The translations under genes were made by a program, and so were the position numbers. From positions 1-49,959 of the forward strand of contig JAHYJO010000011.1 in assembly GCA_019429125.1 (NCBI GenBank): a stretch of DNA of 49,959 nucleotides, given 5' to 3'. The notes beneath the pieces were generated by a model, which ran no database searches, was not told the origin of the DNA, and saw only the letters and a list, made by a program, of their open reading frames with translations. Positions 1 through 49,959 of the stretch are shown piece after piece. The DNA comes from Nanobdellati archaeon (GTDB taxonomy: Archaea > EX4484-52 > GLR71). How positions within the stretch are numbered: the first letter of the stretch is position 1; each line of letters begins with the position of its first letter.

Positions 1-140
1 GCGTTCAGGTCAGAATCAGGAAAAGAAAATTATGAAATCCTAGCATCATTGATGGCAACATGGCAATTGAAAGAGGTAGATATAAAAGCAGAACTTAAGC
101 AGATGCTGATAAAGAATTTATGTTTTTACTAAACAAATAC
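1..140 (+). mobile_element. Right end of an IS66-family element: transposase C-terminal fragment (1..132) plus terminal repeat
   Basis: Frame 1 is open from base 1: AFRSESGKENYEILASLMATWQLKEVDIKAELKQMLIKNLCFY*, resembling the IS66 TnpC tail (FRS..G...Y..L.SL..TW.L). It is followed by CTAAACAAATAC, whose reverse complement begins GTA like IS66 ends. Not in the ORF track. Confidence 0.7.
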
Positions 141-239
141 AATTATTTTAGTTTTATAGGTTATACAATTATGCTTAATTTATCAAAAATTAACCAAATA
201 ATATCTATTAATATTTCAATATTTTATTATGATTTTTTA

Positions 240-566
240 TCAATATTTTAGCTTAAAAAATTTGTCAATAAGAACATCGTCAACTGATGCGAGGATTCTA
301 AGAGTTATTGGCACATCATCTTTTGGATAAAAAAAGAACTGGAATTCTCCATCATCCACCTGCGTTAGATGGTTCACTGACCGTTCGGGATATGTCGTGT
401 TTATCTCAGAGGAAGTCACATTAGGCATGAATACATATTCTTTTCCCGATTTTAAATATAAGACTGCTGAAACCTTTAGGTATCTAATTTTAGATATACT
501 GTTAACTTGTATCCTGAAACGAAGAAAATCATCAGCATGCTCTATATTGTATGTTATGTTTGCCAT
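240..566 (-). CDS. Hypothetical protein, 108 aa
   Basis: ATG ORF directly downstream of the glycogen synthase; beta-rich-looking, no recognisable motif. Confidence 0.6.
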   Translation of the reverse strand: MANITYNIEHADDFLRFRIQVNSISKIRYLKVSAVLYLKSGKEYVFMPNVTSSEINTTYPERSVNHLTQVDDGEFQFFFYPKDDVPITLRILASVDDVLIDKFFKLKY

Positions 567-601
567 AATATATCTACATCTAAAAATTGATATCTTGAGT
601 T

Positions 602-2443
602 TTAATTACTTTCACATTTCTTTTTAGTTTTTCGTTTTCTCTTTGAAAGTGCCATGTCGTGTGCCTTGAAATAGTTGTCTGCAAGATGATCCCAACCCAC
701 AAGCTGAGAAAGTTGTTTTGCATTATGTTTTTGCGCGATTATCTCCTGCTCAGACATGGTTGTCACGTCGTGCATCATTTCGGAAAGGTCTGAGACTATG
801 TCTTTGTATTTCCTGCCGCGCCGTTTAAGAATTTTTATGCCTTTGTCTATTTTTCCATCCATGTGCTCTGATATGTACTGACCGAACCCGGCAAGATCTG
901 TTGTGATTGAGATGCAACCGTTGGCTGCAGATTCAACGGGTGTATAACCCCAGGGTTCATAATATGAAGGGAAAACTGTGAAACTTGCAGAGATTAGCAT
1001 TGAATTGTAGTCTATTGAAAGGAGACGATCTGCGGAGGACAGGTACGCAGGGTAAAATATGACTTTTAAGGGGCTATCTTCCTGATTAAAAAGGTTGTTG
1101 TGCATCAACCTAGATAATATGTTATCATCTTCTTCAGGATAGTTCAGTTCAAAAGCGCACAACGGAGGATTCTTTCCGGACCGTGACTTGAATGCGAGCG
1201 CAAGCCTCTTAAACTTATTATTATATTGGTCTTTCACATACCTCAATAGTGATTCGTGCGTGTATTCACCATGAGCCAATGATTGCATCAGGTGCCATTT
1301 CAACTCAGGGAGCATATCATCAACATGGTTCTCCAATTCATTATAAAGCGAGAAGTTTTCAAGTATCTCACGATTCTCACCACGTACGTCTGAAGGTATC
1401 GCTATAAATACAAATGTGTTTTTATTGTAGCTTTCGTTTTTAAGGCGTTCATTCATCTGACCTAATGCATCGATGAAAACGTCAAGACCTTTATTATGAT
1501 ATTCATATCGTCCGGAAATCATGATGATTCGTGGATCGTTAAGATTGACATTATAGTACGGCTCAAAATATGCAGACAGAAATGATAACACACGGTCTTT
1601 CTCAATCTTATGACGATACGATAATTTTTCCATGGCGGGATAATTTTTCATGTCAAGACCGTTTGGAAGTATCATGTCTGGTTTTCGTCCCAGTATGTAT
1701 TCTGCCTCTCTTGCTGTTGTCGCACTTACAGTTGTGAAAACATCACAATTTTTTGCGCATTCAACTTCAGTCAAATGTTTTGCTGGCACGCCGTATTTGT
1801 ATGCGACATCATTCTTAATTGTCTCCTTCATCTTGAGGCCGTCGTCTATCATCTCAGCCAGATTTACACCTTTACCTGCAATTGACCGTCCAAGCATTGT
1901 CGCATGGACTGTGAAAACTGTTGCAATGTCACAATTTTTCATCTTGAGATAAAGAAGCGCTACCCCTGACATCCACTCATGAAATTGCGCAACCACAGGT
2001 TTTCCCATGTCCACTTTCATGAGTTCAAGAAGCATACCTACTGCATAACTCCAAACTACCGGTTCCTCAAACCAAGAATCCGAATTCAACGAATCTATCT
2101 TATACTGTTCCCACAACATAGACTTTATGTCATTTGACTTATACATGAAATCCTTGACATCAATTAAAATGCAACGTGGTTTTCCTGGTATGTTCCAGAA
2201 ACCGTAATAACACTTTATACCTTCTTTTTCAAGAGTATCAAATATAGGACTTAATTTTCCTGCGTCCTCGTTTATGAATTCATATTGCGCTTTTGACTTC
2301 TCATAGAAACCTATAGTATAATAATTATCTCCGTACTTTCTAAGCATCTCTTCTGCCTTTGAGCTTATGACTGTGTAGATGCCACCTATTTTGTTTCCTA
2401 CTTCAAAGGATACTTCAAAGAACAGGTTGTCATTTTTTACCAT
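602..2443 (-). CDS. Glycogen synthase, GT3 family (eukaryote/Bacteroidetes-type)
   Basis: Motifs FEVSFEVGNKIGGIYTVISSKA, QFHEWM, HATMLGR, GRYEYHNKG and FPSYYEPWGYTPVE. Confidence 0.93.
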   Translation of the reverse strand: MVKNDNLFFEVSFEVGNKIGGIYTVISSKAEEMLRKYGDNYYTIGFYEKSKAQYEFINEDAGKLSPIFDTLEKEGIKCYYGFWNIPGKPRCILIDVKDFMYKSNDIKSMLWEQYKIDSLNSDSWFEEPVVWSYAVGMLLELMKVDMGKPVVAQFHEWMSGVALLYLKMKNCDIATVFTVHATMLGRSIAGKGVNLAEMIDDGLKMKETIKNDVAYKYGVPAKHLTEVECAKNCDVFTTVSATTAREAEYILGRKPDMILPNGLDMKNYPAMEKLSYRHKIEKDRVLSFLSAYFEPYYNVNLNDPRIIMISGRYEYHNKGLDVFIDALGQMNERLKNESYNKNTFVFIAIPSDVRGENREILENFSLYNELENHVDDMLPELKWHLMQSLAHGEYTHESLLRYVKDQYNNKFKRLALAFKSRSGKNPPLCAFELNYPEEDDNILSRLMHNNLFNQEDSPLKVIFYPAYLSSADRLLSIDYNSMLISASFTVFPSYYEPWGYTPVESAANGCISITTDLAGFGQYISEHMDGKIDKGIKILKRRGRKYKDIVSDLSEMMHDVTTMSEQEIIAQKHNAKQLSQLVGWDHLADNYFKAHDMALSKRKRKTKKKCESN

Positions 2444-2531
2444 AGTTTAAACACTCCCAAGTGAAAACAATATCAGGATGCCAGTTAACATTACAATATC
2501 TATTTATACTGGTCAGCTATATATAATTATT

Positions 2532-4592
2532 ATGGATAGCATTTACATTAAAAAGCATGAATCAAAAGATAAAACATATGCTCAGAAAGGGTTCAAGTCA
2601 TTTTTTTATAGATATATAGATTCTGGGTTTAGAACTAAATGGTGCGGTCTTTGGGTACCGCCATTAAAAGTTCTTGAATATTATGCATATAATGTCAATG
2701 GAGAATGGCTCAACGTTGAAAATCAGACACGGTTCGCGATTGAAAAAGAGAAAGGTATACACAGATATGAACTTAAAAATAAAGGGCTTGATATTTCCGA
2801 GACGGTATTTGTACCACTTGACATGAAAAGTATGATATCTGTGCTTGAAGTCAAGAACACATCACTAAAAGATAAAAAAGTCAATATTTCCCTTGAAGTC
2901 GCAGTCAATATGAGAACTAAAGATGAAAACTGGCACATAAGAGAATATAATATTGACTATAACAATGTACGACGGAGTATAGATATCACTGCAGACACAA
3001 TAAACGGTTTTTCGAGAATTGGTCTTGGAAAGGCAGAGGGTGTCACATTTAAGTTTACGGAATACCCAGTATACAAGGATCATTATCCAGATAAAGAAAA
3101 ACAAAGATGTTTCATCCCAGGTAAAATTGAGGTTACATTCAGCATTAAACCGGGCAAGACAAATAAGATACCATTTATAATATCTGCAAGTGAAATATCT
3201 AAAGATGACCTTTCCGAAAATTATGATTATTCTATCAGTAAATGGAAAACAATGATTGATGTCAAGAAAAAATTGTTTACAAAACTTTTTACCACTGAGA
3301 GGATTGAGACTAATAATAATGCGATTGATAATGCATTCTCGTGGAGTGCTGTAAATATTGCAAACCTAATACAAAATGGTGAAGATGGACTTGGTATGTT
3401 TGCTGGACTTCCATGGTTCCAAAGATTCTGGGCAAGAGATACTTTATGGTCAATGTTTGGTCTTATTGATATCGGTGAATTCTATGCAGCCAAAGAATGC
3501 CTTTTAGAAATTGCAAAAAATTATGATAATAAAATACCCACAGTTACTGACCTTAGTGGCAAAAGTGAATATTATAGTGATGATACTGACCCGCTTTTCA
3601 TACTTGCAGTAGATTACTATGTCAAGACCACGGGCGACAAAGAATTTGAAAATGAAATGAAAAGGGTTATCACAAAGATTGAGAAGAACCTTAAGATAAA
3701 TAAAGAAGGACTTGTTGAAACAAGACCTAATGGAAGCTGGATGGATTCTTATGATAGGTTCGGCACACAGATTGATATACAGTCACTTTGGGTTGAAGCA
3801 CTTAAAAAAATAAAATCCAAAAAACTTAAGAACCTTGAGAATACCATTGACAATCATTTCTGGAACATGCTTGAAAATTTCCCGCGCGATACATCAACTG
3901 ATGAAGCTATGACTATCAATTGTACTGTACCTATCATGTTCGGACATTTTCCAAAAAGTAGAAGTGTAATCACACTTAACAGAATAAAGGAAGAGTTCAT
4001 GACTAAATATGGTGTCAGGACAAGGTCGCCATATTCAACTGGATACGGTCCTTGCGAATACCATAAGGGTGCTTCATGGGGGCTCACAACAGGATGGACT
4101 GCAGCTGCAAGTTTTGCGCAAAACATGAATGACGATGGTGCTGAATATTTAAAGCTTATGGCAACTGAGGTTGACGATAATCAAGTGTCTGCAATGGCGG
4201 AATGTGTTGATTCTGAAACTGGAGCAATATGCGGTGCGACAATGCAGGCATGGTCAAATGCAATGTATATACATGCGGTTGACAGGTACATGTTCGGTAT
4301 TGATGCAGACATGAAAGCTAATGTTATAAATATTACTCCTAATATCCCAAAAGCATGGAAATCTGTTGCAAGGTTCGGCAAGAAGATGGGGTTTTATTCT
4401 ATGAATATGCGAATTGATCAAGATGAAAAAAAGATTGAGATGCATCTGCTGTTTTCATCAGACCTGAAAGCTAAAGGAATAATCAATATGCCATACGGTA
4501 TCAAGAAGGTAACATGCAACCAAAAAAGTTTCAAGGGGAATATTGCTGAAATTAAATTGAAAAAAGAGAATAAGATTGTTGCGTGGTTCTGA
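2532..4592 (+). CDS. Glycogen debranching enzyme / amylo-alpha-1,6-glucosidase-like protein
   Basis: AGLPWFQRFWARDT, WMDS, YHKGASW and QAWS motifs of the (alpha/alpha)6 debranching family. Start moved from 2478 to ATG 2532; divergent from the GT3 gene. Confidence 0.88.
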   Translation: MDSIYIKKHESKDKTYAQKGFKSFFYRYIDSGFRTKWCGLWVPPLKVLEYYAYNVNGEWLNVENQTRFAIEKEKGIHRYELKNKGLDISETVFVPLDMKSMISVLEVKNTSLKDKKVNISLEVAVNMRTKDENWHIREYNIDYNNVRRSIDITADTINGFSRIGLGKAEGVTFKFTEYPVYKDHYPDKEKQRCFIPGKIEVTFSIKPGKTNKIPFIISASEISKDDLSENYDYSISKWKTMIDVKKKLFTKLFTTERIETNNNAIDNAFSWSAVNIANLIQNGEDGLGMFAGLPWFQRFWARDTLWSMFGLIDIGEFYAAKECLLEIAKNYDNKIPTVTDLSGKSEYYSDDTDPLFILAVDYYVKTTGDKEFENEMKRVITKIEKNLKINKEGLVETRPNGSWMDSYDRFGTQIDIQSLWVEALKKIKSKKLKNLENTIDNHFWNMLENFPRDTSTDEAMTINCTVPIMFGHFPKSRSVITLNRIKEEFMTKYGVRTRSPYSTGYGPCEYHKGASWGLTTGWTAAASFAQNMNDDGAEYLKLMATEVDDNQVSAMAECVDSETGAICGATMQAWSNAMYIHAVDRYMFGIDADMKANVINITPNIPKAWKSVARFGKKMGFYSMNMRIDQDEKKIEMHLLFSSDLKAKGIINMPYGIKKVTCNQKSFKGNIAEIKLKKENKIVAWF

Positions 4593-4636
4593 AAGATAAG
4601 ATTTATTAAAAACACAGTTTTTAATGCATATACTTT

Positions 4637-5179
4637 TTAAGTTCTATTAATTCTATTCAGTATTATTTGATTCATTAAATTTTCAAAAGTATTTATATAT
4701 ATTAATACTCCCATGTCATCACCTGTTAAATTGTAACCAATACCATCATGTGTTTCAAAGATTACAGACCATGGAAGATCTTTTGATTCATCAATAGATG
4801 AGAAGTAAGATTTAAATACTTTTTCAATAGTTAAGCCTTTAAGATATGATAAAGGATCTTTAACCATCTTGTTTTTTGGAATATCATAACATGTTACTTT
4901 TGTTTTAGTTTCGGACTCTGAAAGATATATGACATCATTTGATTCGCCAAGAAAATAGTCTTCCTTATTACCATCTTTTAAAATGCGTAACCAGTTTCCC
5001 TTACAAGATAAAACAGTTGCACCAACTAAAACATCAAAACTAATATAATCAGTTGGGTCAGGAGAACCAATAGTATCGACTGGTATTCCATAACCACCCC
5101 CAAGAATAGCACCCACATGATTCATTTCTAACTTACTCATAATAAAAAATAGGACAGTTATATTTAAATATCTTCTCAA
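4637..5179 (-). CDS. Hypothetical protein (~167-180 aa)
   Basis: AT-rich ORF with no recognised motif; the real start may be MSKLEM near 5140. Confidence 0.6.
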   Translation of the reverse strand: MRRYLNITVLFFIMSKLEMNHVGAILGGGYGIPVDTIGSPDPTDYISFDVLVGATVLSCKGNWLRILKDGNKEDYFLGESNDVIYLSESETKTKVTCYDIPKNKMVKDPLSYLKGLTIEKVFKSYFSSIDESKDLPWSVIFETHDGIGYNLTGDDMGVLIYINTFENLMNQIILNRINRT

Positions 5180-7107
5180 AATGCATACCTAGTTTTATAT
5201 ACTTTGTAGCCAACACCCGCTATAACTAATAAGATTATCAATATATTGAACAGGTTATCTTTTAACTTGTCTGTGATGTTGTCTTTCTCTACCTCTTTTG
5301 TTATTGATATACAGACATCTTCCACACCGCATTTCTCAAACTGGTTGCATGCGCAATCAACCACACAAGTCCTGCAGGTCTCACCTATATCTGCTTGACA
5401 CACATCATTGCCACAATCAGTCAATGGATAAGTTGATGCGAATACGTAAGGTGCAGTGCCGGTTATGCTCTGTCCCTTGATATTTACTGTCCAGATGCCG
5501 GGTTTGGGGTCCTGGACTGCGCAACCGGTATCAAAAGCAATGCACGGGGCTTGTTTGCCGTCAGGGTTAACTATTGAGGTTATTATGATATCATCACCTG
5601 ACTGTCGCTCCAGAAGGGATACTACAAGAGGCACATCTGTGACTTTCACTTCCACTAAGAACTTTTGGTTCTCATCTTGAGCTATGTTCTCAATTGACCT
5701 TATCTCTTGTGTGTCTATCCGTGTTAGATTGTAGTTTGATGAGATGTCAATTGTACCGTTACCCTCAAGAGATGCAAGCTGGACAATCCATTTGCCTTCC
5801 GCGACGTTTCCAGGACTTAATGAGTAAAGTCTTACATTTCTTTCAGCACCTGAGGATTGAGCGGTCTTAGTCTTTACATTGGCAGATATTATTGCTATCT
5901 CAATATTAATCTTGGAATCATCCCAATCAGCAATTGTTACCATGTGCTCTTTGTCTTCCGTCTTTATGTAGGACTCATAAAATATTATCTCGTTAGCGCC
6001 AATAGATTGTGACATTGTATAGTCTTTAGGTTCATAGATATGATGTGTGCTTGCAAAATTGAAGGGTGCGGAACCTGTTATTTTTTGCACTGATATATCA
6101 ACTAACCAGATGCCTTCTTCAGGGTCCTGGATTGCGCACCCGGTTGCAAAATTATTGCATACAACTTCAGTACCTAACGGGTTGAACACTTTTGATATCG
6201 TTAAGGTATCACCTGACTGTTTCTCCAAAAGGGAGAGAACAAGAGGTGTGGAGGTATCAGTAACTAAGATAGGGTACTCTTTTGCCTCGTCTGCCTTTTT
6301 TATCTCATCGGAAATCAGTTGTTGTGTTGCGACAGCATCAAGGTATCCATAATTTGTGTAGATAGTTGTCTGTTCTGTACCTTTAAGTGCGCGTAAAAGT
6401 ACAATCCAGTTGCCTTCAGCCTCGCTGCCTGGCGTTAAGTAATAGATTTGTAAGTTGGTCTCATCTTCAATTGATGTGTCGGTCTTTGTCTTTATGTTGG
6501 GTGATATTATGGAAATCTCACTTTTTGCGATATAGTCATCCCATTCACTTATTATAGCAAAATGATTTCGGTCAGATGTTGATATGTATTTTTTTAAAAA
6601 AAGCATTGAATACTGGTCAATTGTATGTTTTTCACTAGTGTAATCGTCGGACTCGTAAACATTATAGTATATCGGATAATTTTTTATAAAATAACTTGCC
6701 TGGACATTTACCTTGCCGTCGCCATAAATCCTGTCCCCCTTGACTTCAACAAGCCAGGTGCCAGGTGTGGGATTGTAAATTTTGCAGGTCTGTATGATTT
6801 TTCCGGTGCACCCTGCATCTATCATCTTTTTTCCTAAAGGATCATAGATACCTAAGAGAGTTATCTCGTCTTCAGGTGTGGTTGCGACAAGATCTAAATC
6901 GTTTAATGAGACAATTATTGTCAATGCGTCTTCTTTTGTTATATCTATAAGAAATATGGATGTGTCGCCTTCACTGACTTGTCCTACTACAGGATAGTAT
7001 ATCTCTGCGGAAATCGGTGTGATTGAGATAAGTATTATCAAAAATACAGAAATTGAAAAAAAATTGTTTATTTTATATGACATAGAATATAATTGTCCAT
7101 ACTGCAT
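5176..7107 (-). CDS. Membrane-anchored surface protein with five PPC-like beta-sandwich repeats and a Cys-rich module
   Basis: N-terminal signal peptide; repeated P.(P/E)G.W.V motifs in A-B-A-B-A order; CGNDVCQ..GETCRTCVVDC module; C-terminal TM helix with basic tail. Confidence 0.8.
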   Translation of the reverse strand: MQYGQLYSMSYKINNFFSISVFLIILISITPISAEIYYPVVGQVSEGDTSIFLIDITKEDALTIIVSLNDLDLVATTPEDEITLLGIYDPLGKKMIDAGCTGKIIQTCKIYNPTPGTWLVEVKGDRIYGDGKVNVQASYFIKNYPIYYNVYESDDYTSEKHTIDQYSMLFLKKYISTSDRNHFAIISEWDDYIAKSEISIISPNIKTKTDTSIEDETNLQIYYLTPGSEAEGNWIVLLRALKGTEQTTIYTNYGYLDAVATQQLISDEIKKADEAKEYPILVTDTSTPLVLSLLEKQSGDTLTISKVFNPLGTEVVCNNFATGCAIQDPEEGIWLVDISVQKITGSAPFNFASTHHIYEPKDYTMSQSIGANEIIFYESYIKTEDKEHMVTIADWDDSKINIEIAIISANVKTKTAQSSGAERNVRLYSLSPGNVAEGKWIVQLASLEGNGTIDISSNYNLTRIDTQEIRSIENIAQDENQKFLVEVKVTDVPLVVSLLERQSGDDIIITSIVNPDGKQAPCIAFDTGCAVQDPKPGIWTVNIKGQSITGTAPYVFASTYPLTDCGNDVCQADIGETCRTCVVDCACNQFEKCGVEDVCISITKEVEKDNITDKLKDNLFNILIILLVIAGVGYKVYKTRYAF

Positions 7108-7169
7108 ATATATTAGTTTTTATAATTATCAACGGATTGATTGAATTACAGATAATTACTTTGTGAGAC

Positions 7170-8396
7170 TTAGTATTTTTTTGCCAAGAACTCTAATTGC
7201 GATATTGCCTTAATCATGCCCTCAAATGCTTCGGGTGGTGTGCCATAAGGTGAAAAATATTTGTGGACATCGCCATCACCCCAGTTTTTTGTGCACATAT
7301 AATATAGGTGGTCTGAGGTCTGCAGGAAACGCCAGGTTGATATTAATTCTTTATTTTTTGTTGCAAGGACTGTTTTCCCTACACGTTCAAGTTCGGCGAA
7401 TGTTAGGCGTTGCATATTGTTGCCAAGCCATGCGGACGGGTCGCGCTCTCTGTCAGCCCAGGATATTGTCTCAAGGTCTGGGACGTCAATGTCACCTCTT
7501 ACAGGATACCTCTCAACCACTTCTGTAGGTGTTGCGAAATCCATATGATTGTGGTTTAATATGCGCCCAGGCAGGTCTTTTAAGAACCAAAATATGCCAG
7601 TATCTTCCCATTGATGCTCGCCGAAAGTCTCATAGTCCATAAACAGGTTTATTGTCTCACCATAGCAGGCAGAAAGCCAAGCAGCATACTTGTCTGCAGT
7701 AACTGGCCAGCCCGAAAACCACCTTGCAGAAAATCTGTAAGACATGTCATCACTTAAACTGTAATGCCTCAGAAGGATAGGCAGTTTTGAACCTTGAGTG
7801 TTGTAGACATACTCAGGAGATTTCCAACCACCTAGGATGCGCTCAATACCTTCTGAAAGCATGCCTTTGAAACCCATTGATTCTACAGTCTTTGCGATTG
7901 AGTTGTTGAAAAGAAGTTCTGTGTTCCTGAAAAATGTCGGTTTGTAACCTATCACATCGCGCATTGCAGTTTTGTGCATGTCAACTTGTGCTTTAAATTC
8001 AGGCCTATCAGTATCTTCACCCCAGAAACTTGAAAGGGAATGGTGATATGTCTCAGATAAAAATTCTACACAGCCAGTCTTTGCAAGTTGTTTAAAAGTC
8101 TCAAGAAGGTCGGGAGTAAATTGTTCCATTGAATATAAAAGTGCGCCAGATAATGAATATGAAATCTTGAACTTTTTCTTCTGACCTTTGAACTCGTCAA
8201 TCTTGTCAAGCATGAGACTGTTTGCAGGATAGTAACATTTTCGTGCAACTTTTTCCATAATCTCTTTGTTTTTTCCGTCATCAAAAATTGCAGATTCCAG
8301 TCGTTTTGGCGAATTTGCTCCACCAACATTGATTACATGGCCAGGATAAAGACGTCGTGGTTGATGCACCTGGAAATAAAAACATACAGAACTCAT
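7170..8396 (-). CDS. Glycoside hydrolase family 57 (alpha-amylase-type)
   Basis: FYFQVHQP, ETYHHSL, FRNTEL (nucleophile E), FMDYETFGEHQW (acid/base D) and QTSDHLYYM; AGGTGA RBS upstream. Confidence 0.95.
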   Translation of the reverse strand: MSSVCFYFQVHQPRRLYPGHVINVGGANSPKRLESAIFDDGKNKEIMEKVARKCYYPANSLMLDKIDEFKGQKKKFKISYSLSGALLYSMEQFTPDLLETFKQLAKTGCVEFLSETYHHSLSSFWGEDTDRPEFKAQVDMHKTAMRDVIGYKPTFFRNTELLFNNSIAKTVESMGFKGMLSEGIERILGGWKSPEYVYNTQGSKLPILLRHYSLSDDMSYRFSARWFSGWPVTADKYAAWLSACYGETINLFMDYETFGEHQWEDTGIFWFLKDLPGRILNHNHMDFATPTEVVERYPVRGDIDVPDLETISWADRERDPSAWLGNNMQRLTFAELERVGKTVLATKNKELISTWRFLQTSDHLYYMCTKNWGDGDVHKYFSPYGTPPEAFEGMIKAISQLEFLAKKY

Positions 8397-8414
8397 AATA
8401 ATTCACCTTAACCA

Positions 8415-9653
8415 TCAAGAATCAGATTTTACACCCATACCAACCCCAGATATTGTAGTTGACGGTTTCCAGTCGCAAGAGGTATATTGCTCAAAAACAA
8501 CATTATAGATATCTTTCAAACGTTGAGATATGGTTGACCAGTTATAATGTTCATTTATCTTTTTGTATGCATTCTCGGATAAATCATGCGCAAGGTTGTC
8601 ATCTGAAAGCACTTTGTTTATACCCCAAGCAAGAGACTCTGAACTTTCAGGCCAGACTTTTATGCCATCAACTTCGTGGTTTACGGTCTCTGCAAGACCG
8701 CCAGTGTCTGAAACAACAACAGGTACACTGCAAGCCATGGCTTCAAGGGCAGTTATGCCGAAAGGCTCGTATCTTGATGGAATTGCAAATGCACTTGATA
8801 TACGGAACAATCTTTTAAGAGTATCATCATCAACAAAACCTACAAAATTAACCTTGTCTGAAACACCTATATCATGTGCTATTTTTTTTAGTCGGTCAGT
8901 CATGTAGCCAGTACCGGCAAATACAAATTTTGCGTTCGGGTTTCGTTTAAGAACTGCAGGTATGGCTCCTACAAGGATATCCACACCTTTTTCCCAGACC
9001 ATTCTACCTACGTAAAATACTATTTTTTCATGAGGTAATGCATACTTTGATTTCTCGTGATTGTAATCAAAATCTGTTTTCATCTTGCCTATATCGACAC
9101 CATTGGGTATGACATCAATCTTATCCCACGGAATGCTTAGAGAATAGGAAATTGATCTTTTCATGAATTCTGAATTGCAGATGATACGCCAGGATTCATA
9201 GGCCAGTTTCTTTTCAAGTGAATGTATCAGTTCTTGCCTATCTCCTTCGATACCACCATACCTACCCGATTCAAGTGCATGTAATGTTGAAATCATAGGT
9301 ATTCTGTATATGTGCTTAAGTCCGATTCCGGCTGTCGCCACAAGCCAATCGTGCGCATGTATAATCTTTATATCTTTATGCTCATTGATTACTTCACAGG
9401 CTTTGTTCTGCATAAGCATGCCCATCTGAAGTGCCCAGGAATGAAAATCTTCTGCAGGAATGTAATCTGCGTCAAAACGGTATATGTGCACACCGTTTCT
9501 ATGTTCATAACCCACATTACCTTCAAAACCGCAAGTAACTATTATGGGTTCGATTCCTTGCGCGACTTGGCTTTTAGTAAGGTCTTCAAGAACTGTTCCT
9601 ATGCCACCAACTTTGTATGGCGGGAATTCCCAGGATAGATGCAATACTTTCAT
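8415..9653 (-). CDS. GT4-family glycosyltransferase (alpha-glucan/glycogen synthesis candidate)
   Basis: LSWEFPP..VGG, HAHDWL, VGRMVWEKG and PSRYEPFGITALEAMA. Start placed at MKVLHL (9653), which overlaps the upstream stop as ATGA. Confidence 0.92.
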   Translation of the reverse strand: MKVLHLSWEFPPYKVGGIGTVLEDLTKSQVAQGIEPIIVTCGFEGNVGYEHRNGVHIYRFDADYIPAEDFHSWALQMGMLMQNKACEVINEHKDIKIIHAHDWLVATAGIGLKHIYRIPMISTLHALESGRYGGIEGDRQELIHSLEKKLAYESWRIICNSEFMKRSISYSLSIPWDKIDVIPNGVDIGKMKTDFDYNHEKSKYALPHEKIVFYVGRMVWEKGVDILVGAIPAVLKRNPNAKFVFAGTGYMTDRLKKIAHDIGVSDKVNFVGFVDDDTLKRLFRISSAFAIPSRYEPFGITALEAMACSVPVVVSDTGGLAETVNHEVDGIKVWPESSESLAWGINKVLSDDNLAHDLSENAYKKINEHYNWSTISQRLKDIYNVVFEQYTSCDWKPSTTISGVGMGVKSDS

Positions 9654-10372
9654 TGTCTTTCCCCCCGATTCCAGTTTTTCATAACCCAATTATAATCCCT
9701 TACAATTTGTTGTGTCCATTGCTTTTCTTGAGAATTGACAACGTCTACTTTTTGGGGTTCTGGAGAATAATAGTTTATTATCTCATTTTTTAGCCAGTCT
9801 TCATTCACAAGGACTTTCTGTGAATCGTTGGTGCCACGCCATTCTATCTGCTTGACTGAGTCGGTATATCCGTTAACTACACCTGGTGCTCTGTGGTGCT
9901 GCAAAGAATAAAAGTTGACAATGAGTGGTTTCTGGATGGCAGCCTGAAGAGATACGCCTGCAGGAAACATTTCCCATTGATGTGCATGAATAAGGTCAAT
10001 GCCACCTTCCTTGTGGTAGATGTCTGCTGCAGTTCTATTTATTTCCATGGCGAGTGTGAGCGCCCAGGTAAGAGGGGAATAGCTCTTTATCGGATTGTTT
10101 ATATAATGCACCTTTACACCCCCCATCTCAACTGTCTGACCTGCTTTCCAGGGATCGTAGGAGATTACATCAACATTCATGTTCTTGTCAACCAGACCGT
10201 CGGCTAAAGACTTGCAATGGAGTGCTTGAGGAGTTATGTTTCGTGGCAGGTATTCGGCCGAGACGATAAGTATATTTTTTGGCTTGTTCGGTGTCTCGTG
10301 ATCATCAGGATTTATTTTAAGTTGCATTAATATTTTCTTTAAAAGAAGTTGATTGATTTCATTTTCATTCAT
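9650..10372 (-). CDS. GT4 N-terminal-domain-only protein (no donor-binding domain)
   Basis: ILIVSAEYLP, DLIHAHQW and KPLIVNFYSL align with the N-domain of the downstream GT4; no EX7E-containing C-domain. Confidence 0.85.
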   Translation of the reverse strand: MNENEINQLLLKKILMQLKINPDDHETPNKPKNILIVSAEYLPRNITPQALHCKSLADGLVDKNMNVDVISYDPWKAGQTVEMGGVKVHYINNPIKSYSPLTWALTLAMEINRTAADIYHKEGGIDLIHAHQWEMFPAGVSLQAAIQKPLIVNFYSLQHHRAPGVVNGYTDSVKQIEWRGTNDSQKVLVNEDWLKNEIINYYSPEPQKVDVVNSQEKQWTQQIVRDYNWVMKNWNRGERQ

Positions 10373-10617
10373 ATAGCAAACACATCGGTTAAAGATAAAG
10401 TGATAAAAATTGCGATATTATCAATCAAGACTGCAATTATAAGGACCACTATCAATTCATATATCTAAATAATTATGTGTTGTATTATAAATAGGTTTGT
10501 CACAAGTAAGAGATTGTAGAGCTTGAAAACGATAAGTTTATAATGTTTTACAAAGTGTAATATTAAATGAATATAATATCAATAAGTGATACTATATTGA
10601 ATTCTAGGGTGGATTAA

Positions 10618-11214
10618 TTGACAGATGATACTAACAATAACAGTACAAATCAAAAACTATCCGACATGTTTACTGAAATCAACGAATTTACAGAGGCAAT
10701 TAATGGAAAAAGTAAAAAACAAATACTAGATGATATTTTTTCTAAAATCAAAAAAGAAGGATATATCAAATATGCAGTACTTATAGGTTATAGTGGTTTT
10801 GTTGCATATTCATGTGGTGAATTGACACACGATGAGGCACAGATATATGCAGGACATGCACATAGACTTATGAACTTTTCAGGAATATTTGGTACTCAGA
10901 TGGATGAAAAATATGAAATACCTTATCTTTCTTTTGAACTTAATAAGATAAATACAGATTATACAGATACAGATTATACAGATACAGATCATACAGATAC
11001 AGATCATACAGATACAGATCATACAGATACAGATCATACAGATACAGATCATACAGATACAGATCATACACGTACTAAACAGATATTGATACATAAAGTA
11101 TCTGATACATATCTCCTGCTTGTAAAATATGATTCAAATACATCAGATTATTTAGGAAATGCAGTAGATACCATTCAGGAACAAGCTGAAAATATAAGAC
11201 GATTACTTTGTTAA
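10618..11214 (+). CDS. Roadblock/LC7 (MglB-like) domain protein with tandem-repeat insertion
   Basis: Pattern IKYAVLIGYSGFVAYS-helix-YLSFEL..QILIHKVSDTYLLLVKY...LGNAVDTIQEQAENIRRLL fits the Roadblock fold; TTG start after GGTGG. Confidence 0.7.
   Translation: MTDDTNNNSTNQKLSDMFTEINEFTEAINGKSKKQILDDIFSKIKKEGYIKYAVLIGYSGFVAYSCGELTHDEAQIYAGHAHRLMNFSGIFGTQMDEKYEIPYLSFELNKINTDYTDTDYTDTDHTDTDHTDTDHTDTDHTDTDHTDTDHTRTKQILIHKVSDTYLLLVKYDSNTSDYLGNAVDTIQEQAENIRRLLC
10952..11070 (+). repeat. 15-bp in-frame tandem repeat ACAGATACAGAT(C/T)AT encoding TDTD(H/Y)
   Basis: Read directly: six TDTDH units, one TDTDY unit and a partial NTDY unit. Confidence 0.97.
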
Positions 11215-11248
11215 ATTATTTTAAAAATACAAAAATTAAAATATAAAA

Positions 11249-11270
11249 AATTGGGAGTTAAATCCCATTT
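11249..11270. terminator. Possible bidirectional terminator between convergent genes
   Basis: Short hairpin TGGGA-GTTAAA-TCCCA flanked by A- and T-tracts. Confidence 0.3.
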
Positions 11271-11276
11271 TAATCC

Positions 11277-12512
11277 TTAATCAAAAATTGTTATTTCTGA
11301 TTGACCCACATCTGCTTTTGTGATGTTCACAACTGTTATTTCAAACACCAAAGTCTTACCGACCATGCCGGAGTTAAGATCTAAAGTTACAGATTTATCT
11401 GTCACGTCAACAATTGTCCCTTCACCGTATGGAGTTGATACTTTCTGGCCAGCAGTTACAGCAAAACCTATGTTTATCTTGTCATCAGTTAAGGTTATTA
11501 TGCCTGTACCAAATATTGTCTGTATACTTTCGCCATTTTTGGGATTCTGTATAAGTGTTATTGTTGTATCATTTTTTGAGGTTACAGTTGAATTCCATAT
11601 TGTCTGAGGGAGTACAACTGTGTCGCCTACATCAAGCATATACTCAATAGTAATGTTATCATCTGATACATCTTTGATACTGAAATTCCAAGGGAAAGAG
11701 TCGGAACCTACTACATTATCTACAATAGGATCTTCTGTAAATACCTGATTGAAATCGTCTCGAGATATCTCAAACGCACGTTCTAGAGTTATGATTCTAT
11801 CTATGCTTGTAGGCATCTCCACGATTCTTGCAGGATCAGCGGCACCATATGCGTCTTCAGGTGCTAATGTCACTGTCTTTGTTTCACCGATTGTCATATT
11901 TAATACAGCTGCATCAAAACCTTTTATCATCTGGCCCGCACCAACCCAAAAAACTAGAGGAGTGTAAGGTCTGCCTTCCTGATATAATTCGTTATCTTTT
12001 GCTACTTGTTCATAGCTTGTGTCAAACACTTCTCCATCTGTGAAACTGCCTATGTAATTGACAGAGACTGTGTCACCTGTTTCAACCATTATTGATGGTT
12101 CTGAATTGGACATAGAATTTAGATTATAATCACCAAAATTACTACCAGTTGCTGTAAGTACCAGTAATACCACAATCACAAGAGCTACAAATAGTAATGC
12201 AAACTTATTTAATCGATTGAATATATTTTTCTTTTCAGTTTTCTTCTGTTTTTTTGTATCTGCTTTTTTTGCTACAGGCCTTTTAGTGGCAGGACTTGTT
12301 GTCTTCTTTGCAACTGTCTTTTTTACGGCGGGTCTCTTTGTGCGAGAAGTATTGGTCTTTGCAGTACTTACAGTCTTTGAAACTGGCTTTTTAGCTTTAA
12401 GTGCTGCCTTCTTTGTTGCAGTTGTAGTCTTACTGGTTGCAGGTCTTGTGCGTCTGGGAGCAGTAGCCTTTACACCGGACGTTTTTTTTGTAGTTGATTT
12501 TTTTTCTGCCAT
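11277..12512 (-). CDS. Membrane-anchored FKBP-type peptidyl-prolyl isomerase with Lys-rich N-terminal tail and enlarged insert-in-flap region
   Basis: GDTVSVNYIG...FDTS, VGAGQMIKGFD, LAPEDAYG and GKTLVFEITV; ~100-aa K/T/A-rich N-terminus followed by a TM helix. Confidence 0.9.
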   Translation of the reverse strand: MAEKKSTTKKTSGVKATAPRRTRPATSKTTTATKKAALKAKKPVSKTVSTAKTNTSRTKRPAVKKTVAKKTTSPATKRPVAKKADTKKQKKTEKKNIFNRLNKFALLFVALVIVVLLVLTATGSNFGDYNLNSMSNSEPSIMVETGDTVSVNYIGSFTDGEVFDTSYEQVAKDNELYQEGRPYTPLVFWVGAGQMIKGFDAAVLNMTIGETKTVTLAPEDAYGAADPARIVEMPTSIDRIITLERAFEISRDDFNQVFTEDPIVDNVVGSDSFPWNFSIKDVSDDNITIEYMLDVGDTVVLPQTIWNSTVTSKNDTTITLIQNPKNGESIQTIFGTGIITLTDDKINIGFAVTAGQKVSTPYGEGTIVDVTDKSVTLDLNSGMVGKTLVFEITVVNITKADVGQSEITIFD

Positions 12513-12638
12513 AATTAATCATCTTTATGTAACATTATAATTGTGCACTACCTTTTTTTAGATACAATGATTTATAAATATTTTTATAGATCTGCAGGTA
12601 TTTCATGTTTTATTGCAGTGCATGTGGTTGCAACGACA

Positions 12639-14051
12639 TTACCCCCTACAAAAAAGGTCTCCGACAAAGGCTGTGGATGAGACTGTATCCCCAAGACCTA
12701 CTGTGACTTTGGCGTGACCTCCTAATTTTGTAGGCACAACTACAAGATAATTTTTCCCCACAGAATAAATACCAATACCTACCTTGTTGTTTAGATGCTT
12801 GTCAATCAATGCTATCTGTTTCAAACCGTCAGGATTCACAGGCACATCATTGCCTAGCTCAATGTCAACTGCGTGATGTATGAACCCATTTATACTTTTC
12901 GCAAAAGCTGACTTGACACAGAACAGGAGAGCATCGCGAGTCGTTTTGGGGTCAGCATAATCTTTGTCAGAAATGCAGAGCATATAATTGATATTATGGG
13001 CGTGGATACGTCTCAAGCCAGTCTTAAGTTTTATGTTCCTTATTCCTTCATAAAGTTCTTGCGCACTGTATCCTGAATGTTGGATGTTATCTGCAAGTTC
13101 TTTTTCACCCATAGCTTTCAGAAGGATGCAGGTCTCTCTCTCGTTGCAGCCAAGGCTGTCAACTTCAGGCAATATGTATTTGATTATGTTTGATACTTTT
13201 TTCAGGTCTTCTTCAGAAGTAAATTCAAAATGGATTTTCATTTTAGGGTTTGCATTCCGCATAAGACCTAACTGCACTTTTGCCTTGAAAAATTCTGTAT
13301 CTGTTGACAGTGACTGGTAACCACTTAGGAATGCGCGATTGATATCTTTTAAGACTACCTTTAAATTGTTTGCATATACTTCATCAAAAAATGGTTCCCG
13401 TCCTTTCGGCCGGTATGAAACTATGAACCTGTTCGTTCGTGGTACAGTGAAGGTATGACCTTTAGTCTTTACTACCATGCCTTTTTTGTATTCAAATATC
13501 AGATTTATCTTGGGTGTGTCATCTTTTGAAAATGCGCCGTTTGCTTTGATTGATGTTACGGTATCTTTTGTTTTTGATACTCGGAACGCTTTGATTTTTG
13601 AGTCATACATATCTGCTTCGGCTTCGGATAATTTCGGGTTATAGATTGTTATGTTTTTCATGCCAAGGTGTGACAATACATTTGCGACAATCCCAGCCTG
13701 ACCACCTATCCTGTAAGAATCATATTTTATAGAGTCTAATAGTTGGTTGTAGGTTTTTGTGTCTTCAATCACCCACTCCATAGCTTTACCAAGTTCCATA
13801 GAAACCAGTAGACCTGTACGGAAATCGTCAAGAGACCTTATGTCTTTTGCAGTTGCATTTTGTTTGAAGTTGAACTTGTCTATTTCAAGAAGTCTTAAGA
13901 AATCAGGGGTTATGTGTTCAATCGCATCCATGTTGGTGTTGAAAGCTACAAATATGCCTGATATTTTTTTTGTGCAACTCTCAAAATGTTTTGAGACGGA
14001 TATATATTGTTGGGTCCAAAATGTGTGAGGGTCAGTTTCCATGATAGTCAT
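12639..14051 (-). CDS. pfkC: ADP-dependent glucokinase/phosphofructokinase
   Basis: FNTNMDAI, RIGGQAGIVAN, FLSGYQ, HFEF, SLGCNERE and TVGLGDTVSS. Confidence 0.92.
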   Translation of the reverse strand: MTIMETDPHTFWTQQYISVSKHFESCTKKISGIFVAFNTNMDAIEHITPDFLRLLEIDKFNFKQNATAKDIRSLDDFRTGLLVSMELGKAMEWVIEDTKTYNQLLDSIKYDSYRIGGQAGIVANVLSHLGMKNITIYNPKLSEAEADMYDSKIKAFRVSKTKDTVTSIKANGAFSKDDTPKINLIFEYKKGMVVKTKGHTFTVPRTNRFIVSYRPKGREPFFDEVYANNLKVVLKDINRAFLSGYQSLSTDTEFFKAKVQLGLMRNANPKMKIHFEFTSEEDLKKVSNIIKYILPEVDSLGCNERETCILLKAMGEKELADNIQHSGYSAQELYEGIRNIKLKTGLRRIHAHNINYMLCISDKDYADPKTTRDALLFCVKSAFAKSINGFIHHAVDIELGNDVPVNPDGLKQIALIDKHLNNKVGIGIYSVGKNYLVVVPTKLGGHAKVTVGLGDTVSSTAFVGDLFCRG

Positions 14052-14099
14052 TTTATTTTCTCTCGTATATATAAGTCATCTTGTTATATGATTTTGTGA

Positions 14100-14759
14100 T
14101 TATGAGAGCATATTTATCATTACTTTTTTGGCGTCTTTTGTGTTTGTGATGCTAGATGCAATCAGGACACCGTCTGCGCCTAGTTCCATTGACTTCTTTA
14201 CATCGTAGGCAGTCTTTATGCCTGCACCGACCAGGACTTTTATATTTGGGTTTATCTTTTTTACAATTTTTACTGTCTCTGTGATTATCTCGGGTTTTGC
14301 TTTTGTCACTGAATGATTGCCACCTATCAGTTCTGGTGGTTCAAGAGCAATCATGTCGGGACCGAAACGGGCAATGGTTTTTGCGTCATCAATTGTGTCT
14401 GCACACACGATAGTCTTTAGATTATTTAATTTTAAAGCCACTATTGTCTTTTTAAGAATCTTGCAGTCTATCTTTTTTTCGGTATGATTTAAGATTGTGC
14501 CTTTTGCGCCCGCGAATTTAATTGATTCAGGGATGATTGCGCCGGTATTTGGACCGTACGTTGCAAGGTCTGTATGTTGCGCATATATTGGCAGTTTTAC
14601 AGCTTGAGAAATACGGTAAATGTCTGTGGCAGGGACTGAGAGGATTATCTTTGAACCTGTGTCTTTTACTACTTCTTCTATCTGTTTTGCAAGTTTTAGA
14701 AGTTTTGGTCCTGTGCCTGCCTGAAATGTCTTGACATTGATTACTATTAATGGCTTCAT
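14100..14759 (-). CDS. tpiA: Triosephosphate isomerase, short archaeal type
   Basis: INVKT, AQH, NHTEK, ALEPPELIGG and GAGI; 219 aa. Confidence 0.96.
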   Translation of the reverse strand: MKPLIVINVKTFQAGTGPKLLKLAKQIEEVVKDTGSKIILSVPATDIYRISQAVKLPIYAQHTDLATYGPNTGAIIPESIKFAGAKGTILNHTEKKIDCKILKKTIVALKLNNLKTIVCADTIDDAKTIARFGPDMIALEPPELIGGNHSVTKAKPEIITETVKIVKKINPNIKVLVGAGIKTAYDVKKSMELGADGVLIASSITNTKDAKKVMINMLS

Positions 14760-15081
14760 AGATTAGATTTGGGTCTGGGTGTTATATATAGGTTTATCCG
14801 ATTTTTATAGTTTAAATGATAATAAAAAACAAAGGATATAAAATAAGAACAATTCATATATGAGGAGTTTAATTCATCAATTAATTAGATACAATAATAT
14901 TGCACTTAAACCAATTCCAATCTCAGCATTATGATAAACTGAAAATTTTAAGAAGTCATAAAATAATGGATCATGAGTCTCGAGTTCATGTCGTCCATTA
15001 TCTTTAAGTCCATAACATACAATATTATTAGCCATAATCAATCACGATTGTTATATCAGTTATCAGTTAAATAATATATAA

Positions 15082-15555
15082 TTAAGTATATGCAACTTGA
15101 TCATCAGGGCTAAGTTTAGAAGGTGTGTATTTAGGTAAATTTATACCCTCCTCAGCATCATTTAATTCATCAACATCAAAGGAATCTCCATTAATTTTAA
15201 TTGCGTTATTATATACATCAATTAATAAATCATATGATGTGGGGTCAGTCTTTGAAGAAATCCCATTTTCATTCATGAAATATATATTATCACCATTCGA
15301 TAATTTATCATCCTCTAATAAATTTATATTTTCTCTTATTGCATACATGAGTATTGATATAGTACTCTCTTCAGATAATAAAATGGATATGGTTGCGTAT
15401 TTTTCAGAATGGTCCTTTATCAATAAATCACTAATTTTATCCATATAATTTTTTAATTCTTTTTTAGATGACTCAATATGCATAATTAAGTCTTTTTGAT
15501 ATTGTTCTTGCGTTATTTTTTCAAACATATAAACCATCCATTCATTTACATCCAA
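15082..15555 (-). CDS. Hypothetical protein, paralog A (C-terminus ...QVAYT)
   Basis: Aligns by eye with 16057..16539 (YMFEKITQEQY / YMYEKITQAEY); the real start is probably the MVYMF ATG. Confidence 0.75.
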   Translation of the reverse strand: MDVNEWMVYMFEKITQEQYQKDLIMHIESSKKELKNYMDKISDLLIKDHSEKYATISILLSEESTISILMYAIRENINLLEDDKLSNGDNIYFMNENGISSKTDPTSYDLLIDVYNNAIKINGDSFDVDELNDAEEGINLPKYTPSKLSPDDQVAYT

Positions 15556-15674
15556 ACCGGACTCTTATATTTGAGTTTTTAGGATTTATAAATCTTGTTG
15601 TTTTCACCACTGCTGTGTGTTGTAAATGTTTTGCATTTATAATCTTAAATAATATCAGACATAAAGTTATTAGT

Positions 15675-15929
15675 ATGAGAATACTTTATGGCGCGAAAAC
15701 TGCCTTTGACATAACAAGGGTTGAAAGAGAAATTATTGAGATTGAAGAGAGTATGAGCCTTAAATCTGTGATTGAAATTGTTTGTTCTAAATATCCCCGG
15801 CTTGCTAAAGAGATTGATGACGGTGATGTTCTAATTGTGCATAATGGGGCGCTTAGGTCTTATGATTCAGGTTATGATGTCGAGAATGATGATACTGTTG
15901 AGTTTGCGCCAGTTATACTTGGTGGATGA
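15675..15929 (+). CDS. Ubiquitin-like beta-grasp protein (MoaD/ThiS/SAMP family)
   Basis: 84 aa from ATG 15675; KYPRL, VLIVHNG and DDTVEFAPVILGG ending in C-terminal GG. Confidence 0.9.
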   Translation: MRILYGAKTAFDITRVEREIIEIEESMSLKSVIEIVCSKYPRLAKEIDDGDVLIVHNGALRSYDSGYDVENDDTVEFAPVILGG

Positions 15930-16056
15930 TTTTTGTTTTTAGTTTTTGAGTTGTCAAGAGATAAAGTGTATATTTTATCAGTTGATTGCCCTTAATTTTA
16001 TAAAATAAAAAATATAACTGTAAATTTTAATTTATAAATATAATTTATAAACCTTA

Positions 16057-16539
16057 TCACACATACATAGGTATACCAAGCTCTGCTTTTGTAGAATTAA
16101 CTTTTGGTACCTTAGGACTATTAGATTCAATAACAACAGCATTAAAATCTGTATCTGGTGAATCACCCATATTATAAGGTATACACATATTCTTCACCAT
16201 AAGATTATAACTCTCAATCAGATTGGCATAATCCTCATGTGTTACTCTTGAGGGGATTCCTTTATCATTTAAAAAATAAGTATGATCCTCTTCCATATAA
16301 GGTTTATCATCCAATAAGTTAATTATACTCAATTCTACAGAATCAAAAAGATCTGAAAGACTACTCTCCGGATGAAATATTGTTACTAATTCAAGATCAT
16401 TTTCATATGTTCTCTCACTCTTTAATAGCTTTAAAAGTGCTTCAACAGGTTTTATTAAAGTGTCACGACCCGATGCAATATTAGCACTTAAATATTGTCG
16501 ATATTCTGCTTGAGTTATCTTTTCATACATATAAATCAT
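16057..16539 (-). CDS. Hypothetical protein, paralog B (C-terminus ...IPMYV)
   Basis: Paralog of 15082..15555; its upstream region shares the AAGATTTATAAA promoter-like motif. Confidence 0.78.
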   Translation of the reverse strand: MIYMYEKITQAEYRQYLSANIASGRDTLIKPVEALLKLLKSERTYENDLELVTIFHPESSLSDLFDSVELSIINLLDDKPYMEEDHTYFLNDKGIPSRVTHEDYANLIESYNLMVKNMCIPYNMGDSPDTDFNAVVIESNSPKVPKVNSTKAELGIPMYV

Positions 16540-16694
16540 CTGAAATATAGTTTATAGACTCATGAAGGATGCCCATATTAAAGGACACAAGGTTTATAAA
16601 TCTTTGGGTAGTTGTTACTAGAGGGTTTAACACATAGTAGAAGTATTACATAAACTAAAGAAATTGATAATATTAAGAATAAAGATACTATAAT

Positions 16695-19600
16695 TTAATT
16701 ATGTTCTTTTAGGTGACTTTTGAAGCGCTCGTGGAGCAAGTCAATCTTAGTTCGACCAATAGGTGTGTTATTTGATGCACGCTCTTGTTTGTTATCAATC
16801 TTTTGTGTTGTTCCTTTTTTAAATGAGAATGAATGTAATGTGGTTTTCTTTTTTATTTTCTGGTTAAAGAAGTCACCTTTTGGTGTGTATGTACCTTTTA
16901 CCTTAGGAGGTATTAGCATGTATCCTAAAACTGCTATTAATACTATAAAGAAAAATGATGCCAACAATACTTTCTTAAACAATGATGAAATCTTTGATAA
17001 TTTTGATTCTTCTACAGAGATTAGCTGTTCAGCCTCACGTATAACACTTTCGGCCTTGTCTTTGAGTTTGAGTGCTTCAAATGTGTTTCCTGCCTCAAGC
17101 AATGACCTTGATTCATCAATAAGTTTCTTTGCCTCAAAAATCTTGTCTTTTGCAGTGCCAACCACAGTAGCATTTAAAGCGCCTACATATTTCTGGAATA
17201 TGCTCGGGTCTGAGATGTTTGAAATGAGAGCTTTGATGCGTTCATTGTACTGGTAAATTTGTGTTTCTATAATATCTAATTGTTTGAGACTGTAAATCTT
17301 ATTCGTGTCTGAAAATGAGACTTTTAATGTAAAACTCACTGTTTCATCAATATCGGTCTCATTTGCTGTAAGTCTTGCATTTATTGTGTAATCATTTACC
17401 TGCGCTGTGTCTGGCGCATTCAGGTCTACCATAAATGTTGCTGATGCGTTTGGTGCAAGTTCAACAATGTCTGCATTTATGATATTGTACCAATTTGACC
17501 AGGTAACTCCATCAAGTGTTAGGTATAAATCATAGATTGTTTCTGTTTTCTTATTTGTGACTGTCAGCTCAATATACTCAGTTGTACCTTGTTTTATTAC
17601 TATTAACTTATTGTATTTTATATCAAGATTGTCTGTTGTCTCAATAGTGTCAGTCGTGTTATTTTTTGTATCGGTTGGTTTTGACGAAGGTGTCAATGAA
17701 CCTGAAGGTGAGGTGCTACCTGAACTGCTGTCTGTATATGGTGCTATGTAAATTATTTTGAATGTCTGGTATGTATAACCTGTGATAACACGAGAGTCTA
17801 TAGTGTGGGTTGCTGAAATCTTGACATAATAAGTTCCGGTATGATTTAAGTTTGAGAAAAGGCAGGAATATTCACCGTAGGAATTTACTGCATCTGGGTA
17901 ATATTTACTATCATTCCAACTGCTAGATGCCAGATCTCTTATGAGACAGGTTATGTCAGCATTATCTATAAGAGATTCGTTATCCATATCATCGCTGTAC
18001 TTTACACTACCTGTGACTGTTACATCTTTTGATATGTTAACAGTTGAAGTTATGCCTATGTCTGGCAATGTTGGATCTATTGTTACGTCAAGCCAGACTA
18101 TATGAAGATTTGTTGAGTTTAATATTGTCTTTGTCGTGTTTAAAGGAGAAGTGCCATCAACTGAAATGTTATAGTTCTTTTCGTTGTCGCCATAAGGGAC
18201 TTGCCAGATGAATGAGTAGTCTCCATTTTCATCACTTGTTGTATTTGCTTTGATAGCACCATCTATATAAAGGTTGACAGCTGCATCAAATACTTTTGTG
18301 TTGTTCGTTCCTTCAATTGAACCAGAGATAGTTATCCAATCTTCTTCATTTGCGGTAGAGTCTGTTGCGTTTGTATTTAGTGTGATTGAATTGATTTCGT
18401 TTGTGATATTTATGAAATATTCCTTTTCACCAATATTATTAAATTCATCAAACACTTTGATCATTATGGTATGATTTCCTATTGAAGGATTAGTTATATT
18501 TACATTTGTATCATCCATGTTACCATTTTCATCAGATAATTGTTGAGCTGAACCCACTAGATTATTGTCAAAATATATTTTTACAGATGGCACTCCAATA
18601 ACAGTCTTATTAAGTGGTTTTCCTGTTTTTTTCTTTACAGTCCCAGTAAATGTAAAATTGAAAGTTTCTTGAGCTAAATATTTATCAATACTATCTTTAT
18701 TTATCGCAGTTTGAGAGATAGTAAGGTCAAGCCCATCAGTAATGTTAATATAAATTGTTTTTTTGAAGATATAATCTGATGTCTCGTTTTCAAGAGCATA
18801 TAATTTAATCAAATATTTCCCTTTAGGATAAAGCGTTTGGTTTGCTGAAATCGGCCATATAGAATCAATAAATGTAGAATCAATAAATGTCTCTGAAACA
18901 CCAATTGTGGAAACTGTACTATTTGACCAGACTATTGTATTCTTTGAGCCATTAACAAAAAATATTTCAGTAAATATTTTTGCATCAATTGCTGAGGCAG
19001 CATAAATTGATGTATTTATTGTAAGGTTATCACCATAATTAAAAACAGATATCGTATCTATAAATCCTCGAGGTGGCATACCTTCATCATCATAGACAAC
19101 ATAAAGTTTTGTAATCATATTTGCATCAACAGTGTAATTGATTGCATATAATGTGCGTCCTGATGGAAGTGATGATATATTCTGTAATGCAAATCCTGAT
19201 AAAATTATGCAGGGTCCTAAGAGATTTAAACCAGAAACATTACAATAAATTGTTTCAGTTGGTACTGGATATTTTATTGTAAGATTAGATATTGTAAATT
19301 GTGTAGGGTTTGAAAGAGAAAATTGTTCAGTAATATTATTACCAGTTGTAGGATTTGTGCGCACATCATGTCCCAAAACAGATAAGGTCTCGATAGATAC
19401 ACCCTCAGTAATGAATGTAAGATTCATCTCAGTTGTATGGCTTGAATAAAGTGTAGTGTTAGGAGAATATGGAATTGCAAAAACTACTGATTTTTTATTA
19501 TTTAACATATATTTAAAATCATCCTCCATAATTTTTGAATTTGACACAAGTGTTTCAGATTGATTATATTGTTCAGTTGTACTATCTGTTGTTGTATCAA

Positions 19601-21983
19601 TTATTGTTCTTTCAACCATTATTGTCATCTGTGTAAGATCTTTTTGTTGTGTATTTATAGGTGCTACAGATAAGTTGAATGCTGTGTTGTCTGGTAAATA
19701 TTCACCATAAAGTGCGGCAATAAATGTGATATTTATTTTTCCAGTTGAGGGTACTGTCACATTTTTATACCAAACAGAACCATAAGTTGGCTGCCAGACA
19801 TTATCAGAATAAATAGGAGATATATCAGATGAAGGAGACAATGTAATTATCTGGTTCCAAGATATTGTATCTCCTGTTGAAGGATTCATATCAGTCTGTA
19901 AAAGCGAGGTCTCGATATAATCTATGTAATCTATATTTTTTCCAGAACTTATTTGAGGAATACCATATAATACGTAAGAATCTTCAATTGCTGAAATAAA
20001 ATCTTTTGCAGTCTGGTTCTCAATCTTATCTCGGTTAAGAACTAATCTGTTTTTTGATGCAGCAAGTGAAGAACCAATATCTTTACCTTCTAAAACATTA
20101 AGGAAAAAATGTTTTGCCACACTTTCTGAGGTTAACCAACTTACTGAGGTTGAACCAATAAATGCGTGAGGACCATTTAAGGTGTTACTGTTTGTCAGCA
20201 TCTTTAAGATTACAGAATCTTGATAATTCCAATCACTTGAATTTTTATTGCCTAGGTCCCATGAATTTTCATTTGTATCATTTCTTGAAATTCTTGCAAA
20301 ATAATCTGATGTTGAGAAAAATAAAATATTATTCTTAAAATTATTAAGTATACCATTATCCCAACAAGATACTACATCATCACTTGTAGATGTGAATGGA
20401 CAAGAATACTCATCATAAAATATGTCTGTAAGATTTGTTGTATTCATATACATTTTTTTATTTGTTCCACCGCCCGCGAAATAAATTATAGAATCTGCAC
20501 TATTGACTATTGAATTAAACATATTTGCGCCGGTTGCAGAACTACCTAAATATATGTTGTTGCTTCCTGCAGGATTTAATATGTTACTGATAAATGTTGC
20601 TGCACTCTGGTATGCTTGCTCCAGTGGTGCAAACACGCTTGAACCTGTGAATTGCAATGACTCGGGTGTGTAATAATTATTGTAAGTTGTAGTGTTGAGG
20701 GAGACTGTGCCTAAAGACCTGTCAATTAAACTTTGCGCATCTGCTGGAGATTTACCTGTCACTATACCCCAGGCAACATCGACAAACGGGTCGTCATCTA
20801 TACTTGAAAAAAGTGTGTTTAGCTTTCGTATCATGTCAGGTGTTACGTACTCTGGATGAAGTATGACTGTGACATATTCGGGTTCGTATGCGGCAAGAAT
20901 TTCTACAAGTGAATTGTCGACTGAGATATCTATTGTGCTCTCGTCGAAGTATATAATTGTTGCTCTGTCAGGTATTGAATAGTAATGTGGGAGATCAATG
21001 CCTTCTGTATACACATAAGAATTGTTGTTTATTGTTGCGTTCATTTTGGTCCCAATCAAATCATAGGATTGATTATAATACATAGATTGTAACGGCATCA
21101 ATATGATGTAAGGTATTTTTTCAGGTTCGGATATGTTTACTGTAACATTCAGGTATGATGTGTTTGTCCAGTTATAGCCGGTGCCAGCATAGGTATCTGC
21201 TGCGGAAAAATAATATTCTAATGTCTCGCCATCATAAGATGCGAGGTTGACAATGCCACTGCAAATGTAACTTGGACTGATTCCTGAACAGAGAAGGGAC
21301 TGATTGCGCCAAACGGGGTTGGTCTGGTTACGGAAGAAGATAAGGCTTGATGTTGTGTTGAGGTTTGGGTCTGTGACATTGACTGAAAAGTTGCCGAAAT
21401 ATTGTGTCATTACTGTTCCGTTTACTGGGTTTGGCGCTGATAAAGTCGGCACTATACCAATTTTTGTTGTAAATGTTGTGGTGTTTGTCTCTGAATTGTT
21501 GTCTGTTGTGGATATTGTCCATGTATGAGAACTGTCATTAAAATTATATGCTGTTGCCGAAAATGATATGTTAAATTCTTGTGTCTCATTACCTGTTGTC
21601 GTATCACACATTATCTTTGAGATGTTGCCAGAGGAGTCTGTCTCATTTGTACAAGTCCAATTTGTAAGAATCACAAGAGTTGACCAATCGATAGAATAAT
21701 TTGCGTAATCTGTTGAATTTACTGGTACTGTGATGTTTGTCTGGTTCAGATAATCATAAGATACATTAGTGATGTTTATTGTAATTGTTATTGTCTCTGT
21801 GCTGTTTGCCTCTGCCAACAGGTCCGAACCTGTTGTGGATATGCATGTGTCTGGCTGGAAGGTATGCAATGCAATTGTCGGTATTTGGAGGACTAATGCT
21901 ACGATTATTAAAACTGCAAAAAATATTGTGTTTAGGTATTTATTTGTCATATCGTAACAATCCAAGAGATTTAAAGCTTGCAC
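16695..21983 (-). CDS. Giant surface glycoprotein (1762 aa): Ig-like domains, C25/gingipain-like domain, helical stalk, TM, basic tail
   Basis: Signal peptide (start probably MTNKYL), many N-x-S/T sequons, Ser/Thr linker, C-terminal TM; C25-like motifs around 19950-21000. Confidence 0.85.
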   Translation of the reverse strand: MQALNLLDCYDMTNKYLNTIFFAVLIIVALVLQIPTIALHTFQPDTCISTTGSDLLAEANSTETITITINITNVSYDYLNQTNITVPVNSTDYANYSIDWSTLVILTNWTCTNETDSSGNISKIMCDTTTGNETQEFNISFSATAYNFNDSSHTWTISTTDNNSETNTTTFTTKIGIVPTLSAPNPVNGTVMTQYFGNFSVNVTDPNLNTTSSLIFFRNQTNPVWRNQSLLCSGISPSYICSGIVNLASYDGETLEYYFSAADTYAGTGYNWTNTSYLNVTVNISEPEKIPYIILMPLQSMYYNQSYDLIGTKMNATINNNSYVYTEGIDLPHYYSIPDRATIIYFDESTIDISVDNSLVEILAAYEPEYVTVILHPEYVTPDMIRKLNTLFSSIDDDPFVDVAWGIVTGKSPADAQSLIDRSLGTVSLNTTTYNNYYTPESLQFTGSSVFAPLEQAYQSAATFISNILNPAGSNNIYLGSSATGANMFNSIVNSADSIIYFAGGGTNKKMYMNTTNLTDIFYDEYSCPFTSTSDDVVSCWDNGILNNFKNNILFFSTSDYFARISRNDTNENSWDLGNKNSSDWNYQDSVILKMLTNSNTLNGPHAFIGSTSVSWLTSESVAKHFFLNVLEGKDIGSSLAASKNRLVLNRDKIENQTAKDFISAIEDSYVLYGIPQISSGKNIDYIDYIETSLLQTDMNPSTGDTISWNQIITLSPSSDISPIYSDNVWQPTYGSVWYKNVTVPSTGKINITFIAALYGEYLPDNTAFNLSVAPINTQQKDLTQMTIMVERTIIDTTTDSTTEQYNQSETLVSNSKIMEDDFKYMLNNKKSVVFAIPYSPNTTLYSSHTTEMNLTFITEGVSIETLSVLGHDVRTNPTTGNNITEQFSLSNPTQFTISNLTIKYPVPTETIYCNVSGLNLLGPCIILSGFALQNISSLPSGRTLYAINYTVDANMITKLYVVYDDEGMPPRGFIDTISVFNYGDNLTINTSIYAASAIDAKIFTEIFFVNGSKNTIVWSNSTVSTIGVSETFIDSTFIDSIWPISANQTLYPKGKYLIKLYALENETSDYIFKKTIYINITDGLDLTISQTAINKDSIDKYLAQETFNFTFTGTVKKKTGKPLNKTVIGVPSVKIYFDNNLVGSAQQLSDENGNMDDTNVNITNPSIGNHTIMIKVFDEFNNIGEKEYFINITNEINSITLNTNATDSTANEEDWITISGSIEGTNNTKVFDAAVNLYIDGAIKANTTSDENGDYSFIWQVPYGDNEKNYNISVDGTSPLNTTKTILNSTNLHIVWLDVTIDPTLPDIGITSTVNISKDVTVTGSVKYSDDMDNESLIDNADITCLIRDLASSSWNDSKYYPDAVNSYGEYSCLFSNLNHTGTYYVKISATHTIDSRVITGYTYQTFKIIYIAPYTDSSSGSTSPSGSLTPSSKPTDTKNNTTDTIETTDNLDIKYNKLIVIKQGTTEYIELTVTNKKTETIYDLYLTLDGVTWSNWYNIINADIVELAPNASATFMVDLNAPDTAQVNDYTINARLTANETDIDETVSFTLKVSFSDTNKIYSLKQLDIIETQIYQYNERIKALISNISDPSIFQKYVGALNATVVGTAKDKIFEAKKLIDESRSLLEAGNTFEALKLKDKAESVIREAEQLISVEESKLSKISSLFKKVLLASFFFIVLIAVLGYMLIPPKVKGTYTPKGDFFNQKIKKKTTLHSFSFKKGTTQKIDNKQERASNNTPIGRTKIDLLHERFKSHLKEHN

Positions 21984-22131
21984 TAGTACATATATTTTGA
22001 ATTTGTGTCATATATATAGGTAATAAAAAAAGAGTTGGGTGATAATTGAACCCCCCCACGGAGCACAAGTAAAATCACTTAATTAAAATTGTGCAGAGGG
22101 GGTATATATAGTTTTTATGTTGTCAATAATA

Positions 22132-22455
22132 TTATCGTATTTTTACTGCTGTGCCGTAAGCTAAAATCTCAGCAGACGCTGTCATGACCATTGATGTCTG
22201 GTACCTTACTGTAACTATTGCATCTGCACCTTGACTTTCTGCATCTTTAATCATTCGTGCTGTTGCCTCATCTCTTGCATCTATAAGCATCTGAGTGTAC
22301 TCTTTAAGTTCGCCACCCACAATCTGGCGCAACCCTGCAATCATGTCTTTGCCGAACCATTTGGCACGGATGGTGCTACCTTTCACAAGACCTAATGTTG
22401 AAATTATTGTCTTCCCTGCAATTTCGTCTGTCGTTGTTATTATCATTTGAATCAC
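22132..22455 (-). CDS. YbjQ/UPF0145 family protein
   Basis: MIITTT..IAGK.I...LGLVKG, GLRQIVGGELKEY and EILAYGTAVK. Confidence 0.95.
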   Translation of the reverse strand: MIQMIITTTDEIAGKTIISTLGLVKGSTIRAKWFGKDMIAGLRQIVGGELKEYTQMLIDARDEATARMIKDAESQGADAIVTVRYQTSMVMTASAEILAYGTAVKIR

Positions 22456-22565
22456 TTTATTTTATTTTAGGGTTGCAGGTATAAAAAGATATATAAATGA
22501 TTATAACACTGTTATACTGTAAGACCTGCAAAATATTAATATCAAACTAAAAAGGTGCGAATCAG

Positions 22566-23501
22566 ATGGGACAAGAAAATGAAACAGCAACAAACATTAC
22601 TCAGAACATTACTGAGCTTATAGGAAATACACCAATGATTAAGATACAGAAGATGGTAGGGGTAGATGATGCTGAGATTTGTGCAAAGCTTGAATGGTTC
22701 AACATAGGTGGTTCTGTTAAAGACAGGATGGCACTTTATATAATCGAAAACGCTGAGAGATCTGGAAAACTTGATAAAGGTAAGACTATACTTGAAGCAA
22801 CATCAGGTAATACAGGAATTTCATATGCTATGATTGCAGCACAAAAAGGATACAAGATGAAGATTGTCATGCCTGAGTCGGTCAGTGTTGAAAGGCGAAA
22901 AATTATCAAGGCGTACGGCTCTGAACTTGTGCTGTCACCTGGCGCTAAAGGTACAGGTGGCGCGGTTGAACTTAAAAGACAGATACTTTCGAAAGATGCT
23001 GAAAGTTATGTTGATCTTGACCAATTTAAGGATCCTGCAAATATACAGGCACATTACGAAACGACAGGTAAAGAGATAATTGACCAGACGGGCGGTAAAA
23101 TTGATATGGTCATTGTCGGTGTGGGTACTGCAGGGACTGGTGTGGGTATTTCTAAAAGATTGAAAGAATTTAATAAAAAGATACAAGTTGTTGGTGTTGT
23201 GCCTCAGCTTGGGTTTTCGGTGCAAGGTCTTAGAAATCCAGCTGAACCTTTTTCTACTGAACTTTATGATAACACATATTTTGACGAGATTGTGGAGATT
23301 ACAGGTGAGATGATACCTGCAACTTTACAGGCAGGGCGTGATCTTGCAAAAAAAGAAGGGCTTTTTGTAGGTATGAGTTCTGGAGCTGGTATGTATGTTG
23401 CAATGAATAAAGCTCGTAAATTGGGAAAAGGTAAAAGAATTGTTGTCATATTTCCAGATAATGGTTATAAGTATTTGAGCACTTGTTTGTTTGAGGAGTA
23501 G
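22566..23501 (+). CDS. PLP-dependent cysteine synthase family protein (CysM/O-phosphoserine sulfhydrylase-like)
   Basis: IGNTP, KLEWFNIGGSVKDR (PLP lysine), EATSGNTG, GVGTAGT, VQGLRN and GMSSGA. Confidence 0.93.
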   Translation: MGQENETATNITQNITELIGNTPMIKIQKMVGVDDAEICAKLEWFNIGGSVKDRMALYIIENAERSGKLDKGKTILEATSGNTGISYAMIAAQKGYKMKIVMPESVSVERRKIIKAYGSELVLSPGAKGTGGAVELKRQILSKDAESYVDLDQFKDPANIQAHYETTGKEIIDQTGGKIDMVIVGVGTAGTGVGISKRLKEFNKKIQVVGVVPQLGFSVQGLRNPAEPFSTELYDNTYFDEIVEITGEMIPATLQAGRDLAKKEGLFVGMSSGAGMYVAMNKARKLGKGKRIVVIFPDNGYKYLSTCLFEE

Positions 23502-23581
23502 TGTTTGAGGTTTTCTACAATAACCCCCACGTATATGAGCTGTTTTATGCACTTTTAGTTTTTTAAAAAATGACACAAACC

Positions 23582-24127
23582 TCATCTGTATTTGTTCCAT
23601 ATACCTTGCAATATTTTTATACCATCTTCGCTGTGGATCCTTACGGATTTAGGGTCTATCTGGATTGCATAAAACGATATGCCTTGTTTTTGAAATGTCA
23701 GCTCAAACTTTTTTGAACCATCACTTTCAAAAGTTTCATTAAAAATTAATTTACCACAATAACCTTGATCCTTAATTACATTTGATGCATATCCAGGCAA
23801 CATTGCATAATCTACTGGAGACAACTCTTGCAAGTCTTTTGAGATTAATTCTACTGTGGGACCTGTATTCAATGAATAATATAATTTGACTGTGCTCAAT
23901 TTGGGAAAACTATGTGGACATGTCTGTGTTCCAGCATCCATCTCTAATTTTTTTGCTACTTCAAGACACGACTTAAGGTAATTAACCTTACCATCTGAGA
24001 TTGGATAAAAATAATCAATTATAGCTCTAATAGTCTGAGGTGAAGAGATATCATTTATACCACTAATATATGGGAGAACACACATAATAACACCATCTTG
24101 CACTGTCCATTTTTTGAGTGATTTCAA
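23582..24127 (-). CDS. Hypothetical protein (~181 aa)
   Basis: Long AT-rich ORF, convergent with the cysteine synthase; no motif recognised. Confidence 0.6.
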   Translation of the reverse strand: MKSLKKWTVQDGVIMCVLPYISGINDISSPQTIRAIIDYFYPISDGKVNYLKSCLEVAKKLEMDAGTQTCPHSFPKLSTVKLYYSLNTGPTVELISKDLQELSPVDYAMLPGYASNVIKDQGYCGKLIFNETFESDGSKKFELTFQKQGISFYAIQIDPKSVRIHSEDGIKILQGIWNKYR

Positions 24128-24399
24128 ACAAAATGTAGTTAATTAAATACCTTCATTTCTTTTGTAATTCAACGTGAAATGTGTATATTAAATAGATCTC
24201 TGCAGGAGTTTATAAACAAACAATATTTAAAAAATATTCAAAATCACTCACTTTTTGAACCGTGCCCACCATCTTATAATATATAGTCTTAAATTAATAA
24301 ATCTGTTGTTTTCTAAAATAATATTGTTTGATTTTGAATAGATTGTATAATTATACACTCAAGTAGTGTCAAAAATCATTAATAGAATACAGATAAATA

Positions 24400-25719
24400 T
24401 CAGCCCATGTTGCCCATCATACCTTTGAACATCTTTGCCATAGGACCGCGCTTCAGCATCTTGCCACTCTTGAATTTCTTCATCATCTTTTTAGTCTGGT
24501 CATAATGTTTTATCAAGTCACGGACTTCTTCTGGCTTTGTCCCGGAACCACCAGCTATGCGCACATATCGGGATCTGTCAAGAATAACTGGTTTCTCACG
24601 CTCTTTCTTTGTCATGGAATCCATCATGTATTTCCATTTTGTCATCTTATCTTCTTGGACATCAAGCATGTCTTTGGGTAGTTTTATGTTACCCATGCCA
24701 GGTATCATCTCAAGCATCTTTGACATAGACCCCATCTTTTTTGTACTCTCTATCTGGTTGTAGAATGTGTTAAGATCAAAATCACCTTTCATTATATCTA
24801 TTGCAGTCTTTGGGTCTATTGCATCTTTTGCTTTCTCAATCAAGGTCTCAAGGTCACCCATACCAAGAAGTCTTGAGACAAAACGTACAGGGTCATAAAG
24901 TTCTATGTCTTCTGGCTTTTCACCATTGCCTAAGAATTTGACGTTGACATCTGCAGCATGACATGCTGAAAGTGCGCCACCACCTTTTGCCGATGAGTCC
25001 ATCTTTGTCACTATGACACCTGTCAACCCTACCAGATCGTTGAAGGTTCTTGCCTGTGTCTCTGCGGTCTGGCCTATGTCACCGCTTATGACAAGGATTT
25101 TTTCATCAGCATCAATTGCCTTGTCAATCTTTTTTAATTCAGATGCAAGCTCGTCATCAATTGCGGAACGGCCTGCAGAGTCTATTATTATTACGTCTTT
25201 TGCTGCGAGAATTTTCATGCCATCTTTTACAATCTTGACAGGGTCTTTTTGTTTTGCATCACCGTAGACGTCTATGTTTATCTGTTTACCTAAGGATTTC
25301 AACTGCTCATAAGCTGCAGGACGCCAGGTGTCGCAAGATATGGCACCCACTGTGAGTCCGTGTTTCTGATAATATTTTGCGATCTTTGCAGTTGTTGTAG
25401 TCTTACCTGACCCGAAAAGACCTAAAAGAAGTATTGTCTGCTTTTCAAGTTTTATTTCTGCTTTTTTTTCGCCCAGAAACTTAACAAGCTCTTCGTAGAC
25501 TATGTTTACCACATGCTCGCGCCTTGTAAGACCGGGTGGTAGATTATCTTTCAGTGCTTTTGTTTTTATGTTTTTTGAAAGTTCAAAGACTAGCTTTACA
25601 TTTACATCTGACTGAATTAGTGAGCGCTGGATGTCTTTTATTAGCGCTTCAACTGCAGTCTTGTCTGCGACGCCTAACTTTGCAAATCTGGATATAGAAT
25701 CTTTGAGCTTGTCAAACAT
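24400..25719 (-). CDS. srp54: Signal recognition particle protein SRP54
   Basis: DIQRSLIQSDVNVKLV, GLFGSGKTTT, DTWRPAA, DSAGR, TKMDSSAKGGGALS and Met-rich M domain with RIAGGSG. Confidence 0.98.
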   Translation of the reverse strand: MFDKLKDSISRFAKLGVADKTAVEALIKDIQRSLIQSDVNVKLVFELSKNIKTKALKDNLPPGLTRREHVVNIVYEELVKFLGEKKAEIKLEKQTILLLGLFGSGKTTTTAKIAKYYQKHGLTVGAISCDTWRPAAYEQLKSLGKQINIDVYGDAKQKDPVKIVKDGMKILAAKDVIIIDSAGRSAIDDELASELKKIDKAIDADEKILVISGDIGQTAETQARTFNDLVGLTGVIVTKMDSSAKGGGALSACHAADVNVKFLGNGEKPEDIELYDPVRFVSRLLGMGDLETLIEKAKDAIDPKTAIDIMKGDFDLNTFYNQIESTKKMGSMSKMLEMIPGMGNIKLPKDMLDVQEDKMTKWKYMMDSMTKKEREKPVILDRSRYVRIAGGSGTKPEEVRDLIKHYDQTKKMMKKFKSGKMLKRGPMAKMFKGMMGNMG

Positions 25720-25784
25720 GATAATAATTATTTAAGAAGTTTTAAATAGATTTTCTGAAAAAGTCAGATATTGTAATGTGTTTA

Positions 25785-26261
25785 TCACTTGTGATATAGT
25801 TCAGGTCGTTCATTAAGAATATCTAATATAGCATCATCTGTTATCTTATCTACAGTTTCTATATACCTGATTATTGTTATGAAATGATTTGTTGCATCTG
25901 ATTTAAGAGAATTATTGAATTTACTAAGCTGGTTTACCTGTTCCGCGAAGATGTCTGAGATTTTATTATGACCATATGCGAAAAAATATAAGTTCCATTC
26001 CTGACGATTTGATATCTCACTGATATTATCTTCAGTAAAACGTATGCTGGGCATAAATTTTCCTGCAGGAGGTCTTAGTTCAAGATTAACTGGATTCTTG
26101 ATAAATACGGAGTTGTAACCTTTAAGATGATTTTTAGGGGTCGCATAATCTATTTTTTTAAGATTACCTACTGTAAGATAATTAGAACATAAGACTAGAA
26201 TAAGTTCTCCTTCAGTTATTCTTTCAGCTTCGTAATTTCTTAAAAATTCTGGGAATTTCAT
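25785..26261 (-). CDS. Hypothetical protein, 158 aa
   Basis: ATG with GGAG RBS and a TTTATAAA box upstream; no motif recognised. Confidence 0.7.
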   Translation of the reverse strand: MKFPEFLRNYEAERITEGELILVLCSNYLTVGNLKKIDYATPKNHLKGYNSVFIKNPVNLELRPPAGKFMPSIRFTEDNISEISNRQEWNLYFFAYGHNKISDIFAEQVNQLSKFNNSLKSDATNHFITIIRYIETVDKITDDAILDILNERPELYHK

Positions 26262-26635
26262 TGATTAACTCCAAAGTGATAACTTTATAAATGTTTGTTA
26301 AGAGGCATTAGAATATGGAAGATTAGAAATTATTATTTCCCAAAAATTAAATTGGTCGTCAATTTGACCACATTGTTTTAATTACGACCACATACTATAC
26401 AAATGTTTTTATACAAATGTTTTGTTTCATTTGATAATTATTGTAAAAATAAAGTTATTTCAATTGAACAGTTATAAACTTTTCAAGAATGTCTCTGTTC
26501 TTTACTTCAGGATAGAACATTAGACTGTATATGTCTTTTATCTTTTAGTTTATCAGTTTTGAGTAAGTATTTAGATCACGAGATTAATTTTTTTCGTCAA
26601 TAAAATATGTTAGTAATTTATGTTGGCAACCAATA

Positions 26636-27316
26636 TCATCTGTCAATCAACTTTGCGGCTTTTATTATGAGGATGCCTGAATTGTATTCTGCTCTTTTTT
26701 CGGAATCTGTGATTTGTATCTTTTTCTTGAAGAAGGGCGCATCTAAGACTGTGGTCTCAAGCTCACCACCTTCACCTGCAGGGTTTATCTCGTATTTGTC
26801 TTTTAAGACGATTAGTTTTTCAATTATTTGTTTGTCTAGTTTTTTTCCTAGCCAAGTCTCGTCAAATGGGTATGCGAAGATGCCTGAAATTATTATGTTG
26901 TAGTCTTTTTCTACAAGCTCGTTTAACAGTTCTACTTGATCTTTCATCCAAAGTGGGTTGATGCATGCGAGGTCTAACTTGTCACAAATTGCTTGTATTC
27001 TTTTTGCTTGATAGATGGATTGTATTGCGCCTGTGACTATGCCCTCCAGATGGTATTTTTCTTTTGCGGTTTTGATTGCTTTTTCAAGGTCTTTCAACTC
27101 TTTTTCTTTTACGCCGTCGGTTTCGACTTTTAGAAGTGGTATGCCTATGGCTTCCGCCTGCAGGTTTGTGATGTTGATGTTGGGGGTGTGAAACATGTAG
27201 CTTTCCTTGTTTTTTGAAATGATGGTGATAAGGCAGACTACTTCTTCTTTTTGCATGGTGATATCTAGTGCATATGTGGAATCTTTGCCACCTGAAAATA
27301 AGACACCCAGTTTCAT
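26636..27316 (-). CDS. dph6: Diphthine--ammonia ligase family PP-loop ATPase
   Basis: LFSGGKDS, SYMFHTPN, GAIQSIYQ, PLW and GEGGELETTVLDAPFF. Confidence 0.92.
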   Translation of the reverse strand: MKLGVLFSGGKDSTYALDITMQKEEVVCLITIISKNKESYMFHTPNINITNLQAEAIGIPLLKVETDGVKEKELKDLEKAIKTAKEKYHLEGIVTGAIQSIYQAKRIQAICDKLDLACINPLWMKDQVELLNELVEKDYNIIISGIFAYPFDETWLGKKLDKQIIEKLIVLKDKYEINPAGEGGELETTVLDAPFFKKKIQITDSEKRAEYNSGILIIKAAKLIDR

Positions 27317-27442
27317 ATAGTTATAATCAGCAAGTAATTATTTAATGTTTTTTGTTGAAATTGATTGTATCAGATGGTATAAATTTGAAATTGTATAATC
27401 TGGAAGGGATTTAATATGGTTGGATATGGTAAAACTTATATA

Positions 27443-27874
27443 ACCTAAATTTGACAGTTTTAAAACTATTTCATTTTGAAAACCTATTTGACAGTTGGTA
27501 ATTATTGAGCATTTTTGCTTGAGTTAATCATGAAATTTATTTATTTTTTACTAAAATATACTAATTTTGGGATAAAAATAAGACTAAATGTCTTTTTTAT
27601 TCCTAATTTTTCTAAATTTTAGCCCAACTGTCAAATTCATTTGGCTAATTTTTGTGAATTTTCTTAATTTTTATTAAAGATTAAATCTGAATTTCAATAT
27701 AGATCAAACAATAATACAATATTTTGACTTGGGTATACAAACTGTCAAATAAAGTATTAAAAAATATGTGAAAAAACGTAATAAACACAATCAATTAACA
27801 TACTAATATCTTTCAAATTCAGTTTTTGAAAAAATGCTAAAAAATAAAAAAGGTCAGAAATGTCAAAGTTGGGC
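27443..27874. mobile_element. MITE-like non-coding element, copy 1 (432 bp)
   Basis: Imperfect terminal inverted repeats ACCTAAATTTGACA / TGTCAAAGTTGGGC, TA on both flanks, internal TTTGACAG motifs; collinear with 40045..40389. Confidence 0.8.
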
Positions 27875-28106
27875 TATAAAAATAAATGATGGTGATAAGG
27901 TACAATATAAATGTCTGGTATGTGGTGACAAAATATTGAGTGCTGACATTTCTGAAAAGCCACCATGGATTATGGCATTTAAAGGATTCATGGATACACA
28001 GAATATTCCTTATTGCCCTAAATGTAATGAGATACCTAAATATAATGGAAACTCTATGAGTTTAACCACACATGAAAAAGAATCTATTATGAACTTTTTA
28101 GTATGA
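27834..28106 (+). CDS. Small zinc-ribbon protein whose N-terminus lies inside the MITE
   Basis: YKCLVCG ... YCPKCN (two CxxC pairs); the first ~14 codons are element sequence. Confidence 0.6.
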   Translation: MLKNKKGQKCQSWAIKINDGDKVQYKCLVCGDKILSADISEKPPWIMAFKGFMDTQNIPYCPKCNEIPKYNGNSMSLTTHEKESIMNFLV

Positions 28107-28119
28107 TTTTTTTTTAAAA

Positions 28120-30042
28120 TCAAATCACATCAATGTCGCCCATTGAGTGTTCAATCTTTTCTTCTATTGATTTTAGAGCGTTCAATAGGTCTTTGTCTTT
28201 TGTCGCATTTTTAATCTGACCTATGCGATCAATTATCTGTCTGAATAGACGGATTGCGTCGCCCTCTAAAAGATTAGTATTATCAATTATATCAAAGATG
28301 CTCTCACCACTATAGCAGGGATAGACTAGTGCAGTCATATTTCTCATAGAATTGAATTTGTCAACTGTTGAAAGGTAATAATCTAACATTATTTTATCTT
28401 CGAGCTTGTGCACAGACGGATTGTCATACAACCTATAGAATTCGTCTTTGGGTTTTGCCTCATATGCAAGGCAGGCAACCAACAGGAATATATCATAGTC
28501 ATCAAGCGCCCTATAAAAGTCGGTGCCAAAAATCTCGCCGGTCGCAATCTCTTCGGAATATATCCGTGTTGTGAAAATGCCTTTAAGAGTCAATGTGTTA
28601 TCATCTATATAGCTCAGTTTCTCAAGTTCTTTTTTGATGTTGTTGAAGTTACGGTAGATGACGGCGGTCTTCTCAGTATCAAAACGGTTGCCATATTTTT
28701 GATAGGTATTGAAATTCTTGCACAATATATGATTTATCTCGTCAGGATTGTGTTGCCTAACTAGATTCAATACTGTGTTTACTGAAAGCCTAAACTGCGA
28801 TTTTATCGGCTCGGTATCATCAGTTGTCATATTTTTAAGTATTTCATAATTAAAGTCGCGCTGATCTACAATTGCATAGGCAAAACCTTGTTTGTCAATG
28901 CCACGGCGTCCCGCACGGCCTGCAATCTGGAAATATTCTTTTGAATTGAGATACCTGAAAGTTACACCGTCAAATTTCATCATAGAATCAAAGCATACGC
29001 TTTTTGCAGGCATATTAATACCTACTGCAAATGTTTCTGTCGTGTAGAGAACCTTGATTAGGCCTATTGAAAAAAGTTCCTCAACAAGCTCTTTGATTAT
29101 AGGTAAGAGTCCTGCGTGATGGAATGCAATCCCGTAAGGAAGTACATTTCTTAGATCTTGTGTAGATTTCAGATTATTTATTTCTTGTGGCGCAGCACTT
29201 AATTTTTTACGAACATAAGACGTTATCTCACTGTTTGTCTTGAACATGTCTGATTTTGAAAGTTCTAATGCGTTCTTCTGGCATTTCTGTCGGGAAAAAG
29301 TGAAAAAGAAACATGGTAATTTGTCTTTGATCTGAGATATGAGTTCTATGTGTGTCTTTATTTGATATATTTTCTTTTTTTGTGGTATTCTGAAACCTTT
29401 ATTGAATATTTTGTGCTTTCGTCTGTTTGCTTTTATGTCATCAAGTGTGGCAATGCCTAGTTCGCTGTCAAAAAAAGTCCGATGCAAAGGAACTGGGCGC
29501 ACGTCATTTATTATAGTATCAACCGTGTGGCCTTTTATGGCTTCAATCCAGTCCGCAAACTCGCGCGCGTTAGGAATCGTTGCTGAAAGGCAGAGCATGC
29601 GCACATTCTCGGCTGAAAACATTATGGACTCTTCCCAGACGTAACCGCGCTCGATATCATTTATGAAATGTATCTCGTCAAATATTACATAAGCTAAATT
29701 TTTCAATGCTGCATCTTTTATAATTGCCATGTTACGGTAAATCTCGGTTGTCATGATGACAATTGGCGCATTTGGATTTATTGTGATGTCACCAGTTATC
29801 AGACCAACACGTTCCTTGCCATATTCTTTTGAGAATTCTTTGTACTTCTGGTTTGACAGAGCTTTTATGGGGGCTGTGTAGATTACAGTTATGCCTTTAC
29901 CTATATATTTGTCTATTATGTAATCGGCGATAAGAGTCTTGCCTGAACCTGTGGGCGCAGAAACTACAACAGAATGATTATTATCGATTGAATCTATTGC
30001 ATCTACCTGAAACTTGTCCAATGTCAGACCTTTATAGTCCAT
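28120..30042 (-). CDS. Ski2/HelY-like DEAD/DEAH-box RNA helicase
   Basis: APTGSGKT, PIKALSNQK, MTTEIYRN, DEIH, LSAT, HHAGLLP, TETFAVGINMPA, QIAGRAGRRG and DSHCT-like EGDAIR; start set at MDYKGL. Confidence 0.95.
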   Translation of the reverse strand: MDYKGLTLDKFQVDAIDSIDNNHSVVVSAPTGSGKTLIADYIIDKYIGKGITVIYTAPIKALSNQKYKEFSKEYGKERVGLITGDITINPNAPIVIMTTEIYRNMAIIKDAALKNLAYVIFDEIHFINDIERGYVWEESIMFSAENVRMLCLSATIPNAREFADWIEAIKGHTVDTIINDVRPVPLHRTFFDSELGIATLDDIKANRRKHKIFNKGFRIPQKKKIYQIKTHIELISQIKDKLPCFFFTFSRQKCQKNALELSKSDMFKTNSEITSYVRKKLSAAPQEINNLKSTQDLRNVLPYGIAFHHAGLLPIIKELVEELFSIGLIKVLYTTETFAVGINMPAKSVCFDSMMKFDGVTFRYLNSKEYFQIAGRAGRRGIDKQGFAYAIVDQRDFNYEILKNMTTDDTEPIKSQFRLSVNTVLNLVRQHNPDEINHILCKNFNTYQKYGNRFDTEKTAVIYRNFNNIKKELEKLSYIDDNTLTLKGIFTTRIYSEEIATGEIFGTDFYRALDDYDIFLLVACLAYEAKPKDEFYRLYDNPSVHKLEDKIMLDYYLSTVDKFNSMRNMTALVYPCYSGESIFDIIDNTNLLEGDAIRLFRQIIDRIGQIKNATKDKDLLNALKSIEEKIEHSMGDIDVI

Positions 30043-30129
30043 AGTAATATTTCGGTGAAAGACACATATAAAGGAGTAGTGTTTGACAATATTCAAAATT
30101 AAAAAAATTGTTTAAGAATTAGTCCTAAA

Positions 30130-30744
30130 TCAAGACTTAATCTTCTTTAGCCGGAAGACGTTTTCTCGCTCCATCTCTTCAAGACGCAGTTTGATGAAGG
30201 CTTCTTGTTCTTTCATCTCAGGGATTGCTTTAAACTCTAGCGCATTTACACGGCGCTTGGTCTTTTCAATCTCTTCAATTAGGCGCCGGACAGATGTCTC
30301 AACTTCGGCTGCAAGGATAATTTTCTGAACTACTTGTTCATAACCGTTTGTTGCTTCATTTATGTAAGGTGAACATTTTACTCGGCCGTAACCACGCTCA
30401 AAAATTGATTTTCTGACGCTGTCTGAACTTATCTTTGGGACAACCACACCCATTATGTTTTTTGTATCTAGAGTTATTACTGGCTTGTCTTTTAGTGCGG
30501 TGGCTGCTGAAATTAAAGCCGTCTTTCCATCAATTGCTTGCGCAATATCTACGTCAGTCTTGGCTTTTGCATAGATCTCATTAAGCTCGGTACGGATGGT
30601 CTTTGCTTTCTTTAAAATCTCAAAAAAATCTAGGATTAGACCGTCTCTTTTTTTCTTGAGAAGATTGTGGCCTGATTTTGCAAGCCGTATCTTCTGCTTA
30701 AGCTTCATCAATTCTGACCTTGTTGGTTTTACTTCAGATGCCAT
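30130..30744 (-). CDS. atpD: A/V-type ATP synthase subunit D
   Basis: VKPTRSEL, GHNLLKKKRDGL and EIEKTKRRVNALE. Confidence 0.98.
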   Translation of the reverse strand: MASEVKPTRSELMKLKQKIRLAKSGHNLLKKKRDGLILDFFEILKKAKTIRTELNEIYAKAKTDVDIAQAIDGKTALISAATALKDKPVITLDTKNIMGVVVPKISSDSVRKSIFERGYGRVKCSPYINEATNGYEQVVQKIILAAEVETSVRRLIEEIEKTKRRVNALEFKAIPEMKEQEAFIKLRLEEMERENVFRLKKIKS

Positions 30745-30760
30745 AGTTTGTCACCAATAT

Positions 30761-32182
30761 TTAAGACTTGTCTTTGTTACCTTCTTTGCCATCTTTTTCG
30801 TTTCCGGATTTAAGATATTTCTCTTTCAAGTCTTTGCTGATTCTTCCAAGCTCATCTTTTGGTATGTTTGAAAGAAGGTCCCATGAAAGTTTAAGTGTCT
30901 CCTCAATAGTCCTGTCTTCATACAATGACTGCTTTACAAATTGGTTCTCAAACTGTTCTGCAAACCTTAAAAGACGCCTGTCTTTTTCTGAAAGCGCTTC
31001 TTCACCGACGATAGCTACAAGACCTCGCAAGTCACGGCCCTCAGCATAGTTTGCATAAAGTTGGTCTGATACTTGCTTGTGGTCTTCCCTTGTTTTTCCT
31101 TTACCAATACCTGAATTCATAAGTCTTGATAGTGATGGTAATACATCTACAGGCGGATAGTTACCTTTCCTGTGAAGCTCACGAGATAGCACAATCTGGC
31201 CTTCAGTTATGTATCCTGTAAGGTCTGGAATTGGGTGTGTTATGTCATCACCTACCATAGTCAATATTGGGATCTGTGTTACTGAACCTTTCTTCCCTTT
31301 GATGATACCTGCACGTTCATAGATCATTGCAAGGTCTGTGTACATGTAACCGGGGTATCCTCGTCGTCCAGGTACTTCTTCTCTTGCAGCACCTATTTCT
31401 CTTAAGGATTCACAGTAGTTTGTCATATCTGTCAATATGACTAAAACATGCATGCCTTTTTCATAAGCTAAATATTCAGCTGCTGTCAATGCCATCCTTG
31501 GAGTTACAAGTCGTTCTACTGCTGGGTCATCTGCAAGATTTAAAAATACTGTTGCGTGTTCAAGAGCACCAGTCTGTTCAAAATCGTCAATAAACTTCTG
31601 TGCATCCTCATTTGTGATACCCATTGCTGCAAAGACTACAGCAAAGTCGCCTTTTTGACCTAATACTTTCGCCTGTCTTGCAATCTGCAATGCTATATCA
31701 TTGTGAGGAAGACCTGAAGCTGAAAATATTGGCAGTTTCTGACCACGGACTAGTGTGTTCATTAAGTCTATTGTTGAAATACCAGTTTGTATGAAATCTG
31801 CAGGGGACTGTCTTGCGTAAGGGTTTATTGCCGCACCTAGGATATCCATCTGTTTTTCTGGTATTATCTCTGAACCGCCATCTATTGGTTTACCTGCACC
31901 GTTAAATATACGTCCTAAGATTTCTTGAGATACTGGCAGGCTGATTGTCTCACCAAGGAAACGTACAGATGACTGCTGGTCAATACCACTTGTGCCTTCA
32001 AATATCTGAACGACTACCATATCATCTGAAGTATCCAGTACCTGACCATTTTTTGTTTCGCCAGATGAAAGCATGACCTTTACAACTTCACCATAACTTA
32101 CAGGGTGAGTCTTTTCTACAAATACTAAAGGTCCTGCAATTCTTTTGATTGTCTTATAATCTTTCATCTTAAACACCATCAT
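30761..32182 (-). CDS. atpB: A/V-type ATP synthase subunit B
   Basis: [25 protein letters not shown] and [19 protein letters not shown]; start may be MKDYKT at 32167. Confidence 0.98.
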
Positions 32183-33963
32183 TCAAGGTTATCAAATTCC
32201 TTGTCCATATCTTTTGTTATCTTATCCAAAAGTCCATTATAATCTTTCTCAAACTTGACATCAGCAATCATGTTTTTTGATTTCATCAAAATGATTGATG
32301 TTGCTGGAATGCCATTATCCAATGCCTCCACGGCACGGGATGCGAAATGAAGTATTATCTCCATAAGTCTGCATGTCTTTTTTGTGTCACAGTATGTGTC
32401 AACGTCGTGGAATGCATTCTGCTGCAGGAAATATTCTCTTATCATCCTTCCAACTTCAAGTGTGACTTGTTGTTTTTCTGGTAATGCATCTGAACCTACA
32501 AGCTGGACAATTTCCTGAAGTTTTTCTTCTTCTTGTAAAATTACCATGAATTCAGATACTAATTCTGGCCATTTAGGTGATACATTTTCTGCAAACCAGG
32601 GGTTCAATGTATTGTTATAAAGACTGTACGAAGTCAACCAGTTTATTGAAGGGAAATGTCTTCTTTGAGCCAGTTTTGCATCAAGTGCCCAGAACGATTT
32701 TGTGACACGCAATGTGTTTTGTGTGACAGGTTCTGAAAAGTCTCCACCAGGTGGCGATACTGCACCGATTATTGTTACTGAACCATCTTTGTCAGTTCCT
32801 AGTGGTGTGACTCGTCCTGCTCGCTCATAAAACTCTGCAAGTCTTGTTGACAGGTATGCTGGGTAACCTTCTTCACCGGGCATCTCTTCTAGACGTGAGG
32901 AGATTTCACGCATAGCTTCAGCCCAACGTGATGTTGAGTCAGCCATCAATGCTACTGAATATCCCATATCACGGTAATATTCTGCGATTGTGATTCCTGT
33001 GTAGATTGAAGCCTCTCTTGCTGCAACTGGCATGTTGGATGTGTTTGCAATCAAAACTGTTCGGTTCATAAGAGCCTTTCCAGTCTTTGGGTCAATCAGG
33101 TGAGGGAATTCAGTCAATACTTCTGTCATCTCATTGCCTCTTTCACCGCAACCAATATATACTATTATGTCTGCATCAGACCATTTTGCTAGAGCTTGCT
33201 GAGTTACTGTCTTTCCTGCACCGAAAGGTCCAGGGATTGCTGCTGCACCACCTTTTGCAAGAGGGAAGAGTGCATCTAAAACTCGCTGACCTGTAATTAA
33301 TGGTATGCTTGGTAGTAGTTTTTTTCGGGATTTTCTAGGGATTCGGATTGGCCATTTATTTGCAAGCTTTAATTGTTTTCTATCCTCTAAAGTGCCTATC
33401 ACTTCTGTAACATTATATTTTCCAGATTTTATGTCTTTTATTTTTGTCTCTTCGAAATTAGAAGGTATCATGATACTGTGCACTACAGTTTCACTTTCTT
33501 GTACTGTACCTATTATGTCTCCACCTTTTACAGTGTCGCCTTTTTTTACAGTTGCATTGAATTCCCATATTTTCTTAAGGTCAAGACCTGAAGCTGTGAC
33601 ACCACGAGTTATGAAGTCACCCATGCTTTCCATGATGACTGGAAGCGGTCTCTGGATACCATCGTAAATGGATCTCAAAAGTCCTGGACCTAGATAAACA
33701 GTTAATGGCGCACCTGTCGTGACTACGGGTTCACCAGGCATTAAGCCTGTTGTATCTTCATAGACTTGGATGACACTCTTGTCACCATCAATCTGTATGA
33801 CTTCGCCCATAAGAGCTTCGTTACCTACATGGACCACATCATACATCTTTGCAGAGATGCCTTTTGCTACAACAACGGGTCCTGCAATCCTGTAAATCTT
33901 ACCATCTGTCTTAGAGATATCTTTCTTGTCTGTCTGTTTGTCCAATACTTTTTTTGCAACCAT
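32179..33963 (-). CDS. atpA: A/V-type ATP synthase subunit A (no intein)
   Basis: [31 protein letters not shown] and DSTSRWAEA; start at ATG 33963 after AGGTGA. Confidence 0.98.
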
Positions 33964-34000
33964 ATCACAAATCACCTAAACTTCAATATTATTAATTGTT

Positions 34001-34170
34001 TTATCTGTTATCATTATCTGTTATCATTATCTGTTATCATTATCTGTTATCATTATCTGTTATCATTATCTGTTATCATTATCTGTTATCATTATCGGTT
34101 ATCATTATCGGTTATCATTATCTGTTATATTGTTGTATCTATTATCATTATCTGTTATTGTTGTATCATA
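34001..34170. repeat. 13-bp tandem array TTATCTGTTATCA between atpF and atpA
   Basis: Seven perfect units (34001-34091), two units with T>G (34092-34117), then degenerate partial units. Confidence 0.97.
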
Positions 34171-34188
34171 ATTTTAACAGCAATATTA

Positions 34189-34500
34189 TCATTCTTTGTT
34201 CCAGACATCTACACCGATTGCTTTTTTTATTTGTTTTCTTAGGCGATCGTCGGATGTTGTCTCTTCACTGACCATAACTGTTACTGGCCTTACCGAACTG
34301 TCAAAATTGTCTTGCAACCGTTGAGGTAACGCTTCAACTGTTGCTTTGTGCATGATAAGGATGCCTATGTTTTTGTTCTTTAGGGCTTCAGACAATTTAG
34401 TTGCGACATCATTATCGTCTGCAACTATTGTGTCTTTAATCCCTGCAAGCTCAAAACCTATGATAAAATCTGGTTTTCCTAAAACTACTATGTCTGGCAT
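34189..34500 (-). CDS. atpF: A/V-type ATP synthase subunit F
   Basis: IVVLGKPDFIIGFELAGI ... LRKQIKKAIGVDV. Confidence 0.95.
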   Translation of the reverse strand: MPDIVVLGKPDFIIGFELAGIKDTIVADDNDVATKLSEALKNKNIGILIMHKATVEALPQRLQDNFDSSVRPVTVMVSEETTSDDRLRKQIKKAIGVDVWNKE

Positions 34501-34530
34501 AAATATCACATGTATTATAATATTACAATA

Positions 34531-35628
34531 TTAAATTATCAAGTTTTCCTCAATGAACTTTTCTGGTAGGTTGAGTGATTTTGAGCGAGATATAAGCTTA
34601 AGGTTTCTTATCTCTACCTCTTTTGCAAGTATGTATCCTAATACTGGCGCTATCGTAAGTGGATGCTTGTGCAATAACAGGAATGCTTTTTTCATTAGTT
34701 TCTTGTCAAGTCCGCGACGGATAACCTTAAGAGATCCTTTTAGAGCTTCATCAATTCCTGATTTAATTTCAACTGAATATGAGGTTTTATTTATTAGGAT
34801 ATCGAGTGCGCCTTCAATGTCTTTTGCAGATGCTGCGGATTCAAGGACAGGTAATGATATGTCTGCAGCAGGGGTTATTAATAGTTGCATGATATCTTTT
34901 TTTTCAAGACCTTCATTTTTCATGATAAGCAATGTGTTGATGTTTAAAATATCTATCTCATTCCTTAAGAATGTCTTGAATTCAGATGCATGTTTTGGAA
35001 GTTTATCAGCTATACACATAAGGTATCTGTAATAGTTTATGTCAAGCCAGTTCTCAACAGATGCCAGAGTTAAGTCATCACCTTTAGGTTTGGGTATTGA
35101 TGATGTTGCGTGGGGTAAAATATTTTGGAACATTGGGTCTTCAACGATGTCAGATATTGTCTTTTTCTTTAGCAAATCTAATAGGTTTTTCTTATTTACG
35201 TTGCAACCAGACATTAATCTTAAAGATATCTCATCTTTGGGTATCTCTGAATTTAGACACCTAAGTATTGTTTTTATGTTTTCTATATCAATCCTTAACA
35301 TATATTTTTGTATCAATTCTTTTGTGTCGCCCTTTGAAAGGTGTATCACTTTCTGAAAACATTTTGAGGCATTATTGTTTAAAGCAACCTCAATTAAGTC
35401 AGCACCTGCGTATCTTACTGCAAACTCATCTATTTGGGCTTTGTATTCACCCTCTTCTAAGAAATGAGATATTTCAGCAGAGGTCATCTTTAACAATCTA
35501 TGATATTGATCTTTGGAAATTAGTTTTGAAGACATGACACGGACTCTTGTATTTAAGTAAGGGTCTCTGTGTAGTTTCAATTTATCTATAGTTATTGTCT
35601 TGTCTTTTTTCATCTTAACCAAAACCAT
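34531..35628 (-). CDS. atpC: A/V-type ATP synthase subunit C
   Basis: PYLNTRVRVMSSKL, DIENIKTILR and YILAKEVEIRNL; operon position. Confidence 0.95.
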   Translation of the reverse strand: MVLVKMKKDKTITIDKLKLHRDPYLNTRVRVMSSKLISKDQYHRLLKMTSAEISHFLEEGEYKAQIDEFAVRYAGADLIEVALNNNASKCFQKVIHLSKGDTKELIQKYMLRIDIENIKTILRCLNSEIPKDEISLRLMSGCNVNKKNLLDLLKKKTISDIVEDPMFQNILPHATSSIPKPKGDDLTLASVENWLDINYYRYLMCIADKLPKHASEFKTFLRNEIDILNINTLLIMKNEGLEKKDIMQLLITPAADISLPVLESAASAKDIEGALDILINKTSYSVEIKSGIDEALKGSLKVIRRGLDKKLMKKAFLLLHKHPLTIAPVLGYILAKEVEIRNLKLISRSKSLNLPEKFIEENLII

Positions 35629-35650
35629 ATATTATATATCTAACATCTAT

Positions 35651-36211
35651 CTAGTTGAAAAGTATATCTGCTACAGATTTCAATGTGTCTTTTCTTATAG
35701 TCTCTAAAAGCAGGTCAAATGAATTGTCAATACGGACAGTACCATCACTATTTTCTATTATGATGCCACCTAACATGTCTTTTTCTGAGACAACCATATC
35801 TTTTGCAAAAGGTTTTACAAGTGACAGGTCATTTTTGTTGACATAGACTCTTTTTGCATCAGGCATCTGTTCCAAAGCTTCATACATAAGTTTTTGTAGC
35901 AGGGTCTTTCTTGTGTCTGCATCAAAATCAGTAATCTTTAATTTAACAGCTGCATAAGTCTTGTCAATTATGTCTTTTTTTGCATCAAGTAATGGTCTCT
36001 TGACCGCAAGACTAGCTGATGCAAGTTCTTTTTTGTCCAATGTTACAATTTGCGCTTCAGTCTTTGCTTTAGCTACATTAATCAATTCTTCTGATTTTTT
36101 CTTTGCGTCAGTAAGAATGACTTCCGCCGTTGCCTTTGTCTCAGCTTCAAGATTTTTTATCCTGTCTTCTACATCTGCTAAAATCTGTCCGGATACGTTC
36201 TCTAAACTCAT
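35651..36211 (-). CDS. atpE: A/V-type ATP synthase subunit E
   Basis: MSLENV..QIL coiled coil and LGGIIIENSDGTVRIDNSFD. Confidence 0.95.
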   Translation of the reverse strand: MSLENVSGQILADVEDRIKNLEAETKATAEVILTDAKKKSEELINVAKAKTEAQIVTLDKKELASASLAVKRPLLDAKKDIIDKTYAAVKLKITDFDADTRKTLLQKLMYEALEQMPDAKRVYVNKNDLSLVKPFAKDMVVSEKDMLGGIIIENSDGTVRIDNSFDLLLETIRKDTLKSVADILFN

Positions 36212-36296
36212 TAAAATCATCCCTTTTAATATTAAAACTAATGATGGTCCTTAAGACCATCAATCAATTGCAAATCTTATACTTATCAATCCGTAA

Positions 36297-36509
36297 TCAA
36301 GCACCAAGAATCATGTACGAAATAACGAAACCAAAAAGCACAATTGTCTCTGGAAGCACAGTCATGATTAGACCTTTTACGAATAAGTCTTCGTTCTCTG
36401 CAATTGCACCGACGGCTGCGGTGCCAATCTCTTTCTCTGCAATAGCTGCTGCAATGGCTGAAAGACCAATCGCGAGCGCTGCTGCAATAGCTGTTATAGG
36501 TTCTACCAT
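36297..36509 (-). CDS. atpK: A/V-type ATP synthase proteolipid subunit K(c), single hairpin
   Basis: AEKEIGTAAVGAIAE ... LIMTVLPETIVLFG with the ion-carrying Glu. Confidence 0.97.
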   Translation of the reverse strand: MVEPITAIAAALAIGLSAIAAAIAEKEIGTAAVGAIAENEDLFVKGLIMTVLPETIVLFGFVISYMILGA

Positions 36510-36558
36510 ATTTTTCACCATTTTATTTAGTTATTTTTTAAATTAAATTAAATATCAT

Positions 36559-36590
36559 ATTTAGTATCTATTTAGTATCTATTTAGTATA
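36559..36590. repeat. 11-bp tandem repeat ATTTAGTATCT (about 3 units) between atpI and atpK
   Basis: Read directly. Confidence 0.8.
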
Positions 36591-36596
36591 TATCAC

Positions 36597-38450
36597 TCAA
36601 GCGCGTCTTCCAAACGGCATATACTTCTGACCGCCACCCTGATAAAATTTCATGAAAAATTCTACATAATGAAGTCTCATAGAATGGATGAAAGGAGAGA
36701 GGAAACCAAGGAAGATTGCAATTGAGTGTCCGGCAACAAGGATAATTGTTCCCATAACCAGACCAATTCCACCTGAGCTAAATGCCATGCCTGCCATCTC
36801 GTTAACCACTAATGCCAAGATTGCTGAAGCCAGACCTACTGCCATAAGACGTGAGTAGGATAGTATGTTTGCAACTATTGATGGCAGTTCAAACAGACCT
36901 TTTAGACCTTCACCAATAGTTATCATTATTACTGACACAAGCAGGATTGCCACACCAGCGGTCATGTTCCCTAAAGCTAACAAGACTCCGCCTGCCTGAA
37001 GGAACATCCAGCTTGCTTTTTCAAGGATTGCAGCTTTCAGTCCGTGCGCTTTTAGCATGTTATAAAAACCAATCATAAGACCCATGTTGACATGGACAAT
37101 ACCCATACCTATGGATAAATTAAGAAGAGTTATCGGATGATTGAGCCTGTGAAGTATTGGTGTCATCTCATAACCTAATATATGTTCTGCACCGAAAAAT
37201 TCACCGAAGACGATACCGAATACCGCTGTCATAAATGAGGCGAACATTAATACTGAAAGGACTGATCTTATCTCGTCACCTTTTGCTTTCATACGTATTA
37301 TGAAAAATAATGCTAATGTCAGAAGACCATAACCTAGGTCACCTAACATAAAACCAAAAAATAATGGGAATGTTAAGAACATGAAAAATGTAGGGTCAAT
37401 CTCGCGGTATGATGGACGTGAATATAAGTTAATCAGGAACTCAAACGGTTTTACTCCTTTTGGATTTTTTAGTTCTATTGGTGCACCATCTTCTGCTTTT
37501 CTAGACTTTATATAAATTTTTTCGTCTGTTTTTTTTCTGAGCTCGGATTCCATTGACTTAAAATCTTCTTGTGGAACCCAGCCCTCAATGACGAAAGCAT
37601 TTTTACTTTCTGCAAATCTCAGAGGTGCTTCCCCTACCTCAATGTCACGTGAAAAATTGGATTCGTTGTCTATTATGAAAGATGAATATTTATCACCTAA
37701 AGCATTCATCTCACTTTTTATCTTATTTTTTTCAGCTGTCAGGTGCTCATATTCATCTGAAATCGTTTTTAAGACATTTTCGGATTTCCCTTCAAACTCT
37801 TCCAGACATCTTAAGTTTATCTGAACAAAACCATTGTTTGAAAGAAGAGAGGATGTCGCATCAGTCTTGTCTTTTACCACAAAGAGGGCAATCACTTGTC
37901 TGCCTAAATAGTTAGCATGGAACATCTCTGTGTTTTCTGTAATTAATAATAATTCTTTTTTGAATTTAGATATGTCTATATTTTTGGGCAGATAACCGAC
38001 CTTGTAAGAGAGACTATCATATTGAGTAAACACTTTCCAATCAAGACCTAAACTTGATATAGGTGCTACTATATCTTCTTTTGCTTTAAGGAGTGATAAG
38101 GAATCATTAATATATTTTATCTTGTCTATAGATTCTACAATTTGCACATCTATTTTATTTATCTGTTCAGATATAGCTTTTTGATTTGGTTTGTCAATAG
38201 ATACTACTTTATTGCCTTTACTTTTGATAATGTTCAAATGTTTTTTTATAGAACGAAGTTTGATTATGTCTTCAGAGAGATTAGATGCTTTTTTGGTAGG
38301 TGTACCAATATCTAAAACGGTTTCATCAGAAGGTTTTGTATAATCATCAATGTGTAAAATACCTTTATCATAAAAAAATGAGACAGCTGTAGCCATTATG
38401 CTCTTTGGTCCTGCAACGGTCACTTTGCACATCTTTTTTGGTTTAAGCAA
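36597..38450 (-). CDS. atpI: A/V-type ATP synthase subunit I(a)
   Basis: P.Y.EIDPT, FFGFMLGDLGYG, LSYSRLMA (essential Arg) and HSMRLHYVEFF; TTG start. Confidence 0.97.
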   Translation of the reverse strand: MLKPKKMCKVTVAGPKSIMATAVSFFYDKGILHIDDYTKPSDETVLDIGTPTKKASNLSEDIIKLRSIKKHLNIIKSKGNKVVSIDKPNQKAISEQINKIDVQIVESIDKIKYINDSLSLLKAKEDIVAPISSLGLDWKVFTQYDSLSYKVGYLPKNIDISKFKKELLLITENTEMFHANYLGRQVIALFVVKDKTDATSSLLSNNGFVQINLRCLEEFEGKSENVLKTISDEYEHLTAEKNKIKSEMNALGDKYSSFIIDNESNFSRDIEVGEAPLRFAESKNAFVIEGWVPQEDFKSMESELRKKTDEKIYIKSRKAEDGAPIELKNPKGVKPFEFLINLYSRPSYREIDPTFFMFLTFPLFFGFMLGDLGYGLLTLALFFIIRMKAKGDEIRSVLSVLMFASFMTAVFGIVFGEFFGAEHILGYEMTPILHRLNHPITLLNLSIGMGIVHVNMGLMIGFYNMLKAHGLKAAILEKASWMFLQAGGVLLALGNMTAGVAILLVSVIMITIGEGLKGLFELPSIVANILSYSRLMAVGLASAILALVVNEMAGMAFSSGGIGLVMGTIILVAGHSIAIFLGFLSPFIHSMRLHYVEFFMKFYQGGGQKYMPFGRRA

Positions 38451-38490
38451 TTATATCACACACCGATTGTATCATTTATTTTGAGATTAT

Positions 38491-38835
38491 TCAAGCGTTA
38501 TTTTTATTTATTGTATTAAGAAATTCTGAGATTATATAATCTGTTGCTTTTTTAATGTTTTTTTCTGATTTCTTTACAAAAGCAGATGTCTCTTTATTGC
38601 TTATATTAAATGCATTTTCTCTTTTTTCTAAGATAAGTCTTTTTGCGTCATCAAGCATCTGTTTTGAAGTCTCTTCAGCTTCTTCTTTTGCATCATCAAT
38701 CCAGCTTGTTGCCATCTGTCTCGCTTTTGCTAGTGTCTTCTCTTGCTTTTCAGAAGCATCTTTTTCAAGTTGCGACGCTTTCTTCTCAACTTTTTTTATC
38801 TCAAGCAGTATATCTGCATTAGCTGTATCGGACAT
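38491..38835 (-). CDS. atpH: A/V-type ATP synthase subunit H(G)
   Basis: ILLEIKKVEKKA coiled coil; first gene of the canonical HIKECFABD order. Confidence 0.85.
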   Translation of the reverse strand: MSDTANADILLEIKKVEKKASQLEKDASEKQEKTLAKARQMATSWIDDAKEEAEETSKQMLDDAKRLILEKRENAFNISNKETSAFVKKSEKNIKKATDYIISEFLNTINKNNA

Positions 38836-38940
38836 AAAAATCATCACCAAATATATCTCTCAATTTTTCTTTAGGTGTCCAGAACGTATATATAGGATTA
38901 TGGTATGGACTATAATAGTTATAGGGTAAGGTTAATAAAG

Positions 38941-38987
38941 ATAATCTATATAATCACTATATATCTATATAGATTTATATAGATTAT
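38941..38987. promoter_or_regulatory. Operator-like inverted repeat in the divergent atpH/regulator promoter
   Basis: ATAATCTATATAA-N21-TTATATAGATTAT (perfect 13-bp arms) enclosing the palindrome ATCTATATAGAT (38963-38974). Confidence 0.55.
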
Positions 38988-39004
38988 TTTTGAAATAATG
39001 GTGT

Positions 39005-40024
39005 TTGACAATAGAAACTAGAAAGATACAGGCAACAGGTGGTGGAGGTACATACATACTCTCACTTCCTAAAAAATGGATAAAAAAGTACAATCTTAAG
39101 CGACAGGATGACATTAACATATTTTCTAAAGATGATGGCGCACTTGTGCTTTTGCCTGCGATAAAAAGAGAGAACAAAAATATAATAATAGATGCAGACA
39201 GCATGTCTACAAGATATATCATAAGGCGTATGATTGGCACATACATAAACGGTGCTGACCAGATTAATATAATCGGACCTATCAGTCGGGAAGACAGAAG
39301 ACTTATCAGGTCGGCGGCAAAAGATATGCTCATAGGTGTCGAGATTTCAGAAGATCAAGACAAGATTTCAATACAGTGTATAATAGACATATCAAAATTA
39401 TCGAACAGGAAAATATTTGAAAACGCATACAAAGCAACCAACTGGATGTATATCACTGTGTTTTCTGCGCTTTATGAGAGAGACAGCGAGCTTGCAAAAG
39501 ATGTAATAGAACAAGACAGTGATGTTGACAAGCTGACCATACTTGCCATAAGATTATTGAACCTTGCTGCAAAAGACCCAAGCTTTTCTGAGTGTGTCGA
39601 GATTGCAGGGTGCGACGCATTGAATTACAGGGCACTTATAGACCATATCGAGACTATGGCAGACCATTGCGTAAATATTGCACAGGCAATAACTGATATT
39701 ATAGATAAAGAGATACCGACAGACCTGATAAATAAAATTATTGAAACCTCTAAAAAAGTCAATAAAATATATGCAGAGGTATTCTATGCATTCTGGTATA
39801 GGAAACCTGAACTTGCAAATAAGACTATTGAAGACGCGACAGAAATTGAGACTGGTATGCTATCTATTGAAAACAAAAGCAAGATACTCACAGATAAAAG
39901 GATTACAGACACAGCTGATGTTGTCGGAGCAATTGCTATAATTATAGATAATATAGGATCAATATTACATATATCCAAAAATATAGGTGAGCTTGTGATT
40001 GATATGGAAGAGGAGTGCAAATAG
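39005..40024 (+). CDS. phoU: AbrB-PhoU-type regulator (archaeal phosphate uptake regulator family)
   Basis: N-terminal ETRKIQATGGG.TYILSLPKKW (AbrB/SpoVT-like), IGTYINGAD, and PhoU-like VIEQDSDVDKL and IETMADH. Confidence 0.9.
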   Translation: MTIETRKIQATGGGGTYILSLPKKWIKKYNLKRQDDINIFSKDDGALVLLPAIKRENKNIIIDADSMSTRYIIRRMIGTYINGADQINIIGPISREDRRLIRSAAKDMLIGVEISEDQDKISIQCIIDISKLSNRKIFENAYKATNWMYITVFSALYERDSELAKDVIEQDSDVDKLTILAIRLLNLAAKDPSFSECVEIAGCDALNYRALIDHIETMADHCVNIAQAITDIIDKEIPTDLINKIIETSKKVNKIYAEVFYAFWYRKPELANKTIEDATEIETGMLSIENKSKILTDKRITDTADVVGAIAIIIDNIGSILHISKNIGELVIDMEEECK

Positions 40025-40044
40025 TCTTAAGTAATATATATTTA

Positions 40045-40389
40045 TCCTAAATTTGACAGTTTTAAAACTATTTCATTCTGAAAACCTATTTGATAGAAGT
40101 CCATTTTTAGCAATTTTTGTAAATTTTAACCCAACTGTCAAATTCATTTGGCTAATTTTGGTGAATTTTTTTAATTTTTAGTCTGAGTTAAATCTGAATT
40201 TCAATATAGATTAAACCATAATAACATATTAACATATTTTAATTGGGGCATATAAACTGTCAACTTGAGTATTGAAAAATAAGTGAAAAAACATAAAAAA
40301 AGCAATCCAGTAATATACTAATGTCTGTCAAATCCAGTATTAAAAAAACGCTAGAAAAATAAAAAAGGTCATAAATGTCAAAATTGGGT
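40045..40389. mobile_element. MITE-like non-coding element, copy 2 (345 bp)
   Basis: TA|TCCTAAATTTGACA ... TGTCAAAATTGGGT|TA; collinear with copy 1 but lacking about 87 internal bp. Confidence 0.8.
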
Positions 40390-40592
40390 TACACGCAGAT
40401 TTATACTTTATTTTGCGATGATGTTGAAGCATAAAAGAAAAAAAATAATCATAAAATTCACAAAAATAATACCTAAATTTAGACTATCAATTTAGAGTTA
40501 TCCATTATCTATAGCTCTTGTTGTACAATATTTACATTTTGAGACACTTCTTGATTATAAGGATTATATTTATTCGCTTGTATAGGATTTGT

Positions 40593-41636
40593 TTAATTTG
40601 AGTTTGTTGAGTTTGGATTGTTTGTATATTTGTCAGAACTTAAAATCTTTTGTTTAGGGTGGAGGCTATACCCTGAAGTTGAATCTTTTTTGTGGGGTTT
40701 AGATTCTGCATTGAATTGACTTGCAATGATTACTATGATGTTTTTCAAGAATAAATTAAGCATCTCTAAAAACATGAATATCGTAAGGAATGTTATGTGA
40801 GGATAGAACTGCTTGAATAATGTCAATATTTTTTGTGTAGAATCTATCGAATCTTTTTGGTTTTCATCAAAAGTTGATAGTTGCATATCAATTGATGATT
40901 TTGCCAGTTTGTCAATTTCTGCCATGCTGCTGTTTATTGCATTGAAACATCTCATTTTTTCGGAGGTTGTAAGGTCTGAGGGGACACTGTAGATACCATA
41001 TAATACTGATGTCTCTATAGCTTCTATCTGCGCATAGTTAGCCTCTTTCTGCTGGTCAGACATCTGCTGCTGTAATGAGTCCATATCAGAGATATCTATA
41101 CCACCCATAGATTGACTCATTGATGACATCTCTTTCTCTGCATAAGAAGGATTTACAACAAGAACCATAAATACTGTAAGAGCTAATGAGATGTTTAAGA
41201 TTGTGAGACCTTTTGAGACCACACCACTTAATATATTATATATTTTGGGTCTTTTTAATTTTTCTTTTTCTTTTCTTATAGATGTCAAGACTTGAAAATA
41301 TGCGATAAAAATACCTAACGAGAATATGATACTTGGTACTGAAAATGAATGAGATATCACGATGATTATTGAAATTAAAGCGGATATTAGAAGTATTGAG
41401 TTATCATGTTTTTCATTATATGCATAGATTGAAAAAAAAGCAAAAGATGTACAGAACATGATTAAAGATAGACCAACTAATAACCAACTTACCCCAATAC
41501 TTGTGCCTGCGAAAATTTCAGAGATAAAACTCATTGGAGATAAGAGTCTGTTGAAAGAAAAACCAGAACCCAACATCAAAATTATGAAAATGACTGAAGA
41601 TACAAAATAAACTATCATGTTATTATTATATTTCAT
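40593..41636 (-). CDS. Multi-pass membrane protein of unknown function
   Basis: About five N-terminal hydrophobic segments, a helical soluble loop and one more TM; starts 25 bp after the giant surface protein gene. Confidence 0.8.
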   Translation of the reverse strand: MKYNNNMIVYFVSSVIFIILMLGSGFSFNRLLSPMSFISEIFAGTSIGVSWLLVGLSLIMFCTSFAFFSIYAYNEKHDNSILLISALISIIIVISHSFSVPSIIFSLGIFIAYFQVLTSIRKEKEKLKRPKIYNILSGVVSKGLTILNISLALTVFMVLVVNPSYAEKEMSSMSQSMGGIDISDMDSLQQQMSDQQKEANYAQIEAIETSVLYGIYSVPSDLTTSEKMRCFNAINSSMAEIDKLAKSSIDMQLSTFDENQKDSIDSTQKILTLFKQFYPHITFLTIFMFLEMLNLFLKNIIVIIASQFNAESKPHKKDSTSGYSLHPKQKILSSDKYTNNPNSTNSN

Positions 41637-41661
41637 AATATATCACAATCATTATCTATGA

Positions 41662-44600
41662 TTATTTATGGCTGTACTTCTTGTGAAGTTCCAGCTCATA
41701 TTTAGTCTTGAAATCTTTACTGCACATACCACATCGTGTCTTTGAGATCTCAAAATGCCGTATCTTACTTGGTGCGGTAGGCATTGATGATGTTTTTCTT
41801 GAAAGGCTACTTGCACCTAAAGGAGTTATTTTTACATGAGACTTTTTTTGGTAGGCGCTATATGTCGAATTATGATGAGGTTTTGGAGCATAGAAATCTT
41901 GCGAGCCTGTAAACCTTTCGTTTGATAGTTTGGTCTGATGACTGTGCAAGTTATCCATCTTTAGATGGAACTTGTGTTTCAAGACATGAATTTTCCTCAA
42001 TAGTTTTACTTCAAAGACAGGTTTGTGATGGTAACTGTGGATGTTTGGACTCCCTGATTGAGAGGAATTATTATTTTGTGATTTTTTTGGAGATATGAAG
42101 GGGATAAGGCGTAACTGTATCAATTTAGCCATGTTGCCTTTTTCAAATATGTGATAACCTTTCGGATTGGACTGGTCATACAATAAGTATGCACCTATTG
42201 CAATTAATAATAATGTGAGTACAGTAAGTATATATCTGAAACTGCCACCTTGCTTTAATATAGTACCATCCATCAAAGCATTTGCTTCTATTATCAATCT
42301 TTCAATCTCTGCCTTTTTCTCATAGGCTGTTAAGAAATCTCCTGACTTCGTTGCATTTTTAAGTTCACCATAAAGGATGTCAATCTGATTTATTGTGTTA
42401 TTTACTAAAGTATAATTTGTGCTATTAAGATGATTTTCTATATCTTCAAATTGTTTTTTTAATTTGTCAATATCATCGTCTAAAACTGGCATCCAATCAT
42501 CAATTTCCTGTATAGATTCTGCGTTTGGGAGGATTGATAATACAAAGGTTGTGGAAGCTGTCAATTTATTGGAATTGAATGTGACTGTGATGTTCTTCCT
42601 ACCCACTGGAGCCTCATCTGATATATCTAGAAGTACTATTATTTCTTGTGGCTCGTCATCTAAAATCTTGTCTGGAAGAGTTGTCAAAATCTTGTATGAT
42701 GAATTTTCACCAAGACCAACAAGTATGAAATCAAAATCTTTGATTATTTTGGTTCCGTTATTTTTATACTTTATTGTTATTGTCGATGTATTGCCCTGCA
42801 CAATCTCTAGATTAGGTATTTGGGTAAAATCGATTGAATATATGTAATTTATGCATTTGTGGGAAGAATAATATCCATCATCACATGGTACAAATTTGCA
42901 GACACTGCCCACACAGGCTTCATCATAGTCGCATGCGCTCACATCACAGGTTGATATTAGAGTGGTAGGAGTTGCAGCTACTACTTCCTCCGGAGGTGTG
43001 ACTGGTGCTGTGGTTGTAAGATCTATTATTTTTGATAAAGAAGATGTAGTTCCATTGAACCAGAATTTTCCACTTGTAACTGTGGCTGTAACTGTACAGT
43101 CTGTTTTGTTTGCAATTGGGTCAACTGTCCAAGTTGCAGTTCCGGATGCACCGGGAGCAATTGATGCTATTGTCTTTGCTGCATCACCAAATATTTTAAG
43201 ATAAGATGTTCCGCATGTTGTAAGTGTAAGAGTTGCTGTCAAGGTTCCTGACGATTCTAAACCATTATTTGTTATTGTTATTCCATAAGTGTCATAGCCT
43301 GTGAAAGTATAAACATTTATATTTTCTGGAACTTTACCAGTTGTCCAAATTGGTACTGAAAGATACGGTGCGTATATATCTAGGTCTTGTGTGTATGTTG
43401 CGGAATAGTTTCCGGAGGTTACTGTTGTATCCAATTTTAGATTACCACCTACCATGTTTGAGGGTAAGGTAATATTTAAAAGATAAGTTCCAGGTGTTGC
43501 AGTTTCAGTAAAATTGTTTAAGGATGAGAGTATGGATTGAGATGCACCGTTTTTTATTGCTAATCCTGTTAGGTTTGAGGATTTCATCCCTGTGACAGGA
43601 GTTCCATCTCGGTAAGATATATCCATCTCGAAAGTTGTTGTGTTTCCAGGATAAAGTTTTTCAACTGATGGGTGTGTCATCTTTATGTCAAAGGTGTCTG
43701 TTATTATCAAATTAAGTGTGACTGAATAATTATCTATTGGTTCACCGTTTGATGTTGTTATATTGAATTTTGTTGAATAAGTTATGCTTTTTGTGTGGTT
43801 GGAGACGTTGAAAGTCAAGATTAATGACTTGTTTGCGTTTGCAGTTATGTCACCGAAAGATGCATTGTTGCCTGTGACTGTGATACCATCTGTTCCGTTT
43901 TTGATTGTGATTGTTATGTTTTCATTTCCGTTTGTGAAATTCAATGATGAAAAATTCATGTTGACATTACTTAATGTTCCGCCATTGTTGTTCTTTAGTA
44001 TTAGACTGTAATCTTTTTGTCCGCTCTCTGTGTTTGCATAAAATGTATAGGTTGCTGTGCTACTTGTAATTGGAGTTGATACTACATCAGACAATATCCA
44101 TAACTCCGGTGCATTGACTGAGAATGTTATGTTTTTTGTGATTGTATTGTTTATGTTTGAATATGTCAAGGTTCCTATATAATTTCCAGCAGGGATTTTG
44201 TCTGGGACTGTTATGTTGTAATTGAATATCTTTGAGGACTTGTTTTCTAAAATTTGAGTTGTATTGAAATCACTTGATATCCAGGCAGATTCAGTTAATC
44301 CAATTTCAACTGTTATGTTTACAGGAAGACTTGACTGGTTCATTGTATTTGCATCAATTATCAGCTCAGTTATTCCCGGAGCGTTTGCCAAAGGTTGTGT
44401 ATATGTTATGTTTCCAAGGGATGTGTTATAAGATAATGTGACTGTGATGTTATTTGTTGTTGTATTTACAGGTAACGCAAAATAAAATGATTTTGTCTCA
44501 AGTCTTGTGAAATTGTTTGTGAAATTGTATACTTTTTTTAAAGTTATGGTCTCTGTAATTGCGGACTGGTTGTTGTGTGCATTGTTTGTCAGGTTTACGG

Positions 44601-47046
44601 AATGGGTTGAAGTCTCTGCAACTGCAATTGATCCGAAGTCAAGGTCTGTTGATATGTTTGTTTCAAAGTCTTGGATGAATGTTGTGTTTGAAAGTGCGTT
44701 GTCTGTAGTTATAGTTTCTAAAGTACCATTTGTTCCTGTTATGTTTGCTGAAAAATAATGAGTGCCTTTCGTCACATTCCATGCAACTGTTGATTCAATA
44801 GTTATTGGTGAAGTTGTTGTATTGAAAATGTCTATATAGGTCTGAGTTGACAGTTTTGTTCCATCAACATAAAAACTAATATTTACATAAGATACATTGA
44901 AGCCGTAAGTTGCTATTGTTGCGTTTATTGTTGTTGTGTCACCTGTGTATAAGGCTGATGTGTCTGCGAGATATACACCTGTAATTTTTAGGTTAGGTCT
45001 TAAATTGAAAATGTGCGTATGATTTGTTGAATGACCGTATGCGTCTGTTGCGTTGATTGTTATGTTGTGAGAGTCGTTTTCAATCCAGTTTATTTGTGGG
45101 AAATCTGCGACCCCATCTTTTGTTTCATTGTAAAGAGAGATGTAAGCTCCACCGTCAATTGAGTATGTTACATTTGCATCTTCATCTGTTGATATGTTAA
45201 TCAGGTCTGTTGAATTTGAGTAAGAATATGTGTTCTCTGGAGAGTTGATTATTATTGTTGGTGCGAGTGTGTCTATTACTGCAAGGTCAATTGAAAGAGA
45301 ATCATTGTAGTTGCCGGACTTGTCTGTGGCATTTATCTTTATGGTGTATGTGCCGTTGTTTATTGAGTTTGATACGTTTAAGAGGTAAGTGTATAAATTA
45401 TTCCCTGCAGAAGTCAGAAGCTGTGTTGCATTGCCACCCAGCACACTTAGGTTTGCATAGACTGTGTCAAGTTCAAGGTCTGTGATGTTTGCGGTGATGA
45501 TTGTTGTGTCTGTGCCTGTTGCATTGATTTGGGTTTTTGATAGGTTGACTGAAAATGCTTTAGGGATTGTGACATCTGTGACATTTAGGGTTATGTATTC
45601 TGTGTTGTTGATGTTGTTGTTTTTGTCGGTTGCTGTGATGTTAAGACGGTATGTGCCTGAACGGACTGTGTCTGGGATTGAAATCATCCAAGAGTAAATT
45701 GAATCATTTAATGTTGAATCATTTGATAGAGGAAATGCATTTCCTTTATCATACATTCTTTGCTGTGAGGAATATCCAATAGATAATAAATTGATATAAA
45801 CTGATTCCAAACTATCACCATCAATTTCTATACCTTCCAAATCAGTGACGTTGACAGTTAAAGTAGTGCTGGTCCCATTAGCTGGAACAACACTCAACGT
45901 CGAATTCATATCAATTACATAAGGTGCTGTTACGTCGATAACTGTTATTGATAATGATTGTGAACTGTTTTCGTTTGAAGAATTATCTGTTGCATTAACA
46001 TATATATTATATGTGCCGTTTTTGAATGTCGCATCTATTGTCATGTTGAATGTCCAGATATTGTCTGATGCATTTGTATCACCGTGTGTGCCGTCATTGT
46101 ACATCTGTTGGTCACCTGCGCCACCTAACCCAGTCAGATTTATTGTTACATTGTTTAATTCTGTGTCTGTGACTGTTGCAGTAAATATTAATTGGTCTGT
46201 GCCGTTTGCATTGACTGATAAATCTCCTATTGTCGTTAATGAAACTGAAGGCGCTGTGATGTCATTAATTGTCAAGTTGATGTACTGAGTATTGTTGTAA
46301 TTTCCGAATTTGTCTGTCAGGTTTAATTCCAGTGTTTTTAGACCGCTGATTAAAGCTAGGTTTCCTGAAAGGTTGTAATAATATAAATTGTTTGTATCGT
46401 TTTTTGTCATTGCAGTCTTATTAGAATATGAAACGCCAAGAGAGGATAGGTTTAGTTTTACAGTATCTATGTTTGCATCTGAGACATTAACTGTTAAAAA
46501 TATGTAAGATGCTGAGGTTGCGTTTAATTGAATATTTTGCGATGTGTTTTCTATCTCAATCTGTGGTGCTTTGCCATCAACACCAGTTGTGATGTTTGTT
46601 GAATTTGTGCTTCCGTTAAGATCAGTTGTTGTGATGTTCCAGAAATATACTATTTCATCTGTCATTGTCGGGGATGTTGTATTGAACCAGATGTTAATCT
46701 CTTCTGTTGCATTGGCTGTTTGCGATGTACAAGTTATTAATATATTGGTAGCGGTTGTATTTGAACATGTCCAGTTAGGACCGTTAGTGCCTATTGTGGT
46801 ATTATCTAGGAGGAAGGATGAATTGAATTCTATTGTAGTCTTGTTGATTAACTCATTTGTTGATATTGTAAAGTTGTATAGGTTTGTGGTGTTTGAATCT
46901 GTCCAATTTGAAACTGAAGGTTCTGAAATCGTGAGTACTGTTGAATCAAGGTTGTGCAAAGAAGACGTTAAGGTTGATAAAAAAAGGATTGAAAGGAGAA
47001 TTAATGATAAGAATGTCCATTGTTTTAAATTGGTATATTTGCGCAT
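41662..47046 (-). CDS. Giant surface glycoprotein (1794 aa) with Ig-like repeats, TM and cytoplasmic C2H2 zinc finger
   Basis: Signal peptide, repeated domains ending D.TAP, MYNDGTHGD..ASDNIWT motif, Cys-rich module, helical stalk, TM, and C-terminal CGMC-SKDFKTKYELEL-HKKYSH. Confidence 0.9.
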   Translation of the reverse strand: MRKYTNLKQWTFLSLILLSILFLSTLTSSLHNLDSTVLTISEPSVSNWTDSNTTNLYNFTISTNELINKTTIEFNSSFLLDNTTIGTNGPNWTCSNTTATNILITCTSQTANATEEINIWFNTTSPTMTDEIVYFWNITTTDLNGSTNSTNITTGVDGKAPQIEIENTSQNIQLNATSASYIFLTVNVSDANIDTVKLNLSSLGVSYSNKTAMTKNDTNNLYYYNLSGNLALISGLKTLELNLTDKFGNYNNTQYINLTINDITAPSVSLTTIGDLSVNANGTDQLIFTATVTDTELNNVTINLTGLGGAGDQQMYNDGTHGDTNASDNIWTFNMTIDATFKNGTYNIYVNATDNSSNENSSQSLSITVIDVTAPYVIDMNSTLSVVPANGTSTTLTVNVTDLEGIEIDGDSLESVYINLLSIGYSSQQRMYDKGNAFPLSNDSTLNDSIYSWMISIPDTVRSGTYRLNITATDKNNNINNTEYITLNVTDVTIPKAFSVNLSKTQINATGTDTTIITANITDLELDTVYANLSVLGGNATQLLTSAGNNLYTYLLNVSNSINNGTYTIKINATDKSGNYNDSLSIDLAVIDTLAPTIIINSPENTYSYSNSTDLINISTDEDANVTYSIDGGAYISLYNETKDGVADFPQINWIENDSHNITINATDAYGHSTNHTHIFNLRPNLKITGVYLADTSALYTGDTTTINATIATYGFNVSYVNISFYVDGTKLSTQTYIDIFNTTTSPITIESTVAWNVTKGTHYFSANITGTNGTLETITTDNALSNTTFIQDFETNISTDLDFGSIAVAETSTHSVNLTNNAHNNQSAITETITLKKVYNFTNNFTRLETKSFYFALPVNTTTNNITVTLSYNTSLGNITYTQPLANAPGITELIIDANTMNQSSLPVNITVEIGLTESAWISSDFNTTQILENKSSKIFNYNITVPDKIPAGNYIGTLTYSNINNTITKNITFSVNAPELWILSDVVSTPITSSTATYTFYANTESGQKDYSLILKNNNGGTLSNVNMNFSSLNFTNGNENITITIKNGTDGITVTGNNASFGDITANANKSLILTFNVSNHTKSITYSTKFNITTSNGEPIDNYSVTLNLIITDTFDIKMTHPSVEKLYPGNTTTFEMDISYRDGTPVTGMKSSNLTGLAIKNGASQSILSSLNNFTETATPGTYLLNITLPSNMVGGNLKLDTTVTSGNYSATYTQDLDIYAPYLSVPIWTTGKVPENINVYTFTGYDTYGITITNNGLESSGTLTATLTLTTCGTSYLKIFGDAAKTIASIAPGASGTATWTVDPIANKTDCTVTATVTSGKFWFNGTTSSLSKIIDLTTTAPVTPPEEVVAATPTTLISTCDVSACDYDEACVGSVCKFVPCDDGYYSSHKCINYIYSIDFTQIPNLEIVQGNTSTITIKYKNNGTKIIKDFDFILVGLGENSSYKILTTLPDKILDDEPQEIIVLLDISDEAPVGRKNITVTFNSNKLTASTTFVLSILPNAESIQEIDDWMPVLDDDIDKLKKQFEDIENHLNSTNYTLVNNTINQIDILYGELKNATKSGDFLTAYEKKAEIERLIIEANALMDGTILKQGGSFRYILTVLTLLLIAIGAYLLYDQSNPKGYHIFEKGNMAKLIQLRLIPFISPKKSQNNNSSQSGSPNIHSYHHKPVFEVKLLRKIHVLKHKFHLKMDNLHSHQTKLSNERFTGSQDFYAPKPHHNSTYSAYQKKSHVKITPLGASSLSRKTSSMPTAPSKIRHFEISKTRCGMCSKDFKTKYELELHKKYSHK

Positions 47047-47129
47047 TAAATCCCCAGTCCTTATGTGTAATATATATATTTATGTATAATTTTATATATT
47101 ATATCGGTTTTTCAAAAATACTTAAATAC

Positions 47130-47915
47130 TTATCTATTTAGTCCGGGAATCTTTGATACAAAAGTTTTCAAGAAACTACTAGTTTCGGTTTCAGTACCAC
47201 ATAATTTGACGGCAAGTTGTGAGATTGCAATAGACGACGGACATCGTGGACTATAATCAATCACAGATTTACCAAAGACTGTTGATTGTTTTACATTCTT
47301 GTGGAACGGTATTTTTGAGATAACCTTTGAATCCATGAATTCTGATATCTGCTTATCTGTAAGTTCCAGATATTCACCGCGTGTCATGTTTAAGACAATA
47401 CCTTTTGTTGGTTTTCCTAGATTAGTTGCAAGACGTTTTACCAGTGCTGCATTTGACACAGATGGTATGTCTGGATTTGTGACAATCAGTACTGAATCTG
47501 ATGCATTTATCGCTTCCTTGACCTCGTCGTCTGCACCGGCGGCTGTATCTATCAATATGAAATCAAAATGACCTATAAGATTTGATATAACTCCAGAGAA
47601 ACCGCGCATACTAGAACCTGCAACATTAATGGATGCAGGCAAGACATGAAAACCGCAGGGGTGCATATATATAGCATTGTCAAAAGTATCTTTTCCTGAA
47701 AGGACTGAATTTAGATCTGCCTGTGACTCAAGCATATTTAAATGAATACCCATGTTTGCCCCTGAAATGTTTGCATCGATTACAAGAACTGATTTGCCTT
47801 GTTTTGAGATGCTATCTGCAAGATTTGCAGTAACAGTAGTTTTTCCCACACCACCTTTTCCAGATATTACAGATATAACTTCAGTCATCTTGTTCACATC
47901 ATCCACAATAGTCAC
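47130..47915 (-). CDS. minD: MinD/ParA-family ATPase (archaeal MinD-like)
   Basis: SGKGGVGKTT deviant Walker A, DANISGANMGIHL, DTAAG and amphipathic C-terminus. Confidence 0.9.
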   Translation of the reverse strand: MTIVDDVNKMTEVISVISGKGGVGKTTVTANLADSISKQGKSVLVIDANISGANMGIHLNMLESQADLNSVLSGKDTFDNAIYMHPCGFHVLPASINVAGSSMRGFSGVISNLIGHFDFILIDTAAGADDEVKEAINASDSVLIVTNPDIPSVSNAALVKRLATNLGKPTKGIVLNMTRGEYLELTDKQISEFMDSKVISKIPFHKNVKQSTVFGKSVIDYSPRCPSSIAISQLAVKLCGTETETSSFLKTFVSKIPGLNR

Positions 47916-47996
47916 TTTCCCTTGATGTATTTTTGGTCTTTGGGCTATAAATAGTTTTTTGTGAAAAGGAATAAAAAGAGGAGAAAAAATGAAAAA

Positions 47997-48030
47997 AGAG
48001 AGAGAGAGATAGATAGATAGATAGAGAAAG
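47997..48030. repeat. (AG)n/(AGAT)n microsatellite
   Basis: AGAGAGAGAGAGATAGATAGATAGATAGAG read directly; lies 3' of purC. Confidence 0.8.
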
Positions 48031-48043
48031 AGTTTATTATGTC

Positions 48044-49162
48044 TTAATGTTTGATAAGGCTCAATGAATCAAGAGCTTTGATTATCTCATTTTCGGGATT
48101 ATCAGATATCTCAACATCTTTTCCTGTTATTTTTTTGGCAAGTCTAAGATAAAGCACGGATAACTCTTCCAACCAAGATGTTGGCAACTCTGTATGTTCT
48201 GCTAACTTTTTTCGTGTCTGAAAACAAGCATTATTAAGGAGTATATTTTGATCAAATCTATTTAGGAGATTCCACCTAAATACTTCTTTTGATTCTTCTA
48301 CAATATTACCTTTAAGATATTGAGTCAAGTCCCAATATCTTGATGAATCAGGTGTTCCAACCTCATCAATATAGACTATATGCCAATTACCATTTAAATC
48401 TCGGACATAACCTAATTCAAACTTGGTGTCAACGAGTATCTGATAACTATTTTTTAGGTTATCTGAAATAATCTCAAAACCATCTGTCAATAATCTTTCA
48501 TAAACATCTATGTCTTCTTCAGCTCTAAAACCGAAGGCTCTGTAATTGTTTATTATTTGCGCTCTTGAAATATTTGTATCCTCTTCTTCAGAGATACCAG
48601 GAATTCCCGTCAATATACCTTTTGTTGAAGAAGTTATCATATGCTGTTCAAGTTTTTGATTTTTTTTAAGGCCTTCTGGAAGTTCAATGCCACAAAAAGT
48701 TCTATCACCTTTTTCGTATGCGCGCCACATACTACCTGTAAGGTACTGCCTGCATATCCCTTCAACATATATAGGCTCTGCTTTCTGGACCACCCATACC
48801 ATAGGATGAGGTTTATCTACGATATGATTGCCTGCTAGATTTACCTTATCAAATTCATCAAACCAATATCCAGATATGGCATTCAATGTAGCACCTTTGC
48901 CGACAACACCATCAACTCCACCCTCAAATCTCCAATTTACATCAAATGCAGAAAGCTTGTCACTTATTACCATAACACCTAACTGCGTGTCAAGATATGC
49001 GTCATAACCTTGTTGTTTGATTAATGTATAACTGTCTTCAGGACTTAACCAATAGACTGACCGCACTTTACCATCGTGCACGTCACCTATATGATTTATT
49101 GGTAAACCGTTTGTGTTAACCAGAACTGATGATGAATCCTTTTTTGACATAGTCGTTATCAC
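48044..49162 (-). CDS. purC: SAICAR synthase, long Vibrio-type
   Basis: VHDGKVRSVYWL, MVISDKLSAFD, GSMWRAY, STKGILTGIPG, VDTKFELG and DEVGTPDSSR. Confidence 0.93.
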   Translation of the reverse strand: MITTMSKKDSSSVLVNTNGLPINHIGDVHDGKVRSVYWLSPEDSYTLIKQQGYDAYLDTQLGVMVISDKLSAFDVNWRFEGGVDGVVGKGATLNAISGYWFDEFDKVNLAGNHIVDKPHPMVWVVQKAEPIYVEGICRQYLTGSMWRAYEKGDRTFCGIELPEGLKKNQKLEQHMITSSTKGILTGIPGISEEEDTNISRAQIINNYRAFGFRAEEDIDVYERLLTDGFEIISDNLKNSYQILVDTKFELGYVRDLNGNWHIVYIDEVGTPDSSRYWDLTQYLKGNIVEESKEVFRWNLLNRFDQNILLNNACFQTRKKLAEHTELPTSWLEELSVLYLRLAKKITGKDVEISDNPENEIIKALDSLSLIKH

Positions 49163-49198
49163 TCCTAAACAAAAGTAATAATATTTGCAATAGTATGT

Positions 49199-49661
49199 TT
49201 AAAAGTTTAATCCGGAAAGAAATTGTTCGGCATGGGAGTTATGTTTTATGAACTTGTCATATAATGTTGATAGTTTACCCAATGAATCTTTAGGAATAAT
49301 AGCCTTATTTGCCAAAGATATGTATTCTATATTAAGATAATCAAGCGAAGACTTGAAAAGATACATTGGACGTTCCAGCACGGAGGATACCACTATTCCA
49401 TCATCACCTGTTTTTTTTGAAACACGCCAATCCTGTGCAATACACCCACCTAGCACCATCGCAATATGACCACAATCATCTAATCTATCAAAGTTATTGT
49501 CCAGATGATATAAACCAATGTGTGTTACTGGTTTTGGTGGCAAATAAACATTATATTTCGACGCGGTTTTTTTAGAGAAAGTAATCTTGCCAAAATGATT
49601 GCTGAAATTGTTATAAAGATAATCTATCTGCCTTGAATAGGATGCATGAAAACTTAATATA
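49199..49661 (-). pseudogene. Hypothetical gene, probably 5'-truncated by the adjacent IS630 insertion
   Basis: The called TTG start (49666) lies within the IS end and overlaps the transposase stop; the frame runs up to the TA junction. Confidence 0.5.
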
Positions 49662-49959
49662 GTCAAAGCGACAAATAATTAGAAAGTTTATGTGTAAAAA
49701 ACCCATTTACCCATAATTTACTTAAACTACTCAACAACTCTGTTTTTTTAGAGAATGAATACAGTTGTAATAATTCTTGTCTTGTTTTTTTCCAACAAAA
49801 TTCTACTGGATTTTTATCAGGTGCTGCTGTTGAAAAATATTCATATTCTAACCAATCCTTATTTGCATCTAAGTATTCTTTAGCATCGTTAGATGTATGA
49901 AAACTTGCTTTATCAATTATTAAAAATACTTTGTGGTTTATATCTTTTTTGAATTTTTT
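49662..49959 (-). mobile_element. IS630-family transposase C-terminal fragment (49663..49959) and element end
   Basis: Minus frame open from the window edge: KVFLIIDKASFHTS...EYEYFSTAAPDKNPVEFCWKK...NYLSL*, matching the DDE_3 pattern D.A..H...P..NP.E..W; TA immediately outside at 49660-49661. Not in the ORF track. Confidence 0.88.

Follow-up and report, generated by a model that had tools for sequence, protein, structure and literature searches.

A giant surface protein with a long basic tail

In the window, i.e., the whole stretch of 49,959 nucleotides that was analysed, the genes for a MinD-like ATPase (P0003), a giant surface protein (P0001) and a membrane protein (P0002) follow one another on the minus strand, and the neighbourhood of P0001 further includes a PhoU/AbrB-type protein, SAICAR synthetase and ATP synthase. 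Scanning the whole window for Rfam families and tRNAs gave no matches, and a promoter/terminator scan returned counts at shuffle level, its model being bacterial and not applicable to an archaeon. The organism is a small-genome, genome-reduced DPANN archaeon, probably attached to a host.

P0001 is encoded by one open reading frame of 1794 aa plus stop (41662-47046, minus strand; stop codon 41662-41664) and is predicted from its sequence to be a type-I, heavily N-glycosylated surface protein of S-layer-like or adhesin-like character. Only two hydrophobic segments are found with a 19-residue Kyte-Doolittle window: residues ~10-30 (46957-47019, minus strand), a putative signal peptide or N-terminal anchor preceded by the basic start MRKYTNLKQ, and residues 1603-1623 (42178-42240, minus strand), a single TM helix by hydropathy that is also helical in the AlphaFold2 model (model residues 4-29, pLDDT 75-92). 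The acidic ectodomain of 1572 aa between them (residues 31-1602; 42241-46956, minus strand) has a net charge of -85 and holds 107 NxS/T sequons, compared to 45.5 +/- 5.6 in composition shuffles. The initial annotation had described about 1,600 aa of extracellular glycoprotein followed by one TM segment at approximately 42180-42240, and both descriptions agree with these values.

The ectodomain contains Ig-like repeats of ~100 aa around residues 160-600, a six-Cys cluster at residues 1367-1398, and a beta-sandwich and helical stalk immediately N-terminal to the TM helix, where a helical, heptad-like stretch can be spotted by eye. DUF4625 is the sole Pfam match above its cut-off (34 bits versus 27), and weak matches to Big_13, Y_Y_Y, MG2 and NPCBM_assoc point to Ig-like beta-sandwich repeats. 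Residues 91-266 (E 4e-5) and 1415-1700 (E 2e-4) are paralogous to P0004, and when residues 1380-1794 were compared by word index with 5.8e9 proteins, P0001 itself and one relative, P0005, were the sole returns.

The C-terminal tail (residues 1624-1794; 41665-42177, minus strand) is 171 aa long, carries a net charge of +21 and 15 His, and is mostly predicted to be disordered; it had been annotated as a basic, Ser/His-rich tail of ~170 aa, unusually long and on the cytoplasmic side. All three points hold up: relatives that lack the zinc finger described below have basic tails of 20-71 aa (145 aa in the relative G008), and the composition, the positive-inside rule and the presence of two hydrophobic segments only indicate that this polycationic tail is most probably cytoplasmic. 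The enrichment in sequons is restricted to the ectodomain, as the tail has 3 compared to 1.6 +/- 1.2 in shuffles. Linker length differs among orthologues, with aligned pieces of TM helix plus tail spanning 191-261 aa.

Alignment of the tails identifies two conserved elements ahead of the finger. The first is a basic, His-rich helix at residues 1677-1711 (41914-42018, minus strand), conserved within the genus only, modelled by AlphaFold2 at model residues 80-114 (pLDDT ~70) and aligned to the last part of the P0004 tail. The second is a basic extension directly N-terminal of the finger with the consensus VRPVSKMxKxFExSKTR (41734-41793, minus strand). A second, degenerate finger in the His-rich block (YHH-x3-F-x5-R-x2-H-x3-H) was considered and dropped, as AlphaFold2 models one continuous helix with no hairpin and the second genus does not conserve the pattern; a role of the block as an amphipathic membrane-binding helix was likewise set aside, its hydrophobic moment of only 0.38 not being compelling.

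The C-terminal C2H2 finger and its conservation

The tail ends in a classical C2H2 motif formed by C1772, C1775, F1779, L1785, H1788 and H1793 (41668-41733, minus strand), the C-terminus of the protein lying one residue past the last His. The sequence C-GM-C-SKD-F-KTKYE-L-EL-H-KKYS-H corresponds exactly to C-x2-C-x3-F-x5-L-x2-H-x4-H, the classical spacing with hydrophobic core residues that had been noticed initially at the extreme C-terminus, and it follows the PF00096 pattern C-x2-4-C-x12-H-x3-5-H with the conserved Phe and Leu core. A search with Pfam zf-C2H2, named at the time as a check, gave a divided result: 8/8 orthologous finger pieces yield matches with E <= 1, the best of them at 1e-5, whereas the window copy stays under the gathering cut-off of 25.2 bits with 14.9 bits for the whole protein, 17.1 for the 192-aa tail and 21.5 for a 45-aa piece.

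Residues 174 and 181 of the AlphaFold2 model form beta bridges and are followed by a helix at 185-195 (pLDDT 80-88), and the predicted fold of the finger is beta-beta-alpha. Nearly all rows listed by Foldseek for this model are C2H2 fingers, aligned in the best cases over 19-26 columns at 0.4-1.1 A, with no significant E-value among these rows (best 1.2). Searching 1.84e9 representatives with a profile of the tail retrieved six clusters of relatives and, through the finger part, multi-finger C2H2 proteins at E 1e-10 to 1e-3 (32 matches, 3 of which were inspected); the same profile gave marginal C2H2-finger matches only in a PDB sequence search (best E 0.01). Atlas look-alikes of the tail, all with scores <= 0.82 and useful as leads only, are C2H2 proteins of small size, including archaeal ones. 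We infer from the motif that zinc would be bound by the two Cys and two His.

The 1.16-Mb genome has 9740 stop-to-stop frames with a length of 40 aa or more, in which a loose C2H2 regular expression gives 12 hits and a strict one 5, with 2 of these 5 hits lying in one CYHC low-complexity frame; a single genome is therefore insufficient to prove the finger. Another small open reading frame of this genome begins with a C2H2 motif, and the rest of it appears helix-turn-helix-like by eye.

Every one of the 8 genomes of the genus carries the finger, and so does 1 genome from a second genus, which amounts to 9/42 genomes in the order (family f1 being sampled with 10 genomes). Retention of TM helix and finger in homologues had been proposed as a further check, and both are kept in the P0001 orthologues of G001-G007 and G009. 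In 8/8 aligned tails the residues C, C, F, L, L, H, K, Y and H are unchanged, the Lys two residues ahead of the core Phe is kept as K or R in 7/8, and the Lys located between the His pair does not vary; the finger helix has T/N/S at -1, E/A at +3, an invariant Leu at +6 and a conserved ELELH face. For the 26 codons of the finger, 21 within-genus pairs give a pN of 0.00-0.21 compared to a pS of 0.34-0.99, with synonymous sites near saturation, and the finger survives across the two genera despite tails that are otherwise 21% identical. A scan of metagenome contigs with a query that includes the tail matched the pattern 144 times, and none of these matches was confirmed as a relative. An artefact of fusion or assembly, by which a small C2H2 gene had become attached to the giant one, was rejected as the same single open frame is found in 9 genomes. 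Judged from these alignments, the finger is no chance occurrence and is both conserved and under purifying selection. P0001 is a novel domain architecture confined to a very small clade, and the combination of a giant surface protein with a cytoplasmic C2H2 finger is without earlier description. As G008 and other close relatives lack the finger, its function is dispensable for them.

This pattern of selection bears on a further account of the finger, in which it has no ligand and serves as a zinc-stabilised guard of the tail end, as a sorting or folding aid, or as a metal buffer together with the 15 His. The His-rich tail, the position of the finger at its very end, the small clade and the missing finger in relatives would all suit such a role, which is nevertheless very improbable, as purifying selection on the helix surface residues (K, Y, E, L) and on the basic flank goes beyond the needs of a cap.

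The MinD, surface protein and membrane protein gene set

P0003, a MinD/ParA-family ATPase of 261 aa (47130-47915, minus strand), is encoded 83 bp upstream of P0001 and matches ParA (6e-20, 72 bits), AAA_31 (7e-19, 69 bits) and CbiA (1e-17, 64 bits), all above their cut-offs. The deviant Walker A motif SGKGGVGKT, which fits the family pattern K-G-G-x-G-K-T/S, is invariant in the MinD alignment, and in G007 and G004 the giant gene is likewise flanked by a P0003 orthologue. Located 25 bp downstream of P0001, P0002 (40593-41636, minus strand) is a polytopic membrane protein of 347 aa and of no named family: Pfam gave no match below E 0.03, the Atlas cluster closest to it, scoring 0.94, is that of a DPANN hypothetical protein, and the AlphaFold2 model is poor (mean pLDDT 59.9, pTM 0.34). 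Homologues of P0002 that align with 7 invariant columns are equally placed in G007, G004, G008, G036, G010 and G015, the genomes in which the order MinD, surface protein, membrane protein is found.

Genes for a MinD-like ATPase, for one or two surface proteins with a TM anchor and for a polytopic membrane protein make up the set; the C-terminal anchor of the surface proteins is homologous across it (E 1e-16 to 1e-4), and their cytoplasmic tails are normally short and lysine-rich. The set is real, order-wide and independent of the finger. It exists without a finger in G008 and three other families, and in G009 a TtuA-like gene directly follows the finger-bearing gene, with no P0002 relative found in this 72%-complete genome. 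The set is therefore older than the finger, which is a lineage-specific acquisition and does not organise it. The three-gene module suggested by the initial annotation is retained as regards the conserved linkage of MinD and membrane protein genes; its tie to the finger is lost, both through the sets that lack a finger and through the G009 finger gene that lacks the membrane gene. As far as the accessible text of the sources extends, a literature search found no description of the order-wide set, which is a candidate envelope-positioning system and apparently an undescribed one.

The setting raises the possibility, a doubtful one in our estimate, that the finger, perhaps with the basic helix, binds protein and links P0001 to a partner in the cytoplasm, for instance the MinD-like positioning ATPase encoded next to it, a protein of the cytoskeleton or of cell division, or a further P0001 copy, thereby placing or clustering the surface protein, e.g., at a pole or host-contact site. 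A MinD paralogue is linked to genes for TM-anchored surface proteins in four families of the order, and within family f1 the tree shows the linkage to be kept by non-orthologous MinD paralogues, which suggests functional coupling; the invariant Leu and the acidic-hydrophobic ELELH face of the finger helix also favour a protein partner. Precedents can be taken from several reports: ParA/MinD ATPases position archaeal membrane cargoes, e.g., MinD4 and MinD2 of Haloferax (PMC11588486; bioRxiv 10.1101/2020.04.03.021790), dimerisation through single C2H2 domains is possible (PMC12774644), and CdpC, a membrane anchor of Haloferax, binds FtsZ1 through its zinc-ribbon domains (bioRxiv 10.64898/2026.07.16.738847). 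Docking to this particular neighbourhood is opposed by the MinD linkage without a finger in G008, G036, G010 and G015, which makes MinD independent of the finger, and by the G009 finger gene, for which no adjoining membrane protein was found. Complex prediction for two MinD and two ATP with the tail as partner (residues 27-197 in model numbering), run without controls, scored 0.00 and 0.01 relative to a mark of 0.32, a result that weighs neither for nor against docking. Should the finger bind protein, it would provide a handle on the way in which MinD-type ATPases place surface structures in DPANN cells.

Proposed nucleic-acid docking and related systems

Classical C2H2 fingers are used by eukaryotes for DNA binding, and to our knowledge those of archaea are rare and come from small soluble proteins. 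We read the P0001 finger as a lineage-specific docking module on a disordered leash, and consider nucleic-acid binding by the membrane-tethered finger to be its likeliest role, with a probability of roughly 0.4. In the two genera, a short tail would have been extended into a disordered, strongly basic leash ending in a single classical C2H2 finger behind a conserved basic stretch, and the finger, held at the membrane, would then attach the surface protein at its inner end to nucleic acid, the nucleoid being the most plausible target. Such binding would be of low sequence specificity and would draw on one finger, the basic flank and the avidity of several tails; avidity requires oligomerisation of the stalk, which is suggested by eye only. 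The outcome would be an envelope or host-contact structure coupled to the cell interior.

The basic, conserved flank N-terminal of the finger is consistent with nucleic-acid binding, and the Lys before the core Phe and the Lys between the His occupy what we take to be the backbone-contact positions of DNA-binding fingers. A single finger alone seldom confers specific DNA binding, and GAGA factor is a single-finger DNA binder with basic flanks. The helix face, with T/N/S at -1, E/A at +3, Leu at +6 and ELELH, is presumably closer to a protein interface than to a base-reading surface; this atypical face, the sub-cut-off score of the window copy and the tiny clade are counted against nucleic-acid docking. 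The single-C2H2 protein AFV1p06 of an archaeal virus is reported to bind zinc and DNA (PMC3541406), and like the P0001 finger it occurs in an archaeal lineage. Spacing, a predicted beta-beta-alpha fold and a basic flank beside a single finger are what P0001 has in common with C2H2 proteins of the TFIIIA/Zif268 type (PF00096), GAGA factor and AFV1p06. It differs in that its finger terminates a 1794-aa membrane-anchored surface protein on the cytoplasmic side instead of being housed in a small soluble one, in scoring under the Pfam cut-off, and in its Leu at +6 and Glu at +3 and +5, which are atypical for base reading.

The layout of a large ectodomain, one TM helix and a cytoplasmic module of nucleic-acid type is receptor-like, and the long flexible tail would be able to leave the membrane; in the idea raised by the initial annotation, contact of the ectodomain with a host or surface would lead to cleavage at or near the membrane and free the tail as a regulator of transcription or RNA, an archaeal counterpart of regulated intramembrane proteolysis. 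This genome also has small putative regulators with C2H2 motifs, which is in keeping with the idea. It is quite improbable all the same: no protease gene is linked within the window, the ectodomain is of the structural Ig-repeat and stalk type common to finger-less paralogues, unlike known sensor domains, and close relatives lack the finger.

In a wider reading that we regard as unlikely, P0001 is an archaeal outside-in link, in which a protein contacting a host or surface would be joined physically through the leashed finger to the nucleoid or to RNA, either tethering the chromosome at an ectosymbiont's contact site or having its tail cut free on contact to serve as a regulator. If true, P0001 would be without precedent in prokaryotes as a membrane-tethered C2H2 nucleic-acid binder, and its receptor logic would be one hitherto known from eukaryotes. 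Nucleic-acid binding by the finger would show coupling of the envelope to the chromosome or to gene expression in a genome-reduced, probably host-attached archaeon.

In the one-component regulators ToxR and CadC and in RodZ, a nucleic-acid-type fold is tethered to the membrane on the cytoplasmic side as an N-terminal module, and that of RodZ binds a cytoskeletal protein and not DNA. The trait common to these proteins, to CdpC and to P0001 is a DNA-binding-type or zinc module held at the membrane. The topology of P0001 is opposite to that of ToxR, CadC and RodZ, its module being C-terminal; its C2H2 finger has no homology to the winged helix, helix-turn-helix or zinc ribbon of ToxR/CadC, RodZ and CdpC, and the giant structural ectodomain is peculiar to P0001. 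With the cargo positioning by ParA/MinD ATPases such as the archaeal MinD4 and MinD2 (reviewed in PMC11407121), P0001 shares a MinD-family ATPase gene adjoining that of a putative membrane cargo with a basic cytoplasmic tail. In the case of P0001 the linkage is present both with and without the finger.

SlaB of the Sulfolobales and tetrabrachion of Staphylothermus are stalked surface-layer proteins anchored by a C-terminal TM helix, with short cytoplasmic ends. Likened by architecture alone, P0001 resembles them in its secreted, N-glycosylation-rich beta-sandwich domains, helical stalk and one C-terminal TM helix; in contrast to their short ends, its tail extends for 171 aa and includes a predicted folded domain.

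Layout of the surface protein and its terminal finger

P0001, the giant surface protein, is encoded on the minus strand at 41662..47046 (1794 aa). A 19-residue hydropathy scan indicated only two hydrophobic segments, at residues about 10-30, after a short, basic N-terminus, and at 1603-1623, the predicted single C-terminal TM helix (42178-42240, minus). The 1572 residues between them carry 107 NxS/T sequons versus 45.5 +/- 5.6 in composition-preserving shuffles, with a net charge of -85, 15.8% Thr and 11.8% Asn; the 171-residue tail past the second segment (41665-42177, minus) has 3 sequons versus 1.6 expected in shuffles, a net charge of +21 and 15 His. This is the signature of what would be a secreted, N-glycosylated ectodomain with one C-terminal TM and a cytoplasmic tail, the predicted orientation following from the positive-inside rule and the sequon asymmetry; composition thus places the tail on the presumed cytoplasmic side. 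The ectodomain contains Ig-like repeats of ~100 aa (DUF4625 above the Pfam cut-off; Big_13, Y_Y_Y and MG2 below), a six-Cys cluster at residues 1367-1398 and a C-terminal module made up of a beta-sandwich, a helical stretch and the TM; the stalk is likely oligomeric.

The tail ends in CGMCSKDFKTKYELELHKKYSHK, where the motif C-x2-C-x3-F-x5-L-x2-H-x4-H (41668-41733, minus) stops one residue ahead of the stop; translation of P0001 confirmed the finger as the initial annotation had placed and written it. Regular expressions for C2H2 matched 12 times (loose) and 5 times (strict, two inside one CYHC low-complexity frame) in the 9740 frames of 40 aa or more in the window's own genome, and since such matches recur, the motif in one genome is no proof of a finger; the proof that it is real is its conservation. 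When the last 312 residues were compared with 41 related genomes, members of the genus matched over the full length of the tail and another genus in the finger alone, and the expectation of a conserved finger was borne out in translated loci of G001-G005 and G007, all of the genus, and of G009, of genus g3; in G006, also of the genus, the finger is visible on a contig-edge fragment. Across the eight aligned tails (A2), C175, C178, F182, L188, L190, H191, K193, Y194 and H196 are invariant, while tail identity to the window copy drops to 41-44% among members of the genus and to 21% in the other genus. Over the 26 finger codons, pS was 0.34-0.99 and pN 0.00-0.21 in 21 within-genus pairs, and 0.79-1.43 and 0.29-0.38 in pairs with the other genus. 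The C2H2-type unit that closes this long, basic and mostly disordered tail is conserved and selected.

An AlphaFold2 model of the tail based on A2 was poor overall (mean pLDDT 58.3), as expected of a disordered tail; its confident parts include the TM helix (75-92), and a long helix at model residues 80-114 reached about 70. The terminal unit, model residues 171-197, has pLDDT 80-88, with bridges at 174 and 181 followed by a helix spanning 185-195. Foldseek gave no significant match (best E 1.2); nearly all rows listed were classical C2H2 fingers, with many superpositions of 0.4-1.1 A across 19-26 columns. All eight orthologous 45-aa pieces matched Pfam zf-C2H2 (best E 1e-5), but the window copy itself stayed under the curated cut-off of 25.2 bits, scoring 21.5, 17.1 or 14.9 depending on the piece. 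Searched against 1.84e9 representatives, the tail profile picked up six family members or fragments (P0005-P0010) and 32 other proteins, 38 in all at E <= 0.001; the 32 match through the finger part only, in 2-10 stretches each, and the three of them inspected are multi-C2H2 proteins.

Distribution of the finger and extension of the tail

The finger profile A5 (E <= 1e-21) was found in 9 of the 42 genomes of the order, namely all eight of the genus, including the window's own (1.16 Mb, 32 contigs, 93% complete), and the one genome of genus g3. G008 (genus g2, 93% complete) and the other seven families gave no finger, only matches at E >= 0.006; a metagenome contig scan yielded zero further relatives and a word-indexed protein search one relative. 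The finger-bearing clade is very small. Four of seven related genome records are titled 'Candidatus Nanohaloarchaea archaeon', and one each 'Candidatus Aenigmatarchaeota archaeon', 'archaeon' and 'Campylobacterales bacterium'; the contig of locus L017, with a clear orthologue of the P0001 gene, sits in the last of these and is probably mis-binned.

The anchor module of P0001 occurs throughout the order on proteins of 1000-2100 aa (E 1e-16 to 1e-4). P0004, a second giant surface protein of 1762 aa in the window (16695-21983, minus), is paralogous to P0001 in its N-terminal domain (E 4e-5) and C-terminal anchor (E 2e-4); besides a TM it has a NEW3-like domain, and its basic tail of 71 aa lacks a finger. 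Cytoplasmic tails measure 20-71 aa (net charge +4 to +11) in P0004 and other families, 145 aa (+10) in G008 and 170-206 aa (+21 to +30) in the finger-bearing proteins examined; the finger therefore rides on an extension, specific to this lineage, of a tail that is usually short and basic. In the genus the extension comprises a juxtamembrane motif, a basic His-rich helix and a basic stretch immediately ahead of the finger, all three conserved, as well as a Pro/His/Thr-rich linker whose length varies. At locus L007 (G002:C20) the linker between helix and finger is enlarged by short repeats, and the aligned tail piece reaches 261 aa there, the other six orthologues with a finger having pieces of 191-231 aa; this expansion indicates that the leash is free to vary in length while both ends are conserved.

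The gene set around the surface protein

P0003, a MinD/ParA-family ATPase, lies 83 bp upstream of P0001 and P0002, a 347-aa polytopic membrane protein, 25 bp downstream, both co-oriented on the minus strand. The three genes had been proposed to form a module, and their order does recur in G007 and G004; the finger, however, is no part of it, as G008 has the same order with a fingerless surface protein, and in G009 (72% complete), where a TtuA-like gene directly follows the finger-bearing gene, no P0002 relative was found. In three other families (G036, G010, G015) an extra TM-anchored protein of ~800 aa is inserted. At least four families hold a MinD-like ATPase, the ~800-aa protein (absent in the window's family, f1), a TM-anchored protein of 1056-2117 aa and a polytopic membrane protein of 300-352 aa (L024, G036:C186; L025, G010:C4; L026, G015:C8; L013, G008:C8), an order-wide set that seems undescribed. 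The P0002-type proteins are homologous (7 invariant columns) and matched no named family.

A maximum-likelihood phylogeny of 28 MinD paralogues from 10 genomes, rooted at its midpoint purely for display, unites the linked MinDs of families f2, f6 and f7 in a clade (support 100/100) that includes none of the four paralogues of the window's genome; the linked MinDs of f1 belong to the second major clade (98/99), where unlinked paralogues also occur. The pattern resembles a non-orthologous replacement in which the linkage was kept, and that different paralogues keep it argues for a functional tie between MinD-type ATPases and the surface proteins, independent of the finger since the set exists without it. 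Just downstream of the set, a gene (39005-40024, plus) encodes a PhoU-domain protein whose N-terminus is of the AbrB/MazE type; like the archaeal A-type ATP synthase operon (subunits I, E, C, A, B; 30130-38450, minus), it is ordinary archaeal housekeeping.

Candidate ligands of the finger

Our committed reading, with a probability of about 0.4, is that the finger stays tethered and docks nucleic acid. The polycationic leash and the conserved basic flank beside a single finger would fit this, as in GAGA factor, where a single finger with a basic flank binds DNA; two basic positions in the finger presumably correspond to phosphate contacts of DNA-binding fingers, and the likely oligomeric stalk would supply avidity. 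A precedent is the archaeal-virus protein AFV1p06, described as binding zinc and DNA (PMC3541406). Docking of a protein instead is a somewhat less likely alternative, favoured over nucleic acid by the invariant Leu at helix +6, the ELELH face and the MinD neighbour, and by reports of single C2H2 domains that dimerise (PMC12774644) and of membrane-held zinc modules, such as CdpC, that bind cytoskeletal proteins (bioRxiv 10.64898/2026.07.16.738847). A tail released as a regulator is improbable, a finger without any ligand slightly more so, and other readings share the remainder; a contact-sensing role of P0001, as initially suggested, would be speculative.

The Ig-repeat stalked surface protein, the classical C2H2 finger and the MinD-family neighbour are known parts; their combined architecture is not a known one, and it occurs in a tiny clade. 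In the texts reached by a full-text literature search, neither an archaeal C2H2 finger anchored in the membrane nor the MinD/surface-protein/membrane-protein set was found described; for related non-hypersaline lineages, one study (PMC9563170) names S-layer family and hypothetical signal-peptide proteins in supplementary tables only.

Other C2H2 motifs occur in these genomes. L039 of G009 (C44:1-2220, plus), a 740-aa protein unrelated to the P0001-type surface protein, has an internal motif at residue 598, then a Lys/Ala-rich end. In the window's genome, a 79-aa frame (C13, minus-strand positions 45810-46046) starts with the classical motif, its remainder looking helix-turn-helix-like by eye, and a 48-aa frame that lies at the end of a contig (C26:46130-46273, plus) holds another; the tail finger may have been recruited from a small gene of this sort.
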